NCBI GenBank assembly: GCA_021810565.1
Contig: JAJZIM010000012.1
Coordinates: 325-64,324 of the forward strand
Direction: 5' to 3'
Origin: Bacillota bacterium
GTDB lineage: Bacteria; Bacillota; Sulfobacillia; JAJZIM01
Length of the DNA stretch: 64,000 bases
Part shown: one piece after another, positions 1 through 64,000 of the stretch
How the letters are laid out: each line of letters opens with the position of its first letter
How positions within the stretch are numbered: the first letter of the stretch is position 1
The notes under the pieces: model-generated
The model's database searches: none
Seen by the model: only the letters and a program-made list of their open reading frames with translations
What the model was told of the DNA's origin: nothing
Position numbers and translations under genes: made by a program

Positions 1-83
1 TGGGCCGTACCCGGGGCTTCGGCCGCCGCGCGGGTCATTACTATGCCCACGGCCACCCCAAGGAAATTTGGGTCCACCCCCTG

Positions 84-1272
84 GTGCCTCAGGCGCAAAA
101 ACAACTGGCGGATCCCTTCGTCGGACCAAAGTCAGGAGGCGATTGTATGCCCGCTTATGATCTGCATGCCCTCAACTGGACCGGTCCCGGAGGCCTGCGC
201 GAGCGCATGGGCTCCGTCACCGATCCCCGTCACCGCCGCGGCGTACGTCATGACTGGATCACCACCCTCCTCTTGGCCGCCGCCGCGATCCTCTCCGGCC
301 AGAAAGGCTATGTGGGCATCTACGAGTGGGCTCGGGATCTGCCCCCGGAACTGCGCCGGCGCTTCGGTTGCCGTAGGGTGGAGGGCGGCTTTCAGGTTCC
401 CAGCGAGCCCACCTTCCGCCGCAACCTTCAATCGGTGAACGCCGATGAGTTCGACGCGGCGCTGGGCTCCTGGATTGCGGATCAGGCCGACAACGGCGCC
501 GTCGCCGTGGACGGCAAGACTCTGCGCGGCTCCGGCCACGGTCAAACCGCCGTCCACCTCCTGGCCGCCCTGCTCCACGGATCGGGGGTGTTCGTGGCCC
601 AAAAGGACGTCGGGGAGAAAACCAATGAGATCCCTACCCTGCGCAAACTCCTGGATCCCATGGACTTGCGCGGTCGAGTGGTTACCGCGGATGCCCTGCA
701 TACCCAGCTGAACACGGCTCGCTACCTGGTGGAGAAGAAGGGTGCCAACTACGTCCTGGAGGTCAAAGGGAACCAACCCACGCTGCAGGAAGACATCCAA
801 GCCCTCGACCCGAAGGATTTTTCCCCCTCCGCACACCACTCGCGACCGGGGACACGGGAGGATTGAAACGCGCACGGTGCGGGCCAGCACCGCTCTGAAT
901 GGATACCTCACCTTCCCCCATGTGCAGCAGGTGTTCCAATTGGAGCGCACCGTCACCGACCTGTCCGGCAATCCGCTACGTCACGAGGTCGCCAACTATA
1001 TCACCAGCCTGTCTCCCCAGGAAGCTCCTCCGGAGCGTTTGGGCTCCCTGGCCCGCGGCCACTGGACGATCGAAAGCCATCATTGGATCCGCGACGTGGT
1101 GTACGACGAGGACCGTTCCCAGACCCGGCGTGCCAGCGGCCCTCGGGCCATGGCTACCCTGCGCAACCTGGCCATCAGCCTGTTGCGCCTTTTGCACGTC
1201 CGCAACATAGCCCAGGCGCTGCGAGTGCTCGGCCGCCATCCCGATTGGGTTTGCGCGGCTCTGGGAGTGTAG
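84..1272 (+). mobile_element. ISAs1-family (H-repeat-associated) transposase, disrupted. The N-terminal part is ORF 84..866 and the C-terminal DDE-type part (GHGRIETR, HWTIESHHW) is ORF 742..1272 in the +1 frame.
   Basis: Two overlapping ORFs in different frames together read as one ISAs1-type transposase. The frame change maps to a T5C5 homopolymer run at 818-827. Confidence 0.6.
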
Positions 1273-1697
1273 CGCGCATCCCCTTCGCTGGACCCGCCGA
1301 CGACCTTGCCATGAATTGTTCGTCCAGGCCGGGCATGCTTCGTCATGCCCTGAAACTCCTTTAGAAGGCTCATTCGCCGCAATTCGGGCGGCTATAGCCC
1401 CAGGCATATCGCTCCCTGACTCTCGCCGCCCTTGGCCCCTCCTCACACTATGACGTTCCCCTGGTGCGAGGCGGGACGTCTCCGGAGATCCGACGCATCC
1501 CCTCATCCCCCTCTTCGAGCGGCGGAGCAAACGGCCCATCTGTGCAAAAAGCTGTGGACAAGGTGGACAACCGGCGATCGCCGTTGGGCGCTGTCGAAGG
1601 CAAAAGACGCTGGTGGAATTTCGGCAGAGCTTGGAGCCTCGCTCAATCACCGACATAAGCGTGGCCCCGGGAATTTTCCGCGAAAGAAGGATCCCGG

Positions 1698-2153
1698 ATG
1701 GAGGAGCCCGAACTGCGAGGCGCCCTGGAGGCCTTCCTGACCGGGGGGGGGTGCCCGTCGGTACTGGCCACGGCGGACCGCTTCGGAACACCCCACACCT
1801 CCCTGATCACGTGGCTGGTAGCCCGTGACGCGAGGACGGTGGCCCTGGCCCTGGACCGGCGCAGTCAGCACTTCCGCAACCTGCAGGAGAATCCGCGGAC
1901 CTGCCCGGAGGTCCGGGGCGACGGCTTGGTGGCCAAGGCCGCCGGAGGAGTGCGCGTGGCCACCGAGCAGATGCACTCCGCGCCCTTCCCCTGCGCCATG
2001 GTGGAGGTCGAGCTGGAGGAGGTGCGGGACCATACGGTGTTGGGGGCGGTCTTTCACGGCCCGTCCTATTCGTATGCCCCGGGCAAGGAGCACCGGCACG
2101 GGGTGGCGGCGGCGGTACTGGGGGAACTGAAGGCGGCCGGGAGGAACCGTTAG
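1698..2153 (+). CDS. Pyridoxamine 5'-phosphate oxidase-like FMN-binding split-barrel protein
   Basis: ATG with an aagaagga RBS 7 nt upstream. The product resembles the PNPOx-like family (SVLATADRFGTPHTSLITWLV ... GDGLVAKAAG). Confidence 0.45.
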   Translation: MEEPELRGALEAFLTGGGCPSVLATADRFGTPHTSLITWLVARDARTVALALDRRSQHFRNLQENPRTCPEVRGDGLVAKAAGGVRVATEQMHSAPFPCAMVEVELEEVRDHTVLGAVFHGPSYSYAPGKEHRHGVAAAVLGELKAAGRNR

Positions 2154-2387
2154 GGAGCGGGGAAGAGGGCCGAGAGCGGAATTGCACCGGTGGGTGAGTT
2201 CCGGGATCTGCCCTTAGCCGGGGGGCGGCGGGAAGCGTCAGCGGCGGGTGGCAAGCCATCGCCCCTTTTGTGTGTCGCGAGATAGGTTAAAACGTAAACA
2301 GGAGAACAAACATTCGCCTGTAAAGAGATAAACTTGGTTAGCTGGGCTCAGAGGGAGCTACGGCGAGCGGGGAGAGGCTAAACTTAG

Positions 2388-3029
2388 TTGACGGGCCGGT
2401 GGGCCCAGAGGGTATATGCAGCTGATGACACCGTGAGCGCCGAACTGCCTAGCTTCGGGACCTACGCGGTGTTTGCCGACGTGGCGACGTTCAAGGACAT
2501 GGGGCAGGCTTCGTGGGCCAGGGATGCCGTGGATACGCTGCTGGGAGCAAATATGGTGGTCGGCATGGCGCCGGGGGTGTTCGAGCCGAACGGTCTCCTG
2601 ACCCGGGCCCAGTTCGCCACCCTCCTAGTGAAGGCTGATGGGTTGGCGCCAGAAAGGTTCACCCCCACGCCCTTCACCGATGTGGCCCCGACAGCCTGGT
2701 ATGCGCCCTATGTGGCTGCGGCCTACCGCGCGGGTTTGGTTGTAGGGGTGGGGTCTGGGAGCTTTGCGCCCGACGCCCCCGTCACCCGGGAGGAGATGGC
2801 GGTGATGCTGTCGAAGGCAATACTGGAGGATGATGGCTCACACTCCCTGGCCCGCTTTTCCGATGCCGGATCGGTTGCCTCCTGGGCGCGGGCGGGGGTG
2901 GAGGCGGTGGTCGGCGCAGGGATCATGACGGGCTTTCCCGATGGGACTTTCCGGCCGCGGAGCGTAGCGACGCGAGCGCAGGCGGCCGCGGTTGTTGCAA
3001 GCTATCTGGGCTATGATGGAAAAACGTAG
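2388..3029 (+). CDS. SLH-domain protein with three S-layer-homology repeats and no evident signal peptide. The true start is probably downstream of 2388.
   Basis: Repeated motifs FADVA...W.A..AVDTL / FTDVAPTAWYAPYVAAAYRAGLV / FSDAGSVASWARAGVEAVVGAGIMTGFPDGTFRP are typical SLH repeats. ORF position 2388 overlaps a TTGACG promoter-like hexamer. Confidence 0.55.
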   Translation: MTGRWAQRVYAADDTVSAELPSFGTYAVFADVATFKDMGQASWARDAVDTLLGANMVVGMAPGVFEPNGLLTRAQFATLLVKADGLAPERFTPTPFTDVAPTAWYAPYVAAAYRAGLVVGVGSGSFAPDAPVTREEMAVMLSKAILEDDGSHSLARFSDAGSVASWARAGVEAVVGAGIMTGFPDGTFRPRSVATRAQAAAVVASYLGYDGKT

Positions 3030-3054
3030 ATCGGCGGAACGGAGGTGAGAGAGG

Positions 3055-3384
3055 ATGTCTACGGATGATTGGATCAAACTCATAATAGCCCTTGCGATTC
3101 CGTTATCACTATGGTTTTTGCCGAAAAGTCTCCGTAGATCGGTAGTGATCGGCGGCTCTCTGCTTGGCTTACTGATAGGGTTTACGATTGGCCTTTATGT
3201 ATCTGGCCCGCCTGCACATCTAACGGCAAACGTTATAAAAAGTGGCTTAGCATTTGCTATTTTCGGCACTACCGGCGGGATAATCGGCTATTTAGCCGGA
3301 TATATCTTGTCCTGTCTGGCTGCCCAGTTATTTATCAACCCGCCGAAGAAGACGAAGGAGGAGGACAAGTCCCTGTGGGGCTGA
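3055..3384 (+). CDS. Small integral membrane protein (three predicted TM helices), hypothetical
   Basis: ATG with a strong ggaggtgagagagg RBS. Hydrophobic product. Local GC is lower than the flanks. Confidence 0.45.
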   Translation: MSTDDWIKLIIALAIPLSLWFLPKSLRRSVVIGGSLLGLLIGFTIGLYVSGPPAHLTANVIKSGLAFAIFGTTGGIIGYLAGYILSCLAAQLFINPPKKTKEEDKSLWG

Positions 3385-4785
3385 AAATAGCCTGGACCTG
3401 TCGACGAGGCCGCGGGGAGCGGACGGGCATCGCCGGACCACGGCTTCCCGCCGGTGCGGATTTTGGCCGGGCCGCAGGACGCTGAGGCTGGGCCGCCGCA
3501 CTTTCTTGCAGGGACAATCCTTCATCGGATCAGCTTGCCGTTGCGGAAGCGGCTATGGGCCCTTTTTCATTGCCCGGGGAGAAGAACAGGTAAATCCAGT
3601 GTGTTCCCAAAGAAACATATCCGGGTCAAACGAAAGAGCCCTGCGCGGGTTACTCCAAATTCGCGGTGCCATGGAGCAGCGGGATGCCCGGTATACCCCG
3701 GGCGGATTGCTGACGGAGGCGGATGACCTGTGCTTCGGGAGACGGGATCGGGGCGTCGGTTGTGGCGGACGCGGGACCACCCAGGTACCGGTGCCGGCGG
3801 CCATAACCCGGGGCTGCGCCGAAGGAGAGTACCCCGAGCTCCTTCGCATGCTGCCGCCGGGGAGACTTGGTGGGGCCCCGGCTGAAGAGGCCGTCAAAAA
3901 GATCATCGAACCAGTAAGCCAGCTTAAGGCGGATGTTCTATCGGCTTACAAAGGACGGGGGGATGCCTGGCACCAACCTCGAGCAGACAGTGATGGAGGT
4001 TCTTTTGTCGCAGGTTCGCTTCGGGTGAGTGCCCTTGGCCATTTCCCGGGCCAGGACCTTCATCGACGCTGCCTGTCGCGCAGTTGTCAAAAGCCTGGGC
4101 GAGGCTCGGGACGAATTCTGACCCCGTTCCTATCGGCGGCCCTTGGTGGATTCCTGCCTGGCGGACCACCCGCCGAAGACGCTGCCTCGGCACACCCCGT
4201 AGTGAGGGCATTCTGCGTCGGCATCATCGGCGGCGGTGCCGCCGGGAGGCCCCTGGGTCATACCCCTGCCGTGGCCCTTGGAAGGCATTTGCCTTTTGCG
4301 GATCCCCATTGCCCGCCCTGGTGGGAGCTCAAAAACTCTCGCTAAGGCCTGGACAAGGACCGCCAAGGGTCCTTGCGGTTCCCCTGGCTGACTTGGAAAG
4401 GAGCAGGTGCTGCGTCTGGGCCAGGAGGCACAGCAGATACGGGTGATCCGCAGGCATTGGAACCGACGTCGCAAGCCGGGATCCGGCGTGGTTTGGAAGC
4501 CGATGGGAGGGTCAGGACAGGAATCGGCGTTAGGTCGACCTAAAGCCGCTCGGTACCCAAACGCTGCATGGTGCCGATAGCGTCGAAGTCACGGTCAACA
4601 CTCACGATGTCCTTCAAACGGTGGGTTTGCACCACTGCGTTTCGAGCGGCGGTCGCGGACGGTGCGGTTGGCAGGCGTCGTCGATGGCTCCATCGGTTCT
4701 TTCTCGCCTGGCGTGCCGGTAACGTGTTCGGCCCTCGCCCCGCTCCGGCGCAGGGTTCCGCTTCCGCGCCCTTCGCCGGCTGCGG

Positions 4786-4816
4786 TAATACATGCTCCAC
4801 CCGATCATATACATGG
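4786..4816 (+). promoter_or_regulatory. Candidate sporulation-sigma (sigmaE-like) promoter for spoIVA (AATACAT ... CATATACAT)
   Basis: A CATATACAT element about 55 nt upstream of the spoIVA start resembles the sigmaE -10 CATACA-T. This is a weak pattern match only. Confidence 0.2.
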
Positions 4817-4872
4817 TAGCGTCCCGCGGTAGAGGCCCCGCGGCTTCGGGGCGAGCAAAAGGAGGGACGCAG

Positions 4873-6351
4873 GTGGAGAAGTTCGACATCTTCCGCGACA
4901 TCGCCGAGCGCACGGGGGGCGACATCTACATCGGGGTGGTGGGCCCCGTGCGCACCGGCAAGTCGACCCTGATCAAAAATTTCATGGAGCTCTTGGTGCT
5001 GCCGAACATCCAGGATCCCAACGACCGGGAGCGGACCAAGGACGCCCTGCCTCAGAGCGGCACGGGGCGCACCATCACCACCACCGAGCCCAAGTTCATC
5101 CCCGACGAGAGCGTTGAGATCACCATCAAGGACAACATCCTGCTGCGGGTGCGCATGGTGGACTGCGTGGGCTACGCCGTGGAGGGGGCCGTGGGCTACG
5201 CCGAGGGGGACCAGGCCCGCATGGTGCACACGCCTTGGTTCACCGAACCCATTCCCTTCGAAGAGGCCGCGGAGACGGGTACCCGCAAGGTGATCTCCGA
5301 CCACTCCACCCTGGGGGTGGTGGTAACCACCGACGGGTCCATCACCGACCTGCCCCGCGCGGCCTACGTGGCGGCGGAGGAGCGGGTGGTGGGGGAGCTC
5401 AAGGAACTCGGCAAGCCCTTCGCCGTGGTGTTGAACACCAGCAAGCCCTACGCCCCCGAGACGGCCGAGCTGGCGAACCGGCTGGAGGAGCAGCACGACG
5501 TGCCGGTGCTACCGGTGAACTGCGCCGAGCTGTCCCTGGAGGACATCTACCTGATCCTGGAACAGGTGCTCTACGAGTTTCCGGTGCGGGAGGTGGCGAT
5601 CAACCCGCCGGCCTGGGTGGAGGAGTTGGACGCCGACTTCTGGCTGCGGGCGGCTTTCCGCGAGACGGTGGAGCGGGTAGCCAAGAGCATCCGCCGGCTG
5701 CGGGACATCGACGCGGCGATGGAGGCGTTGGAGCAGGACGAGCAGGTGCGGGAAGCCACCCTGCAGCAGATGGACCTGGGCACCGGTCTGGCCACGATCC
5801 GCCTCGCGGCCCGGGACGGCCTGTTCTATCAAGTGCTGTCGGAGCTGTCCGGGCGGGAGGTGGCCGCCGAGGACGATCTGTTGCGCCTATGGCGGGAGAT
5901 GGTGGGGGCCAAACGGGAATACGACAAGGTGGAGGACGCCCTGCGCGACGTGCGGTCCAGCGGCTACGGAATGGTGCCGCCCTCCCTGGAGGAGATGATC
6001 TTCGAGGAGCCGGAACTGATCAAGCAGGGCAACCGCTTCGGCGTGCGCCTGGAGGCCAGCGCCCCGTCAATCCACATGATCCGGGCCGATATCCAGACGG
6101 AGGTCACCCCGGTCATCGGCACCGAGCGCCAATGTGAGGAACTGATGGGCTACCTCCTGGACCGCTTCGAGGACGATCCGAAAAAGCTATGGCAGTCGGA
6201 TCTGTTCGGCAAGCCCCTGAGCGATCTGGTGCGGGAGGGCATTCAGAACAAGCTGTTCCAGATGCCCGAGAACGCCCGACAGAAGCTGCAGGAGACCCTG
6301 CAGCGCATCATCAACGAGGGAAGCGGCGGCCTCATCTGCATCATCATCTGA
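4873..6351 (+). CDS. spoIVA: Stage IV sporulation protein A (spore coat morphogenetic ATPase)
   Basis: GTG start with an aggaggga RBS. The N-terminus VEKFDIFRDIAERTGGDIYIGVVGPVRTGKST and the C-terminus RIINEGSGGLICIII match SpoIVA end to end. Length is about 492 aa. Confidence 0.9.
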   Translation: MEKFDIFRDIAERTGGDIYIGVVGPVRTGKSTLIKNFMELLVLPNIQDPNDRERTKDALPQSGTGRTITTTEPKFIPDESVEITIKDNILLRVRMVDCVGYAVEGAVGYAEGDQARMVHTPWFTEPIPFEEAAETGTRKVISDHSTLGVVVTTDGSITDLPRAAYVAAEERVVGELKELGKPFAVVLNTSKPYAPETAELANRLEEQHDVPVLPVNCAELSLEDIYLILEQVLYEFPVREVAINPPAWVEELDADFWLRAAFRETVERVAKSIRRLRDIDAAMEALEQDEQVREATLQQMDLGTGLATIRLAARDGLFYQVLSELSGREVAAEDDLLRLWREMVGAKREYDKVEDALRDVRSSGYGMVPPSLEEMIFEEPELIKQGNRFGVRLEASAPSIHMIRADIQTEVTPVIGTERQCEELMGYLLDRFEDDPKKLWQSDLFGKPLSDLVREGIQNKLFQMPENARQKLQETLQRIINEGSGGLICIII

Positions 6352-6465
6352 AAAAACGAAAATATCTTGCCCGCAGGCCCTTTCCCGGCAGGAAAACCGC
6401 CGGCTGAGGCGAACCAAGTTGTTTGGTGCCGCAGCATCGCCGGCAGGTAGGGAGGGGGTGAACCG

Positions 6466-6738
6466 TTGACCAAACAGGAGATCGTGACTTCCTTGGCGGA
6501 GAAGGCCGGGTTGACCAAGCGGCAGGCCAACCAGGCACTGGACGCGCTGCTGTCCACCATCACCGAAGCGCTGAAGCGGGGCGACAAGGTAGCCCTGATC
6601 GGCTTCGGCACCTTTAGCGCCCATCGGCGCGAGGCGCGCACGGGCATCAACCCGCGCACCCGGGAGATAGCGAAGTTTCCGGCCCGGACGGTGCCGGTGT
6701 TCAAGGCCGGTCGGACCCTGCGGGAGCGGGTGGGCTGA
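6466..6738 (+). CDS. hup: HU-type DNA-binding protein
   Basis: 90 aa with MTKQEIV...GFGTFSAHRREARTGINPRTREIAKFPARTVPVFKAG, the canonical HU fold sequence. It lies just downstream of spoIVA, as hbs does in Bacillus. Confidence 0.9.
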   Translation: MTKQEIVTSLAEKAGLTKRQANQALDALLSTITEALKRGDKVALIGFGTFSAHRREARTGINPRTREIAKFPARTVPVFKAGRTLRERVG

Positions 6739-6757
6739 TTCCTCCGGGGGTGCTTTT

Positions 6758-6793
6758 CGGGGATCGCTGCAGGGGCGGTCCCCCCGTTTTTTT
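6758..6793 (+). terminator. Rho-independent terminator after hup
   Basis: A roughly 10-bp GC-rich stem with one bulge (CGGGGATCGC / GCGGTCCCCCG) followed by T8. Confidence 0.55.
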
Positions 6794-6855
6794 TCGTTTG
6801 CCGGGGACTTCGCGCACCGGTATACTGAAGGGGTCGCAGCGAAGGGGGGACAACG

Positions 6856-7623
6856 GTGGAGGATCTGGCCAGCATCGGCACCACGGGCGCCCGGGTGGGA
6901 GAGATGCTCCTGGCCAGCGGTGCGGAGACGCACCGCGCGGAGGAGACCATGAACCGGGCCTGCCGGGCGGCGGGGGCGATCGACGTGGAGGGATACGTGA
7001 CCCCCACCGGGTTGTTTCTGGGAGTGAAGGACGCCCAGGGACACGCCGTGGTGGAGATCCGCCGGGTGCAACGACGGGGGGTGGATCTGGCGCGGGTGGT
7101 GGAGGTGAACAACCTGGTGCGCCATCTGGAGCGGGGCAAGCTTGATCTGGGGCAGGTGGCGGCTAAACTTGCCGCCTTGGCCGCCGCGCCGCCCGCGTAC
7201 GGCAACAACTGGCCGGTGTTGGCCGGCGCCGTCGGGGCCGCCGTCTCGGTGCTCTTCCTGGGCGGCACCGTGCGGGACATGCCGCTGGCCCTGGGCGCCG
7301 CCCTGCTGGTGCGCCTGGTGGTGCGCGCCTTGAGCCGACTGGACGGCTTCTACTTCCTGGCCGAGTTTCTGGGTGGGTTCGCCGCCGGCGTGGGGGTGGT
7401 GGCGCTGCGCACGGCGGGGATCAGCTTCCACGCCCCGGCGGTCCTGGTAGCCTCCATCCTGAGCCTGGTGCCGGGCACGGTGGTCACCGCCGCCATCAGG
7501 GACTTCATCACCGGCGACATGGTTTCCGGCGTGGTGCGGGGGGCGGAGGCGGCACTGTTGGCGGTGGCCCTGGCTTCGGGGGTGGCGGCCTCCATGAGCC
7601 TGACCGCCATCGTGCCGCGATGA
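6856..7623 (+). CDS. Threonine/serine exporter family protein (ThrE / DUF1212 type)
   Basis: GTG start. The N-terminal soluble region is followed by multiple TM helices, with a general resemblance to the ThrE/YjjP family. Confidence 0.65.
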   Translation: MEDLASIGTTGARVGEMLLASGAETHRAEETMNRACRAAGAIDVEGYVTPTGLFLGVKDAQGHAVVEIRRVQRRGVDLARVVEVNNLVRHLERGKLDLGQVAAKLAALAAAPPAYGNNWPVLAGAVGAAVSVLFLGGTVRDMPLALGAALLVRLVVRALSRLDGFYFLAEFLGGFAAGVGVVALRTAGISFHAPAVLVASILSLVPGTVVTAAIRDFITGDMVSGVVRGAEAALLAVALASGVAASMSLTAIVPR

Positions 7624-8072
7624 TCCGCCTAGCGGCGGTGTTCGTCTCCACCCTGTGCTACGGGGTGGTGTTCCGCTCGCCCCGCGCGGCCTTGGTACCT
7701 GCGGGGCTCACCGGCGCTCTGGCCTGGGCCGGCTACGCCGCCCTGCCCACGCGCCCCGTCCTGGGAGTCTTCCTGGGCGCCGCATTGGCCGGCCTGAGCG
7801 GGGAGTACCTGGCCCGCCTGCTGCGCATGCCGGCCCTGGTGTTCACGGCCCTGGGCGTCATCGATCTGGTTCCCGGGGTGACGGCCTACCGGGCGATGCT
7901 GGCCTTCGTGGAAGGGAACTACGGCCAGGGTCTGGCCCTCACGGTGCAGGTGGTGGTGGTGGGCGGCGCCATCGCCGGCGGCCTGGCGGTGGTGGCCGTG
8001 ACGGTGCGGCAAAGCCTGATCCTGCAAAGGCTGCTGTCTCGGCTGGCCGGGGTGCGTTCCAAAGAAACATGA
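7620..8072 (+). CDS. ThrE_2 (DUF3815 / YjjB-like) membrane protein, partner of the preceding gene
   Basis: 150-aa polytopic membrane protein whose start overlaps the upstream stop (ATGA). This pairing is typical of YjjP/YjjB. Confidence 0.6.
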   Translation: MIRLAAVFVSTLCYGVVFRSPRAALVPAGLTGALAWAGYAALPTRPVLGVFLGAALAGLSGEYLARLLRMPALVFTALGVIDLVPGVTAYRAMLAFVEGNYGQGLALTVQVVVVGGAIAGGLAVVAVTVRQSLILQRLLSRLAGVRSKET

Positions 8073-8233
8073 AACATGACCCGAAGTGAGCACTTCCAAA
8101 GAATTATTTTTTCGTTATTCACGAAAAGTCGCGTTAAGCGGCTTTTTCGCGCGTCTGAGACAGCTTGCCCGTCGGGAATGCCTCACACCCCGAAAAAATG
8201 CGGCAAGAGGAGCGAGATCAGGGGTGGCGCGTC

Positions 8234-8262
8234 TTGCCGCAGGGGCTTTTGCCCGGCATACT
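8234..8262 (+). promoter_or_regulatory. SigmaA-type promoter candidate (TTGCCG-N17-CATACT). Its -35 hexamer overlaps a 10-bp inverted repeat (8199..8241).
   Basis: Hexamers with 17-nt spacing sit in an AT-richer intergenic region about 65 nt upstream of the 8327 ORF. Confidence 0.3.
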
Positions 8263-8326
8263 GGCATTGTAGGATGTACCTTTTTTTACCCGCACACCAC
8301 ATAGACAGGCGCAGGGAGGGGGAACC

Positions 8327-8785
8327 TTGCCGTATCGGGAATTGACGCCCGAGACCAAGCTGGCGGCGGTGCGGGAGGTGTGGGGGCGGGGCGGCCGGGT
8401 GGCGGTGGTGGCCAGGAAATACGGCGTGTCCCGCGTTTCCCTGTACCGCTGGACCGCCCTGGCCGAGGGCACCATGCGGGAGGCCTTGGCCGAGGGACCC
8501 GGACCGCGACGGCAAGCCGACCTTTCCCGCCTCGAGGAGGAGAACGCGGCGTTGCGCCGCTACCTGGTGCGCCTAGCGGTTCAGGCCCGCGCCGCTGGGG
8601 TGCAGGTGGAGCCGCCCGGCGAGGAGTGGGAACCGCCTCCCGCGGCATGCCCGCGGTGCGGCAGCCGCAAAATGTGGCGGGACGGCTTCTATGCCGCCAA
8701 GGGAGGCCGTCGGCAACGCTACGAGTGCTCCAGCTGCCACCTGGTCGTCTACCAGGGAGGCTCGACCCGCGCCGACGGGTGGTGA
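8327..8785 (+). CDS. Transposase-derived DNA-binding protein: IS3 OrfA-like HTH, leucine-zipper stretch, and a C-terminal CxxC...CxxC zinc ribbon
   Basis: ETKLAAVREVWGRGGRVAVVARKYGVSRVSLYRWT resembles the HTH of IS3-family OrfA. CPRCGS...CSSCH forms a zinc ribbon. No catalytic transposase ORF follows. Confidence 0.5.
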   Translation: MPYRELTPETKLAAVREVWGRGGRVAVVARKYGVSRVSLYRWTALAEGTMREALAEGPGPRRQADLSRLEEENAALRRYLVRLAVQARAAGVQVEPPGEEWEPPPAACPRCGSRKMWRDGFYAAKGGRRQRYECSSCHLVVYQGGSTRADGW

Positions 8786-8826
8786 GCAGCCCGGATCCGG
8801 AATTCAGCCCAAGAGGGGAGATACGT

Positions 8827-9432
8827 TTGCACGAGGGGGAAGAGCGAGCCGTGCCGCCGGGCGAGGTGACGCGGCGCAGGTTCCTGACCGCGGGGATGGG
8901 GGTCATCGGCGGGGTGCTGGGACTGGGGTATCTGGGCATGGGCCTCAAGTACATGTTCCCCCCGGCGCCGATGATGCGCACCCCCTGGCAGGAGGTGGGC
9001 CTGGTCCAGGATTTCACCATCTCCGACGCCAAGCTGGTGCCCATGCTGTATCAGGGCCATCGGGACGGCGTTTGGGTGCTCAAGTGGAGCGACAGCTACG
9101 ACCACCAGTTCTCCGGCAAGCGGCTGGCCGCTTGTACTCAGCCGGCGCTCACCGGCAAGGCCGCGACGGCGGAGCGCTACGACCACACCAACTCGAACCA
9201 GTTCTCCGTGTATGACATGCATTGTCCCCACCTGCACTGTCCCTTCGCCTCCACGGGAACGGGGTTCGCCTGCCCGTGCCACGGCAGTCTGTACACCCTG
9301 GACGGCTGCCACACCGCAGGCCCGGCGCCCCACGGCCTGTACCTGCACAGCTGGAAGGTTGAGGCGGGCAAGCTGTACGTGGCGGGCATCTACGGCTTCG
9401 TGGGCACCCACATGGGTGATCAGAATGCCTGA
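8827..9432 (+). CDS. qcrA: Rieske [2Fe-2S] subunit of menaquinol:cytochrome c oxidoreductase
   Basis: TTG start with an aagagggga RBS. It has a Tat-like RRRFLTAG signal and the two Rieske boxes CPHLHC and CPCHGS. Confidence 0.8.
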   Translation: MHEGEERAVPPGEVTRRRFLTAGMGVIGGVLGLGYLGMGLKYMFPPAPMMRTPWQEVGLVQDFTISDAKLVPMLYQGHRDGVWVLKWSDSYDHQFSGKRLAACTQPALTGKAATAERYDHTNSNQFSVYDMHCPHLHCPFASTGTGFACPCHGSLYTLDGCHTAGPAPHGLYLHSWKVEAGKLYVAGIYGFVGTHMGDQNA

Positions 9433-9461
9433 GTTGGGCGGGAAAGGGGGAAGGGAATAGC

Positions 9462-10871
9462 TTGAACGGCATCGTCAAATGGTTCGACGAGCGCACGGGT
9501 TGGGCCAAGGGGATCCAGGAGTACATGGTCCACCCGGTGCCGCGCCTGGTGAGTCCTTTGGATTTTCTGGGCGTGGCGGCGCTGTTCTTGTTCATCAACC
9601 AGGCCGTGACCGGCATCTTCCTGGCCATGTTCTACGTGCCCTCGGCCGCGTCCTACGCGCCGCATCCGTCCCTGTCCATGGCCTACGAGAGCATCCTGTT
9701 CATCATGTACAAGGTACCTCTGGGCTGGGTGGTGCGCGACCTGCACTTCTGGGGCGCCAACCTGATGGTGATCATTGTGGTGACCCACATGCTGCGGGTT
9801 TTCTACGAGGGAGCGTACAAGAAGCCGCGAGAGGTCACCTGGTGGGCCGGGGTTGGGCTCATTTTGATCACCCTAGCCTTGGCCTTCACCGGCTACCTCT
9901 TGCCCTGGGACCAGCAGTCCTTCTGGGCCACCGCCGTGGGTACGGCCATGTTCAAGTTCGCGCCGTTCCTGGGCCACTGGCTGATGACCCTATTCCAGGG
10001 CGCCGAGTTCACCAACAGCCTGACCCTGACCAGGTTCTACTCCCTGCACATGCTGCTCTTGCCAGCGCTGCTGGTGCTGCTCTTCGCCGTGCACTTCACC
10101 ATGGTGCTCAAGCAGGGGATGTCCTTCATCGAGGAGGGGGAGGGCGCACCCAAGCAGAAGACGGTGCCCTTCTATCCCTACACGGCCTTCCAGATGAACA
10201 TCGTGGTGCTGGCCACGGCGGCGGTGCTGCTGTTCATGGCCGCGGAGTACCTGGCGCCCCTGGTGGCGCCGGCGGATCCCCTGAACAAGGCCATGTACGT
10301 GCCGATCCCGCTGTGGTACTTCTTCTGGGTGTACCAGTTCCTGAAGTTCATACCCTACTACCTGGATCCGGTGGGGATCATCGTGATCCCGGGGATCGCC
10401 GTGCTGGCCCTTTTGGCCCTGCCCCTCCTCGACCGGGGGACGCACCGGGAGGCCTCCCGGCGCAAGCCCATCATCGCGGCGGGCGGGTTGGCGGTGGCGG
10501 CCCTGGTGTGGCTTACCTACCTGGGCTTCGTCACGGTGCCTACCCCGCTGCCCAGCACCTTGGAGGCCCAGGCCCATCCCACCTTCTCCGGCACCGTGGA
10601 GCCGATCCTGTCGGGCAACTGCGTGTCCTGCCACGGGCCCACGGGGGGGAACATGGCGGGGCAGGACTTCACCACCTACGCCGGGGTGATGAAGGGCGGC
10701 AACGCCGGGAAGGTGGTGGTGCCCGGCAAGCCCGACCAGAGCAAGCTGGTGCTGGTGCTGACCGGCAAGGTGTCCGGGGTGCCCTCCATGCCGCTGGGTC
10801 GTGGGGCATTGCCCTCCGCCTGGATCCAGGACGTGGCCAAGTGGGTACAGCTGGGGGCCAAGAACGACTAG
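9462..10871 (+). CDS. qcrB: Cytochrome b of the bc complex, a single 469-aa polypeptide that appears to fuse cyt b6, subunit IV and a C-terminal mono-haem cytochrome c domain (CVSCHG)
   Basis: TTG start with a ggaaagggggaaggg RBS. It carries His-rich TM helices typical of cyt b (WGANLMV, THMLR, PWDQ). The C-terminal third has a CxxCH motif. Confidence 0.8.
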   Translation: MNGIVKWFDERTGWAKGIQEYMVHPVPRLVSPLDFLGVAALFLFINQAVTGIFLAMFYVPSAASYAPHPSLSMAYESILFIMYKVPLGWVVRDLHFWGANLMVIIVVTHMLRVFYEGAYKKPREVTWWAGVGLILITLALAFTGYLLPWDQQSFWATAVGTAMFKFAPFLGHWLMTLFQGAEFTNSLTLTRFYSLHMLLLPALLVLLFAVHFTMVLKQGMSFIEEGEGAPKQKTVPFYPYTAFQMNIVVLATAAVLLFMAAEYLAPLVAPADPLNKAMYVPIPLWYFFWVYQFLKFIPYYLDPVGIIVIPGIAVLALLALPLLDRGTHREASRRKPIIAAGGLAVAALVWLTYLGFVTVPTPLPSTLEAQAHPTFSGTVEPILSGNCVSCHGPTGGNMAGQDFTTYAGVMKGGNAGKVVVPGKPDQSKLVLVLTGKVSGVPSMPLGRGALPSAWIQDVAKWVQLGAKND

Positions 10872-10886
10872 CGATTAAAAAGACGA

Positions 10887-10915
10887 GGAGCCGGGCGGTC
10901 CGGCTCCTTCGCTTT
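10887..10915. terminator. Bidirectional hairpin between the convergent qcrB and the small minus-strand genes
   Basis: GGAGCCGG-gcggt-CCGGCTCC followed by a TTCGCTTT tail. Confidence 0.4.
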
Positions 10916-11120
10916 AGGTCTTGGCGATGCTGGCGATATCCCGGATCACCACCTCGGTGGATAGGATGCTGCCGGTGGGGGAACAGGTTGCCAGGATCAG
11001 GTAGGAGCAGTCGATGACGCCGGACAAAAGGCCGGTGATGGTCACGCCGTTGTTCAGCAGGATCGCCACGTTGTCGCCTACCAGGCTCGCCAGCAAGGTG
11101 CAAAAAGGGGTCCAATTCAC
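10914..11120 (-). CDS. Small conserved hypothetical protein, paralog 1 of 3 (motif FCTLL..LVGDNVAILLNNGVTITG..DCSYL)
   Basis: 68-aa ORF. It shares a roughly 55-aa core with the next two genes. Confidence 0.5.
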   Translation of the reverse strand: MNWTPFCTLLASLVGDNVAILLNNGVTITGLLSGVIDCSYLILATCSPTGSILSTEVVIRDIASIAKT

Positions 11121-11180
11121 GGCCAGGCACCTCCTTCGGGAAGGCGGGGCGTCCGCCCGGGCGGGGGTGGGGTAGGGCTC

Positions 11181-11447
11181 TCAGGTCTTGGCGATGGTGG
11201 CGATGCTGCGGATCACCACGTAGCTGGAGGTGATGACACCGCTGACGCAGGTCTGCAGGGTGAGGTAGGAGCAGTCGTTGACCGCGGAGAGCATGCCGGT
11301 GATGGTCACGCCGTTGGTCAAGAGGATCGCCACGTTGTCCCCCACCAGGGTGGTGAGGAAGGTGCAGAAAGGTCCCCAGCAGAAGCCGGGGTCGTTGCCG
11401 TTGGCCATGTTTTTCCCTCCTTTCGTTGCGTTCGGCGCGCTGCCCAA
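11181..11447 (-). CDS. Small conserved hypothetical protein, paralog 2 of 3
   Basis: 88-aa ORF with the same core as paralog 1 (FCTFLTTLVGDNVAILLTNGVTITGMLSAVNDCSYLTLQTC) plus a short N-terminal extension. Confidence 0.5.
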   Translation of the reverse strand: MGSAPNATKGGKNMANGNDPGFCWGPFCTFLTTLVGDNVAILLTNGVTITGMLSAVNDCSYLTLQTCVSGVITSSYVVIRSIATIAKT

Positions 11448-11454
11448 GGGCAGG

Positions 11455-11886
11455 TCAGGTTTGCCGACAATTCGAGGGGACGGCGGAGGTCTTGGCGACG
11501 GTGTAGACGGCGGCCAAGGGGACGTAGCTGGAGGCCAGGGCGCCGCTGGGGGTGCAGGTCTGCAAGGTGAGGTAGGAGCAGTCGTTGACCGCGGATAGCA
11601 GACCGGAGAGGGTGGTGCCGCCGGCCAGCAGCAGCACCACGTTGTTGCCCACCAGGCCGGCTAGGAAGCTGCAGAATGGTCCGGAGGCGAAACCGGTGGC
11701 GCCTCCCGCCAACCAGGGCGGCGGCGGGTCGGGGGCGCCGGGCGGCGCCGTCACCGGCCAGGGGATGCCGCCTCCCCCACCACTCGCCACCTTCATGCTT
11801 TGAGCACAGGGATCGGCAGCCGGCAGTTCGTGGGCGCTGGGCTCCGCCGGCAGCTCGGACCGCTCTTCAGGCGTCCTTTCGTCCAT
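11455..11886 (-). CDS. Small conserved hypothetical protein, paralog 3 of 3, with an added Pro/Gly/Ala-rich N-terminal extension
   Basis: 143-aa ORF. The C-terminal 60 aa are homologous to the two downstream genes. The start is uncertain. Confidence 0.45.
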   Translation of the reverse strand: MDERTPEERSELPAEPSAHELPAADPCAQSMKVASGGGGGIPWPVTAPPGAPDPPPPWLAGGATGFASGPFCSFLAGLVGNNVVLLLAGGTTLSGLLSAVNDCSYLTLQTCTPSGALASSYVPLAAVYTVAKTSAVPSNCRQT

Positions 11887-11997
11887 GGCGATCGCGCTCC
11901 TTTGATCTCGGGATGGGGCCGCCGCAGGACCCTCGCCCCCGGCTCGATCCCAGTTTATGTGCCGTTGGCAGGTTTGGTGTCACGCCACGGACGGGGA

Positions 11998-12025
11998 TTG
12001 CACCTGCCGGCGCTAATGGTATAAT
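11998..12025 (+). promoter_or_regulatory. SigmaA promoter candidate with an extended -10 (TTGCAC-N16-TGgTATAAT) for the hom-thrC-thrB-lysC operon
   Basis: Near-consensus hexamers sit about 55 nt upstream of the hom GTG start. Confidence 0.4.
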
Positions 12026-12081
12026 GAACGTCGTTCGACATTTGACCAGTCGGCCGGCCGGCCGTAGGAAGGCGGACGCAC

Positions 12082-13356
12082 GTGCTTAAGATCGGCCTTT
12101 TGGGTCTGGGAACCGTGGGAACGGGCGTGCTGGAGGTGCTGGAGCAAAACCGCGCCAAGATCGAGCGCCGCGCCGGCGGGCCGCTGCGCGTGGCGCGTGC
12201 TTTGGTGCGGGATCCCGCCCGCCACTCCGGCAAGCCGGTGGAGCTCACCACCCGGGCGGCGGACGTGCTGGAGGACCCGGACATCCAGATCGTGGTGGAG
12301 GTAATGGGCGGACTGGAGCCCGCCCGCAGCTATATGCTGGAGGCCCTGGGTCGCGGCAAGGCGGTGGTGACCGCCAACAAGGAGGCGGTGGCCGAGGCGG
12401 GCAGCGAGCTGTTCGCGGCGGCCGAACGGGGGCGCTCGGACCTTTTCTTCGAAGCCAGCGTGGCGGGAGGCATCCCCATCATCCACGCGCTGAAGGAGAG
12501 CCTGGCGGCCAATCGGATCACCGAGGTGCTGGGCATCGTCAACGGCACCACCAACTACATCCTGTCCCAGATGAGCCTGAAGGGGCGGGAGTTCGCCGAG
12601 GCCCTGGCCGAGGCCCAGGCCAAGGGCTACGCCGAGGCCGATCCCACCGCGGATGTGGAGGGCCACGACGCCGCCCGCAAGCTGGCCATTCTGGCCTCCA
12701 TCGCTTTCGAGGCCCGGGTCAAGCCGGAGCACGTGCCTACCCAGGGCATCGCCGGGATCACCCAGCGGGACATCCGGTACGCCCGGGAGCTGGGCTACGC
12801 GGTGAAGCTCCTGGCCCTGGCGCGGGAGGAGGAGGGGGAACTGGAGGCCGGGGTATATCCCGCGCTGTTGCCGTCGGAGCACCCCCTGAGCGCCGTCCAC
12901 GACGCCTTCAACGCCATCTTCCTGCGGGGGGACGCCTGCGGGGAGGCCATGTTCTATGGTCGGGGCGCCGGCGCGCATCCCACGGCCAGCGCGGTCCTGG
13001 GGGACGTGGTGGACGCGGCCCGCCACCTGCGCATGGGGGGACGCGCGGTGGCCTGCACCTGCTACCACCCGTTGCACCGCAAGGCCCGGGGCACCACCCC
13101 GCGGCGCCACTACCTGCGGCTGATCCTGGAGGACCGACCCGGGGTGTTGGCCCAGGTGGCCCGAGCCTTCGGCGACCAGGGGGTCAGCCTCACCACGGTG
13201 CTGCAGAAGGCCATGGTGGGAGAACTGGCCGAGGTGGTGTTCCTGACCCATTTGGCCAGCGACGTCCGGATCGAGGCGGCCTTGGGCGCCCTGAGCAAGC
13301 TGGCCTCGGTGGGAGCGGTGGGCAACTGGTTGCGAATCGAGGGGGAGCGGGGATGA
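12082..13356 (+). CDS. hom: Homoserine dehydrogenase
   Basis: [19 protein letters not shown]-binding N-terminus, a catalytic domain, and a C-terminal ACT-like region. Confidence 0.9.
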
Positions 13357-14411
13357 GCTGGCGGGGTGTGGTGGAGGAGTTCCGCGGCTTCTTGCCCCTG
13401 GACGCGGCGTGGGAGCCGGTCTCCCTGCGGGAGGGGAACACGCCGCTCATCCCGGTGCCGGGGCTTTTGGGCGGCGAGCGGGAACTGTACCTCAAGTTCG
13501 AGGGGATGAACCCCACCGGTTCCTTCAAGGACCGCGGCATGGCCGTGGCGGTGACCGCGGCCCGGGGCCAGGGCGCCCGCATCACCGTTTGCGCCTCCAC
13601 GGGCAACACCGCGGCGGCGGCCGCCGCCTACTCCGCCCGGGCGGGTCTGCGGTCGGTGGTGGTGATCCCGGAGGGCAAGATCGCCCGGGGCAAGCTGGCC
13701 CAGTCCCTGCTGTACGGAGCGGCGGTGCTGGCCCTGGAGGGCAACTTCGACGCCGCCCTGGCCCTAGTGCGTCGCTTGGTGGAGCGGCGCCCCGACGTGG
13801 CGCTGGTCAACTCGGTGAACCCCTACCGGCTGGAGGGACAGAAGACGGCGGCCTTCGAGGTGGTGGATGCCCTGGGCGGCGTGCCGGACTATTTGGCCAT
13901 CCCCGTGGGCAACGCCGGGAACATCACCGCCTACTGGAAGGGTTTCCGGGAATACCGGGACGCGGGGCGCACTCCCGGCGTGCCCTGCATGCTGGGCTTC
14001 CAGGCCGAGGGGGCCGCGCCGCTGGTGCGGGGGGTTCCGGTGGAGCATCCCGAGACGGTGGCCACGGCCATCCGCATCGGCAATCCCGCCAGCTGGCAGG
14101 GTGCCGTGGCGGCGGCCCGGGATTCGGGCGGCGGCATTTTTTCGGTCACCGACGCCCAGATCCTGGCCGCCTATCGCCTTTTGGCCTCCCGAGTCGGCAT
14201 CTTCGCGGAGCCGGCCTCCGCGGCCGCCCTGGCGGGGGTGTTGCAGCTCGAGCGCACCGGTCGGCTGGCCCCCCGGGCGCGGGTGGTGGCGGTGCTGACT
14301 GGCCACGGCCTGAAGGACCCGGACACGGCCATCGACCAGGCCGGCGCCCCGCGCCATGTGAGCGCCGAGGTGGACGCGCTGGAGGAGGCCGTGGACCATT
14401 GGTCCGCGTGA
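13353..14411 (+). CDS. thrC: Threonine synthase
   Basis: The start overlaps the hom stop (ATGA). The PLP-fold motif [15 protein letters not shown] is present. Confidence 0.9.
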
Positions 14412-15298
14412 GCGTCCCGGCCACCAGCGCCAATCTGGGTCCGGGGTTCGACACCTTCGGCCTGGCCTTGGAGTTGCGCAACACTCTGGCCCTGGAGGAG
14501 GCCGCCGCGCCCGAGGTGCATTTCACGGGGGAGGGGGCCGAGGTCCTGGGCCGGGAGGCCTCCAACCTGGTGCTCGAGGCGGTGGCCGCCCTCTACCGCC
14601 AGGTGGGCCGGCCGACGCCTACGCTGCGGCTGAGGGTGGAGAGCCGGGTGCCCCTGGCCCGTGGCCTGGGTTCCAGCGCCACGGCCATCGTGGGAGGGCT
14701 GGTGGCGGCTCGGGCCCTGGCGGGCGTCCCGTTGTCCGACACCGAGCTGTTCCAATTGGCGGACCGCATCGAGGGCCATCCGGACAACGTCGCCCCGGCC
14801 CTTTGGGGCGGCGCGGTGTTGGCCTGGCGCTCCGGGCAGCGGGTGCACGCCCGCCGCCTGGGAGTGCCGCCCCAGCTCGCGGCGGCGGTGGCGGTGCCCG
14901 AGACCGCGGTGCCGACCGAGCGGTCCCGGGCGGTGCTCCCGGCAACGGTGCCCCTGGCGGACGCCGTGTTCAACCTGGGGCGCTCGGCCCTGCTGGCCAC
15001 CGCCTTGTTGACCGGGGAGCTGGAGCTGCTGCGAGACGCCACCCAGGACCGGCTGCACCAGCCGTACCGGGCGGCCCTGGTGCCCGGCCTGGAGGAGGTT
15101 CTGGCGGCCGCCCGCGGGGCGGGGGCCCTGGGCGCCGCCCTGTCCGGCTCGGGATCCGCGGTGCTGGCCCTGGGGCGGGGGGACCTGACGGCGGTGGCGG
15201 CGGGCATGGCGGACGCTTTCCGGGCCGCTGGCGTAGGATGCCGCACCTGGTGTTTGGAGGTGTCCCGGGAGGGCGCCCGGGTGGAGGAGGCAGGGTAG
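14408..15298 (+). CDS. thrB: Homoserine kinase
   Basis: GTG start overlapping the thrC stop (GTGA). It has the GHMP kinase motifs [15 protein letters not shown] and [10 protein letters not shown]. Confidence 0.85.
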
Positions 15299-15301
15299 GG
15301 T

Positions 15302-16516
15302 TTGGCGGTGCTGGTGCAGAAATTCGGGGGCAGTTCGGTGGCGGACGCGGGGCGCATCCGCGCGGTGGCCAACCGGGTGGCTGCGGCGGTGCGCCGGGGC
15401 GATCAGGTGGCGGTGGTGGTGTCGGCCATGGGGGACACCACGGACGAACTGCTGGAGTTGGCCGCGGCGGTCAACCCCGCTCCTCCCGGCCGGGAACTGG
15501 ACGCGCTTTTGGCCAGCGGGGAGCAGGTGTCGGCGGCCCTGGTGTCCATGGCTCTGGCGGCCCAAGGGATCAGGGCCGTCAGCCTATGCGGCTGGCAGGC
15601 GGGCATCCACACCGACCGCTGCCACCGCAAGGCCAGCATCCTGCACGTGGACCCGCGGCGGGTGCGTGAGGAGCTGGCGGCCGGTAAGGTGGCGGTGGTG
15701 GCTGGCTTCCAAGGCCTGGCCGACACCCAGGACGTGACGACCTTGGGCCGAGGCGGCTCGGACATGACCGCCGTGGCCCTGGCCTGCGCCCTGGAGGCCG
15801 CCGCCTGCGAGATCTACAGCGACGTGGAGGGGGTGTACACGGCCGACCCGCGCTTGGAGCCGGCGGCTCGGAAGCTGTCCCACCTGTCCTACGAGGAGAT
15901 GCTGGAGATGGCGAGCCTGGGAGCCCAGGTGCTGCAGGGGCGCGCCGTGGAGTACGCCATGCAGCACGGCGTGCGGATCCACGCCCGGTCCACCTTCAGC
16001 GAGGGGCCGGGAACCATGATCGAGGAGGCGAGGGAGATGGCGGTGGGTGCGGTGGTGAGCGGGGTGGCCCACGACGCCAAGGTGGCGAAGATCTGCCTCC
16101 TGGAGGTGCCGGATCGGCCGGGCATCGCCGAGCAGCTTTTCTCGGCCCTGGCGACCCGGCAGGTGAACGTGGACATGATCATCCAGAGCGTCAACCGCCA
16201 ACAGGTCAACGATCTGTGCTTCACTGTGTCCTGGGAAGACCTGCCCGCGGCGCGGGAGGTGTCCGAGGCGGTGGCGGCCCAGTTGGGGGCTACAGGGGTG
16301 ACTTGGGACGACCAGGTGGCCAAGGTGTCCGTGGTGGGGGCGGGTATGGCGGCCAACCCAGGGGTGGCGGCCACTTTGTTCGGCGCCCTGGCCCGGGAGG
16401 GCATCAACATCGAGATGATCAGCACCTCGGAGATCAAGATCTCCTGCCTGATACGCGCGGCCGAGGTGCAGCGGGCGGTGCGGGCGGTGCACCGGGCCTT
16501 CGACCTGGGGCGGTAG
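15302..16516 (+). CDS. lysC: Aspartate kinase (monofunctional, with two ACT domains)
   Basis: The MAVLVQKFGGSSV N-terminus and C-terminal ACT repeats are as in the LysC family. Confidence 0.9.
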   Translation: MAVLVQKFGGSSVADAGRIRAVANRVAAAVRRGDQVAVVVSAMGDTTDELLELAAAVNPAPPGRELDALLASGEQVSAALVSMALAAQGIRAVSLCGWQAGIHTDRCHRKASILHVDPRRVREELAAGKVAVVAGFQGLADTQDVTTLGRGGSDMTAVALACALEAAACEIYSDVEGVYTADPRLEPAARKLSHLSYEEMLEMASLGAQVLQGRAVEYAMQHGVRIHARSTFSEGPGTMIEEAREMAVGAVVSGVAHDAKVAKICLLEVPDRPGIAEQLFSALATRQVNVDMIIQSVNRQQVNDLCFTVSWEDLPAAREVSEAVAAQLGATGVTWDDQVAKVSVVGAGMAANPGVAATLFGALAREGINIEMISTSEIKISCLIRAAEVQRAVRAVHRAFDLGR

Positions 16517-16593
16517 CCGGCGTAGCCTTGCCCCTGTGTGCGCCAGATCACGGAAGTCGGGATCTGCCTGGCCTATACCGGGGGTGAGGAGGG

Positions 16594-16830
16594 ATGGCGG
16601 TGGAGGAGCAGGTGTTGGACGTCCGGGAGATGCCCCCCTGGGAGCGCCACCCGCGGATCCTGGAGACCTTCGAGGCCCTAGGGTCCGGGCAGAGCATGCT
16701 GCTGATCAACGACCACGATCCCATGGCCCTACATTACCAGTTCACGGCCGAGCATCCCGGGCAGTTCACCTGGGAGTACGTGCAGCAGTTCCACAAGGAT
16801 TGGCGGGTGCGGATCACCAGGGTGGGCTAA
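16594..16830 (+). CDS. DUF2249-domain small protein
   Basis: 78 aa containing PPWERHPRILETFEALGSGQSMLLINDHDP, which matches the DUF2249 signature. Confidence 0.5.
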   Translation: MAVEEQVLDVREMPPWERHPRILETFEALGSGQSMLLINDHDPMALHYQFTAEHPGQFTWEYVQQFHKDWRVRITRVG

Positions 16831-16908
16831 GCCCCGCCCTTTTTTTGGTCGGCAGGGGGTGCGGCCGAGGGTGGCGAAATCCCGGTCCACGAGAAAGGGG
16901 GAGGCGCT

Positions 16909-17316
16909 TTGGACGGCTTTTTCCTCCGGCACCGGCGGGTGCGGCGGGCGACCCTAAAGCTGATCCGCTCCCTGGACGAGGAGTGGGCCGATTTTCGGCC
17001 TACGCCGGGGTTGCCTACCGTGCTGGGCCTTTTGCGGCACCTGGCCCAGGCGGAGCGCTCCTTCGTCAGCGCCGCCACCGGCGGGGACTGGACCTCGCCT
17101 CCCGAGCCGGACTGCCTGGACCGGGTGCACCGCCAACTCGAGCGGCAGGGGGAGGAGGCCGAGCACCGCCTGCGGGGCGCCTCGCCGGACGAGGAAGCAG
17201 GCCTACTCCTGGAGCTGATGCTGGAGCACGAGTTGCACCACGCCGGTCAGCTGACCGTGTACCTGCGTTTGGGGGGAATGGCCCCGCCGCGGGAAGGCTA
17301 TAAACTTTCGCGATAA
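16909..17316 (+). CDS. DinB/YfiT-like (DinB_2) metal-dependent hydrolase-fold protein
   Basis: 135 aa with the His-containing motifs LRHLAQAE and HELHHAGQL typical of the DinB_2 superfamily. Confidence 0.5.
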   Translation: MDGFFLRHRRVRRATLKLIRSLDEEWADFRPTPGLPTVLGLLRHLAQAERSFVSAATGGDWTSPPEPDCLDRVHRQLERQGEEAEHRLRGASPDEEAGLLLELMLEHELHHAGQLTVYLRLGGMAPPREGYKLSR

Positions 17317-17658
17317 TTTGTTCGATAAACAAATAGGCGGGGGTGAGCCCAGATCATAGAGAAACGGGCCCTAAGAGAGGGAGGAGCGCGGTGGCACCGA
17401 CATCCATGCTCTTGGCGAGCTTTTTCGCCGGGCGCAACCTGCACAGCTACATCGAGACGCGCAGCGGCGGTCGGGAACTGAGGGTGCGCCTGGAGCAGGG
17501 CCAGATCACCCTGCGGGACGGCAAGATCCGGGAATATCGGCTGTCCCCGGGGGAGTCCGCCCGGCTGGGCAGCAATTGGCAAAATGAACTGGAGTCCAAG
17601 CTCCAGGGCCAAAACGTTGATCTTCTGGCCTGAGCATTGTATAATAGCTTCGACAGGT

Positions 17659-17735
17659 CGGGCTGTGGCGCAGATTGGTAGCGCGCTACCTTGGGGTGGT
17701 AGAGGTCGCGGGTTCAAGTCCCGCCAGTCCGACCA
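17659..17735 (+). tRNA. tRNA-Pro (anticodon GGG)
   Basis: 77-nt cloverleaf. Acceptor stem CGGGCTG/CAGTCCG, D stem GCGC/GCGC, anticodon stem CTACC/GGTAG with loop TTGGGGT, T stem GCGGG/CCCGC with TTCAAGT, and an encoded CCA. Confidence 0.85.
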
Positions 17736-17873
17736 TTGACCTTTGCAAGGCAATTCGGGAGTCATCCAAAGCCGCCTCGCCCCCCGGCAGGCGGCCGTGG
17801 CGTCTTTTTAGGGGGAAGGGCGCGGGGATTCCCAACGACTTTTGAAGGCGGGGGCAGCTTGGGAGGGAGCGCC

Positions 17874-18611
17874 ATGAGCGAGGAGCGGCGGGTGACGGAC
17901 CGGGTCGCGGCGGCGCAGACGCAGGACGGCGCGGGGGCCAGGGTGCGCCGCGCCATCGGTTCATCCCGCCTGCCCTACCTGGATCCCTTTCTGCTGCTGG
18001 ACGAGTTCAGCATCGCACCGCCGGCGGGCTTTCCCGACCATCCCCACCGCGGCTTCGAGCTGTTGACCTACGTCTTGGACGGGGAGTTGCACCACGCCGA
18101 CAGCACGGGGAACCGGGAGGTGCTGGGCGGCGGTGCGCTGCAGAAGATCCGGGTGGGACGCGGTTTGGTACACTCCGAGTTGCCCGGTCCCGGCGGCGCC
18201 CACGGACTGCAGCTTTGGGTGAATTTGCCGGCCGCCCGGAAGCAGGCCGAGCCGGAGTATCTCACCTTGCCGACGACGCCCGAGGTGTCGGACCCGCCTG
18301 CCAAACTGCGGCTGGTGGCGGGGGAGCGGACCTTGGTGAACTTTGAGCGTCCGCTGCTGTACTGGGACGTGACGTTGTCCCCCGGGGTCTTGCTTCGGCC
18401 GGTGCCCGCCGATTGGAGCTTGTTCACCTACGGCCTGGAGGGCACCGCCCGCTACGGACCCGAACGCCTGGCGGCGCCGGCGGGGGAGCTGTTGATCTGG
18501 TCAGCGGGAGACACCCTGCGGGTGGAGGCGACGCAGGAGACGCGATTCGTGGTGGTGGCCTCACCGCCCATCGGAGAACCGATGCACCGCTGGGGCCCCT
18601 TCGTGGATTGA
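17874..18611 (+). CDS. Pirin-family cupin protein
   Basis: ATG with a gggaggga RBS. The metal-binding motif FPDHPHRGFELLTYVLDGELHHADS is present. Confidence 0.8.
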   Translation: MSEERRVTDRVAAAQTQDGAGARVRRAIGSSRLPYLDPFLLLDEFSIAPPAGFPDHPHRGFELLTYVLDGELHHADSTGNREVLGGGALQKIRVGRGLVHSELPGPGGAHGLQLWVNLPAARKQAEPEYLTLPTTPEVSDPPAKLRLVAGERTLVNFERPLLYWDVTLSPGVLLRPVPADWSLFTYGLEGTARYGPERLAAPAGELLIWSAGDTLRVEATQETRFVVVASPPIGEPMHRWGPFVD

Positions 18612-18636
18612 GACCGCGGAGCACACCGCGGTTTTT
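18612..18636 (+). terminator. Rho-independent terminator after pirin
   Basis: ACCGCGG-agcaca-CCGCGGT followed by T6. Confidence 0.5.
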
Positions 18637-18691
18637 TAATGCCCCGGTCATCCTTCCGGGATATACTGGGTGCAAACCGGAGCAGGAGGCG

Positions 18692-19579
18692 ATGGACGTG
18701 GCCCTGGTGTCCGTGGTCATCCCGGCCTACAACGCGGCGGCCACCCTGCCGGCGGCCCTCGAGAGCCTCGTCGCCCAAACCTTCGCCGACTGGGAGGCCT
18801 GGGTGGTGGACGACGGCTCGACCGACGCCACCGCGCAGGTGGCCAAAGCCTTTTCGGACTCGCGGGTGCATTTTTTGCGCCAAGCCAATGCCGGCCCCAG
18901 CGCCGCGCGCAACCGAGGCTTGGCGGCGGCCGGGGGAGAGTGGGTGGCCTTCCTGGACGCCGACGACACCTTCGAGCCGGATAAATTGGCCCGGCAGCTG
19001 GCGGCGGCGGCCATTCACCCGGAGGCGGTGGCCATCACCTGCGACTGGCACCGCCCCGGCGTAGCCGTGGCGCCGGCACCGGCCGAGCTGCCCTGGCGGC
19101 GCTGGCGGGAGGCGGACCTTTGGTCCCTGAACCGCTTTCAGACCTCCACCGTGCTGGCCCGTCGGCAGGTCCTAACGCGGCTGGGCGGCTTCGATCCGAG
19201 CGTGGACGGTGCGGAGGACTGGGAGCTTTGGATCCGGCTGGCCGGCCAGGGGCCCGTGGTGCACCTCTTGTGGCCTTTGGTGGCCTACGCCGATTCCCCC
19301 GGCGGGGTCAGCAAGGATCTGGAGCGGGTCTACCGCTGCGGCGAGGTCATGCTCCGGCGGCATCTGGCGAACCTGCCTCCCCCTCGCCGGGCCGAGCTCT
19401 TGGCTTGGCACCACCTGCGCTTCGCCGTGGCCTTCCGCCTGGCCGGGGATCCGCGCTATCGCCGCTGCCTGAGGCCCCTGCGCTCGCCGGCGGCGTGGCC
19501 GGGCGCCTTGCGGGCCTTCTTCTTTCGCCTCGTGCCCTTCCTCTGGGGGCGGGTGCGCCGCCGGCTGTCCGCCGGATGA
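18692..19579 (+). CDS. Family-2 glycosyltransferase
   Basis: ATG with a gcaggagg RBS. The N-terminus carries the GT-A fold motifs VSVVIPAYNAAATL, VVDDGSTD and FLDADD. Confidence 0.75.
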   Translation: MDVALVSVVIPAYNAAATLPAALESLVAQTFADWEAWVVDDGSTDATAQVAKAFSDSRVHFLRQANAGPSAARNRGLAAAGGEWVAFLDADDTFEPDKLARQLAAAAIHPEAVAITCDWHRPGVAVAPAPAELPWRRWREADLWSLNRFQTSTVLARRQVLTRLGGFDPSVDGAEDWELWIRLAGQGPVVHLLWPLVAYADSPGGVSKDLERVYRCGEVMLRRHLANLPPPRRAELLAWHHLRFAVAFRLAGDPRYRRCLRPLRSPAAWPGALRAFFFRLVPFLWGRVRRRLSAG

Positions 19580-19629
19580 ACCGCCTCCGCAAGGATCGTC
19601 GCCACCCGGACATCCTATAGCCGGGAGGG

Positions 19630-20565
19630 ATGCGAATGCGGGCCATCGCCTGGCGCGGCCCTCGGGTGCGGGAGCTGGAATCTTGGCAGCAGGTGTCCTG
19701 CGTGCGGCCCGTGTGGGTGGACTTGGCCCGGCCGGAGGAGGCGGAACTGTCCGCGGTGCGTAGGGTGTTCGCCCTGCCGCCCCTGTTGCTGCAGGAGCAT
19801 GCCGGACAGCGCCACCGGGCACTGCTGCGGGAAGGTCCGCAGGGGATGGTGGCCTTGACCCTACCCCTGGGTGCCCTGGACGCCGACACGGACGTCTTGG
19901 AGGTGGTATGGGGGGAGGACTTCCTGCTGAGCGTGCACCGTAAGCCCGCCCCCTGCGTGGCCGCCGCGGCCCGGCGGCTGGCCCGGGAGGCCCAGGGGCG
20001 CGCAGGCGCTGCCTTCTCCTTGTACCTTTTGTTGGACGAGGCGGTGGAGGCGGCCTTTCCGGAGTTGGACCAGTTGCAGGAAACCATCTTTCAACTGGAG
20101 GGAGAGTTGGCCTCCAGACCGGGGCGCGAGTTTTTGACCCGATTGTTTCACACCCGCCGGCATGTGCTCCAGCTGCGGCGGGTGCTGGCCGGGCAGCGCC
20201 AGGTGCTCTCCCGTCTTTTGTCCGACGCCTACCGGCACCGACTGGCCGAGCTGCATCCCTACATGGAGGACGTTCACGATCACCTGTCCTTGGCCCTGGA
20301 AACTTTGGATTCCTTCCACGAGGTGCTGAGCAGCACGGTGGAATCCTACATGTCTTCGGCCTCCAACCGCTTGAACCAGATCATGAAGACCCTCACCATT
20401 CTGGCCACGGTCATGATGCCCCTTACCCTGATCACCGGCATCTACGGCATGAATTTCCGCATTCCCGAGGTGCGCTGGGCCTACGGCTACTACTACTCCC
20501 TGGGGCTCATGGCCGCCGTGACGCTCATGATGCTCCTGTATTTCCGCTCCCGGCGCTGGATCTGA
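19630..20565 (+). CDS. corA: CorA-family magnesium/cobalt transporter
   Basis: C-terminal two-TM region with the GMN signature (ITGIYGMNF). Confidence 0.85.
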   Translation: MRMRAIAWRGPRVRELESWQQVSCVRPVWVDLARPEEAELSAVRRVFALPPLLLQEHAGQRHRALLREGPQGMVALTLPLGALDADTDVLEVVWGEDFLLSVHRKPAPCVAAAARRLAREAQGRAGAAFSLYLLLDEAVEAAFPELDQLQETIFQLEGELASRPGREFLTRLFHTRRHVLQLRRVLAGQRQVLSRLLSDAYRHRLAELHPYMEDVHDHLSLALETLDSFHEVLSSTVESYMSSASNRLNQIMKTLTILATVMMPLTLITGIYGMNFRIPEVRWAYGYYYSLGLMAAVTLMMLLYFRSRRWI

Positions 20566-20635
20566 GGTCTCGGAGCAGGAATCCCCCCGCCCATGTCGAA
20601 GCCTTGATGTAAGATAGGGAAGGGGAGGCGGAGTT

Positions 20636-21898
20636 TTGCCACCGGAGGATCCCGCCGTCCGGGCGGAGGCGGTGCTTTCCGCATTCGAGCGACATGCCAA
20701 CCCCGGGCAGGCCCGGGTCTTTCGTTTCATGGGCCTGGTGAATTTCGAGGCCGAGGCCCACGGTGCGTGGGTCCGCGACGTGGCGGGGCAGGAGTATCTG
20801 GACTGCGCCAGCGGCTACGGGGTCATGGGCCCCGGCTACGGTCACCCGGCGGTGGTGGCGGCGGTCCAGGAGCAACTGACCAAGCAGGCCATGTCCTCCC
20901 GGGTGCTTTTGTCCGAGCCCACGGCCCGCTTGGCCGAGCGCCTGGCCGGCCTGGCCCCGGGGGATCTGGAGTATTGCTTCTTTTGCAACAGCGGCGCGGA
21001 GGCCGTGGAGGGAGCGCTGAAGTTCGCCCGGGTGACCACCGGCCGGCCGGGCTTCGTGGCCGCCCTGGGCGCCTTCCACGGCAAGACCTTCGGGGCGCTG
21101 TCCGTCAGCGGTCGGGACGTCTATCGGCGGCCCTTCGAGCCGCTCTTGCCGGGGGTCACCCACGTGCCCTTCGGGGACGCTGCCGCCCTGGACCGGGCGG
21201 TGGGACCGGGCACGGCGGCGGTTATTCTGGAGCCCATCCAAGGGGAGGGCGGAGTGATCCTGCCGCCCGACGGCTACCTGGCCGCGGCGCGGGAGATCTG
21301 CGACCGCGCGGGGGCGCTTTTGATCCTGGATGAGGTCCAGACCGGTATGGGCCGCACCGGTCGGCTTTTCGCCTGTGAGCATTGGGGCGTGGTGCCCGAT
21401 CTCATGTGCCTGGCCAAGGCCCTGGGAGGCGGGGTCATGCCCATCGGCGCCGTGGTGGGGACCGAGCGTGCGTTCTCCTTCTTCGCCGCCGCGCCGCTTT
21501 TGCACACCTCCACCTTCGGCGGGAATCCCCTGGCCTGCGCCGCCGCCCTGGCCACCCTCGAGGTAATGGAGCGGGAGGATCTGCCCGGGCAGGCGGCGCG
21601 CAAGGGAGCCCGTCTGCTGGGCCGGCTGGCCGACTTGGCCGCGCGCTACCCCCGCACGGTGCGAGAGGTGCGCGGGAAGGGATTGATGATCGGGCTGGAG
21701 ATGACCCGGGAGGGGGCCGGCGGGGCCCTGATGGCCAGCCTGCTGGCGCGCCGGGTGCTGGCGGTGCACACCTTGAACAACGAGCGGGTCATCCGGGTGA
21801 TGCCGCCCCTGGTGATCACGGATGCGGAGCTGGACCGGGCGACGGCGGCTTTCACCGACGCCCTGGCCGAGGTGGATGCCGTGGTGGAGGAGCTTTGA
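20636..21898 (+). CDS. Class-III PLP-dependent aminotransferase (acetylornithine/GABA/omega-aminotransferase type)
   Basis: Family motifs across the full length, including the DEVQTGMGRTG lysine-loop region. Confidence 0.85.
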   Translation: MPPEDPAVRAEAVLSAFERHANPGQARVFRFMGLVNFEAEAHGAWVRDVAGQEYLDCASGYGVMGPGYGHPAVVAAVQEQLTKQAMSSRVLLSEPTARLAERLAGLAPGDLEYCFFCNSGAEAVEGALKFARVTTGRPGFVAALGAFHGKTFGALSVSGRDVYRRPFEPLLPGVTHVPFGDAAALDRAVGPGTAAVILEPIQGEGGVILPPDGYLAAAREICDRAGALLILDEVQTGMGRTGRLFACEHWGVVPDLMCLAKALGGGVMPIGAVVGTERAFSFFAAAPLLHTSTFGGNPLACAAALATLEVMEREDLPGQAARKGARLLGRLADLAARYPRTVREVRGKGLMIGLEMTREGAGGALMASLLARRVLAVHTLNNERVIRVMPPLVITDAELDRATAAFTDALAEVDAVVEEL

Positions 21899-21917
21899 GC
21901 GGGAGGGAGTTGGGCCA

Positions 21918-22367
21918 TTGCCGCGGGTAGAGGTGTCCCGAACGGTGCCGGCGTCCCCGGAAGCGGTCTACGCCTTCCTGCAGCGCATGGAGGAATTCCC
22001 GCGCTACATGAAAAGCGTGGACGAGGTGCGGGTGCTGGAGCGGGGAGAGGGCTTCACGGTCACGCGCTGGGCCACCCGGCTGCACGGCGCCCCCTTCCGC
22101 TGGACGGAGCGGGACGAGTTCGACGACCGGGAGTGGCGCGTGCGCTACCGGCTGGTGGAGGGCGACCTGAAGCGGTTCGAGGGGGAATGGATCCTGGAGC
22201 CATCGGGCGGGGCCACGGCGGTCACCCTGACCGTGGATTTCGAGTTCGGCATGCCCATGATCGCATCCCTTTTGAATCCCGTGGCGCGCCTGATGATCCG
22301 GGAGAACGTGATGGACATGCTGGCGGCCGTGGAGCGGGCCCTGGCCGAGGGAGGAGATGCACCTTGA
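21918..22367 (+). CDS. SRPBCC (polyketide cyclase/START-like) domain protein
   Basis: TTG start after a gggagggag RBS. The 150-aa product has the helix-grip-like pattern (PRVEVSRTVPASPEAVYAFL...). Confidence 0.5.
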   Translation: MPRVEVSRTVPASPEAVYAFLQRMEEFPRYMKSVDEVRVLERGEGFTVTRWATRLHGAPFRWTERDEFDDREWRVRYRLVEGDLKRFEGEWILEPSGGATAVTLTVDFEFGMPMIASLLNPVARLMIRENVMDMLAAVERALAEGGDAP

Positions 22368-23254
22368 CCATCAACCAACTGGAGGTGTTCTGCGCCGTGG
22401 CGGCCCGCAGAAGCTTCTCCCTGGCGGCCAAGGCGGTGAACCTGTCCCAGCCGGCGGTCAGCCTGCAGGTCCAGTCGCTGGAGGAGCATTACGGCACGCG
22501 TCTGTTCGACCGCAGCGTGAACTCCATCTCCTTGACTCCCATGGGGGAGATCCTGTACCAGCACGCCAGGAACATCCTGAGCATCTGGGAACAGGCCGAT
22601 CGGGAGATCCGGGACCACATCGGATCCATGGAGGGGGAGGTGATGGTGGGAGCCAGCACCACCGTGGGCCAGTACGTGCTGCCCCGGGTCATCGGCAACT
22701 TCCAGCGCAAGTTCCCCCTGGCGGTGGTGCGCCTGCAGGTGAAGAACACGGCCGAGATCATCCGCCTGCTGACGGAGAACATTCTGGACCTGGGTCTGTT
22801 GGAGGCCAGCGTGGACAACAAGAAGCTGGCCTGCGACGCCCTCACCACCGACCGCATTGTGCTCATCATCGGCACCGAGCATCCCTGGGCTGGCCGCGAG
22901 TACGTGGTGGCCGCGGAGCTTCGGGGAGAGCCGCTCATCCTTCGGGAGCCCGGCTCCGGCACCCGCCGGGTGGTGGAGCGGGCTTTGCGCGACGCCAACT
23001 TGCGCATGGAGGATTTCGGCCGGGTGATGGAGCTTGGGAGCACCGAGGCCATCAAGACGGCGGTGGAGTCGGGGCTGGGCATCGCCTTCGTTTCTCAATG
23101 GGCGGTGCGCAAAGAGCTGCAACTGGGCTCCCTGAAGGTGATCCCGGTGCGCGATCTCTTGATCGAGCGCAGCTTCTGCGTGGCCTATCCCCGGCAGAAG
23201 TTCAAGTCGCGCATGGCCGAGGAGTTCGTGAGCTTCGCCAAGAAACAGGTATGA
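22364..23254 (+). CDS. LysR-family transcriptional regulator
   Basis: TTG start overlapping the upstream stop. The N-terminal HTH (TINQLEVFCAVAARRSFSLAAKAVNLSQPAVSLQVQSLEE) is followed by a LysR substrate-binding domain. Confidence 0.8.
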   Translation: MTINQLEVFCAVAARRSFSLAAKAVNLSQPAVSLQVQSLEEHYGTRLFDRSVNSISLTPMGEILYQHARNILSIWEQADREIRDHIGSMEGEVMVGASTTVGQYVLPRVIGNFQRKFPLAVVRLQVKNTAEIIRLLTENILDLGLLEASVDNKKLACDALTTDRIVLIIGTEHPWAGREYVVAAELRGEPLILREPGSGTRRVVERALRDANLRMEDFGRVMELGSTEAIKTAVESGLGIAFVSQWAVRKELQLGSLKVIPVRDLLIERSFCVAYPRQKFKSRMAEEFVSFAKKQV

Positions 23255-23286
23255 GGGAGGCGGATAGGTGCATTAGAAGGTTTTAT

Positions 23287-23315
23287 TTGACCCGGATGCC
23301 CCGGACGGCTATGCT
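23287..23315 (+). promoter_or_regulatory. SigmaA promoter candidate TTGACC-N17-TATGCT
   Basis: Good hexamers and spacing immediately after the LysR stop. The predicted TSS is near 23322, which gives a leader of about 160 nt. Confidence 0.35.
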
Positions 23316-23319
23316 ATTA

Positions 23320-23481
23320 AATATAAGAAGTGTGCGACGACGCGCGGTCCGCCCCGGCGGGGCGGGTCCGGCGGCGCACCCGAGGCTTTCCGCGCGGGAA
23401 GCCGGGAACCGGTGTTTTGGGTCCAATAGGCTCGCGAAGGAGGTGAGTCGGACGACCCAGGGAGACCCGGGAGCGAGGTCG
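23320..23481 (+). promoter_or_regulatory. Long GC-rich structured 5' leader. Candidate cis-regulatory RNA (possibly cofactor-sensing) ahead of the molybdoenzyme/Moco operon.
   Basis: Nested complementary segments are visible (CCGCCCC-GGC-GGGGCGG, GACGCGCGG...CCGCGCGGG). The SD sequence aaggagg at 23436-23442 lies inside the leader. Confidence 0.2.
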
Positions 23482-24279
23482 GTGCGCCATTATCCCGGCT
23501 GCCAGGCGGCGGTGGTGTACCATGAGCGGCTCCTCGCGACGGAGGAGATCGCCGCCTGCCTGGGGCTGGCGATGGACCGGATGGCTCCGGAAGACTGCTG
23601 CGGCGGCGTGGAGGATCCCCCCAATTTCTTCAGCGGCATCGTGGCCCCCTTGCGCTTGGTGGACCTGGCGGGAGAGGACCAACTGGCCACCTCCTGCCTG
23701 TCCTGCTTGGCCAACCTGCGCGGCGCCTTCCGGCGCATGGACGAGAACCCTGAGACCAGGCGGCGGGCCGCCTTCTCCATGCAGGTGGTGGGCTACCGGG
23801 TGCCGGAGGGCACCGGGGCGCGGCACCTGCTGGATCTGCTGGCCCAGGGGGATCTGGCGGCGGCGGTGGCCGAGCGCGCCGTGGGGGATCTTTCCGGCCT
23901 GCGGGCGGCGGTCTACTACGGCTGCCGCAAGGGCGAGTTGGCGGAGCGGACTCCGGCGGCGGTGGAGGAAACCCTGCGCTCGTTGGGGGTGGAACTGGTG
24001 TCCTTCGCGGCGGCCGAGGAGTGTTGCGGCGCCCCCAAGGGTTACCGGGGCGGCCTGCCGGGAGGCAAAGGGCAAGCGGTGCTGCAGGGCGCGGCCCAGG
24101 CCGGAGCCGAGGTGGTGGTCACCGTGTGCGGCATGTGCCAGGCCAACCTAGAGAAGCAAAGGGGTGGTCCAGTTGTGATTCCCTTCCTGCAACTCCTGGC
24201 GGTGCCCCTGGGGATGGCGGAACGGGAAGTGTGGCTGAGGCGAAACGATACAGCAGAGGGAGGTCGAAAGGATGCCTGA
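23482..24279 (+). CDS. CCG-domain iron-sulfur protein (HdrB / GlpC / LutA-like) with two CCG cysteine-rich domains
   Basis: The N-terminus RHYPGCQ and two ...CCGG / ...CCGAP motifs fit PF02754-type CCG domains. GTG start with a weak gagcgagg SD. Confidence 0.6.
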   Translation: MRHYPGCQAAVVYHERLLATEEIAACLGLAMDRMAPEDCCGGVEDPPNFFSGIVAPLRLVDLAGEDQLATSCLSCLANLRGAFRRMDENPETRRRAAFSMQVVGYRVPEGTGARHLLDLLAQGDLAAAVAERAVGDLSGLRAAVYYGCRKGELAERTPAAVEETLRSLGVELVSFAAAEECCGAPKGYRGGLPGGKGQAVLQGAAQAGAEVVVTVCGMCQANLEKQRGGPVVIPFLQLLAVPLGMAEREVWLRRNDTAEGGRKDA

Positions 24280-26695
24280 GATCAAGCCCGACTACCGGCC
24301 GCAGGAGTCCACCCGGGACTACGATACCGTCCGGAGGACCACCTGCACCAACCAGTGCGAGTCAGGCTGTGGTATGAAGATCTATCTCAAGGAAGGGCGC
24401 ATCATCGACATCATGGGCGACGAGCGCCATCCCCTGAGCCGCGGCGGTCTTTGCAGCAAGGGGACCAGTCAGTTCCAGCGCTACTACAACCCCCTGCGGG
24501 TGCATTATCCCCATATCCGCAAGTCCCTGGATGATGAGTTCCGGCGGGTGAGCTGGGACGAGGCCATCGATTTCGTGGCCGAGCGGCTGACCCTTTTGAA
24601 GCAGCGCTACGGTCCCGAGGCCCTGGCCATCTTCCGCACCGGCCGCTCCTCTATGGGCAACAAGGTAGGCGGCGGGCGCTTCGGTAAGTTCTTCGGCACC
24701 CCCAACGTCTTCGGGCAGGGCCCCATCTGCTGCGAGAGCCCGGGGGCGGCCATGAACTACGTCTTCGGCGCCGAGGGCCTGGGCCGGCTTATGAACCCCT
24801 CCCCCGACTGGAAGCACTCCAAGTGCATTCTGATGGTGGGCACCGAGATGGCGGCTCAGGAGGTCATCACCTTCCGGGGGATCCTGGACGCCAAGGACGC
24901 CGGGGCCAAGATCATCGGCGTAGACCCCCGGTACAACTCCTCCATGTCCAAGGCCGACCTGTTCCTGATGGTGCGCAACAACACCGACACGGCGCTGTTT
25001 TTGGCCATGGGCAACGTCATCATCCAGGAGGGCCTGTACGACCGGGAGTTCGTGAACCAGTGGGTCTACGGCTTTGAGGAGTACCGGGAGGCCTGCGCCG
25101 AGTGGACGCTGGAGAAGGCGGAGCGGGTCACCATGGTGGACCGGGACCTGATCCTGAAGGCCGCCCGGCTCTTCGCCACCTCCAAGCCCGCCTCGGCCAC
25201 CGGGTGCCTGGGCACGGCCCAGCAGTACAACTCCAACAACATCAACCGCTCCATCGCCGCGCTCTTGGCCATCACCGGCAACGTGGGGATCAAGGGCGGC
25301 GGCTGGAACTGGCTGCACAACTGTCGGCCTCCCATGTCTTACGGCCAGGACACCAACGATGTTGCGGCCCCCAAGCGGCCCATCATCGCCGACAACCTGC
25401 TGCCCTGGGGCGACAACTCCGTGCCGACCATCATCAACGGCATGCTCCACGGCAAGCCCTACCCCATCCGGGGCCTGATCTGGAACGGCAACCACCTGCC
25501 CCAGTTCCCCAACGTGACCAAGACCGAGCAGGCCCTGCGCAAGAACCTGATCACCGTGCACCTGTCCCTCTATCCGAACCACACCTACCACTTCGCCCAC
25601 GCGGCCTTCCCCATCGCCATCGGCATGGAGACGGAGAGCATCTGCCATCACGGCAACAACCGCCTCATCCAGTGGCACAACAAGGTCATCGACTACCAGC
25701 ACGAGCACCGGCCGGATCTGTTTTTCTACAGCAAGCTGGCCAAGGCCATGGGCTTCGGGGACAAGTTCCCCTGGCTCACCAAGAACGACACCGACGTGGA
25801 CGAGCGGACCTTCACGGATTGGATGAACTCCCAGGACCACATGACCGCGGGCATAACCTCGGACCTGCTTGACCCGGAGAAGAACCCGCCGGGGGGCATC
25901 ATGTGGCCGGCGGAGAGCAAGAAGGAAGTCACCTTCCAGGATCCCGAGGCCACCATCCGCGGCAAGTGGATCATGTACCAGGAGGGGGACAACTACCCGG
26001 GCAGCAACCAGCGCTTCCCCACCCCCTCGGGCAAGATCGAGCTGGCATCCCCCTGGCTGGAGAAGTTCGGGTGGGACCGGGTGCCGCGCCACCGGGAGGC
26101 CAGCGAGACCTGGATCGCCAACCCGGAGCGGGCCAAGAAGTATCCCATCCAACTGAACACCTGCCGCATGACCTCCAGCTTCCACGAGGGCGGCCACTGG
26201 TGGCCCTGGGCCGACGAGCTGGTGCCCGACCGCTACATCCAGATCCATCCGGAGCTGGCCGGCCTTTTGGGCATCGAGGACGGCGACACGGTGATCCTGG
26301 AGAACGACCGGGGCGCCATCGACGGGCCCGCCTGGGTCACCGAGATGGTGCCGCCCTGGGGCAGCTGGGTCAACTTCGGCTTCGACCGCTACCAGCCCTT
26401 CCACCCCTACGAGACGGTCAACGTGGTCATCGACGACATCATCAAGGATCCGGTCTACGGCCAGATCCAATGGAAGTCCATGGCCGTGCGGATCCACCGC
26501 AAGGGCGACGACGGGGCCAAGGCCGCGGCCAAGGTGGACGCCTATCTGCGGGAGAACTACCCCAACCTGTTCAACGGCGAGGGTGTGCTCTTGGGCGAGT
26601 ACAAGAACCGGAACTGGGACTACGAGGAGCGCACACCCTGGGAGGATCCCTACGCCCAGGAGATCGCCACCGGCAACCTGAGCAGCAAGAAATAG
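24272..26695 (+). CDS. Molybdopterin (bis-MGD) oxidoreductase catalytic subunit, cytoplasmic (no Tat signal), with an N-terminal [4Fe-4S] motif
   Basis: 807 aa. The N-terminal CTNQCESGCGMK...C cluster motif and the length fit the DMSO-reductase superfamily. The start overlaps the upstream gene by 8 nt. Confidence 0.85.
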   Translation: MPEIKPDYRPQESTRDYDTVRRTTCTNQCESGCGMKIYLKEGRIIDIMGDERHPLSRGGLCSKGTSQFQRYYNPLRVHYPHIRKSLDDEFRRVSWDEAIDFVAERLTLLKQRYGPEALAIFRTGRSSMGNKVGGGRFGKFFGTPNVFGQGPICCESPGAAMNYVFGAEGLGRLMNPSPDWKHSKCILMVGTEMAAQEVITFRGILDAKDAGAKIIGVDPRYNSSMSKADLFLMVRNNTDTALFLAMGNVIIQEGLYDREFVNQWVYGFEEYREACAEWTLEKAERVTMVDRDLILKAARLFATSKPASATGCLGTAQQYNSNNINRSIAALLAITGNVGIKGGGWNWLHNCRPPMSYGQDTNDVAAPKRPIIADNLLPWGDNSVPTIINGMLHGKPYPIRGLIWNGNHLPQFPNVTKTEQALRKNLITVHLSLYPNHTYHFAHAAFPIAIGMETESICHHGNNRLIQWHNKVIDYQHEHRPDLFFYSKLAKAMGFGDKFPWLTKNDTDVDERTFTDWMNSQDHMTAGITSDLLDPEKNPPGGIMWPAESKKEVTFQDPEATIRGKWIMYQEGDNYPGSNQRFPTPSGKIELASPWLEKFGWDRVPRHREASETWIANPERAKKYPIQLNTCRMTSSFHEGGHWWPWADELVPDRYIQIHPELAGLLGIEDGDTVILENDRGAIDGPAWVTEMVPPWGSWVNFGFDRYQPFHPYETVNVVIDDIIKDPVYGQIQWKSMAVRIHRKGDDGAKAAAKVDAYLRENYPNLFNGEGVLLGEYKNRNWDYEERTPWEDPYAQEIATGNLSSKK

Positions 26696-26710
26696 AGGGG
26701 AGGCAATAGC

Positions 26711-27319
26711 ATGCAAGAAACCTTCGCCAAGAGCAACCCCTGGGAGGGGCGGGACTCGCGGGTGACCCTCAGGGGTCCCAAGACCCGGCTGGTCATGTCC
26801 GTGGACCTGGACCGGTGCATCGGCTGCTTTAGTTGCGAGATCTCCTGCAAGATGCAGAAGGACCTGCCGGTGGGTCCCCGCCTGATGCGGGTGATCCAGA
26901 TCGGACCGTACAAGGTCAAGGCCCACGGCAGCTTCCAGCTGCGCACCGTGTACATGCCCTTGAACTGCCGCCACTGCGAGCCCGCCCCTTGCATCGAGGT
27001 CTGCCCCACGGGGGCGATGCAGCGGCGGGAGAAGGATGGCATCGTCTTCGTGGCCCAGGAGCTGTGCATCGGGTGCAAGAGCTGCATCGCCGCCTGCCCC
27101 TTCGGGGCGCCGCAGCTGGACCCGCGCAACGGCAAGATCGTCAAGTGCGACTACTGCATGGACCGGGTGGACAAGGGTCTCTTGCCGGCCTGCGTCACCA
27201 AGTGCTCCATGGACGCCCTGCGCTTCGGGAACATCAACGAGCTGTCCACGGTGAGCCGGGAGAAGCATGTGCGCATGCTGACGGCCGACCTGTTCGACTG
27301 GAAGACGTCCCAGATCTGA
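26711..27319 (+). CDS. 4Fe-4S ferredoxin-type electron-transfer subunit (DmsB/HybA-like) of the molybdoenzyme
   Basis: Four Cys clusters (CIGCFSCEISC, CRHCEPAPC..C, CIGCKSCIAAC, CDYCMDR). Confidence 0.8.
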   Translation: MQETFAKSNPWEGRDSRVTLRGPKTRLVMSVDLDRCIGCFSCEISCKMQKDLPVGPRLMRVIQIGPYKVKAHGSFQLRTVYMPLNCRHCEPAPCIEVCPTGAMQRREKDGIVFVAQELCIGCKSCIAACPFGAPQLDPRNGKIVKCDYCMDRVDKGLLPACVTKCSMDALRFGNINELSTVSREKHVRMLTADLFDWKTSQI

Positions 27320-27350
27320 GGGCCGCCCTATATCAGCTGGAGGTGAGACG

Positions 27351-27596
27351 ATGGCTGGCGCACCTTTCGTAGGTACCGTGACGGCCGCCCCCTTTAGGGT
27401 GGAGTACATGAACGGAGACTTTGACCGGGCGGAGGAAGCACTCAAGAAGCAGGGGATCAAGATCACCGGTCGCAAGGTGATGAGCGTTCCCCCGTACCAT
27501 GCCACCATCTGGGTTCCGTTGGCCGACGAGGAGAAGGCCGCCAAGGTCTTGGCGGATGCGAAGGTAAAGACCCATCCCGTAAAGCCGGTGTACTAG
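27351..27596 (+). CDS. Hypothetical 81-aa protein downstream of the Fe-S subunit
   Basis: ORF only. No recognisable motif. Confidence 0.3.
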   Translation: MAGAPFVGTVTAAPFRVEYMNGDFDRAEEALKKQGIKITGRKVMSVPPYHATIWVPLADEEKAAKVLADAKVKTHPVKPVY

Positions 27597-27614
27597 CAGC
27601 GGGGAGGCAGGCAG

Positions 27615-28901
27615 ATGGGGCGGTCCAGCGTCGAGGAACTCGTCTCGCTGATCCTGGGGGAGGTGCCGGTGCTCCGGGAGACGGAGCAGGTTCCGGTGCC
27701 CCGGGCGGTGGGGCGCGCCCTGAGCGCGGATGTGACCGCCCCGGTGGACCTGCCGTCCTTCACCCGCTCGGCGGTGGACGGCTACGCCGTCAACAGCGAG
27801 GACCTGCGGGCGGCGTCGGGGGAGACCCCCGTGACCCTGCGGGTGGTGGAGAAGGTCACCGCCGGGCACGTGCCTCAGGCGGCCCTGGGCGGCGGCGAGG
27901 CGGCCCTGACCACCACCGGCGCCATGCTGCCGGAGGGCGCGGACGCCGTGATCCTGGTGGAGGAGGCCTCCCGGACGGAGGAGGACCGGGTGGTGCTCAC
28001 CCGGTCGGCCCAGCCGGGGCAACATGTGTCTCCCGTGGGCGAGGACTTTCAAAAGGGGCAACAGCTCTTGTCCCGCGGCCATCTGCTGCGGCTGGTGGAC
28101 GTGGCGGCCCTGGCGGCCCTGGGGATCACCCGGGTGCCGGTGGTGCGCCGCCCCCGGGTGGCCATCTATTCCACGGGTGACGAGTTGGTGTCGCCAGGTG
28201 ATCGCCTGGGCCCGGCCCAGGTCTACGACTCCAACGCCTACCTGCTGGAGGCGGCGGTGTTGGAGGCGGGAGGGGATCCCCACCGCCTGGGGGCCCTGCC
28301 TGACGAGGCTGAGGACGTGGAGGCATATATCTATCGAGCCTGCTCCGACGGCGCCTTCGACCTTTTGGTCACCACGGGCGGCACGGGAGCGAGCCTCTTG
28401 GTGTTGGAGGGGCAGGACGTGGAGAATATCCACGATCTGATCCCCGCGGTGGTGGCCAAGTTGGGCCGGCTGAAGAGCCACGGCCTGCGCATGATCCCGG
28501 GCAAGCCCACGGCCTTCGGCGAGGTGGCCGGCAAGCCGGTGTTCTCCCTGGCCGGATGGCCCTATTCGGCCATCATGACCTTCCATCTATTCGTCCGACC
28601 GGCCATCCGGAAGATGGCTGGCCTGCCGCCCCTGAGTCACGAGCGAACGATCACCGCCCGCCTGACCCAGGCGGTGGAGACGGAGGAGGGTACCAGGAAA
28701 TATTTCCAGGTGCGCCTGGAGGAGCGGGACGGCCAGTGGTGGGCTCAGCCGCTTTTGCCGCCGCGGCCTCCCTCTGCGGCCCGGACCATGCGCCAGATGC
28801 TGGAGGGCAACGGCTATTTCCACCTGGACGGCACCCAGGTGGCGCGACTCGGCGAGGGGGACACGGTGCAGGTTACCGTGGACGATCCGGCATGGACCTG
28901 A
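27615..28901 (+). CDS. moeA: Molybdopterin molybdenumtransferase MoeA (copy 1)
   Basis: SFTRSAVDGYAV and the GGTG signature fit MoeA. Length 428 aa. Confidence 0.85.
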   Translation: MGRSSVEELVSLILGEVPVLRETEQVPVPRAVGRALSADVTAPVDLPSFTRSAVDGYAVNSEDLRAASGETPVTLRVVEKVTAGHVPQAALGGGEAALTTTGAMLPEGADAVILVEEASRTEEDRVVLTRSAQPGQHVSPVGEDFQKGQQLLSRGHLLRLVDVAALAALGITRVPVVRRPRVAIYSTGDELVSPGDRLGPAQVYDSNAYLLEAAVLEAGGDPHRLGALPDEAEDVEAYIYRACSDGAFDLLVTTGGTGASLLVLEGQDVENIHDLIPAVVAKLGRLKSHGLRMIPGKPTAFGEVAGKPVFSLAGWPYSAIMTFHLFVRPAIRKMAGLPPLSHERTITARLTQAVETEEGTRKYFQVRLEERDGQWWAQPLLPPRPPSAARTMRQMLEGNGYFHLDGTQVARLGEGDTVQVTVDDPAWT

Positions 28902-29785
28902 TCCCCTCCCTGCGGGTGGCCGTTTGGTCGGCTTGCGACCTGTCCTGCGAATATTGCCACCGGGAGGGGGACGTGCATCCCGGACGACATTTGGCAGACC
29001 GGGAACTTTTGATGCTGCTGCGGACGGCCCTGCCCCTGGGGCTGCGCAAAATCAAGCTCACCGGCGGTGAGCCACTGTTGCGTCCGGGCCTGCCTGCTCT
29101 GGTGCGGGAGCTGGCAACCCTGGGAGCTGACCTCTCCCTCACCACCAACGGCCTGGAACTGGCCACCCAGGCGGGCGACCTGGCCGCGGCCGGGTTGCGG
29201 CGCGTTAATATCAGCCTGGACACCCTGCGGCCCGAGCGTTTCCGGGAACTTACCGGGGAGGACCGCCTGGCCGGGGTGCTGGAGGGCGTCCGGGCGGCCG
29301 CCAAGGCCGGACTGGCCCTGGAGCTGGACGCGGTGGTCCTGCGGGGCGTCAACGAGGAGGAGACGGTAGATCTTATCGCTTTCGCCGGGGGCCTCGGGGC
29401 GCGGATCCAGTTCATCGAGCTGTCCCAGGTGGGCATCTCCTCCACCTATTACCGGCGTCGCCACCGGGATCTGGAGTCCCTGGAGCGCTGGCTGCGGGAG
29501 CGGGGCGAGGCGCTGGAGGACGCCACGCGCCGCTTCGACCGGCCGCGCTTTCGGGTGAACGGGGTGACGGTCAGCCTGTGCCGCTTCGTCCGCTACGCGG
29601 AACCCGGAGCGCGCCGCCGCGGTTTGCGTTTGGCGGCCGACGGCCGAGTGTACGGTTTCCGCTACGGAGAGCCGCCCCGCGCCGATCTGGGGGCGGCGTT
29701 GCGTGGCGGGGCGGGCCAGGCCCGGCTGACGGAGCTTTGGGCCCGGTGCGTCCGGATTGGACAGGAGGTATCGGCGGCTAGATGA
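28892..29785 (+). CDS. MoaA-family radical-SAM protein (CDLSCEYC) that appears to LACK the three C-terminal auxiliary-cluster cysteines of GTP 3',8-cyclase
   Basis: The radical-SAM CX3CX2C motif, KIKLTGGEPLL, NISLDTL and RIQFIELS align with MoaA. In the C-terminal region where MoaA has C-x2-C-x13-C, this product has VSLCRFVRYAEPGARRRGLRLAADGRVYGFRYGE with no CxxC and no third Cys. Confidence 0.65.
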   Translation: MDLIPSLRVAVWSACDLSCEYCHREGDVHPGRHLADRELLMLLRTALPLGLRKIKLTGGEPLLRPGLPALVRELATLGADLSLTTNGLELATQAGDLAAAGLRRVNISLDTLRPERFRELTGEDRLAGVLEGVRAAAKAGLALELDAVVLRGVNEEETVDLIAFAGGLGARIQFIELSQVGISSTYYRRRHRDLESLERWLRERGEALEDATRRFDRPRFRVNGVTVSLCRFVRYAEPGARRRGLRLAADGRVYGFRYGEPPRADLGAALRGGAGQARLTELWARCVRIGQEVSAAR

Positions 29786-30273
29786 AGCTGAGGCTTTCCG
29801 GCCGGGAGGCCGGGTTGGACTTTCAAAACGTGCATCTGGTGCCGGGACGCGGCAAGTGCAGCGGGTTGCATCCCCATTTCCACAGCCTCTCCGTGACGGT
29901 GGAGGGGGAGCTGTCGGAGCGGGGGATGCTGGTGCATCTGTATCGCCTGAAGGATGCGGTGCGGGCCTTGTGCGAGGAGTTGGACCATCGGGTGCTCCTG
30001 GCGGACTACCCCCCCGCGGTGATGCAGATCCGGGAGGAGGACGCGGGCTATCAGGTGGAAGTCAACGACAAGCGGTATTTTCTGCCCCGCCAGGACGTGG
30101 TGCGCTTACCCATCGGTTCCCTGAACGTGGAGGATCTGTGCCGCTACCTCACCGCCCGGCTGGCCGATGCCCTGGACCCCATCCTGGATCGCGACCGTCT
30201 GACCTCCCTTACGGTGGAGCTGGACGAGGGCGGCGGACAGGCGGCCTCCCTGACCGTGGCCTTGCGGGGATGA
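29782..30273 (+). CDS. 6-pyruvoyl-tetrahydropterin synthase / QueD-family (T-fold) protein, at the position where moaC would be expected
   Basis: FQNVHLVPGRGKCSGLHPHFHSLSVTVEGE and GMLVHLYRLKDAV...LDHRVLL align with the QueD/PTPS Zn-site motifs (H-x-L-P ... C-x-x-LHGH-x-F ... GE, and the LDH box). There is no similarity to MoaC. Confidence 0.65.
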   Translation: MKLRLSGREAGLDFQNVHLVPGRGKCSGLHPHFHSLSVTVEGELSERGMLVHLYRLKDAVRALCEELDHRVLLADYPPAVMQIREEDAGYQVEVNDKRYFLPRQDVVRLPIGSLNVEDLCRYLTARLADALDPILDRDRLTSLTVELDEGGGQAASLTVALRG

Positions 30274-30869
30274 CCGGCGCCGTGCTGGCGGGGGGAAGCA
30301 GCACCCGCATGGGTCAGGAGAAGGGGCTGGTCCAATTGGCCGGGCGCCCGCTGGCCGACATCGTGGCCACCCACCTGGAGTGCTCCCCCGGGGTGGAGCG
30401 GGTGCTTTTGGTCACCAACCACCCGGAGCGGTTCGCGGATCTGGGATGGGAGATGATCGCCGACCGCCACCCGGGGCGGGGTCCCCTGGCCGGGATCCAC
30501 GCCGCCCTCCAGTTGGCCGAGGACTGGGTGTTCGTAGCCGGGTGCGACATGCCCTTCCTGCCGGCCGAACTCCCCGCCGCCCTGCATGCCCTGCGGGACG
30601 GCGTCGACCTGGTCCTGCCGCGGGTCGGCGGCCACGCCGCCACCGTGGCGGCCCTGTACGGACCGGGGTGCCTCCCGGCGCTGGAGGAGGCCCTGCGGGG
30701 GGAGGGCCCGCGCTTGGCCCAGGTGTTGCCGGCCCTGCGGGTGCGGGAGGTGGGCGAGGATCAACTCGTCCGCTGGGGCGATCCAGCCTTGCGCTTCCTG
30801 AGCGTCAACTCGCCCCGGGACTTGGCGCGGGCCGCGGTCCTGGCGGAAGGGAGGAAACTCCTGTGGTAA
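30270..30869 (+). CDS. mobA: Molybdenum cofactor guanylyltransferase MobA
   Basis: MTGAVLAGGSSTRMG N-terminus. The start overlaps the upstream stop (ATGA). Confidence 0.75.
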   Translation: MTGAVLAGGSSTRMGQEKGLVQLAGRPLADIVATHLECSPGVERVLLVTNHPERFADLGWEMIADRHPGRGPLAGIHAALQLAEDWVFVAGCDMPFLPAELPAALHALRDGVDLVLPRVGGHAATVAALYGPGCLPALEEALRGEGPRLAQVLPALRVREVGEDQLVRWGDPALRFLSVNSPRDLARAAVLAEGRKLLW

Positions 30870-32071
30870 GTTTGGAGGAGGCCTTGGAGTCACTGCTGGG
30901 CCGGACGGGAGCCTTGGACGCCGAGGAGGTGGCCCTGGCCGAGACCCACGGCCGAGTGCCGGCCGGGGACATATGCGCCCCGGTGGACCTCCCCGCCTTC
31001 GACCGTTCGGCCATGGACGGCTACGCCGTGCGCTCCTCCGATACCGCCGGCGCCCGGGAGGAGGCGCAGGTTCGTCTCGTCCTGCGCGGGGAACTGCCGG
31101 CGGGGGCGAGCCTTCAGCCAGGGGAGGCGGTGCGGGTGGCCACCGGCGGACCGCTGCCGCGGGGGGCGGACGCGGTGCTGGTGGTGGAGGCGACCCGGGA
31201 GGACGCCGCGGCGGTGTGGGCCCGCGCCGCGGTCAGGCCCAGGGACAACGTCATCCGGCGGGGCAGCGACGTGTCGCGAGGCACGGTGGTCCTGGAGCGG
31301 GGAACCCAGCTCGACGCCGCCGCCCTGGGGCTCTTGGCGGGTCTGGGGGTCACCCGGATCCGAGTGTTTCGCCGCCCGCGGGTGCACCTTTTGGTCACCG
31401 GGGACGAGGTGGTGGCGCCCCACGAGGAACCGGGTCCGGGACAGATCCGGGACCAGAACAGCCTGGGGATAGGGTGGGCGTGTCGGGAGGCTGGCGCCGA
31501 GGTGGTCGGCTGTGCCCGGGTGGGGGACGACCCCGATCGCCTGCGGGAGGCCCTGACGGCGGGGCGCGGCGCCGAGGTGATCCTGGTATCGGGGGGGGTC
31601 TCCGTGGGACGCCGCGACTTTTTGCGCCGGGTGGTGGCCGAGATGGGGGGCGAGGAGCTATTCTGGCGGGTGCACATGCGTCCCGGGAAGTCCGCCCTGG
31701 GCGCCCTGGTGGATGGTCGGCCGTTGGTGGGGCTCGCGGGCAGCCCCGGATCGGCCATGCTTACCTTCCAACTGCTGGTGCGCCCGTTGCTGCGGCATCT
31801 GGGCGGCCATCGCTACCTGGCACGACCCCGGGTGCCGGTGCGGCTGGCCGAGGGTTTTCCCAAGGCCTCGCCGCGGCCGCGCTACCTGCGGGCGACGGTG
31901 GGGGAGGACGCCGCGGGCCCCATGGCCCATCTGATTTCTGGGCAGGGTTCCGATTCGACCTTCTCCTGGCTGCGGGCCAACGCCCTGGTGGTGGTGCCGG
32001 GGGGTTCCGGGCCCTTGGCGGCCGGGGAGAGCTTGGAGGCCATCATGCTGGACCGTCCCGAGGAGCATTGA
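30863..32071 (+). CDS. moeA: Molybdopterin molybdenumtransferase MoeA (copy 2)
   Basis: GTG start with a gaagggagga RBS, overlapping the mobA stop. FDRSAMDGYAV and the full MoeA architecture are present. Confidence 0.8.
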   Translation: MVSLEEALESLLGRTGALDAEEVALAETHGRVPAGDICAPVDLPAFDRSAMDGYAVRSSDTAGAREEAQVRLVLRGELPAGASLQPGEAVRVATGGPLPRGADAVLVVEATREDAAAVWARAAVRPRDNVIRRGSDVSRGTVVLERGTQLDAAALGLLAGLGVTRIRVFRRPRVHLLVTGDEVVAPHEEPGPGQIRDQNSLGIGWACREAGAEVVGCARVGDDPDRLREALTAGRGAEVILVSGGVSVGRRDFLRRVVAEMGGEELFWRVHMRPGKSALGALVDGRPLVGLAGSPGSAMLTFQLLVRPLLRHLGGHRYLARPRVPVRLAEGFPKASPRPRYLRATVGEDAAGPMAHLISGQGSDSTFSWLRANALVVVPGGSGPLAAGESLEAIMLDRPEEH

Positions 32072-32084
32072 GGAGGCGAGGCGA

Positions 32085-32603
32085 ATGTATCCGGAGAGGG
32101 TAGCGGAGTACAAGCGGGCCATCAATGTGGATGCGGCCAAATGCAACGCCTGCGGCGAGTGCATCCCCGCCTGCCAGCAGGCCATAGCCTATGAGCATCG
32201 CAAGGCGGATCCCTTCCCCCGCATCTGGATCCAGCGGGTGGGCCAGAAGCTGCAGCCCCTTTTGTGCCACAATTGCGAGCAGGCTCCCTGCGTCAGCGCC
32301 TGCATGACCGGCTGCCGGCACCGGGACGGTGACTTCGTCACCACCGATTACGACCGCTGCGTGGGCTGCAGCATGTGCGTGATGTGCTGCCCCTTCGGGG
32401 TGATCCAACTGGTGGAGGAGGAGAAGCTGGCCATGAAATGCGACGGCTGCCTGGAGCACGAGACGGCGCCCTGCGTGGCCGCCTGCAAGCCCGGCGCCCT
32501 GCGCCACGTGGGCTATCTGGAATCGGCCCAGATCACGCGCTGGGACAAGGCCGGAGAGTTCGCCTTCAGCCAAGTGGTCTCCGCCGGAAAGGGGGAGCGT
32601 TAG
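32085..32603 (+). CDS. Multi-cluster 4Fe-4S ferredoxin
   Basis: Four Cys motifs (CNACGECIPAC, CHNCEQAPCVSAC, CVGCSMCVMCC, CDGCLEHETAPCVAAC). Confidence 0.75.
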   Translation: MYPERVAEYKRAINVDAAKCNACGECIPACQQAIAYEHRKADPFPRIWIQRVGQKLQPLLCHNCEQAPCVSACMTGCRHRDGDFVTTDYDRCVGCSMCVMCCPFGVIQLVEEEKLAMKCDGCLEHETAPCVAACKPGALRHVGYLESAQITRWDKAGEFAFSQVVSAGKGER

Positions 32604-33869
32604 ATGCGCTACGTGATGATCGGCAACTCCTACGCGGGCCTGGCGGCCGCCGAGGCCGTGCGGCGCCGGGACCCCAAAGGGGAGATCATGGTGCTCTCCG
32701 ACGAGCGTCACGAGGCCTACGGGCGCCCGCTGATCTCCTATTACCTGGGAGGCGAGACGCCTCCGGAGCGGATGAACTACCGCCCGGCCGCCTTCTATCG
32801 GAACCACCGGATCCAAGTCCGCACGGATTCCCGGGTGGTCAAGGTGTTGCCGGACAGCCGTCATCTGCAACTGGCGGACGGCACCGACCTCGCCTATGAC
32901 CGGCTGATGATCTCCACCGGGGGCAAGCCCTTCGTGCCGCCCATGAAGGGCACCGATGCGCGGGGCGTGTTCACCTTCACTACCTGGCAGGATGCCGACG
33001 ACATCAAGGAATGGCTGCCCCGGGTGCGGGACGTGATCGTCATCGGGGGCGGGCTCATCGGCCTGTCGGCGGCGGATGCCCTGCGCCACCGCGGCGGGGT
33101 GGGCGTGACGGTGGTGGAGATGTTGCCCCGAGTCCTGGGCCTGGCCCTGGACGAGGACGGCTCCAACCTGCTGCAAAACCGCATGGTGGAGTTGGGTACT
33201 CAGGTGGTCACCGAGGACTCGGTGACGGAGATCGTGCCCGATGGGGACGGGGTAGTGCAGGGGGTGGTCCTGAAGAGCGGCCGGGAGTTGCCCTGCCAGA
33301 TGGTGGTGGTGGCCATCGGCGTGCGGCCCAACACCGGCTTTCTTCAGGAGTCCGGCATCCAGATCAACCGGGGCATCGTGGTCGACGAGCGCATGGCTAC
33401 CAACCTGCCCGGCGTCTACGCCGCGGGGGACGTGGCGGAGGGATACGACGTGATCAACGCCGATCACCGCATCATCGCCATCCTGCCGGTGGCCTACGAG
33501 ATGGGGCTGATCGCCGGCGCCAACATGGCCGGAGATTCTCAGCTATATGCCGGGGGCATCGCCATGAACTCCATGCCCAAATTCGAGATGTCGGTGATGA
33601 CCATGGGACTCACCCTGGATCAGCCGGATTTGGAGGCGGTGCGCCGACGCCGCGGCGACCAGTATCAGAAGTTCCTATTTCGCGGCGATCAACTGGTCGG
33701 GGCCATCCTGGTGGGCGACACCACCGCCGGTGGTGTGCTGACCGCCCTGATCAAGAAGCAGGAAACCCTGACCGCCGCCCTGAAGGAGCGCATCCTCTAC
33801 GGGAACTACCGGTCTTTGGTGGCGGAGCGCAAGCTGACCTGGGCCAAGGCGGCCAAGGCCGCCTCTTAG
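32604..33869 (+). CDS. FAD/NAD(P)-binding oxidoreductase of the ferredoxin/rubredoxin-reductase type
   Basis: Two Rossmann GxGxxG regions (VMIGNSYAG, VIGGGLIGLSAA) and EAYGRPLISYY (compare Y-x-RPPLSK of ferredoxin reductases). No redox-active Cys pair. The start overlaps the ferredoxin stop. Confidence 0.7.
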   Translation: MRYVMIGNSYAGLAAAEAVRRRDPKGEIMVLSDERHEAYGRPLISYYLGGETPPERMNYRPAAFYRNHRIQVRTDSRVVKVLPDSRHLQLADGTDLAYDRLMISTGGKPFVPPMKGTDARGVFTFTTWQDADDIKEWLPRVRDVIVIGGGLIGLSAADALRHRGGVGVTVVEMLPRVLGLALDEDGSNLLQNRMVELGTQVVTEDSVTEIVPDGDGVVQGVVLKSGRELPCQMVVVAIGVRPNTGFLQESGIQINRGIVVDERMATNLPGVYAAGDVAEGYDVINADHRIIAILPVAYEMGLIAGANMAGDSQLYAGGIAMNSMPKFEMSVMTMGLTLDQPDLEAVRRRRGDQYQKFLFRGDQLVGAILVGDTTAGGVLTALIKKQETLTAALKERILYGNYRSLVAERKLTWAKAAKAAS

Positions 33870-33927
33870 GCAGGAATCCGGCGGTGCAAGGCGAATACTA
33901 CATCTGAGTCAAGGGGGTGGTGGGCAA

Positions 33928-34041
33928 GTGACGAGCATGGGAGTGTCTCCGGCCATGGCCATGGTGATCCCCATCGTGGGAGCGGTGGTGGCCGTGGTGC
34001 TGAGTTGCATCGTGGGCCGCATCGTGTCGGCCTTGTACTAA
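33928..34041 (+). CDS. Candidate 37-aa hydrophobic micro-protein (VTSMGVSPAMAMVIPIVGAVVAVVLSCIVGRIVSALY)
   Basis: GTG start 8 nt after aagggggtgg. A single predicted TM helix. It is below the ORF-track size cut-off. Confidence 0.25.
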   Translation: MTSMGVSPAMAMVIPIVGAVVAVVLSCIVGRIVSALY

Positions 34042-34220
34042 AAGGGAGGTCGGCGCACGCCGCAGGGAGGGGGGCCGCCGCAGGGGGGCTCCCTTCGCGT
34101 GCGGGCGGCGTTTAATGACCCTGGGCTAAAAAAACGCGGGAAACCTTGACCCGAGGAGGTTTCCGGCGCTAAAATGCACACGGTTATGCAATTCCCGCTG
34201 CCCGGACAGCCGAGGGGGGG

Positions 34221-35237
34221 ATGACCTTGCGCGGTGCGCAGGCGGGCTGCTGCCTCCTGGCGCTGGGAGTGGTGCTGGGGACCGCCGGATGCGCCCACCC
34301 GAGCACATCCCATTCGGCGCGGGCAGCCACCGCAGCCAAGGCGAAGGCGCCCGCCGTGCGCCCCCCGGTGCCGAGGCAGCTCACCTTCCGCTACTTCAGC
34401 GGACCGGTGTATTACCGCCACGAGGTGGTCGTGTTGATGATGCACGACATCACCCCCCACCCCCAGCCCTACACCGACGAGATCACGCCCGCCACCTTCC
34501 AGGGCGACCTGCGCTCGTTGCGCCGCGACCATTTCAACGTCATCCCGGGCTCGCTTTTTGTTTCCTTCATGGAGCATGGCGCGTCGGTGCCGCCCAACGC
34601 GGTGCTGCTGACTTTCGACAACGGCTATCAAGGGCTGTACACCTACGGCTTCCCGCTCCTGAAGCGCTACCACGTGCCCATCATGTGCCTTTTGATCACC
34701 GGCTGGGTGGTGCATCACGAGCCGTGGGCCATGACTTGGTCGGAGTTGGGGCGGATGTATGACAGCGGACTGGTGGACATGCAGTCCCAGACCTACAACT
34801 CCCACCAGGGGGTCCAGTCCGGGCCGGGCAACACCACCGGGTCGGCGCTAACCGACCGCATCTACGACCCGGCCACCGGCACCTACGAGTCCAAGGCCCA
34901 TTTCCGGAAGCGCATCGGGTCGGACCTGGCCGAGGCCAAGCGGGTGCTCGAGGCGCATTTCCCCGGTGATCGGGTCAACTTCCTGTCCTATCCCTTCGGC
35001 GCCTATGATCAGACGGTGATTCGGGTGCTGCGGCGGGAGGGGTACCGCTTCGCCTTCACCACCTGGGGCGGCGCCGCCACGCCCTACACCAACCCGTTCC
35101 AGATCTTTCGCATCAACACCGGCACTTGGCGCTCGACGCCCACCGACCTGGTGGGCGCCACCCGGGCCGCCGGGGTGGCCATGCAGGCGCATCCGCGCTA
35201 CCAGTCGCCGTCCCGGGTCGTGCCTACCTGGCATTGA
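34221..35237 (+). CDS. Polysaccharide deacetylase (NodB homology) lipoprotein
   Basis: Lipobox LGTAGC. The NodB-type motifs LTFDNGYQ and FLSYPFGAY are present. Confidence 0.75.
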   Translation: MTLRGAQAGCCLLALGVVLGTAGCAHPSTSHSARAATAAKAKAPAVRPPVPRQLTFRYFSGPVYYRHEVVVLMMHDITPHPQPYTDEITPATFQGDLRSLRRDHFNVIPGSLFVSFMEHGASVPPNAVLLTFDNGYQGLYTYGFPLLKRYHVPIMCLLITGWVVHHEPWAMTWSELGRMYDSGLVDMQSQTYNSHQGVQSGPGNTTGSALTDRIYDPATGTYESKAHFRKRIGSDLAEAKRVLEAHFPGDRVNFLSYPFGAYDQTVIRVLRREGYRFAFTTWGGAATPYTNPFQIFRINTGTWRSTPTDLVGATRAAGVAMQAHPRYQSPSRVVPTWH

Positions 35238-35263
35238 GCCTCCCGGGCGAGGGGCCCGGTCTC

Positions 35264-36739
35264 CTACGGCTTCTCCCCTCGCACGAACTCGCAGCGTCCC
35301 CAGATCGTTCGCTCCTCCAAGGAGGTCTCGGCGCAGATGCGCCGTCCCCGCTCCACCAGGTCGTCCATCAGCTGCCGGCGGGCGGCATGGGGCAGCGGCT
35401 CCAGAATGGATTGGAAAAGCCCGGGCCCCTGGAGCACCCAGCGCACCCCGATCTGTGCGTTCGGGGCCTGGAAGGGCAGCCGCTCCTCCTGCTGGGCCAC
35501 CCGGCAGCCGAGTTCGCGCAACAGATGACCGGTCTCGTCCGGCTCGCTGCCGAGGAACTCGAAGGGCAGCCCCTGCTCCTGGGCCAGGCGGGCCACGGCG
35601 CCGAACCAACGCGGCAGGATCGGGAAGGACGCCCCGTCGATCCTGGGCCACACGAAGACGGCTACGGCGCCGCCGGGGCGCACCACCCGCAGCATCTCCC
35701 GCAGCGCCCGGGAGGGATCGGTGAAATGCAGGAAGAAGACCCCCAGGGCCAGGTCGAAGGCGGCGTCAGGGAAAGGCAGGGCCTCCGCCGGCGAGCGCAC
35801 CAGGCGCAGGTTGGCGGTCTCCCGACGCTGCGCCTTCTCCCGCGCCACGTTCAAAAGGCCCGGCGCGGGATCCGTGGCGGTCACCACTCCGTCGGGCCCC
35901 ACCAGGTCCAACAGACCGGCGTCTATGGTCACCCGTCCGGTGCCGCAGCCCACCTCCAGCACCCGCATCCCCGGGACGACCCCGGCGAAGCGCAGGAAGC
36001 GGCGGGTGTCCTCCAGCATGGTGGGGGCCACCGCCCGGAACAGCTGGTCGTAATCGGTGAGGCGGGTGAACAGCGAGAGGTGCTGCCCGCGCAGGCGGAA
36101 GGAAAGCTCTCCGGAGGTGACCAAGAGCCGGCGCAGCCGCGGCAGCACCATCCGTCCGGCCGCGGTGGGCGCCAGGTCCGTACCGCGCCGCTCCGCGAGG
36201 CCCACCTCCAGGAGCAGGTCCAGATCGTCCTGGAGCAGGTAGCCGAGCCAGGGGCGGTGGCGGGTGCCCCGCAGGAACTCGTCCAGCGGAATGCTGCCGT
36301 AGTAGTCCAGCGCCTTCAGGTTCTCGTAGGCGGTGATCAGCACGTACAGCATGGCTGGGGCCACCGGCCCCTCCGCCTCCCGGGCGGTGAACTCCCGCAA
36401 CCGCCGGGCGGCGTCCGCCACGTCCTGCGCGTCGGCCTGCAGCAACCCGGTCCGATCGTGGGCGGAAAACAAAGCGGAGGAAACGAGCAGCTCGTGGAAG
36501 ACGGTGTCCACGTATTGCGGCGGCATGGGACGGGAGGGAAACACCCGGCCTACCGCCGCCAAGGCGGCCGCCGTGGCCTCCCGCTCCAGGAGGTCGCGGG
36601 CGGCGGGGGTCAGATGGGCCGCGTGCTGTCCGGCCATCCAGGTATCCAGCACGATGCTGCGTTCCAACGCGCGACGGATCATCGCGGCGGTGTCCGGATC
36701 TTCCAGACGGCGCAGCAGGATCGCCTGCAGCGGGGGCAT
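35264..36739 (-). CDS. Two-domain protein: a roughly 250-aa N-terminal domain of unknown function plus a C-terminal class-I SAM-dependent methyltransferase (VLEVGCGTGRVT)
   Basis: ATG at 36737-36739, placed by codon count from the ORF track. The ORF-track N-terminal extension beyond this overlaps speH antisense and is rejected. Confidence 0.6.
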   Translation of the reverse strand: MPPLQAILLRRLEDPDTAAMIRRALERSIVLDTWMAGQHAAHLTPAARDLLEREATAAALAAVGRVFPSRPMPPQYVDTVFHELLVSSALFSAHDRTGLLQADAQDVADAARRLREFTAREAEGPVAPAMLYVLITAYENLKALDYYGSIPLDEFLRGTRHRPWLGYLLQDDLDLLLEVGLAERRGTDLAPTAAGRMVLPRLRRLLVTSGELSFRLRGQHLSLFTRLTDYDQLFRAVAPTMLEDTRRFLRFAGVVPGMRVLEVGCGTGRVTIDAGLLDLVGPDGVVTATDPAPGLLNVAREKAQRRETANLRLVRSPAEALPFPDAAFDLALGVFFLHFTDPSRALREMLRVVRPGGAVAVFVWPRIDGASFPILPRWFGAVARLAQEQGLPFEFLGSEPDETGHLLRELGCRVAQQEERLPFQAPNAQIGVRWVLQGPGLFQSILEPLPHAARRQLMDDLVERGRRICAETSLEERTIWGRCEFVRGEKP

Positions 36740-36951
36740 GGACAAGGGGCATCCCTCCTCGCGATTCCTTTTCGACAAGAAGCAGGCAACTCCTCCTCCA
36801 ATTGCACGACCAGCTATTTCGAGCTTACCGCCAGCTTGACCGGGTATGCGCCCGAGCGCCGGCGTGCGACGGCATGATGGCCCAGGAAACGGAGCCTGAG
36901 GGAGAGAGGAAGGGAAGCGGAGCTTTTTTTCCCGGATCAACCGCAAAACCA

Positions 36952-36979
36952 TTGACATCCCCCGCGAATTTGCTACAAT
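36952..36979 (+). promoter_or_regulatory. Strong sigmaA promoter candidate TTGACA-N16-TACAAT for speH
   Basis: Consensus -35 and a near-consensus -10, about 60 nt upstream of the speH ATG. Confidence 0.45.
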
Positions 36980-37040
36980 CCATATGTGCGCAGGGGCGGC
37001 CACGCCCCGCCGACATCGTAAAAGGGGGTTGATAATTGAG

Positions 37041-37409
37041 ATGAACGCTCTTGGCCGGCACGTTCTGGCCGAGGTATTCGGTTGCCAGCGTGCCATCCTC
37101 AACGATGTGGACAAGGTCGAGGGCATCATGGTGAATGCCGCCTTGAGCGCGGGAGCGGAGATACGCGAAGTGGCTTTCCACAAATTCAGCCCCCAGGGCG
37201 TCAGCGGCATGGTCATCATCTCGGAGTCCCACCTGGCCGTGCACACTTGGCCGGAGTTGGGCTACGCGGCGGTGGACGTGTTCACCTGCGGCGATCGGGT
37301 GGATCCCTGGGAGGCTTGCAACTATATCGTGGAGCATTTCGGGGCCAAGAACGTGACGGCCACGGAGACCAAGCGGGGCATCTTCGAAGCAGCCCAGGCG
37401 GCCGGCTGA
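37041..37409 (+). CDS. speH: S-adenosylmethionine decarboxylase proenzyme (small class-1a AdoMetDC)
   Basis: GRHVLAEVFGC...AEIREVAFHKFSPQGVSGMVIISESHLAVHTWPELGYAAVDVFTCG, which includes the self-cleavage ES site. The first in-frame ATG after the aagggggtt RBS was chosen. Confidence 0.8.
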   Translation: MNALGRHVLAEVFGCQRAILNDVDKVEGIMVNAALSAGAEIREVAFHKFSPQGVSGMVIISESHLAVHTWPELGYAAVDVFTCGDRVDPWEACNYIVEHFGAKNVTATETKRGIFEAAQAAG

Positions 37410-37476
37410 CTGGCCGGCGTGACCGTCGGTTTCTTCCCTGCCGCCCTTCGGCAGGGAAATTTTCTATGGGGCAACC

Positions 37477-37959
37477 TTGGAAGTTGGGGGGAAGGCGATT
37501 TTGGAGCGAACACTGGTCCTGATCAAGCCGGATGCGGTGGAGCGCGGCCTAATAGGGCAGATCGTGTCCCGCCTGGAGCGCAAGGGGCTGCGCCTGGCGG
37601 GGCTGAAGCTATTCCGTCTGGACCGGGGCACCGCCGAGGAACACTACCGTCAGCATCGGGAGCGGCCCTTCTTCAGGGAGCTCATCGACTTCATCACTCG
37701 GGGGCCGCTGGTGGCCATGGTCTGGGAGGGGCGCGGAGCGGTGGAGGTGGTGCGCAGCTTGATGGGAGCCACCGACCCGCTGCAGGCCGCCCCCGGCACC
37801 GTGCGGGGCGACTTGGCTCTGGATCTGGCCTGCAACCTGGTCCACGGCTCCGACTCGGTCCAGGCGGCCGCCCGGGAGATCGAACTGTTCTTTCGACCGG
37901 AGGAGTTGGTCGCCTACCGGCGTGCCCAGGACGGGTGGCTGGGCTTTCCGGAAGCATAG
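37477..37959 (+). CDS. ndk: Nucleoside diphosphate kinase (start may be the TTG at 37501)
   Basis: [20 protein letters not shown] and the active-site His region are present. Confidence 0.85.
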
Positions 37960-37974
37960 AAGGGGGGAAGGACG

Positions 37975-38742
37975 GTGGGAACGGCCATCATCGGCGGCAC
38001 GGGGGTGTATGATCCGGGAGCCCTGGAGGCGGCCGGCGAGGAGCGGGTCGACACCCCCTGGGGCGAGGTGCACCTGCAGCGGGGTCGGCGCGCCGGCGCG
38101 GACCTGTTCTTCCTGGCGCGCCACGGCGCCGACCACAGCGTGCCGCCCCATCGGGTGAACTACCGGGCTAATATATGGGCCTTGCGGGAGCTGGGGGTGG
38201 AGCGGATCCTGGCCACCGCGGCGGTGGGCTCGTTGAATCGAGAGATGGAGCCCGGCGCCTTCGTGGCCGTGGACCAGTTCATCGACCAGACCAGGGGCAG
38301 ACCTGGCACCTTCTTCGACGACCGGGTGGTGCACACCGATTTAAGCGAGCCGTATTGCACCCAAATGCGCCAGGCGCTAGCCGGGGCGGCGCAGGAGATG
38401 GGGATCCATCTCCTTTCCACCGGCTGCTACATCTGCACCGAGGGTCCACGTTTCGAGACCCCGGCGGAGATCCGGGCCTACCGCCGCTGGGGCGCCGACC
38501 TGGTGGGGATGACTGGCGTACCGGAGGTGGTGCTGGCCAGGGAGGCGGGTATCTGCTACGCCACAGTGGCCCAGGTGACCAATTATGCCGCCGGCGTGTC
38601 CCCGCGTCCCCTGTCCCACCAGGAGGTGGTGGAGTTCATGGCCCACTCCGCCTTGACCATGCGGCAGCTGTTCCTGGCGGCCGTGGACCGCTTGGCGGGC
38701 CAGCCCCGCGATTGCTGCTGCGCCGCTTTAGGGGGGTTTTGA
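37975..38742 (+). CDS. mtnP: S-methyl-5'-thioadenosine phosphorylase (PNP/MTAP family-2)
   Basis: GTG start with an aggggggaagg RBS. IIGGTGVY at the N-terminus, plus ICYATVAQVTNYAAG. It sits in a polyamine/SAM-salvage neighbourhood. Confidence 0.75.
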   Translation: MGTAIIGGTGVYDPGALEAAGEERVDTPWGEVHLQRGRRAGADLFFLARHGADHSVPPHRVNYRANIWALRELGVERILATAAVGSLNREMEPGAFVAVDQFIDQTRGRPGTFFDDRVVHTDLSEPYCTQMRQALAGAAQEMGIHLLSTGCYICTEGPRFETPAEIRAYRRWGADLVGMTGVPEVVLAREAGICYATVAQVTNYAAGVSPRPLSHQEVVEFMAHSALTMRQLFLAAVDRLAGQPRDCCCAALGGF

Positions 38743-38743
38743 G

Positions 38744-39985
38744 ATGGGCGGTTCGGTGATCCGCGACCCGGCCCTGGCCGCGGAGGGCGAGCGCAAGATC
38801 GCCTGGGCGCGGGAGCACATGCCGATTCTGGAGCAGGTGCGCGCTGAACTGGTCGCCGGCTCCGCGTTGTCCGGAAGGCGGGTGGGGATATGCCTGCACC
38901 TGGAGGCGAAGACGGCGGTGCTGGCCATCACCCTGGCCGAGGCCGGCGCCCAGGTGTATGCCTGCGGCTCCAACCCCTTGTCCACCCAGGACGACGTGGT
39001 CGCCGCCCTGGACCGCGCCGGGGTGCGGGTGTATGCCCTGCACGGAGCCACGCCGGAGGAGTACGACGCCTTCCTGGGTATGGTGGCCGAACAGGATCCG
39101 GAACTGGTCATCGACGACGGTGCCGACCTCATCGCCCTGTTGGCCCGGCGGGGGCAGGGCGACCGGGTCCAGGGAGGGTGCGAGGAGACCACCACCGGGA
39201 TCGTGCGCCTGAAGGCCATGGAGGCCCGGGGTGAGTTGCCCTTCCCGGTGGTGGCCGTAAACAACGCGCGCTGCAAGTACCTTTTCGACAACCGCTACGG
39301 CACCGGGCAGTCGGTCTGGGACGGTATCATGCGCTCCACCAACCTGCTGGTGGCGGGCAAGACCGTGGTGGTGGTAGGCTACGGCTGGTGCGGCAAGGGC
39401 GTGGCCCTGCGGGCACGGGGGCTGGGTGCCCAGGTGGTGGTCTGCGAGGTGGACCCCATCGCGGCGGCAGAGGCGGCGTTGGACGGGCAGCGGGTGCTGC
39501 CCATGGCCCAGGCGGCACCCCTGGGAGACGTTTTCGTCACGGTCACCGGCTGCACCGAGGTCATCCGGGGCGAGCATTTCGAGCGGATGAAGGACGGGGC
39601 GCTCTTGGCCAACGCCGGCCATTTCGACGTGGAGATCTCAAAGCCGGATCTGGCCCGCCTGAGCACGCAGGTGCGCCGGGTGCGCGAGCATGTGGAGGAG
39701 TACCGCCTGGCGGACGGGCGGCGGGTGCACCTGCTGGCGGAGGGCCGGCTGGTGAACCTGGCCGCCGGGGACGGCCACCCGGTGGAGATCATGGACATGA
39801 GCTTCGCCCTGCAGGCCATGAGCCTGCGCCACGTGGCGGTGAGCGGCCGGCTTCCTCGGCAGGTGCTGAGCGTGCCGGCGGAGGTGGACCGGCGGGTGGC
39901 CGAGCTGCGGCTCAATTCCTGGGGCATGGGCATCGACCAATTGACCCCGCGCCAGGTGGAGTACCTGGCCGCATGGGAAGCGTGA
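38744..39985 (+). CDS. ahcY: Adenosylhomocysteinase
   Basis: Full-length match including the NAD-binding motif [13 protein letters not shown] and the C-terminal region. Confidence 0.9.
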
Positions 39986-40106
39986 GGGCGGCAGGAAAGC
40001 CGAGTCGCCGAGGCGAAATTACCTACCAGAAACGGGTAGCGCAACGGTAGGCGGGATCGCAGGAGCGGCCGCCGATCCTTGCGGAACTCCCAAACGAGGT
40101 GGTGGG

Positions 40107-41744
40107 GTGCCCCCCGAAAAGGTCCCGGCCCCGGGTGGGGCGCGGCTGCAGCGCAAGCTGCGGGAGGTTGAGGCGCGCTGTGCGGAGCTCAGGGCGTGCT
40201 TGGCGTCTTTGGACGAGGCCCTCCAGGCCGGCGAGGACCGCGCCGCCGTGATGCGGCGGGTGGCGGAGAGCGCCTGCCGTCTCGGTCGGGCGGACGCCTC
40301 CGCCGTGTTCCTGGCCGAGGAGCGCAGCCAGGGATTGCGTCTGGTGGCCACGGTGGGGGAGAGTCGGATGCATCTGGCCGGTCCCTGGGCCTCCCTGGTG
40401 GCCATGGCCTACGACGAGGGGGTCCCGGTGCACCTGGACCGCCGGGCCGGTTGGTCCTACCTGGCCATCCCGGGCGCTCGCGCCGGGCAGGCCAGGGCCA
40501 TGCTGGTGGTGGGCCGCCGCGGCCGCGCCTTCGGGCCGGAGGAGGTGGCCTACCTCTCGGTGCTGGCCGAGCAAGCGGTGGTGGCGGGGAGCAACCTGCG
40601 CCTGTATGAGCACCTGCACCAAGCCGCCTACACGGACCGGATGACCGGTCTGCCCAACTACCGCTATTTCGAGACCTACCTGGAGCAGATCCTCGGCCAG
40701 GTGGGCACGGGAGCCTTCCGGGAACTCGCCCTGCTGATGGTGGATCTGGACCATTTCAAGTACGTCAACGATCGGTTCGGGCACCTAAAGGGAGACGAGG
40801 TGCTGCGCCGGGTGGGCGTCGCCCTGCGGGAGGCGGTGCGTCCGGGCGACCTGGTGGCCCGCTACGGCGGGGAGGAGTTCACCGTGGTGCTCCCCGGGAC
40901 CAACGTCCGGGCGGCCGAGGAGGTGGCCGAGCGCGTCCGCCAGCGCATCGAGGACCTGCGCTGGGAGCGGGTGCTGGGGGAGCCCTGGCACCTGTCCGCC
41001 TCGGTGGGAGTGGCGAGCCTGTCGGCCGGCCGGCAGCTTTTCACCTCCCTTTTGGCCGCCGCCGACGGGGCCATGTATCGGGCCAAGGCCCTGGGCCGCA
41101 ACCGGGTGGTGCGGGTGGAGGAGGCGGGTGGCGCGGCGGAGCTGCGGGAGGATACGGTGATCGCCTCCTTGCGCTACCGCAACGGGGAGACGCTCCACGC
41201 CCTGGCCGCCCTCCTGGACGAGCGCGACCATTACACCCTGGACCACAGCATGCGAATGTCCCTCCTGGCCCGACGTCTGGCCGCGGAGTTGGGGCTTAGC
41301 GCGCCCGAGCTGCAGGCCGTGGAGCTGGGCTGCCTCCTGCATGACGTGGGCAAGGTCCGCGTGAGTACCGGGGTCCTGCACAAACCGGGTGTGCTGGATC
41401 CCGCCGAGTGGGACGAGGTGCGCCGCCATCCCGAGGTCGGCAGGGATCTCCTGCAGCGGGTGGGCGAGTGGGGGCTGGTTTTGGACATCGTGGCCTACCA
41501 CCACGAGCGTTGGGACGGTCGCGGCTATCCCCTGGGGCTGCGGGGCCAGGCGATCCCACGCCTGGCCCGGCTGGTGGCCATAGTGGACGCCTTCGCGGCC
41601 ATGCGCGCTCCCCGCCCCTATCGCTTGGCCCTGGACCTGCGGGAGGCTTTGCAGCAGTTGGAGCAGGGGCGCGGCGCCAGTTTCGACCCGCAGATCGTGG
41701 ATCGTCTGATGGACATGTTGCGACGGGAGGGGGAACCGCCGTGA
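40107..41744 (+). CDS. GAF - GGDEF - HD-GYP multidomain c-di-GMP signalling protein
   Basis: The GGDEF region contains RYGGEEF. The HD-GYP region contains [11 protein letters not shown] and HDVGK. Confidence 0.8.
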
Positions 41745-43027
41745 GGATATTGGTGCGGGGAGGCACCGTCTTCACCATGACCGACCGGGGCATCCTGACG
41801 GAGGCGGATGTGACGGTGGAGGGGGGCATGGTGCGGGCGGTGGGGAAGGCACCCCGGGACTGGCAGCCGGACTTGGTGGTGGAGGCTGCCGGTTGTGCGG
41901 TGCTGCCGGGCCTGATCAACACCCACACCCACGCGGCCATGACCCTCCTGCGGGGTTATGCCGACGACCAGCCCCTGATGCCGTGGCTGGAGGAGAAGAT
42001 TTGGCCGGCGGAGGCGCGGCTCGACGGGGAGGACGTGTATTGGGGCACCCTCCTGGCGGCCGTGGAGATGCTTTCCTCCGGCACCACCACCTTCGCCGAC
42101 ATGTATTTCTTCATGGAGGAAGTGGGAAGGGCGGTCTCGGAGACCGGCATGCGCGCCGTGCTGTGCCGAGGGCTGATCGGCACGGCCCCACACGCCCAGG
42201 AGGCCCTGGCCGAGGGCGTGGACTTCGCCCGGCGCTGGCAGGGGGCGGCCGGGGGGCGGATCCGCACCATGCTGGGGCCCCACGCCCCCTACACCTGCCC
42301 GCCGGAATACCTGCGGCAGGTGGCCCAGGCGGCCCGATCGGAAGGAGTGGGGGTGCACATCCACCTCGCCGAGACCCGGGGCGAGCTGGAGGAGTGCCGC
42401 AGGCTCCACGGGGTGACCCCGGTGGCCTTGCTGGATCAGGTGGGCCTGCTGGAGCTGCCGCTCTTGGCTGCCCATTGCGTGCACCTGGAAAGCGACGACT
42501 ATCGGCTCTTGAATCGCACCAACGTGGGGGTGGCCCACAATCCGGTCAGCAACTTGAAGCTGGGGTCGGGGGTGGCCCCCCTGGAGACGCTGTTGAAGCA
42601 GGAGGTGCGGGTGGGTCTGGGCACCGACGGCGCGGCCAGCACCAACTCCCTGGACCTGTTCCAGGAGCTGCGCCTGGCGGCGCTCTTGGCCAAGGGCATG
42701 ACCGGCGAACCCACCGCCGTCACCGCCCTGCAGGCCTTGGAGTTGGCCACCACCGGGGGAGCCCGGGCGCTGGGGCTGGAGGGAGTGATCGGCCGGATCA
42801 GCCCGGGCTACGCGGCGGACCTGATCACCGTGGATCTCACCGCTCCCCACCTGGTGCCGGTGCATGACCCGGCTTCCGCCCTGGCCTATGCCGCCACCGG
42901 CCGGGATGTACGCACGGTGCTGGTGGACGGGCGGGTGGTGGTGGACCGGGGAGTGGTGCGGACCGTGGACGTCCAGCGAGTTTGCCGGGAGGTAAAGCAG
43001 CGCGCCGCCCGGCTGGTGGCGCCGTGA
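41741..43027 (+). CDS. mtaD: Amidohydrolase of the MtaD / SAH-MTA deaminase family
   Basis: GTG start overlapping the upstream stop. [13 protein letters not shown] metal-binding motif. The full fold is present. Confidence 0.75.
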
Positions 43028-43452
43028 GCCGGGAGTTGGATCCTGAGGGCTACTGCCTGGTCTGCGGGCCCAACAACCCGGTGGGGCTGGCCGCCGTCTT
43101 CCGGCGGGAGGGGGGCGAGTCGGAGGCCCATATCCGCGGCGCCAAGCACCACGCGGGCTTTCCCGGGATCTTCCACGGCGGCATGGTGGCCGCCTTGCTG
43201 GACGAAGCCATGTGGTACGCCCTGGAGAGCCAGGGCTTTCTGGGGGTGACCGGGGAGCTCACGGTGCGCTACCGCCGCCCCGTGCCCCTGGAGGAGGAAC
43301 TGACCGTGCGCGGGCGGGTGGCCTCCCGGCGCGGCAGGATGGCGCAGGCCGCCGCCCAGCTGTCGGATCTTCAGGGACGGGTGCTGGCCGAAGCGGAAGG
43401 CAAGTTCGTGGAACGGCCCTTGGCCCCGCGGCCTGCGAACATACGTTCATAA
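43024..43452 (+). CDS. Hotdog-fold thioesterase (PaaI/YbgC-like)
   Basis: GTG start overlapping the mtaD stop. GFPGIFHGGMVAALLDEAM matches the PaaI-type motif. Confidence 0.6.
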   Translation: MSRELDPEGYCLVCGPNNPVGLAAVFRREGGESEAHIRGAKHHAGFPGIFHGGMVAALLDEAMWYALESQGFLGVTGELTVRYRRPVPLEEELTVRGRVASRRGRMAQAAAQLSDLQGRVLAEAEGKFVERPLAPRPANIRS

Positions 43453-43527
43453 AGTTCTCTGGTTGCCTTCTGGAAGCAGGTGTGCTACATTTTCTTGATG
43501 GCACGCTGTGGAAGGGGGGTGGGAAGG

Positions 43528-44565
43528 ATGGACCGGCTGCGCCCGATCCGTCCGGAAGGCGCCGCGCGACCGCCCCGGGTGGCGGAGCTCACCCGAGGGC
43601 AGGACGAGGCGGATGCCGTTCCTGGCCCGGAGTGGCGGGCTGAACTGGCGCGGGTTCTGGTGCGCCGCGGGCTCGAGCCCGCGGACCTGGTGGAGCGGTG
43701 TTCGGAGGCCGCCGGCCTGTGGAGCGGCGAGGCTACGGCGCCGGTCGCGCTCCTGGGGCTGGTGGCGCGGATGCTGGGCGTTTGCGGCAAGGAGCGGCGG
43801 GCGCTGTTCGCCGCGGCGGGTCTGCCCACCCTGGGGATGGTGCTGGACCGCCACCTCACCCTGCGGTCCAGGACCAAGTCCTCCCTCAGCCGCCTGACGG
43901 GCCTCAGCCACCCCACGGTGAGCGCGATCATGAACGACCGGTGCTGGCCGCAGCGGCGCACCCTGGACGCCATCCTGCGGGCCTTGGACCTGGAGGGGGA
44001 ACAGCGCCGGCTGGCCTGCCGTCTGGCGGGTTGGGAGTGGTTCGCCGACGAGGACGCGTTGCCGGAGCGTGACCTGATCGAATGGGCCCACCTGGCCGCC
44101 CAGAACAACGCCCAACCGCTGCTCCTGGTGGATCGCCTGGGCTGTGTTCTGTCCTTCAACTGCGCCTTTCGGTCGGCCCTGAGTCTGCCGCCTGCGCTGG
44201 AGGAGCAGATTGTTCGGGACCGGCCCAACTACACCGTGTTCGATCTGTTCCTGCACCGCTTCTACCAGCGGCGCATCCGCAACCGGTCGGAGTTCGGGCG
44301 AAACCTGGCCGCCTGGTGGTTCTGCCTGGCGGAGCGCTACCACGACCACCCCCTGCGCTCCGTGGTGTGGGAGCGGTTGTGCCACCGTCCGGAATTTAGG
44401 CACCGCCGCGGGGCCGAAGTCCTGCCGCAACTGGAGCTCACCGTGGAGTCCGACGAGGGCGGGGCCACCGACTTCCTGGTGGTCTTCCTGCCTTTCTGCG
44501 GCAAGTACTCCTTGGGTTTTCTGGCCTTTTTCACCTCGCCCGGCCCCGGGGGCCTCCCGGCTTGA
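43528..44565 (+). CDS. MmyB-like transcriptional regulator (XRE-type HTH plus C-terminal ligand-binding domain)
   Basis: ATG after ggaaggggggtgggaagg. HTH at LSRLTGLSHPTVSAIMND. The C-terminal domain is shared with the next gene. Confidence 0.5.
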   Translation: MDRLRPIRPEGAARPPRVAELTRGQDEADAVPGPEWRAELARVLVRRGLEPADLVERCSEAAGLWSGEATAPVALLGLVARMLGVCGKERRALFAAAGLPTLGMVLDRHLTLRSRTKSSLSRLTGLSHPTVSAIMNDRCWPQRRTLDAILRALDLEGEQRRLACRLAGWEWFADEDALPERDLIEWAHLAAQNNAQPLLLVDRLGCVLSFNCAFRSALSLPPALEEQIVRDRPNYTVFDLFLHRFYQRRIRNRSEFGRNLAAWWFCLAERYHDHPLRSVVWERLCHRPEFRHRRGAEVLPQLELTVESDEGGATDFLVVFLPFCGKYSLGFLAFFTSPGPGGLPA

Positions 44566-45542
44566 GCCTTCCAGAGACGCTGCGCGCCGAACTGCGGCGC
44601 CGGCGGCTGTCCCCGTCCTCCCTGGCGGCGGCGACGGGCTGTACCCCTACGACCATGGCGCAGTACCTGGACGGCAGCGCGCACCCCGACCTTTACCGGC
44701 TGGCGCTCATGGCCAACGCCCTGCGGCTGCGCCGCAGCGAGCGGCGGGAGTTCTATCTGGCGGCGGGGGAGGCTACCTTCGGCCAAAGGTTGGACGAGCA
44801 CCTGCGTCGGGCGGGCTTCACCGCCGGGGCGCTGGCCGAGCGGATGCGGATGAGCGTGTCCACCTTGAATTCCCTGCGGGAGGACCGCAACGTGCCGCGC
44901 CGCTCCACCCTGGAGCAGTTGGTGGACGCCTTCGACCTGGGGGGCGAAGAGCGCAGCCGGCTGTATCACGCCGCTGGGATGATGCCGGAGGCGGTGCCCT
45001 CCGTGTCCACCCGCGAGACGGCGGTGGGGCTGGCCAACCGGATGCTGGGGACCTCGGCGTGCCCGGCCTACCTGGCCGACAGCTGGGGCTATGTCCAGGC
45101 GTGGAACCGCGCTTTTGGCCGTTTGTGGCACCCGGCGGCGCTGGAGGAGCGGCTGGCGGCGGGAGCGTGCACGGTTTTCGACCTTTATCTGCACCCGGCA
45201 TGCCGCCTGCCTCTGGCGGAGGCGCAGGTCCAGGTGCGCCGCCTGGCGGCCTTCTGGAACCTGCGCCGCGACAGCCTGGACCCGCGGCGGCGGGAGGTCC
45301 TGCTGGCCCGGCTGGCCCAAATCCCGGGCTTCATGGAGGCGGCGGCTGCCACTCCGGCCGGAGAGCCCGGACCCGGCTACACCCTGGAGCTGGACCATCC
45401 CCGCTGGGGACGGCTGCGGGTCCGGGTGGTCAGCTTGTGCTTTCCGGCGGCCAACGACTGGGACCTGATCACCTTTTTGGCGGCGGATGCGGCGGCGCGT
45501 CTCGCCTACCTGGAGGAGGGGATCTGCCTTAACGAGGGCTGA
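44562..45542 (+). CDS. MmyB-like transcriptional regulator, paralog, with two tandem HTH modules
   Basis: TTG start overlapping the upstream stop. Two HTH-like segments are followed by the paralogous C-terminal domain (WGY.QAWNRAF...FDLYLH). Confidence 0.5.
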   Translation: MSLPETLRAELRRRRLSPSSLAAATGCTPTTMAQYLDGSAHPDLYRLALMANALRLRRSERREFYLAAGEATFGQRLDEHLRRAGFTAGALAERMRMSVSTLNSLREDRNVPRRSTLEQLVDAFDLGGEERSRLYHAAGMMPEAVPSVSTRETAVGLANRMLGTSACPAYLADSWGYVQAWNRAFGRLWHPAALEERLAAGACTVFDLYLHPACRLPLAEAQVQVRRLAAFWNLRRDSLDPRRREVLLARLAQIPGFMEAAAATPAGEPGPGYTLELDHPRWGRLRVRVVSLCFPAANDWDLITFLAADAAARLAYLEEGICLNEG

Positions 45543-45561
45543 GCCGGCCGGCGAAAAAGGG

Positions 45562-45592
45562 GGGCCCGCCACCCGGCGGGCCCTTTCCCTTT
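45562..45592. terminator. Bidirectional terminator hairpin between convergent genes
   Basis: GGGCCCGCC-accc-GGCGGGCCC followed by TTTCCCTTT. Confidence 0.5.
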
Positions 45593-45603
45593 GCCCGCCG
45601 GGG

Positions 45604-46488
45604 TCAGTCCGCCGGAGGGATGTAGGTCACGGTGAAGGAACCGGAGGGGGTCACGGGACCCAGATCCACCTCGGGCACACCGCCGCCGCCGCTGCCGCCC
45701 TCGCCGGCACTCACCATGATCACGCCCAGATGGGTCCGGGCGCCGATGCTGGTGGTCGAGCCGTCCTCGCGCACCAGGGCGTGGGACACGGAGAGGGTGC
45801 CGAAGTCGGCCAGGGGCAGCACGCTCACGGTGGTAGGACCGCCGCCGCTGCCGGATTCGGGCGCGGTCACGGGCGAAGGATCGGCCACCAGCCACTCCGC
45901 CGAGGACTCGGAGGAGGAGTAGGTCACGGTGGTGGCAAAGTGCGCCCCGGTGGTGAGGTCCTTCAGGAAGATCTTCCAGGAGTCGGCCCCCACCATGGTG
46001 ATGGCGCCGTGGACCACGTCACCGGCGTGGACCGTCAGGGCGCTGATCTTGGTCTGGGCGGCCGGGGCCAGCTCGTACCAGGCGTAGTACACGGGGGCGG
46101 CGGTGGGGCCGGAGCCGCCGGAGCCGCCGGAGCCCAGGTCCTGCTCGGTGCCGAGGGCGATCAGGTCGGCGGTGTTGTAGCCGCCGATGCCGATGGCCGC
46201 CGCGGAGCCGGCGGTGCCGCCGCCGGAGCCGCCCTCCGGCGGCGAGACGACCTTGGGCACGGTCCAGGTGCCGCTGACGGCCGTGTTGCCGGGGCTGGTG
46301 ACCACGTAGCCGCCCCAGTTGATGCTCTCGTCCGCCAGGTTGGCGAAATGCTGGTTGGCCAGGACGCGCAGGGCGGTGGCCGCAGGCGGCGGTCCCCCCG
46401 CGGCCGCGGCCGGCAGCACCGAGGCCATGGCCAGCAAGGCGCCGGAGGCGGCGGCCACCAGGCCGCGCTTCCACAGGAGCTTGTGCAT
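45604..46488 (-). CDS. Secreted G1-family (eqolisin-like) glutamic peptidase
   Basis: Signal peptide MHKLLWKRGLVAAASGALLAMASVLPAAAAG. Family motifs SINWGGYVV, GTWTVP and SAEWLVADP (candidate catalytic Glu). Confidence 0.6.
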   Translation of the reverse strand: MHKLLWKRGLVAAASGALLAMASVLPAAAAGGPPPAATALRVLANQHFANLADESINWGGYVVTSPGNTAVSGTWTVPKVVSPPEGGSGGGTAGSAAAIGIGGYNTADLIALGTEQDLGSGGSGGSGPTAAPVYYAWYELAPAAQTKISALTVHAGDVVHGAITMVGADSWKIFLKDLTTGAHFATTVTYSSSESSAEWLVADPSPVTAPESGSGGGPTTVSVLPLADFGTLSVSHALVREDGSTTSIGARTHLGVIMVSAGEGGSGGGGVPEVDLGPVTPSGSFTVTYIPPAD

Positions 46489-46688
46489 GCTTTCCGCCCG
46501 GCCGATCCCGCCGACGTGCGGCGGCCCTCCCACCGGGCGCTTCCCTCCTTCGATGTCGTCGGGCGCCCGGGGGCGCCGGGAGGGTCGGGTGAAGAGCCAC
46601 GGGAACCTGGTGGGAACTCACCACCTCCCTTTCGCATGGGCTGGGAGCCGATCAACTCGGCAAAAACACTTTACCGGGCTTGAACGGC

Positions 46689-46889
46689 ATTAGGCAACCA
46701 TATAACTGTGCGAATTTCTGTTCACTCGGCGAATCCGCAGCATGCAAGGAACCCGCACCACGCCTGGGTTTCTTGGGCATCCTAATATCTTCCTCTCGGA
46801 GAGCATGGGCAACGAACCCGCACCGTTACTGGGTTTGTCCGACTTTGCAAAAAAGCGGGGTGAACATCAGTTCGCACAGTTATAGTATG
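46689..46889. repeat. Composite repeat: roughly 28-bp inverted repeat arms (CATATAACTGTGCGAA.. / ..TTCGCACAGTTATAGTATGG) flanking two roughly 40-bp direct repeats (GCATG..AACCCGCACC....CTGGGTTT)
   Basis: Read directly from the intergenic region between the G1 peptidase and the tadG-like gene. Confidence 0.45.
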
Positions 46890-46965
46890 GCGCCTCGGCC
46901 GCCGCTACAATATGATGGTAGCTGTGGGAGGATGGTTTTGACACAAAAACATAGGAGGTGGGGGG

Positions 46966-48567
46966 ATGCGGCGGCAGGGCGGTCAGTCCCTGATTCTGTA
47001 TGCGATCCTGGGGGTGGTGATCTTCGCCTTCGTGGCCTTCGCGGTGGACGTGGGACGGCTGTACGCGGCGGGGAACCAGCTGTCGGAGACGGCCGGGGTG
47101 GCGTCCCTGGCGGGCTCGCAGAAGCTGAACTTGGCTCCCGGGACGGATCCTACGTGCGCCGGCCTGACCAGCCCGGGGTCCGGGGAGGACGCGGCGTGGC
47201 AGGCCGCCCTGAACACCCTCAAGGACAACGGCTACCAGCCCCCGGCAAAGGACTTCACCGCGCCGAAGCCTTGTTCGGTGGCAACCAATTTGCCCGCGAA
47301 CGTGACCAGCGCCATCGCGGTGGGGCCCTTCACCTTGAACAAGAATCCCGCCACCCAGACCACCATCTACCTCTATCTTCAGGACGGGACGATCACGCAG
47401 AATTTCCAGGTGGATCTGTCCGCCCCCTTCAGCTACACCTTCGCCCGGGTGGTGGGCTTGAGCGGCACCGTCCTGACCCGCAACGCGGATAACGGGAGTT
47501 ATGTGGGGCTTGGTCCTGATGTGTGCCAATTAGGCCAGTGCAATAACAATCCGCCCCCGCCCAAGAAGAGCCAGCCTCCCACGTGCAGCACCTGCGCGGT
47601 CACGCCGGTGGGCATCGACTACCAGATGATGCAGGGAATGCAGGGAATGCAGGGAATGATGGAGGCCATGGGTCAGGGACAGCAGGTCACCATGACCTTG
47701 GCCCCCGCGGCGGCGGGCAGCTACCAGGGTAGCCTCAGCTGGAGCGGCGCCAGCTCGAATCCCAACGTCAGCCCAAGTTCGGGCAGCGGCAACTGGTACC
47801 GGTTGAACCTGGCCACGGAAAGCAACCCGACGGATGCCAACGTCAACGCCTGGGAGGGGTATAGGGGCGGCAGGTACACCGGGAACGACGCCGCGATGCG
47901 CGGCATGATGGGCAACAACTACGGCGGCTCGAGCTGCTCGGTCAACACCTGCAACCCCATGGGCGGCATGGGCAACTCCCAGATGTGCAACGGCAACATG
48001 GGCGGCGGTGGCGGTGGCGGCGGCAACATGGGTGGCGGTGGCGGCGGCAGCATGGGTGGCGGTGGCGGCGGTGGTAGCGGTGGCGGCGGCACGGCTGGCA
48101 CCGGCACGTCCTCCGGTCAGCAGGGCAGCTACTCGACCTATTTCAACACCCTGTACGGCTACCCCGGCAACGTGCAGGTGGGAGACACCATGCAGGGGCA
48201 GCTCGCCAACGGCTACGGGTACATGGCCGGCATGATGGACAACCGCTACAACGTGGGCACCGTCACCGGGTGCAGCACCTGCGCCACCGACAACACGCCC
48301 GCCTACGTGCTGATGCCGGTGATGCAGGACATGGGCAACGGCACGCTGCAGGTCATGGGCTTGGCCTACGGGCAGTTGACCAGCGTGGGCAGCAACGGTG
48401 ACATGCACTTCAACATGCGGATGATGACCCACCAGAAGCGCTACAGCAGCCAGTGTCTGCAATACAACTACCAACCCGGACAGCAGATGCCGTCGGGGAT
48501 GAATAGCAACACGGGCGTGAGAAGCGCGCCTTTCCCCAGAAAGCCGGTGGCCTTCCAGGGTTCCTGA
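46966..48567 (+). CDS. TadE/TadG-like pseudopilin-type protein with a long Gly/Met/Asn/Gln-rich low-complexity C-terminal region
   Basis: The N-terminus MRRQGGQSLILYAILGVVIFAFVAFAVDVGR is the TadE-like (Flp pilus assembly) signature. The rest is low complexity (MQGMQGMQGMM, G-runs). Confidence 0.6.
   Translation: MRRQGGQSLILYAILGVVIFAFVAFAVDVGRLYAAGNQLSETAGVASLAGSQKLNLAPGTDPTCAGLTSPGSGEDAAWQAALNTLKDNGYQPPAKDFTAPKPCSVATNLPANVTSAIAVGPFTLNKNPATQTTIYLYLQDGTITQNFQVDLSAPFSYTFARVVGLSGTVLTRNADNGSYVGLGPDVCQLGQCNNNPPPPKKSQPPTCSTCAVTPVGIDYQMMQGMQGMQGMMEAMGQGQQVTMTLAPAAAGSYQGSLSWSGASSNPNVSPSSGSGNWYRLNLATESNPTDANVNAWEGYRGGRYTGNDAAMRGMMGNNYGGSSCSVNTCNPMGGMGNSQMCNGNMGGGGGGGGNMGGGGGGSMGGGGGGGSGGGGTAGTGTSSGQQGSYSTYFNTLYGYPGNVQVGDTMQGQLANGYGYMAGMMDNRYNVGTVTGCSTCATDNTPAYVLMPVMQDMGNGTLQVMGLAYGQLTSVGSNGDMHFNMRMMTHQKRYSSQCLQYNYQPGQQMPSGMNSNTGVRSAPFPRKPVAFQGS
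47632..47658 (+). repeat. Perfect tandem (CAGGGAATG)x3 inside the tadG-like gene, encoding QGMQGMQGM
   Basis: Direct reading. The 9-nt unit is in frame. Confidence 0.8.
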
Positions 48568-48827
48568 TGGTCGCTGGTCGAGCGGGGGCGTCGACCCGTG
48601 GGTGCCCCCCATGGCCGGCGACGCGCGGGAGACGTCGTCTGCGCTGCCAGGGCTCGCGAGGTTGCCCCGAGGGCCAGCGCGGGAACGGCTCGGGCCCTCA
48701 CCGCGGCAGGCCGGCGGGGTGGAGAGAGGCCGGAGCGGAGAAAGGCAGGTAGGGTGAACATGAGCGCTTCGGCGCAGGACGGGACGGCTGCAGGGGGCGG
48801 CGGGCCGGCGGGCCCCGGTCCCCGGTC

Positions 48828-50108
48828 ATGAGTACGGTGGATGGCGGCAAGGCTTCATCGGGGCGCATAGGGGTCCTACTGGTCGACGGGGACGGGTCAT
48901 GGTGCAAGCACTTCCACGAACTGCTGTCGGCGGCAGGCGGCTGCCGCCTCGTGGGAGCGGTGGCCGATCCGGGGGCGGCGGGAGCGTTGGCCTTCCGGGA
49001 GCGGCCCGCCTTGGCCTTGGTGGACCTGGGCCTGCCTGAGGGGATGGAGGCGGCGGTGGAGATCATGCGCCGCTCCCCCCGCACCGCGGTCATCGCCACC
49101 TGCGCCGCCGAGGAGTGCCCGAAGCTGTACGACACCGTCCGTCAGGCGATGCGGGCGGGCTTGCGGGACCTGGTGCCCAAGCCCTTCACCCTGGCCGAGT
49201 TTGAGCGGGTGCTGCGCCGCCATGCGACGCCGTCCCCGGTCGTAGCCGTGCCCGACGCACCGAAGGCTGGCCACCTGATCTGCGTGTTCTCCACCAAGGG
49301 TGGGGTGGGCAAGACCACCCTGGCCGCCAACCTGGCCGTGGCCTTGGCGCGGCGGGACCGCCGTCGGGTGGCCCTGCTGGATCTGGACCTGGAGTGCGGC
49401 AACGCCGCCGCCCTGTTCGGGCGGCACAGCCCGCACGCCAGCATCGTGGACCTGTGCCGGCGGACCGAGGGCATCGGAGCGGAGGCGCTGAGCCAGACGG
49501 TGGAGCGTCTGGATTGTTCCGTGGACCTGCTGGCCGCGCCACCCGGACCGGAGCAGGCCGCCCTGGTGGTGGGGGAGGCGCGGTCCGAGCCGCGGGACTA
49601 CGTGGGGGAGATCCTGGCCAGCGCCCGCGTGGCCTATCCGTGGGTGCTGGTGGACACGGCCTGCACCTTCGGGGCGGCCACCTTGGCCGCCCTGGACGCC
49701 GCGGACACGGTGCTGCTCCTCACCACCCCGGACATGCTGGCCCTGCGCAACACCGCCCGGGGCCTGGACGTGCTGCTGCGAGACCTGGAGTTCCCGGAGG
49801 GCAAGGTGCAATTGGTGCTGAACCGGTGCAACTCGGCCGTGGGCATCACCCACGCCAACATCCAGCGCGGGCTGAACTTTCCGGTGAGCTTCTCCCTGCC
49901 CTCGGATGCGGTCACCGTCATAAGCGCGGCGAACACCGGGGTGCCCTTCATGCTGAAAGGCCTGGAGCGCAACCTGTTGACGCAGCGCGTTACGGAAATC
50001 GCGGCCCGGCTGGACGGCATACAAAGGGCCGACACCCCGCAGGCCGCTTCGCCGCTGCCGGCCCGTCGACGGAAGGCCTGGCGGGCGGAACCCTTCTTCC
50101 GGAGATGA
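48828..50108 (+). CDS. CpaE/TadZ-like protein: N-terminal receiver-like domain plus a MinD/ParA-type ATPase
   Basis: The ParA/MinD-type deviant Walker A motif FSTKGGVGKTTLAANLA follows a CheY-like fold segment (IGVLLVDGD...). Confidence 0.65.
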   Translation: MSTVDGGKASSGRIGVLLVDGDGSWCKHFHELLSAAGGCRLVGAVADPGAAGALAFRERPALALVDLGLPEGMEAAVEIMRRSPRTAVIATCAAEECPKLYDTVRQAMRAGLRDLVPKPFTLAEFERVLRRHATPSPVVAVPDAPKAGHLICVFSTKGGVGKTTLAANLAVALARRDRRRVALLDLDLECGNAAALFGRHSPHASIVDLCRRTEGIGAEALSQTVERLDCSVDLLAAPPGPEQAALVVGEARSEPRDYVGEILASARVAYPWVLVDTACTFGAATLAALDAADTVLLLTTPDMLALRNTARGLDVLLRDLEFPEGKVQLVLNRCNSAVGITHANIQRGLNFPVSFSLPSDAVTVISAANTGVPFMLKGLERNLLTQRVTEIAARLDGIQRADTPQAASPLPARRRKAWRAEPFFRR

Positions 50109-50249
50109 AGCGGCCCACGGGGCGTGGGATTGCCTGCGGGCATGCAGTCTTGCGAACACGTTTTCGGAAGGTTGTATAGTAGACATGGGGTAGACTTTTA
50201 CTTTATGATTGCTGGGAGAACCCAAGCGCAAAAGCAGAAAGGGGGGAAG

Positions 50250-50275
50250 CCGAGGGGCCGGATCCGGCCCCTCGG
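50250..50275. promoter_or_regulatory. 26-nt perfect palindrome CCGAGGGGCCGGATCCGGCCCCTCGG, ending 9 nt before the start codon of the giant peptidase gene
   Basis: Read directly. It is its own reverse complement. Confidence 0.5.
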
Positions 50276-50283
50276 CAAGGCGG

Positions 50284-53200
50284 ATGGGGAGCAGATGGTG
50301 GGGAAGGTGGCTGATCCTGTCCTTGGCGGCGACGTTCCTGACGATCTCCTCGGCCTCGGTCTTGGCCGCGCCGGGAAGTTCGCGCGTGGCCTTGGGCGGC
50401 GTGCGACCGTTGGCGGTGCGCCAGGGCCTGGCGACCCGGGTGGGGGCGGTCCCCGCCGACCAGTCCATAACCTTGGTGGTCGGCCTGAAGCTGGCCCATC
50501 CCAACGCCCTGCACAGCCTGTTGGCCGCGCAGCGGGCCTCCGGGGCCGGATTTGTGACCGCCCAGCAGTTCGCCGACCGCTTCGGACCCTCCGCCGGCGC
50601 CTACCAGGCGGTGGTCTCCTTCCTACGGGGGCAGGGTTTCCAGGCGAGCACTTCGCCCAACCGGTTGCTGGTGACCGCCAGGGGCACGGTGGCCCAGGCC
50701 GAGGCCGCCTTTGCCGTGGGCCTGGCCAGCTACCGCTACCAGGGCGGCGTGTACCGGGCTCCCACCGCGACGCCGCAGATCCCCGCCTCCCTGAGCGGGA
50801 TCATCCAGTCGGTGGCCGGCCTGGACAACTTCCCGGTGTTCAAGCCGCAGTTGTCCCGCCTGAACCTGCCGCTGGGTGCAGGCGTGGCCAATTCCGTCTA
50901 CTATGGGTCGGACGGCTATACGCCCTTGGGGATCCGCACGGCCTACAATGTGCCCTCGGGCGCGGGAGCCCCCACGGGTGCCGGACAAAGCGTGGACATC
51001 GTCATCTGGGACGCCGTCAGCCCGGCGGACGTGGCAGGCTTTGACGCCGCCTACGGGCTGCCGCCGGCGGTCATCAACCAGTACCCGGTGGCTGGCACCC
51101 CCGTGGTGAACTTCAGCGACGCCACCCCCGAGGCGGACATCGACGCCGAGTGGGCGCACTCCATCGCGCCGGGGGCCACCATCAACATCTACGAGGCGGC
51201 CAACTCCGGGCTCGCCCAACTGGAGGAGGCGCTGAACGAGGCGGTGGTGCAGCATGCCGCCAACGTCTTGAACATGAGTTGGGGGGCACCGGAGAACCTG
51301 ATACCCATCAGCATCTTGGGCAGCTACGACGCGGTCATGGCCCAAGGGGCGGCCGAGGGCATGACCTTGGTGGCCGCCGCCGGGGACAACGGCGCGTACA
51401 CCGACGGCACCAGCCTCAGCGTGTCCTATCCCGCCTCGGACCCCTACGTCTTGGCGGCGGGAGGCACCACGCTGCAGATCAACGCCGACGGCACCTACAA
51501 GTCCGAGGCCACCTGGAACGGGCTGGAGAACCCCGTCGCCTGCCCCGCCTTCAGAGCTCCCGCACCGCCGCCCACCTTCGGGTACTGCGGCGATCGGGCC
51601 CACCCGCCCTACTACGACGGCGGAGGCGGCGGCTTCAGCAGCGCCTTCTCCGCCCCCAGCTACCAGGCGGCCACGGTGGACAACTACGTCTATGACGGCC
51701 AGGACTACAACCCGAGCGACATGCGGGGCATGCCCGACGTCGCCCTGAACGCGGGGGCGGGCACCGCGGGCTACGTGAACGGCTCCCTCGGCGGCTACAT
51801 CGGCACCAGCCTGGCGGCTCCCACCTGGTCGGGGATCGTCGCTCTGGCCGACCAGGAGCGCGCCGCGGCCGGTCTGCCGCCCCTGGGCAACCTGATGCCC
51901 TTTCTGTACGAGACGACGCCATCCATTGGTCAGGCGGGGGCGTCGGCGGTGCCGACACCTCCCCTGCACGACGTGACCGTGGGCGACAACAACGCCCTGG
52001 CGGCCACCGGCCCCTACTACGCCGCCGCCGGTTGGGATCCGGCCACCGGCTGGGGCAGCCCGAACGTCGCCGTGCTTCTGAGCGATCTGGCCGGGGTTAC
52101 CCTGCCCGCCAGCATCACCCTGTCGCCCACGGCCCTGGTGCCCGACTACCCGGCGCTCACCACCGTCACGGTGCAGGGGGTGGACACCCACTTCGCCGCG
52201 GGCACCACCGTGGCGGTCACCCAGGCCGGGGTGGCCGTGACCGGGGCGGTATCCAACGTCTCCGTGGTCAGCCCGACCAAACTCACTTTCCAACTGGCGG
52301 GCGGACTGCCCCAGGCCTTCTACGACGTGGCGGTCTCGGACACCACCGACGGCACCCTCACGGCACCCCTGGAGATCGGCACCGAGAGCATGGCCATCAG
52401 TCCCACCCAGGTGGCGGTGGGATACGGGGCCACCGACATCGCCATCACCGGCGACAACACCGACTTCGTGAGCGGATCCCTCACCGCCCAGGTGGTGCAG
52501 GCCGCCAACCTGGAGCAGGTCACCCAGCCGGCGGCGGTCGCCGTCAGCGGGCCGACGGCCGCCAGTTATGCCCTGCCCTTGGGGCTGCCGGTCGGCTCCT
52601 ACGACATCGTGGCCTACGACGAGAACGACGGGGTGGCGCTGCTGGCACCCTTCCAGGTGGTGGGAGTGTCCGCCGTGAGCGTGGGTGCCTTCCCGGCCAG
52701 CGTGCCGGCCAACGGCACGGCGGCATCCACCATCACGGCCAAGGTGTATGGCGCCGGGGGGGCGCCCCTTGCCGGGGTGACGGTGGACTTCGCCACGACG
52801 CTTGGCACCTTGAGCGCGACGTCGGCGACGACTGACGCCCAGGGGCAGGCCCAGGTGAGCCTAACCTCCACGGCGGCGGGCACGGCCACGGTCACCGCCA
52901 CGGCCCAGGGGGTGTCGGGCACGGCCCAGGTGACGTTCACCCCGGTGGTTTCCCAGGTCAGCGTGACGGCCTCGCCTGCCAGCGTGCCGGCCAACGGCAC
53001 GGCGGCCTCCGGCATAACGGCGACGGTGACCGACGCGGCGGGGGCGCCGCTGTCCGGGGTGACGGTGGACTTCGCCACGACGCTTGGCACCTTGAGCGCG
53101 ACGTCGGCGACGACCAACGCCCAGGGGCAGGCCCAGGTGAGCCTAACCTCCACGGCGGCGGGCACGGCCACGGTCACCGCCACGGCCCAGGGGGTGTCGG

Positions 53201-54477
53201 GCACGGCCCAGGTAACGTTCACCCCGGTGGTGTCCCAGGTGAGCGTGACGGCCTCGCCAGCCAGCGTGCCGGCCAACGGCACGGCGGCCTCCGGCATAAC
53301 GGCCACGGTGACCGACGCGGCGGGGGCGCCGCTTGCCGGGGTGACGGTGGAGTTCACCACGACCCTCGGCACCTTGAGCGCGACGTCGGCGACGACCGAC
53401 GCCGAGGGTCAGGCCCAGGTGAGCCTAACCTCCACGGCGGCGGGCACGGCCACGGTCACCGCCACGGCCCAGGGGGTGTCGGGCACGGCCCAGGTAACGT
53501 TCACCCCGGTGGTTTCCCAGGTGAGCGTGGCGGCCTCGCCAGCCAGCGTGCCGGCCAACGGCACGGCGGCCTCCGGCATAACGGCCACGGTGACCGACGC
53601 GGCGGGGGCGCCGCTTGCCGGGGTGACGGTGGACTTCACCACGACGCTTGGCACCTTGAGCGCGACGTCGGCGACGACCGACGCCGAGGGGCAGGCCCAG
53701 GTGAGCCTAACCTCCACGGCGGCGGGCACGGCCACGGTCACCGCCACGGCGCAAGGGGTGTCTGGCACGGCCCAGGTGACGTTCACCTCCGCGGTGCAGA
53801 TCGCGCCCAACGTCAAGTACCAGGTGCTGCGGCGCAGCGAGAACTGGGCGGGACTGGTGGTGGACCATCCCGGGGACACCGGAGTGAGCGCCCAATGGAA
53901 GATCCCTGCGGCTCCGGCCACCTTGGGCAGCTACGTGGCCCAGGCGGTGGGCATCGGCGGCTTCCAGACCTCCGACCTGCTGGCCGTGGGCACCCAGGAG
54001 CAAGCGGTCCAGGGACAGGCATCCTACGTGGCCTTCTGGGAGACGGCTCCGGGCAACGAGGTCGCCATCGGATCGGTCCCGGTGCACCCGGGTGACCGGG
54101 TGGCGGCTTCCCTGCACGAGGTCAGCCCCGGCCAGTGGCAGATCACCCTACGGGATCTGACCAGCGGGCAAACCTTCACCCAGGTGGTCAGCTACGACTC
54201 CAGCCGCTCCTCGGCCGAGATCCTGTTGGCCGACCCGTCCCAGGGCGGGAGCATCCTGCCCCTGGGCGACTTCGGGCGGCTGGTGTTCAGCCACGGCCAA
54301 GTGACCCGCAACGGCTCGACCCTGCCCATCCTGCTGGCAGGTGCGCTGCCGGTGGAGATGGTCAATCCGGCTAGCAAGACCTTGGAGGTGCGGATAGTGC
54401 CGCTGATCGACCGCGGCGTGGGAGCCTTCGAGGCGGTGTATCTGGCGCCCGGGACTCCTGCGGCGGCGCAGCGCTGA
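50284..54477 (+). CDS. Giant secreted multi-domain protease: signal peptide, pro-kumamolisin activation domain, sedolisin (S53) catalytic domain, about 5 tandem Big_1 Ig-like domains, and a C-terminal G1 (eqolisin-like) domain
   Basis: Signal MGSRWWGRWLILSLAATFLTISSASVLA. S53-type SGTSLAAP serine motif. The C-terminal 230 aa are a clear paralog of the 45604..46488 product (SENWAGLVV, YVAFWETAP, SAEILLADP). Confidence 0.75.
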   Translation: MGSRWWGRWLILSLAATFLTISSASVLAAPGSSRVALGGVRPLAVRQGLATRVGAVPADQSITLVVGLKLAHPNALHSLLAAQRASGAGFVTAQQFADRFGPSAGAYQAVVSFLRGQGFQASTSPNRLLVTARGTVAQAEAAFAVGLASYRYQGGVYRAPTATPQIPASLSGIIQSVAGLDNFPVFKPQLSRLNLPLGAGVANSVYYGSDGYTPLGIRTAYNVPSGAGAPTGAGQSVDIVIWDAVSPADVAGFDAAYGLPPAVINQYPVAGTPVVNFSDATPEADIDAEWAHSIAPGATINIYEAANSGLAQLEEALNEAVVQHAANVLNMSWGAPENLIPISILGSYDAVMAQGAAEGMTLVAAAGDNGAYTDGTSLSVSYPASDPYVLAAGGTTLQINADGTYKSEATWNGLENPVACPAFRAPAPPPTFGYCGDRAHPPYYDGGGGGFSSAFSAPSYQAATVDNYVYDGQDYNPSDMRGMPDVALNAGAGTAGYVNGSLGGYIGTSLAAPTWSGIVALADQERAAAGLPPLGNLMPFLYETTPSIGQAGASAVPTPPLHDVTVGDNNALAATGPYYAAAGWDPATGWGSPNVAVLLSDLAGVTLPASITLSPTALVPDYPALTTVTVQGVDTHFAAGTTVAVTQAGVAVTGAVSNVSVVSPTKLTFQLAGGLPQAFYDVAVSDTTDGTLTAPLEIGTESMAISPTQVAVGYGATDIAITGDNTDFVSGSLTAQVVQAANLEQVTQPAAVAVSGPTAASYALPLGLPVGSYDIVAYDENDGVALLAPFQVVGVSAVSVGAFPASVPANGTAASTITAKVYGAGGAPLAGVTVDFATTLGTLSATSATTDAQGQAQVSLTSTAAGTATVTATAQGVSGTAQVTFTPVVSQVSVTASPASVPANGTAASGITATVTDAAGAPLSGVTVDFATTLGTLSATSATTNAQGQAQVSLTSTAAGTATVTATAQGVSGTAQVTFTPVVSQVSVTASPASVPANGTAASGITATVTDAAGAPLAGVTVEFTTTLGTLSATSATTDAEGQAQVSLTSTAAGTATVTATAQGVSGTAQVTFTPVVSQVSVAASPASVPANGTAASGITATVTDAAGAPLAGVTVDFTTTLGTLSATSATTDAEGQAQVSLTSTAAGTATVTATAQGVSGTAQVTFTSAVQIAPNVKYQVLRRSENWAGLVVDHPGDTGVSAQWKIPAAPATLGSYVAQAVGIGGFQTSDLLAVGTQEQAVQGQASYVAFWETAPGNEVAIGSVPVHPGDRVAASLHEVSPGQWQITLRDLTSGQTFTQVVSYDSSRSSAEILLADPSQGGSILPLGDFGRLVFSHGQVTRNGSTLPILLAGALPVEMVNPASKTLEVRIVPLIDRGVGAFEAVYLAPGTPAAAQR
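52654..53790 (+). repeat. Tandem array of 297-nt repeats (about 3.8 copies, above 95% identity at nucleotide level), each encoding one Big_1 domain of the giant protease
   Basis: Period 297 is seen between 52951, 53248 and 53545, with near-identical strings such as gtgagcctaacctccacggcggcgggcacggccacggtcaccgccacggcccagggggtgtcgggcacggcccaggt. Confidence 0.75.
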
Positions 54478-54511
54478 GGCAGTAAAGGCGAGGTAGGGGA
54501 GGGGGAGAAGG

Positions 54512-57121
54512 ATGCGGCTTAGATGGGGCGCGGGACGCGGGTTGTACCTCCTGTCGGCACTGTTGCTGGTGGCCGGGTGCAGCGCCTCGCCGCCCTCATC
54601 GGGTAGCTCCTTCTCCCGGGTTCCCTCTTCGGCCGCCAGCGGTTCCACGGTGGCCTCCCGGGTGTATGCCGATGTCTATGCTCCCATTCCTGGGTTGGCG
54701 GTAAGCGTGGGTTACGCGGATACCCTGCGCGCCAGCAATCCTCCAAATTTTCCGAATCCGTGGTATAATAGCCCGGGAGTGAACTTCATCGGCGCCGGTG
54801 GGCCTTGGGATGCGGGAGCGATTATGCTGCAAAACACCACCGCCACGCCCATCTCCGTCGCCAACGTGACGGTGACCCTGCCGGGTCCCCGGGGGGATAT
54901 AACCCCCGGCACGTCGGCCACGAGTTCCCTGTGGGGCTCCTTCACCATCCCTGCCGGTCAGGCGGCCATCTTGACGCAGACGGCGGGGGGCACCGGCAGC
55001 GCCGACAACTTCGACACCAGCGACCTGCCGCTGATTTCCACCTGCGGCCCGCCGGTAGCCTCCGACTTCTACCCGCCCCAGATCACCATCACCGCCGGCA
55101 GCGGAATGACCGCCACCTATGGGGACACGGGCCACGTCCTGGACACCGGAGGTTTCGACGGGGCCTGCGCCGGGGACGAGTCCCACCCGTGGACGCTCCT
55201 CACCACCGTGACGGCCTCGCCCTTCGACGCCGGGGGCCAGTGGTCGGTGACCGGCACGGTCACCTCCGGCCCGCAGGCGGGCTTGAGCGGAGGCGGCACC
55301 CTGGTCATCGATCAGGTGTACGGCGCCTCGCAGTTCACCGGGTCCTTCACCTTGCAGACCACGGCGGGGACGGTGTCCGGGAACATCGAGGACGGCACGG
55401 TCAGCGCTGATACCCTGCAGTTTCTGGCCGTGGCGGGCACGCTGCAGGACCAGGTGACGGTGGATTTGAGCACGGCGGGGGTTACCCAGATGGCGGGCAC
55501 CTGGCAGGACAGCCTGGGGAACCGGGGGACCATGGTGGCCACCCGCTCACTGCGGCTGAGCCTTGCCGCATCCACTGCCAGCGCCCAGGTGGAGCAGGCA
55601 GTGTACCTCACGGCGAAGCTGACGGATGCCGGAGGCTATCCCATCGGGGGACAGCCGGTGGACCTGCGGGTGATCTACGCTAGCGATGCGGGGGTAGGCC
55701 TCAGCGCGCAGACGCTGCTTACCGATGCCTCCGGTGAGGGAGTGTTCACGGTCACCAACGACCTCCCGGGAACGGTCACCCTCCAAGCCCTGTATCCAGG
55801 CCTTGCCGCCGCGACCACGGTCACCTGGTCCGGGGAGGTGGTGATCTCCCGGGTGCTACTCACCGCGTCACCGAGTTTTATCCCGGCCGACGGCCTCACC
55901 CCGGCCACCCTGACCGCCACGGTGTACGGGGGGAGCGGTCAGCCGTTGAAGGGGATTCCGGTGACCTTCACCTCCACCTTGGGGGTGCTGTCCAGCAGCC
56001 TGACCTCGGAGCAATTCACCAATGCAGCGGGGGAGGCCGGCGACGAACTGACCACCGGGCAGGTGGGGCAGGCGACGGTCACCGTGAGCGTGTACAACGG
56101 GCCCAGCCGGATCGTGCGCTTCGTGGCGGCCACGCCGGGGACCCTCCTGTCCGCCCAGGCCATCATCAACTGCGTGGGGCCGACCCAGTCATATTATGTC
56201 CCCCATACGTGGGGCAACCCTATCGGCTTCGGTCCCAACTCCATCGAGGCGTACAAGGTCGGCGCCGGGGACCTGCAGTTGTATTTCTCCGGCACCCGAC
56301 CGTTCATCGTCCTGGACTTCGGACGCCAAGCCCAAAACGCGGCGGGGCAATGGGAAGTGATATTGCCGAAGACCAAAAATTTGGCCCAGTCTCAGGCCTG
56401 GGTGGAGAAGGTGGCTGAGGCCTTCGTGGTGGGCTACGACAGCGCCGCCAACGCTGGCGGGAACGGCGCGGACTGGAGATGCACGGTGGTGGTGGGCACC
56501 AACAATAGCGACTACCCGTGGTCCGATACCGCGGGCGCCATCTCGCCGCTTTGGGCGCAGGCCGGGGCGGACTGGGCCGACATGGTCAATGCGATCCGCA
56601 CCCAGGTGGGGAAGATCCCGGGCAACGTGTGCAAGGTGGAGGGTGGCAGCGACATCGAGTCCTGGCTGGGGACACCGGGCTTCGGAAGCTGGGTGGCCAC
56701 CGGAGCCGCCACGGAGCAGTGGGTTAGCGCCTACAATTGGGCATTCAAAGGGAGCCTGATGGTGGACTACGGCAGCGATGGGTACGCCGAGGACTCCGGA
56801 GAGTGGACCACCACCCAGACGATGGCCGTGGCGGACGGATACGATTTGGTATCCCTGGATAGCTTCAACAGCCAGGGGCTGTGCAATTACTGCAAAGACG
56901 TTGCCCTGCCGGAGATCTATTATCCAGGTCAAGCATCGGAGTGGGTATACCTGTGTGAGCAATTCTACGAGCCGTTGTTAGGAGATTATCCCTATATATG
57001 GGGGGTGACATCAGAAAACGGCTGGGACGGCTCCTTGGCGTGGGGTAGGTCATGGCAGGCTCTGTATGACGACTTCAGCGAGGTGTGGCATCCGGTAGAT
57101 GGACGCATCACGATTATTTAG
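54512..57121 (+). CDS. Surface lipoprotein with Big_1 (invasin-like Ig) domains and a roughly 330-aa C-terminal domain of unknown function. This is the full-length member of the repeat family.
   Basis: Lipobox LLVAGCSAS. The middle 420 aa correspond to repeat segment A. Confidence 0.7.
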   Translation: MRLRWGAGRGLYLLSALLLVAGCSASPPSSGSSFSRVPSSAASGSTVASRVYADVYAPIPGLAVSVGYADTLRASNPPNFPNPWYNSPGVNFIGAGGPWDAGAIMLQNTTATPISVANVTVTLPGPRGDITPGTSATSSLWGSFTIPAGQAAILTQTAGGTGSADNFDTSDLPLISTCGPPVASDFYPPQITITAGSGMTATYGDTGHVLDTGGFDGACAGDESHPWTLLTTVTASPFDAGGQWSVTGTVTSGPQAGLSGGGTLVIDQVYGASQFTGSFTLQTTAGTVSGNIEDGTVSADTLQFLAVAGTLQDQVTVDLSTAGVTQMAGTWQDSLGNRGTMVATRSLRLSLAASTASAQVEQAVYLTAKLTDAGGYPIGGQPVDLRVIYASDAGVGLSAQTLLTDASGEGVFTVTNDLPGTVTLQALYPGLAAATTVTWSGEVVISRVLLTASPSFIPADGLTPATLTATVYGGSGQPLKGIPVTFTSTLGVLSSSLTSEQFTNAAGEAGDELTTGQVGQATVTVSVYNGPSRIVRFVAATPGTLLSAQAIINCVGPTQSYYVPHTWGNPIGFGPNSIEAYKVGAGDLQLYFSGTRPFIVLDFGRQAQNAAGQWEVILPKTKNLAQSQAWVEKVAEAFVVGYDSAANAGGNGADWRCTVVVGTNNSDYPWSDTAGAISPLWAQAGADWADMVNAIRTQVGKIPGNVCKVEGGSDIESWLGTPGFGSWVATGAATEQWVSAYNWAFKGSLMVDYGSDGYAEDSGEWTTTQTMAVADGYDLVSLDSFNSQGLCNYCKDVALPEIYYPGQASEWVYLCEQFYEPLLGDYPYIWGVTSENGWDGSLAWGRSWQALYDDFSEVWHPVDGRITII
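54863..56128 (+). repeat. Repeat segment A (1.27 kb), near-identical at nucleotide level to 62168..63434. Its first roughly 500 nt are also near-identical to 58046..58545.
   Basis: Long stretches are identical, for example ggcccgccggt.gcctccgacttctacccgccccagatcaccatcacc. The homology has sharp boundaries. Confidence 0.8.
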
Positions 57122-57208
57122 GTACGGGATGCTGTAGACAGTAGAGGCCGACTTGGTAAGGGAAGGTGCTGAGAGAAAATATGATGGCGAAAGGCAGGTG
57201 CCCAATGG

Positions 57209-58039
57209 ATGCTGGCCGCTAAACATCTGATCCTGCTGGCGGCAGCAGTCGTTGTCGTGGCCGGCGGGACATGGAGGGTGGTCTCGTCGCTGAACGCTGG
57301 TCAGACGATCGGTGTCCAGGGAGGCTTCGTAACCAAGCTGCCATCTCTGAAGGGCAAGAGCCCGAAGGAGATAGAGGCGATAACGCAGAGGCTTTTGAAT
57401 GCCAACACAGCGCGGTATGTCCGCTACGCACACCTGCTAAGCAAGAAGTTTGTGGCTGAATATGGCATGCATCCAACGCCTCAGCAGGCACAATTGGCAT
57501 ACACGGCCTTTCATGCGCTGCGCGAGGAGTTGAACAAGGCCAACGAGGCGCTGAACCAGCAGATGATTGCTGCATTGCCTACTCCCAAGCCGATGACCCT
57601 CCAACAGGAGAAGGAGCAGTATGAGCGGAGGCTAAAGGCGGAACAAAAAGCAATCAAGGAGATGGAGATACCCGGACCGGCTTCCCCGCCAGGAGCGCCT
57701 CCTGGTTTTGTGAATATGATCGTTCGTGGAGGAGCTGGAAAAGACTCCAGTGAATGGAACTTAGGCTATAACCCAGCGACCAGTAACCAATTCACTGGTT
57801 ATTCAGGTCATGTCCGTGGGCATCCGCAAGAAGGAGTAATCTTCATTGTGGTGACAAGTGAAGTCCTCACGCCCCACAAATCCACACGGGGCGGGGCATG
57901 GATCGCCCCGCGTCCCATCGGAGGCATCGCCATCACCGCGGTGCATGGCAATGTGATCGACTTCGATAGTGACAGCGGCGTGACGGGCACCTTCAACATG
58001 GTCACCCACCAGTGGACCTTCAATCCAGCGCCCGGCTAG
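57209..58039 (+). CDS. Hypothetical membrane-anchored protein on a low-GC insert
   Basis: N-terminal TM segment (LILLAAAVVVVAGG). GC is around 50-55% against about 70% in the flanks. Confidence 0.4.
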   Translation: MLAAKHLILLAAAVVVVAGGTWRVVSSLNAGQTIGVQGGFVTKLPSLKGKSPKEIEAITQRLLNANTARYVRYAHLLSKKFVAEYGMHPTPQQAQLAYTAFHALREELNKANEALNQQMIAALPTPKPMTLQQEKEQYERRLKAEQKAIKEMEIPGPASPPGAPPGFVNMIVRGGAGKDSSEWNLGYNPATSNQFTGYSGHVRGHPQEGVIFIVVTSEVLTPHKSTRGGAWIAPRPIGGIAITAVHGNVIDFDSDSGVTGTFNMVTHQWTFNPAPG

Positions 58040-59361
58040 ACCGGAGCGGCCCGCCGGTGGCCTCCGACTTCTACCCGCCCCAGATCACCATCACCGCGGG
58101 TAGTGGAATGACCGCCACCTACGTGGACACGGGCCACGTCCTGGACACCGGAGGTTTCGACGGAGCCTGCGCCGGGGACGAGTCCCACCCGTGGACGCCC
58201 CTCACCACCGTGACGGCTTCGCCCTTCGACGCCGGGGGCCAGTGGTCGGTGACCGGCACGGTCACCTCCGGCCCGCAGGCGGGTTTGAGCGGGGGCGGCA
58301 CCCTGGTCATCGATCAGGTGTACGGCGCCTCGCAGTTCACCGGGTCCTTCACCTTCCAGACCACGGCGGGGACGGTGTCCGGGAACATCGAGGACGGCAC
58401 GGTCAGCGCTGATACCCTGCAGTTTCTGGCCGTGGCGGGCACGCTGCAGGACCAGGTCACGGTGGACCTGAGCACGGCGGGGGTGACCCAAATGGCGGGC
58501 ACCTGGCAGGACAGCCTGGGGAACCGGGGGACCATGGCGGCCAGCCGGGGGTTGGAGCTCACCATGAGTGCATCTCCCTCCAGTCCCACGGTTGGTCAGA
58601 CAGTGTATCTGACGGCAACCTTGAGCGATGCCGCCGGCTACCCAATAGGGGGGCAGCCGGTGAACTTCGGGGTCGTGTATGAGACCCGAAACGGGGTCAG
58701 CTTAAGCGAAGCCGCGGCGACCACCGGATCCACCGGCCAGGCCGTAGTGGCGGCAGGCGACGACTTGGGTGGCCAGGTCACGTTCCGGGCCTCCTATCCC
58801 GGTGCAATCGCTGAACTGACTGTCGACTGGAGCGGAACCGTAGCCGCGACTCGCGTGGTACTGTCGGCCACTCCAGGGGTGATCCCGAACAACGGCAGCA
58901 CGCCGGCCACCATCACGGCTACGGTGTACGGGCCGGATAACCGGTTGCTGGCCGGAGTGCCGGTAACCTTTAGCACCGACCTGGGGCAGCTCGCCAGCAC
59001 CCGGAGCATGTCCAGAGTGATCTTCACCGATGCCCAAGGGCAGGCGGCAGATCAGCTCACGGCAAGGGAGACGGGCACTGCCACGGTCACGGTGGCTGTG
59101 TACAATGCTCCGCCAACGACGATTGGCTTTGTAACCACGCAATCAACGCTGGGCGATGCATGCTTGGTGGAAGTGGAGCCAAGTTCACCAAGTCAAGGTT
59201 ATGATTTGGAACAGCTATATAATTACGATCCAGCCGATGGTGTCACATGGGTTACCGCCAATGCCACATGGGCATATGATTTGGGGAGTTGGGATGCTCG
59301 ACATAATTACTCGGGTGGTATTCTTATGATTGGTAGCCCTACGGCCTTTCTCGATGCGTAA
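58012..59361 (+). pseudogene. 5'-truncated mosaic paralog of the 54512 lipoprotein (copy B). The first roughly 165 codons are about 99% identical to copy A, and the remainder is about 50% identical.
   Basis: It begins in frame immediately after the TAG of the preceding gene, with no RBS or signal peptide. Homology to A starts at 58046. Confidence 0.5.
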
Positions 59362-59442
59362 ACGTGTGATCCCGCTGTTTCTGGATGTACAGCGCATGAT
59401 GCCTTTTCTTCTGCGCAGGATGTAGATAGTTGGCTGATTGGG

Positions 59443-60663
59443 ATGCACAACGATTATATCGCGGGACATGCTTCGGTGGTCAATGCCATGCCTCAGGTAT
59501 ATCTTTCCTTTAGCAATATCGCGTCAATAGGGGTACATTACTATGCTGGCCAGCTGGCCGGGGAATGGACCTATCCCGACGGTGCCTGGATCGACTTTGA
59601 GGGTAGCTATTCGACGGCGTCGCAGGCTTTGACTGAGTTGAGCGGCTGGGCCGAGAAGGCTCCCAAGGGGAGCACCATCATGGATGAGGGTTGGAGAGCG
59701 GAAGATTGGCCATATGGCGATTCAAGTAGTGGCATGATGGGCTACATCACGGAACTCGACAAGATCAACAAGGCGTCGGTGGGAGAGAACTACGACAAAT
59801 ATCCGTTGTACCCCCAGGACTACTATCTCAATATGTGCCAACCCCAAGAGTATCCTCTAGCGGATTGCAGTCCCAATAGCTCTCAACCCTTCATCGGGGG
59901 GTTCGTAGGGGGCATAACCGCAGCGCATTTCATTGGCCCCCACGGGAATCTTCACACCATTCATGAGGAGTGGAACAATTACCAATCGGAACCATATCCA
60001 TTTAACTACTTTGCAGCGATCGTCGTTTATCAGGCCTATTATACGGTTTCTAATTGGTCGGTGTCCGCGTCACGCGAGTCGTTGCCCACGGTAGCACCTG
60101 CAGGAGCCTCCCTACAGACGTTGCTGCAGAGCCTGAAGGTTCGGGAGCGGGCACGTGCCAAAGAAGCTTCGACATTTTTCAAGAAGATAGATGCTTTGAA
60201 CAGGAAATATCCTTTCTCCGGCCCTGTCATTCCTCCACCACAGATCCTCCCTCCGAAGCCGCCTTACTCACCATCCGAACCTCATCCTACCTCCTGCCGC
60301 ATGTTCACGGCGAAGGTCTTGGCCCAGGTTTTTCGCACGGCAGGGTTGAATCCCGCAACAGGTCCGCTCATTCTTACTGGTAAGTGTTGGCGCATCAACT
60401 CGGGGCTGGTGATGTCGGGTGCGATGACCGAGCAGGGCGGCATGCCGTTCCTGATGTTGGAGGACCAGGGCCGTCCCGAGCTCGTGAGCGATCCCATAAG
60501 GCAGGTGAACGGTCCGGTCTTGATACTGGGGATGAAGACCGGCTGGGTCGCGGTGGCGCAGGGTTACGGCTACGCGTTGTACGATCCATCCACCTATCAG
60601 TGGGCGGCCTCCGACAACACCCTGCAGCCGTTCAAAGGAGAAGTGACGCCGCCGCTCGGGTAA
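59443..60663 (+). CDS. Hypothetical protein, possibly the detached C-terminal part of the copy-B paralog. Low GC.
   Basis: Weak similarity to the C-terminal domain of the 54512 product (for example SGWAEKAPKG against QAWVEKVAEA). Confidence 0.35.
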   Translation: MHNDYIAGHASVVNAMPQVYLSFSNIASIGVHYYAGQLAGEWTYPDGAWIDFEGSYSTASQALTELSGWAEKAPKGSTIMDEGWRAEDWPYGDSSSGMMGYITELDKINKASVGENYDKYPLYPQDYYLNMCQPQEYPLADCSPNSSQPFIGGFVGGITAAHFIGPHGNLHTIHEEWNNYQSEPYPFNYFAAIVVYQAYYTVSNWSVSASRESLPTVAPAGASLQTLLQSLKVRERARAKEASTFFKKIDALNRKYPFSGPVIPPPQILPPKPPYSPSEPHPTSCRMFTAKVLAQVFRTAGLNPATGPLILTGKCWRINSGLVMSGAMTEQGGMPFLMLEDQGRPELVSDPIRQVNGPVLILGMKTGWVAVAQGYGYALYDPSTYQWAASDNTLQPFKGEVTPPLG

Positions 60664-60715
60664 GCCACGCTCCCGCCGGGGGAGCCGGATCACTCTGCAT
60701 CGAAGGTGATGGCAA

Positions 60716-62143
60716 GTGTCTGGCATGGAACACGTCAAGAGTTGGATTGCCGCTAGAGGAAAGGCCAAGGTGGCAGCCGGGGTAGTGGCGGGGGTCCTGG
60801 TAGCTGCGGGAATTGCCGCCGCGTTGGCCCTTTCCTCTAGCCGAAGTTTGCGAGGGGCGGTACCCTCAAGCGAAGGTAATGCATCATCCACAATCTCCCC
60901 AAAGGCTAAGACCGGATGCGGACGAACAGCAGCCGGTATATTGGATGCTAATGGCCGGCCATATCGGGGCCTGCATTTTGCTCCAGTGGCAGTGGCTATG
61001 GATACCTACGGCAATATATATATTTTGTCAGCCCAAATATGGGTATTGTCGGCGCGAAATGAGACTCTCTTTGGAATAAGACTGCGGCAATCACATATGT
61101 ATAGTTTAGTCGCAAGTCCGCCATATCCTGCCCATTATGAACCTCCCGCCCCGCTGGGTTACGTCCACAGCGGCCATCCTGCCGAGTTATTTCCTGGCGG
61201 GAACATCTCACAGTTGGCGGTAGGGCCGAACAGCGGCGTGTTCTTTACCGCCGGATGGAACGGTGGTAGTAGTATCTTCCTCCTTGCCAGCAGAAACGAA
61301 ACGCGCTTCGGCAAACGGATGCAGGCGGGACACATCTATCCTGTGGCCGGCAACGGCAAGCCAGGCTGGTGGCGGTTCGGGGGCAACGGCGGTCCGGCCA
61401 CCAAAGCCGGATTGGGGGACCCCGCGGGGATGGCAGTGGACAGCCGCGGCAACCTATATATAGCCCAAATGGGCGGGCCGGGAGCCGTGTGGGTGGTGGC
61501 GGCGCATAATGAACAACTTTTTGGAAAAGCAATGAAGCAAGGCAATATATATCTAATAGCGGGAGGCTTAGCGTCCCCTCAGTCCGGTAAGCCATATTCG
61601 TCTATTAGAAGCGGAATTCCCGGAACGGCTGCATTTACTGGTCCGGCATCTGACGTGGCAGTGGACAGTAGCAGCAATGCCTATATGGATGCTTCCAGGA
61701 TGATAGCGGCACAAAAAGAAAGCATGTGGGGCTTTAAAATGAAGGCTGGGGACATCTATACCATTGCGCACGGCCATGCAGGGGGGCGTTTTATTGCCCT
61801 GGGAGCACATAGGAATATATTCGTAGCGAACTATTTTCGCAACAATATGGTGCAAATGATTGCTAATTATAGCGAAACACGATTTGGTATCCGCATGAAA
61901 GCAGGTCACGTCTACACGGTGGCGGGAAACACAGCGCGGGGCTGCACAGGTAATGGTGGGCCGGCCACCGAAGCCGAACTGAACAAACCCGCAAGCCTCG
62001 CATTAGGGAAGCACGGCAACCTGTACATCGCCGACGAGGGCAATGGCGTGGTGCAGGTGGTAGCAGCCCGTAACGAAACCCGTTTCGGGATACCCATGAA
62101 AACAGGGTGCCTCTACACCATCGTGGCTCAGCGAAAGCAATAA
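60716..62143 (+). CDS. NHL-repeat (six-bladed beta-propeller) protein with an N-terminal membrane anchor
   Basis: Repeats of ARNETRFG.(R/K)MKAGH.Y.VAGNG..G..GPAT.A.L..P.G.A.D..GNLYIA. Reduced GC. Confidence 0.65.
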   Translation: MSGMEHVKSWIAARGKAKVAAGVVAGVLVAAGIAAALALSSSRSLRGAVPSSEGNASSTISPKAKTGCGRTAAGILDANGRPYRGLHFAPVAVAMDTYGNIYILSAQIWVLSARNETLFGIRLRQSHMYSLVASPPYPAHYEPPAPLGYVHSGHPAELFPGGNISQLAVGPNSGVFFTAGWNGGSSIFLLASRNETRFGKRMQAGHIYPVAGNGKPGWWRFGGNGGPATKAGLGDPAGMAVDSRGNLYIAQMGGPGAVWVVAAHNEQLFGKAMKQGNIYLIAGGLASPQSGKPYSSIRSGIPGTAAFTGPASDVAVDSSSNAYMDASRMIAAQKESMWGFKMKAGDIYTIAHGHAGGRFIALGAHRNIFVANYFRNNMVQMIANYSETRFGIRMKAGHVYTVAGNTARGCTGNGGPATEAELNKPASLALGKHGNLYIADEGNGVVQVVAARNETRFGIPMKTGCLYTIVAQRKQ

Positions 62144-62146
62144 CCA

Positions 62147-63569
62147 TTGGGTAGCAATGACCATCGTAATGCGACGGTGACCCTTCCGGGACCCCGGGGG
62201 GACATAACCCCCGGCACGTCGGCCACGAGTTCCCTGTGGGGATCCTTCACCATCCCTGCCGGTCAGGCGGCCATCTTGACGCAGACGGCGGGGGGCACCG
62301 GCAGCGCCGACAACTTCGACACCAGCGACCTGCCGCTGATTTCCACCTGCGGCCCGCCGGTGGCCTCCGACTTCTACCCGCCCCAGATCACCATCACCAC
62401 CGGCGGTGGAACGACCGCCACCTACGTGGACACGGGCCACGTCCTGGACACCGGAGGTTTCGACGGTGCCTGCGCCGGGGACGAGTCCCACCCGTGGACG
62501 CCCCTGACCACCGTGACGGCTCCACCCTTCGACGCCGGGGGCCAGTGGTCGGTGACCGGCACGGTCACCTCCGGTCCCCAGGCAGGCCTGGGCGGGGGCG
62601 GCACCCTGGTCATCGATCAGGTGTACGGCGCCTCGCAGTTCACCGGGTCCTTCACCTTCCAGACCACGGCGGGGACGGTGTCCGGGAACATCGAGGACGG
62701 CACGGTCAGCGCTGACACCCTGGAGTTTCTGGCCGTGGCGGGCACGCTGCAGGACCAGGTCACGGTGGACCTGAGCACAGCGGGGGTGACCCAGATGGCG
62801 GGCACCCGGCAGGACAGCCTGGGGAACCGGGGGACCATGGTGGCCACCCGCTCATTGCGGCTGAGCCTTGCCGCATCCACTTCCAGCGCCCAGGTGGAGC
62901 AGGCGGTGTATCTCACGGCGAAGTTGACGGATGCAGGCGGCTATCCCATCGGGGGACAGCCGGTGGACTTGCGGGTGATCTACGCTAGCGATGCTGGGCT
63001 AGGCCTCAGCGCGCAGACACTGATTACCGATGCCTCCGGTGAGGGAGTGTTCACGGTCACCAACGACCTCCCGGGAACGGTCACCCTCCAAGCCCTGTAT
63101 CCGAGTCTTGCCGCCGCGGCCACGGTTACCTGGTCCGGGGAGGTGGTGATCTCCCGGGTGCTACTCACCGCGTCACCGAGCTTTATCCCGGCCGACGGCC
63201 TCACCCCGGCCACCCTGACCGCCACGGTGTATGGGGAGAGCGGTCAGCCGTTGAAGGGAATCCCGGTGACCTTCGCCTCGACCTTGGGGGTGCTGTCCGG
63301 CAGCCTGACCTCGGGGGAATTCACCAATGCCGAGGGGGGAGGCCGCCGACGAGCTGACCACCGGGCAGGTGGTACAGGCGACGGTCACCGTCACCGTGTA
63401 CAATGGGCCTACCCGGATCGTACGTTTCGTGGCGTTCGGGCTCTTGGTGGCGAACGTGGTGGCGACGGTTCAAAGCTTGGGGTTGATCGCACCAGTTTTG
63501 GCTGATGGGTTCCTGGCGGCCTGCGGCTTTGCGGTGAACCAGCGCACCAGGATAGCCGGCACAGCCTAG
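62147..63569 (+). pseudogene. 5'-truncated copy C of the lipoprotein repeat family, near-identical to A over 1.27 kb but frameshifted at a G6 run (63334-63339, G5 in copy A)
   Basis: ORFs 62147..63505 and 63327..63569 are the two frames on either side of the homopolymer indel. It starts right after the TAA of the NHL gene. Confidence 0.5.
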
Positions 63570-63684
63570 TGGCGGCTGGGGGTGCAGGTCGGGCGCGGTT
63601 TTGCCCCGACGGCGTACCTGAACCCCTGACCGGTTCGGCCATTTAGGACTTGGCCCGGCATTTTGCGGTAGGAGGCGATGTGGG

Positions 63685-64000
63685 ATGAGCGCGGCCCAAT
63701 ACGGTCAGCACAAATGCGTCATGGTCATCGACGGGGACCTGCCCCTGGGGCTTATCGCCAACACGGCGGCGGTTTTGGCCCTGTCGCTGGGGGCGAGGAT
63801 CCCGTTGCTGGGTCCGGAGGTGGTGGACGGTTCGGGCTCACCGCACGCCGGCATCACAACCACTCCGATACCCATTTTGAAGGGCGAGGCCGAAAAGGTA
63901 CGCGACATCCGGGCCCAGGCGGCAGGCATGGGGGAAATGTTCGTGGTGGACATCACTAACGCGGCCCAGACCACCCGGAACTACGAGGACTACACCGCCA
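63685..64000 (+). CDS. DUF2000-like small protein (partial, runs off the window end)
   Basis: ATG after a ggtaggagg RBS. MSAAQYGQHKCVMVIDGDLPLGLIANTAAVLALSLG fits the DUF2000 N-terminus. Confidence 0.4.
   Translation, partial: MSAAQYGQHKCVMVIDGDLPLGLIANTAAVLALSLGARIPLLGPEVVDGSGSPHAGITTTPIPILKGEAEKVRDIRAQAAGMGEMFVVDITNAAQTTRNYEDYTA

Follow-up and report, generated by a model that had tools for sequence, protein, structure and literature searches.

Related systems and the reading of the locus

The systems pilE/pilS of Neisseria, vlsE of Borrelia and msp2 of Anaplasma each have a hypervariable segment flanked on either side by conserved sequence, together with a large number of cassettes, and these two features allow reversible segmental conversion. 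The locus described here, located within a 64-kb stretch of DNA that was analysed as a whole (the window), shares with them a single expression site, further copies that are truncated and have no promoter, and the exchange of patches inside a common block. It differs from them in that the homology is on the 5' side only, what varies is an entire unrelated domain, and the copies number no more than two or three.

A closer analogue than silent cassettes is found in the polymorphic-toxin loci of Rhs/CdiA type, where arrays of orphan rhs-CT/rhsI and cdiA-CT/cdiI modules, which encode C-terminal parts, lie downstream of full-length Rhs/CdiA genes (PMC3150448, PMC3967940). As in these arrays, a complete gene is followed by 5'-truncated fragments with varying upstream homology and no initiation or export signals; a different C-terminal domain is accompanied by a small downstream gene; the homology ends abruptly at the payload; and the array is rearranged between strains, one deletion (contig L012, below) being comparable to the deletion fusions of Y. 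pestis Microtus and evolved Salmonella (PMC3150448, PMC3967940). Unlike in the Rhs/CdiA loci, Pfam searches of the complete protein (A869) and of copies B and C found neither RHS/YD repeats with the PxxxxDPxGL core nor TPS/FHA repeats with the VENN motif. Export is through Sec and a lipobox, and the host is a monoderm thermophile; whole Big_1 domains fall inside the homology block, and a predicted TIM-barrel-like domain of 330 aa, a candidate toxin, serves as the payload. Decay is plain to see in the orphans and in one orphan partner gene.

Polymorphic toxin systems (PMC3482391), among them lipobox-anchored effectors in which the N-terminus is conserved and the C-terminus polymorphic, likewise combine a constant 5' body for trafficking and presentation with mobile 3' cassettes that pair payload and partner, and include Ig-like stalks as well as membrane or secreted partners for surface-acting payloads; here, in contrast, the payloads belong to no described toxin family and the partners to no described immunity family. 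In sequential displacement at the Vibrio cholerae T6SS, incoming effector/immunity modules are reported to displace residents, leaving arrays of immunity genes (PMC5361080). Displacement of residents with arrays remaining is the likeness to the present locus, at which payload fragments and partners both remain and there is no T6SS. Firmicutes T7SS immunity genes are reported to form tandem paralogues whose copy number changes through homologous recombination (PMC9484751); this matches tandem paralogues with recombination-driven copy number in a Firmicute conflict-type locus, but the repeated unit there is a whole immunity gene and here consists of truncated effector bodies.

We read the sequence described below as a modular surface-lipoprotein locus that was rebuilt several times through replacement of the gene's 3' end, and put the probability of this reading at roughly 0.6.

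Organization of the locus

The features of the locus, all on the + strand of the window, are as follows:
54512..57121, +, A869, complete lipoprotein gene (open reading frame with translation, 869 aa)
54868..56128, +, repeat copy A, the reference copy, inside A869 (BLASTN self-comparison)
56129..57121, +, CT_A payload domain of an unnamed family (aa 540-869 of A869, 330 aa)
57209..58039, +, g276, membrane-anchored 276-aa partner gene of CT_A (N-terminal hydrophobic anchor)
58046..60663, +, copy B, 5'-truncated paralogue, a pseudogene in this window (BLASTN, open reading frames), made up of the 96% block (58046-58545), two divergent Big_1 domains (58546-59130, 50% aa) and CT_B (59131-60663)
60716..62143, +, g475, membrane-anchored NHL-repeat beta-propeller gene, downstream partner of module B (Pfam TEN_NHL, NHL, SBBP)
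62168..63569, +, copy C, truncated at both ends (BLASTN, open reading frames)

A869 has a signal peptide with the lipobox VAGC (Cys23 at 54578-54580) and a strong [14 protein letters not shown] upstream, and is probably expressed. Its protein is composed of an N-domain (aa ~57-232), a mid-domain (~236-345), two Big_1 domains (~346-539; Pfam, E 2e-21) and CT_A (540-869). The exact protein is present on seven contigs from independent samples, and its source is assigned to Thermaerobacter. Big_1 is the sole domain that Pfam found in A869, B and C; the inverse-autotransporter beta-barrel PF11924, which lies ahead of the Big_1 array in adhesins of the invasin/intimin type, is absent from A869 by the same search and occurs only in distant E. 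coli-type matches. The N-domain, Big_1 and the RHS core PF03527 occur together in four proteins (P0003, P0004, P0009, P0018), and in another (P0013, on contig L014 from the sample of contig L007) the mid-domain, at 80% nt identity, stands ahead of a YD shell, an RHS core and then a C-terminal domain.

Comparison of the window with itself by BLASTN gave three matches and no further copies besides A, B and C within the 64 kb. A (54868-56128) and C (62173-63434) are 94.2% identical over 1262 nt, with 72 mismatches and one indel (bit score 1944); A (55044-55671) and B (58046-58673) are 90.0% identical across 628 nt; B and C are 90.1% identical. The copies are thus real and lie where the preliminary description had placed them, though at 94-96% they are less alike than the near-identity it had assigned to them: A and C, said to be near-identical throughout, differ at 6% of positions and by an extra G in C that shifts the frame, and the 500-nt block of A and B, put at about 99%, is 96.2% identical (94, 97, 98, 99 and 93% per successive 100 nt). 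This block (55044-55543 / 58046-58545) is common to all three copies. Beyond it A and B fall to 51-62% nt identity and to 50.5% aa identity over both Big_1 domains, in agreement with the divergence to about 50% noted before. The longest exact runs common to copies are 119, 101 and 124 nt. The block edges coincide with domain edges, at aa ~345 between mid-domain and Big_1 and at aa 539 between Big_1 and the C-terminal domain. The sharp boundary reported at ...IVRFVA is exact for A and C (56128/63434); in B, the change to a separate C-terminal domain comes at ...TIGFVT, which aligns with it.

Both truncated copies begin, as described earlier, shortly past an upstream stop codon. The homology of B starts 7 nt after the TAG of g276 (58037-58039), at A residue ~179, and that of C ~25 nt after the TAA of g475 (62141-62143), at A residue ~119. 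Neither copy has a signal peptide, and C has no Shine-Dalgarno sequence before it; the lack of an RBS stated earlier holds less well for B, in which a weak GGAG lies 10 nt ahead of an in-frame GTG (58057), the start chosen by gene callers. In the window CT_B is interrupted by a nonsense TAA (59359-59361), a codon that reads AAA in contig L006. The 406-aa open reading frame at 59443-60663, formerly taken for an unrelated gene, is therefore B's own tail, one AAA>TAA change apart. L006, L011 and one more contig each have B as a single intact frame of 851/868 aa (P0002, P0188, P0189), and P0190 represents a second, independent nonsense allele. C is 94% identical to A aa ~119-539 over 62168-63434 and carries a +1 G in the run 63334-63339, a lesion also found in L006 and L012; a tail of 44 codons in the A frame follows (63435-63569). 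It contains no payload domain and has no partner gene.

CT_A belongs to no known toxin family and has no sequence matches in Pfam, NCBIfam or the PDB. An AF2 model (pLDDT 85) predicts a TIM-barrel-like fold with an invariant D-x-E, and Foldseek gives weak matches to GH5, GH6, GH26 and GH86 barrels (E >= 1e-3). CT_B has no homologues among 5.8 billion proteins, no profile similarity to CT_A (hhalign probability 0.4%), and no full-length gene carrying it among the cluster members. At the payload boundary no conserved peptide motif comparable to VENN or PxxxxDPxGL was found. The product of g276 matches no family, a resemblance to the LprI lysozyme-inhibitor family being non-significant at E 0.28, and is a candidate immunity, inhibitor or accessory protein. 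CT_A and g276 form a conserved two-gene unit in two distant genomes, where a g276 homologue lies directly 3' of a CT_A homologue (L009, E 5e-14; L015/L016, E 1e-11); the CT_A homologue of L013 has no g276 homologue beside it.

Variants in other assemblies

The preliminary description had proposed a comparison across isolates, and across assemblies the same array recurs and structural variants are found. An ENA contig of independent origin (L003) has the three-copy array at 100% identity and an NCBI MAG (L001) has it at 99.7%, and the A-g276-B junction is present in three further contigs. Contigs L011 and L006, which agree at 99.8% (L011 matches the flank in the window at 99.85%), carry a four-copy array, in which one more orphan module, A' + g276', lies after g276 and before B. 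A' contains stops, g276' has two, and in L011 the A' module resembles a tandem duplicate of a 3002-nt unit, with the same junction. In L012 the 5' part of A passes cleanly into the 3' part of C at a 79-nt run over which A and C are identical; everything between is deleted and a DUF2000 gene directly follows. The reading frame of the A x C product is shifted, and in L012 the native start is missing as well. Apart from protease tandem repeats, all differences between assemblies fall inside the high-identity block of B. The five variants of L001, to which the comparison with paralogue bases was applied, each carry the copy-C base, and two of the five are also found in A; small patches of variant bases are common to different copies in different assemblies. 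The variant patches, the four-copy array and the A/C hybrid of L012 bear out the earlier proposal of recombination or gene conversion between copies, though the patches and perhaps L012 could reflect strain mixing or graph artefacts.

All sequences are short-read metagenome assemblies, and it is conceivable that assembly of a mixed population expanded a repeat or made a chimeric join. The window matches MAG contigs, the variant bases in block B equal those of paralogues, and one contig of repeat length, L007, is probably a graph loop, its 2998 nt being close to the 3002-nt A-B period. Yet an artefact is highly improbable as the source of the array: order and junctions are the same in six or more contigs, which come from different samples and assemblers, each copy has its unique flanks and unique lesions, and the copies are 4-10% apart with no exact common run of 125 nt or more, which is below the k of 141 taken from the ENA contig names (k141_...) as the assembler's final k.

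The array had also been likened to silent-cassette systems, and promoterless, export-less copies do lie behind one complete gene that is probably expressed; the two-sided homology of such systems is not seen here. Programmed variation would make B and C silent cassettes that switch the displayed C-terminal domain, as in pilE/pilS, vlsE or the Salmonella Rhs orphan. In keeping with this, signal-less copies are located 3' of the one expressed gene, B is open over 851/868 aa in three assemblies, an A/C recombinant exists, and synonymous-biased divergence could mean selection on the silent copies. BLASTN at word size 7, however, revealed no 3' homology between the module tails; with no common 3' flank, recombination can do no more than delete or duplicate, and reversible segmental conversion of the pilS/vls type is out of reach; every switch would be an irreversible deletion. 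C supplies no payload, its recombinant with A is broken as described, no A x B fusion occurs among the cluster members, and there are two or three copies only. The decay, seen in the C frameshift, the two independent nonsense alleles of B and the stops of A', also argues against a maintained switching system, and programmed variation is improbable.

Divergence, composition and origin of the array

Most of the divergence between the copies is synonymous, with a dN/dS of 0.20 between A and C (41 synonymous and 23 nonsynonymous differences), of 0.10 between A and B and of 0.08-0.34 between A and A'. For a duplicate dead since an in-situ duplication, ~0.55 would be expected (binomial p ~1e-4; both figures are our own hand arithmetic), and the lower values therefore indicate that the copies diverged as working alleles. 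The payloads and partners are compositional outliers, with GC of 54-61% and GC3 of 0.40-0.79 (CT_A 61%, below its surroundings; g276 57%; g475 55%, with a plausible SD GGTGA), against GC of 70% and GC3 of 0.85-0.92 in the stalk repeats and GC of 68% in the first 50 kb of the window.

According to the 3'-replacement reading, the conserved 5' body (lipobox, N-domain, mid-domain and Big_1) would act as a stalk presenting the C-terminus outside the monoderm membrane, and the 3' end would be a payload domain travelling together, and presumably co-transcribed, with the downstream membrane-anchored partner gene. An incoming allele would consist of the 3' part of the stalk, payload and partner, and each entry would take one illegitimate join in addition to a single crossover in the DNA that encodes the stalk. 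The 3' part already present would thereby be pushed downstream as a promoterless, signal-less orphan just past the stop codon of the incoming partner. In the window the outcome would be complete A with g276, orphan B (with its own Big_1 pair and CT_B) with g475, and orphan C with no payload. The stalk repeats of 0.5-1.3 kb, 94-96% identical, would now serve homologous recombination as substrates, with gene conversion in patches, the gain or loss of modules and the A x C deletion as its products seen between assemblies; the orphans, which are decaying, would not be expressed as surface proteins.

This order and mechanism are suggested by the start of the orphans 7-25 nt past partner stops, the coincidence of block and domain edges, the same stalk with unrelated C-terminal domains in A and B, the mainly synonymous divergence, the GC-poor payloads and partners together with the conserved CT_A + g276 pair, the population variants (L011/L006, L012 and the patches common to paralogues), the stalk domains that also precede RHS cores, and the fit to published orphan arrays (PMC3150448, PMC3967940, PMC3482391). 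We count against it that all assemblies are short-read, that no donor allele was found, as CT_B is without homologues and scans of GTDB genomes and JGI metagenomes yielded no other related arrays, and that there is no boundary motif. C does not fit a simple module because it has neither payload nor partner, and an extra deletion is needed.

It is also possible that the array arose entirely in place, through duplication, the capture of domains and deletions. In its plainest form, tandem duplication in place followed by indels would have left broken extra copies as pseudogene debris with no modular logic. Inactivating lesions are present in all the truncated copies, the A' module of L011 looks like a tandem duplicate, and another Thermaerobacter paralogue, P0035, is likewise disrupted. 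Such plain turnover is nevertheless unlikely, as copies that had been dead since duplication would show a dN/dS above the 0.1-0.2 obtained here, the Big_1 pair of B, its unrelated payload and its own partner are all compositionally foreign, and the junctions lie exactly after partner-gene stops.

A possible toxin/immunity function and the CT_A family

A polymorphic toxin/immunity locus is a compatible overlay on the displacement of modules and a possible, though doubtful, one. A869 would be displayed on the surface as an antibacterial effector, with a TIM-barrel payload directed at the cell-wall glycan of a neighbour, g276 would be its membrane-anchored immunity protein, and B + g475 and A' + g276' would be orphan toxin/immunity pairs. 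Immunity proteins against surface-acting toxins are noted to be membrane-anchored and extracytoplasmic, and glycohydrolase toxin domains and lipobox-anchored polymorphic effectors have been catalogued (PMC3482391). The full orphan-array architecture, the stalk common to RHS-core proteins, the CT_A + g276 pairing kept in L009 and L015, the membrane-anchored, extracytoplasmic nature of both partners and the GC-poor payload and partner regions are consistent with such a function. Against it, CT_A is in no known toxin family, the LprI match of g276 is not significant, the L013 homologue is without a partner gene, and g276' is decayed, while a retained immunity gene would be expected to be intact. 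Most listed CT_A relatives are also either ~300-390 aa long with little else in them or carry the domain after CBM_3, malectin or Laminin_G_3, a make-up typical of polysaccharide-degrading enzymes.

More speculatively still, A869 and g276 might represent the founding Sec/lipoprotein-anchored class of polymorphic effectors in thermophilic Firmicutes, with an Ig-like stalk common to RHS toxins of the same community, exchangeable payloads, an undescribed TIM-barrel family of glycan hydrolases and a dedicated membrane-anchored neutralising partner. The CT_A family comprises ~1200 representative sequences for which there is no Pfam model; if this view holds, the orphan array would be a record of payloads exchanged within a compost or thermal community.

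The CT_A profile search returned 1225 representative proteins. Among the 150 listed, most are ~300-390 aa with little else besides the domain, and some carry it behind CBM_3, Laminin_G_3, malectin or Big_1; signal-like N-termini are seen in the aligned P0032-P0034 only.

The Repeats and the Truncated Copies

The repeated sequence belongs to A869, an intact 869-aa lipoprotein gene, whose conserved 5' body (the stalk, comprising an N-domain, a mid-domain and Big_1 domains) recurs downstream in 5'-truncated form (orphans), while each variable C-terminal domain (payload) is followed by a partner gene. All genes of the array region lie on the + strand:

54512–57121, +, A869: strong Shine-Dalgarno sequence (GGGGAGGGGGAG), signal peptide with the lipobox VAGC (Cys23), unnamed N-domain (aa ~57–232), mid-domain (aa ~236–345), two Big_1 domains (Pfam E 2e-21) and CT_A, a 330-aa C-terminal domain (aa 540–869)
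57209–58039, +, g276: partner gene, product N-terminally membrane-anchored
60716–62143, +, g475: partner gene, membrane-anchored NHL beta-propeller

Self-BLASTN of the window and a repeat finder recovered three copies, A (inside A869), B and C, the same three as in the preliminary description, whose coordinates proved base-accurate; self-BLASTN found no further copy in the 64-kb window. In BLASTN the alignment of A (54868–56128) with C (62173–63434) spans 1262 nt at 94.2% identity and contains 72 mismatches and a single indel; A (55044–55671) and B (58046–58673) are 90.0% identical, and B and C 90.1%. In the block common to all three (A 55044–55543) the identity is 96.2% for A and B, 95.6% for B and C, and 94.4% for A and C. 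The repeats thus recur as described, but the terms "near-identical" for A and C and "about 99%" for the A–B block overstated their similarity. Beyond 55543/58545 the identity of A and B drops to 51–62% at the nucleotide level, and across both Big_1 domains it is 50.5% at the amino acid level. No 3' homology between the modules was found in the flanks.

Every orphan begins right behind the stop codon of the preceding partner gene, as had been observed for both truncated copies: homology to A starts in B 7 nt past the TAG of g276, at A residue ~179, and in C ~25 nt past the TAA of g475, at A residue ~119. Neither B nor C has a signal peptide, again as described; the lack of a ribosome-binding site claimed for both holds for C, which has no Shine-Dalgarno sequence, and the only start signal of B is a weak GGAG located 10 nt ahead of an in-frame GTG. 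Both Big_1 domains are covered in C at 94%, and an extra G in the run at 63334–63339 shifts the frame. In the frame of A, C ends at 63569, 44 codons beyond ...IVRFVA, and is followed by a core DUF2000 gene. The C tail (63435–63569, +) overlaps a 77-aa ORF on the opposite strand (63409–63642, −); the + strand ORF has no NCBIfam match.

The 406-aa ORF g406 (59443–60663), previously regarded as an unrelated gene, is the tail of B itself, since the TAA at 59359–59361 of the window is AAA in L006, a contig of a Thermaerobacter MAG, where the whole B region forms one ORF of 851 aa, or of 868 aa if read from the GTG at 58057. Two independent nonsense alleles of B are present in different assemblies, K to TAA in the window and W to stop in P0190, while the ORF is intact in three other assemblies. 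Stop-codon recoding was rejected as an explanation of the many in-frame stops because TAA, TAG and TGA all occur. Between CT_A and the payload of B (CT_B, the C-terminal ~500 aa of B) hhalign detects no similarity (probability 0.4%), and no homologue of CT_B was found outside its own cluster among 5.8 billion proteins. A supposed resemblance of the C-terminal part of g406 to g276 was dropped, as neither BLASTP nor hhalign supported it.

The CT_A Domain and Its Partner

The exact A869 protein is encoded on seven contigs. CT_A has no sequence match in Pfam, NCBIfam or PDB, and a profile built from seven sequences retrieved 1225 representative proteins at E ≤ 1e-3. Among the 150 of these that were listed, most are ~300–390 aa long and comprise little besides this domain, and in some it is located C-terminally, behind CBM_3, Laminin_G_3, malectin, Big_1 or SBBP modules. 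A signal-like N-terminus was observed for the aligned P0032–P0034 only. A first AF2 model based on seven sequences was poor (pLDDT 51), and an alignment of 52 sequences was required to obtain a model of pLDDT 85 and pTM 0.88, in which beta and alpha elements alternate. Its Foldseek matches are weak (E ≥ 1e-3, TM 0.3–0.46), mainly to TIM barrels of GH5, GH6, GH26 and GH86, and D176 and E178 (D-x-E) are invariant across the family alignment; converted by hand, these positions are D715 and E717 of full-length A869. CT_A is tentatively read as a TIM-barrel enzyme that acts on carbohydrates and represents an undescribed family.

A homologue of g276 is located directly 3' of a CT_A homologue in L009 (32% over 87 aa, E 5e-14) and in L015/L016 (53% over 45 aa, E 1e-11); in L013 the CT_A homologue has no g276 homologue immediately downstream. 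Since the homologues adjoin in two distant genomes, CT_A and g276 can be considered a conserved two-gene unit. The locus points to two unnamed families travelling together, a predicted TIM-barrel domain (about 1200 representatives) and its membrane-anchored partner; the two form a candidate enzyme/inhibitor or toxin/immunity system that is directly testable.

Yet another Thermaerobacter protein, the paralogue P0035 (L010, 2607–4998), combines two Big_1 domains and a CT_A-like domain with an N-terminal region of another kind. Its ORF is interrupted twice, once by an in-frame TGA and once where a stretch is out of frame; disruption is thus common among members of this family in these MAGs.

The Array in Other Assemblies

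All the sequences compared come from short-read assemblies. The ENA contig L003 is 100% identical to the window at 53550–64000, the NCBI MAG contig L001 is 99.7% identical over the entire array, three more contigs cover A–g276–B, and L006 contains the B–g475–C–DUF2000 portion. The longest exact runs common to two copies (119, 101 and 124 nt) are shorter than the k=141 of the ENA contig names, taken as the final k of the assembler. An assembly artefact is therefore an unlikely origin of the array, as L003 and L001 contain the same array and the exact runs are shorter than k, short-read data being used throughout. Scans for related loci gave a single irrelevant locus of Alphaproteobacteria in the GTDB genomes and nothing in the JGI metagenomes; hence there is no isolate-grade genome in which to check the array.

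Contig L011 (8884 nt) carries four copies in the order A tail, g276, A', g276', intact B, g475 and C. A' is an A-type copy that lacks its 5' part, shares the junction type of B and stops prematurely, and the partner following it, g276', contains two stops. The first 1329 nt of L011 are 99.85% identical to the window, and L006 and L011 are 99.83% identical over 5890 nt. L006 could be taken for a divergent allele of the A tail and g276, an option rejected because L011 shows an additional module, A', instead. As L011 and L006 carry the four-copy array, a module of ~3 kb was lost, or never gained, by the lineage of the window. Contig L007, which might represent a circle or a tandem duplicate, has abutting ends and a length (2998 nt) close to the 3002-nt repeat period; it is probably a graph loop and was excluded from the evidence.

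In contig L012 (3633 nt) the 5' part of A is fused to the 3' part of C, with DUF2000 directly after. Sites that differ between A and C follow A up to 55797 and C from 55798 onwards; the exceptions are four isolated sites of the C type ahead of the switch and one of the A type behind it. The switch adjoins a 79-nt run identical between A and C. Such a product would be expected if the direct repeats had undergone homologous deletion. However, the initial 141 nt of L012 match nothing in the window and stand in place of the Shine-Dalgarno sequence and ATG of A, with the breakpoint at 54515/54516, 4 nt into the ORF; they may stem from the terminus of an insertion element, from a further rearrangement or from a contig end that is chimeric, and for this reason L012 is also damaged or possibly chimeric. 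The presence of the C frameshift and of the foreign 141 nt led to the rejection of L012 as the ancestral single-copy state.

Apart from the protease tandem repeats, all differences between assemblies fall within the high-identity block of B (58048–58420). All five variants of L001 (58096–58109), the only contig for which variants were compared with the paralogues, have the base of copy C, and two of them also that of A. The table of variable sites shows patches common to different copies in different assemblies, e.g., 55094–55100 and 55369–55411, the latter shared by A' of L011 and L012. The recombination among copies proposed earlier is thus supported by the variants in the B block, the apparent mosaic patches, the four-copy array and the A/C hybrid. 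The natural three-, four- and one-copy variants offer a wild population in which the recombination of diverged repeats can be measured.

Origin of the Copies

The differences between copies are mostly synonymous: dN/dS is 0.20 for A and C (41 synonymous and 23 nonsynonymous changes), 0.10 for the A–B block and 0.08–0.34 for A and A'. Copies dead since an in situ duplication should show a dN/dS of ~0.55, and the shortfall for A and C has a binomial p of ~1e-4, both values being hand estimates. As the ratios lie below this expectation, the copies seem to have diverged within working genes and to have been juxtaposed or truncated recently. The stalk repeats have a GC content of 70% (GC3 0.85–0.92), the first 50 kb of the window averaging 68%, with the following values for the remaining parts of the array.

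GC content of the payload domains, partner genes and the Big_1 pair of B
CT_A: GC 61%, GC3 0.79
g276: GC 57%, GC3 0.65
Big_1 pair of B: GC 64%, GC3 0.74
CT_B: GC 54%, GC3 0.40–0.66
g475: GC 55%, GC3 0.56

A GC trough at 56000–62200 (54–61%) matches the payload domains and partner genes exactly, and the stalk repeats embedded in it stay at 70%.

Synonymous divergence, composition and junctions together fit successive 3'-end replacement, in which an incoming piece consisting of the 3' part of a stalk, a payload and a partner would recombine within the resident stalk and push the resident 3' part downstream. Replacement of this kind was previously proposed for the orphan arrays of Rhs and CdiA and for cassettes moving as toxin–immunity pairs (PMC3150448, PMC3967940, PMC3482391).

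Relation to Polymorphic Toxins and Switching Systems

The N-domain precedes, together with Big_1, MG4 and Big_3_5 arrays, the PF03527 RHS cores of P0003, P0004, P0009 and P0018. Contig L014 (GC 63%), which shares its sample of origin with L007, has a mid-domain 80% identical at the nucleotide level to window 58220–58549, and behind it a YD shell, an RHS core (...IDPTGH) and a C-terminal domain of unknown type. At the level of sequence, the stalk connects the locus to polymorphic toxins. The locus falls outside the Rhs and CdiA families: RHS/YD and TPS elements are lacking, as are the VENN and DPxGL motifs. It represents a variant of a known architecture, present here in a lipoprotein/Ig-stalk family, and its payload and partner families are undescribed. 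In L014 1–2257, a Thermaerobacter-like sequence, a YD-repeat ORF ends and the mid-domain gene begins 7 nt later, which may be an RHS orphan junction itself.

A maintained switching system, in which the orphans would serve as cassettes for the main gene, is probably not what the array represents, given the one-sided homology, the lack of a payload on C, the two independent nonsense alleles of B (although its ORF is intact in three assemblies), the stops in A' and g276', and the failure to find an A × B fusion among the cluster members. Because the homology is one-sided, exchange would amount to irreversible deletion or duplication. Orphans of Rhs and CDI systems are also capable of decay, so the main gene may still be loaded with an orphan on occasion. 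The cassette analogy drawn in the preliminary description applies to the one-sided type of orphan module only.

If successive 3'-end replacement holds, the pattern of a constant body, a swappable C-terminus and displaced orphans would extend beyond the Rhs, CdiA, MafB and LXG toxins, and would also shape the lipoprotein-anchored Ig-stalk proteins of an uncultured thermophile. That the locus is a toxin/immunity system is possible but rather unlikely; it would be the more interesting case if true. Gene-family debris only would mean ordinary paralogue turnover.

Other Repeats in the Window

The gene located upstream of the array (50209–54477) encodes a secreted protease with a pro-kumamolisin activation domain, Big_1 units and a C-terminal Peptidase_A4. 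The Big_1 units are four tandem repeats of 282 nt (52666–53811), 85–90% identical, two of which are missing from L001 and L002, reflecting either copy-number variation or assembly collapse. Another, diverged tandem repeat, with 68–75% identity in self-BLAST, is located at 10916–11696, just 3' of a cytochrome-b-like ORF (9462–10871).
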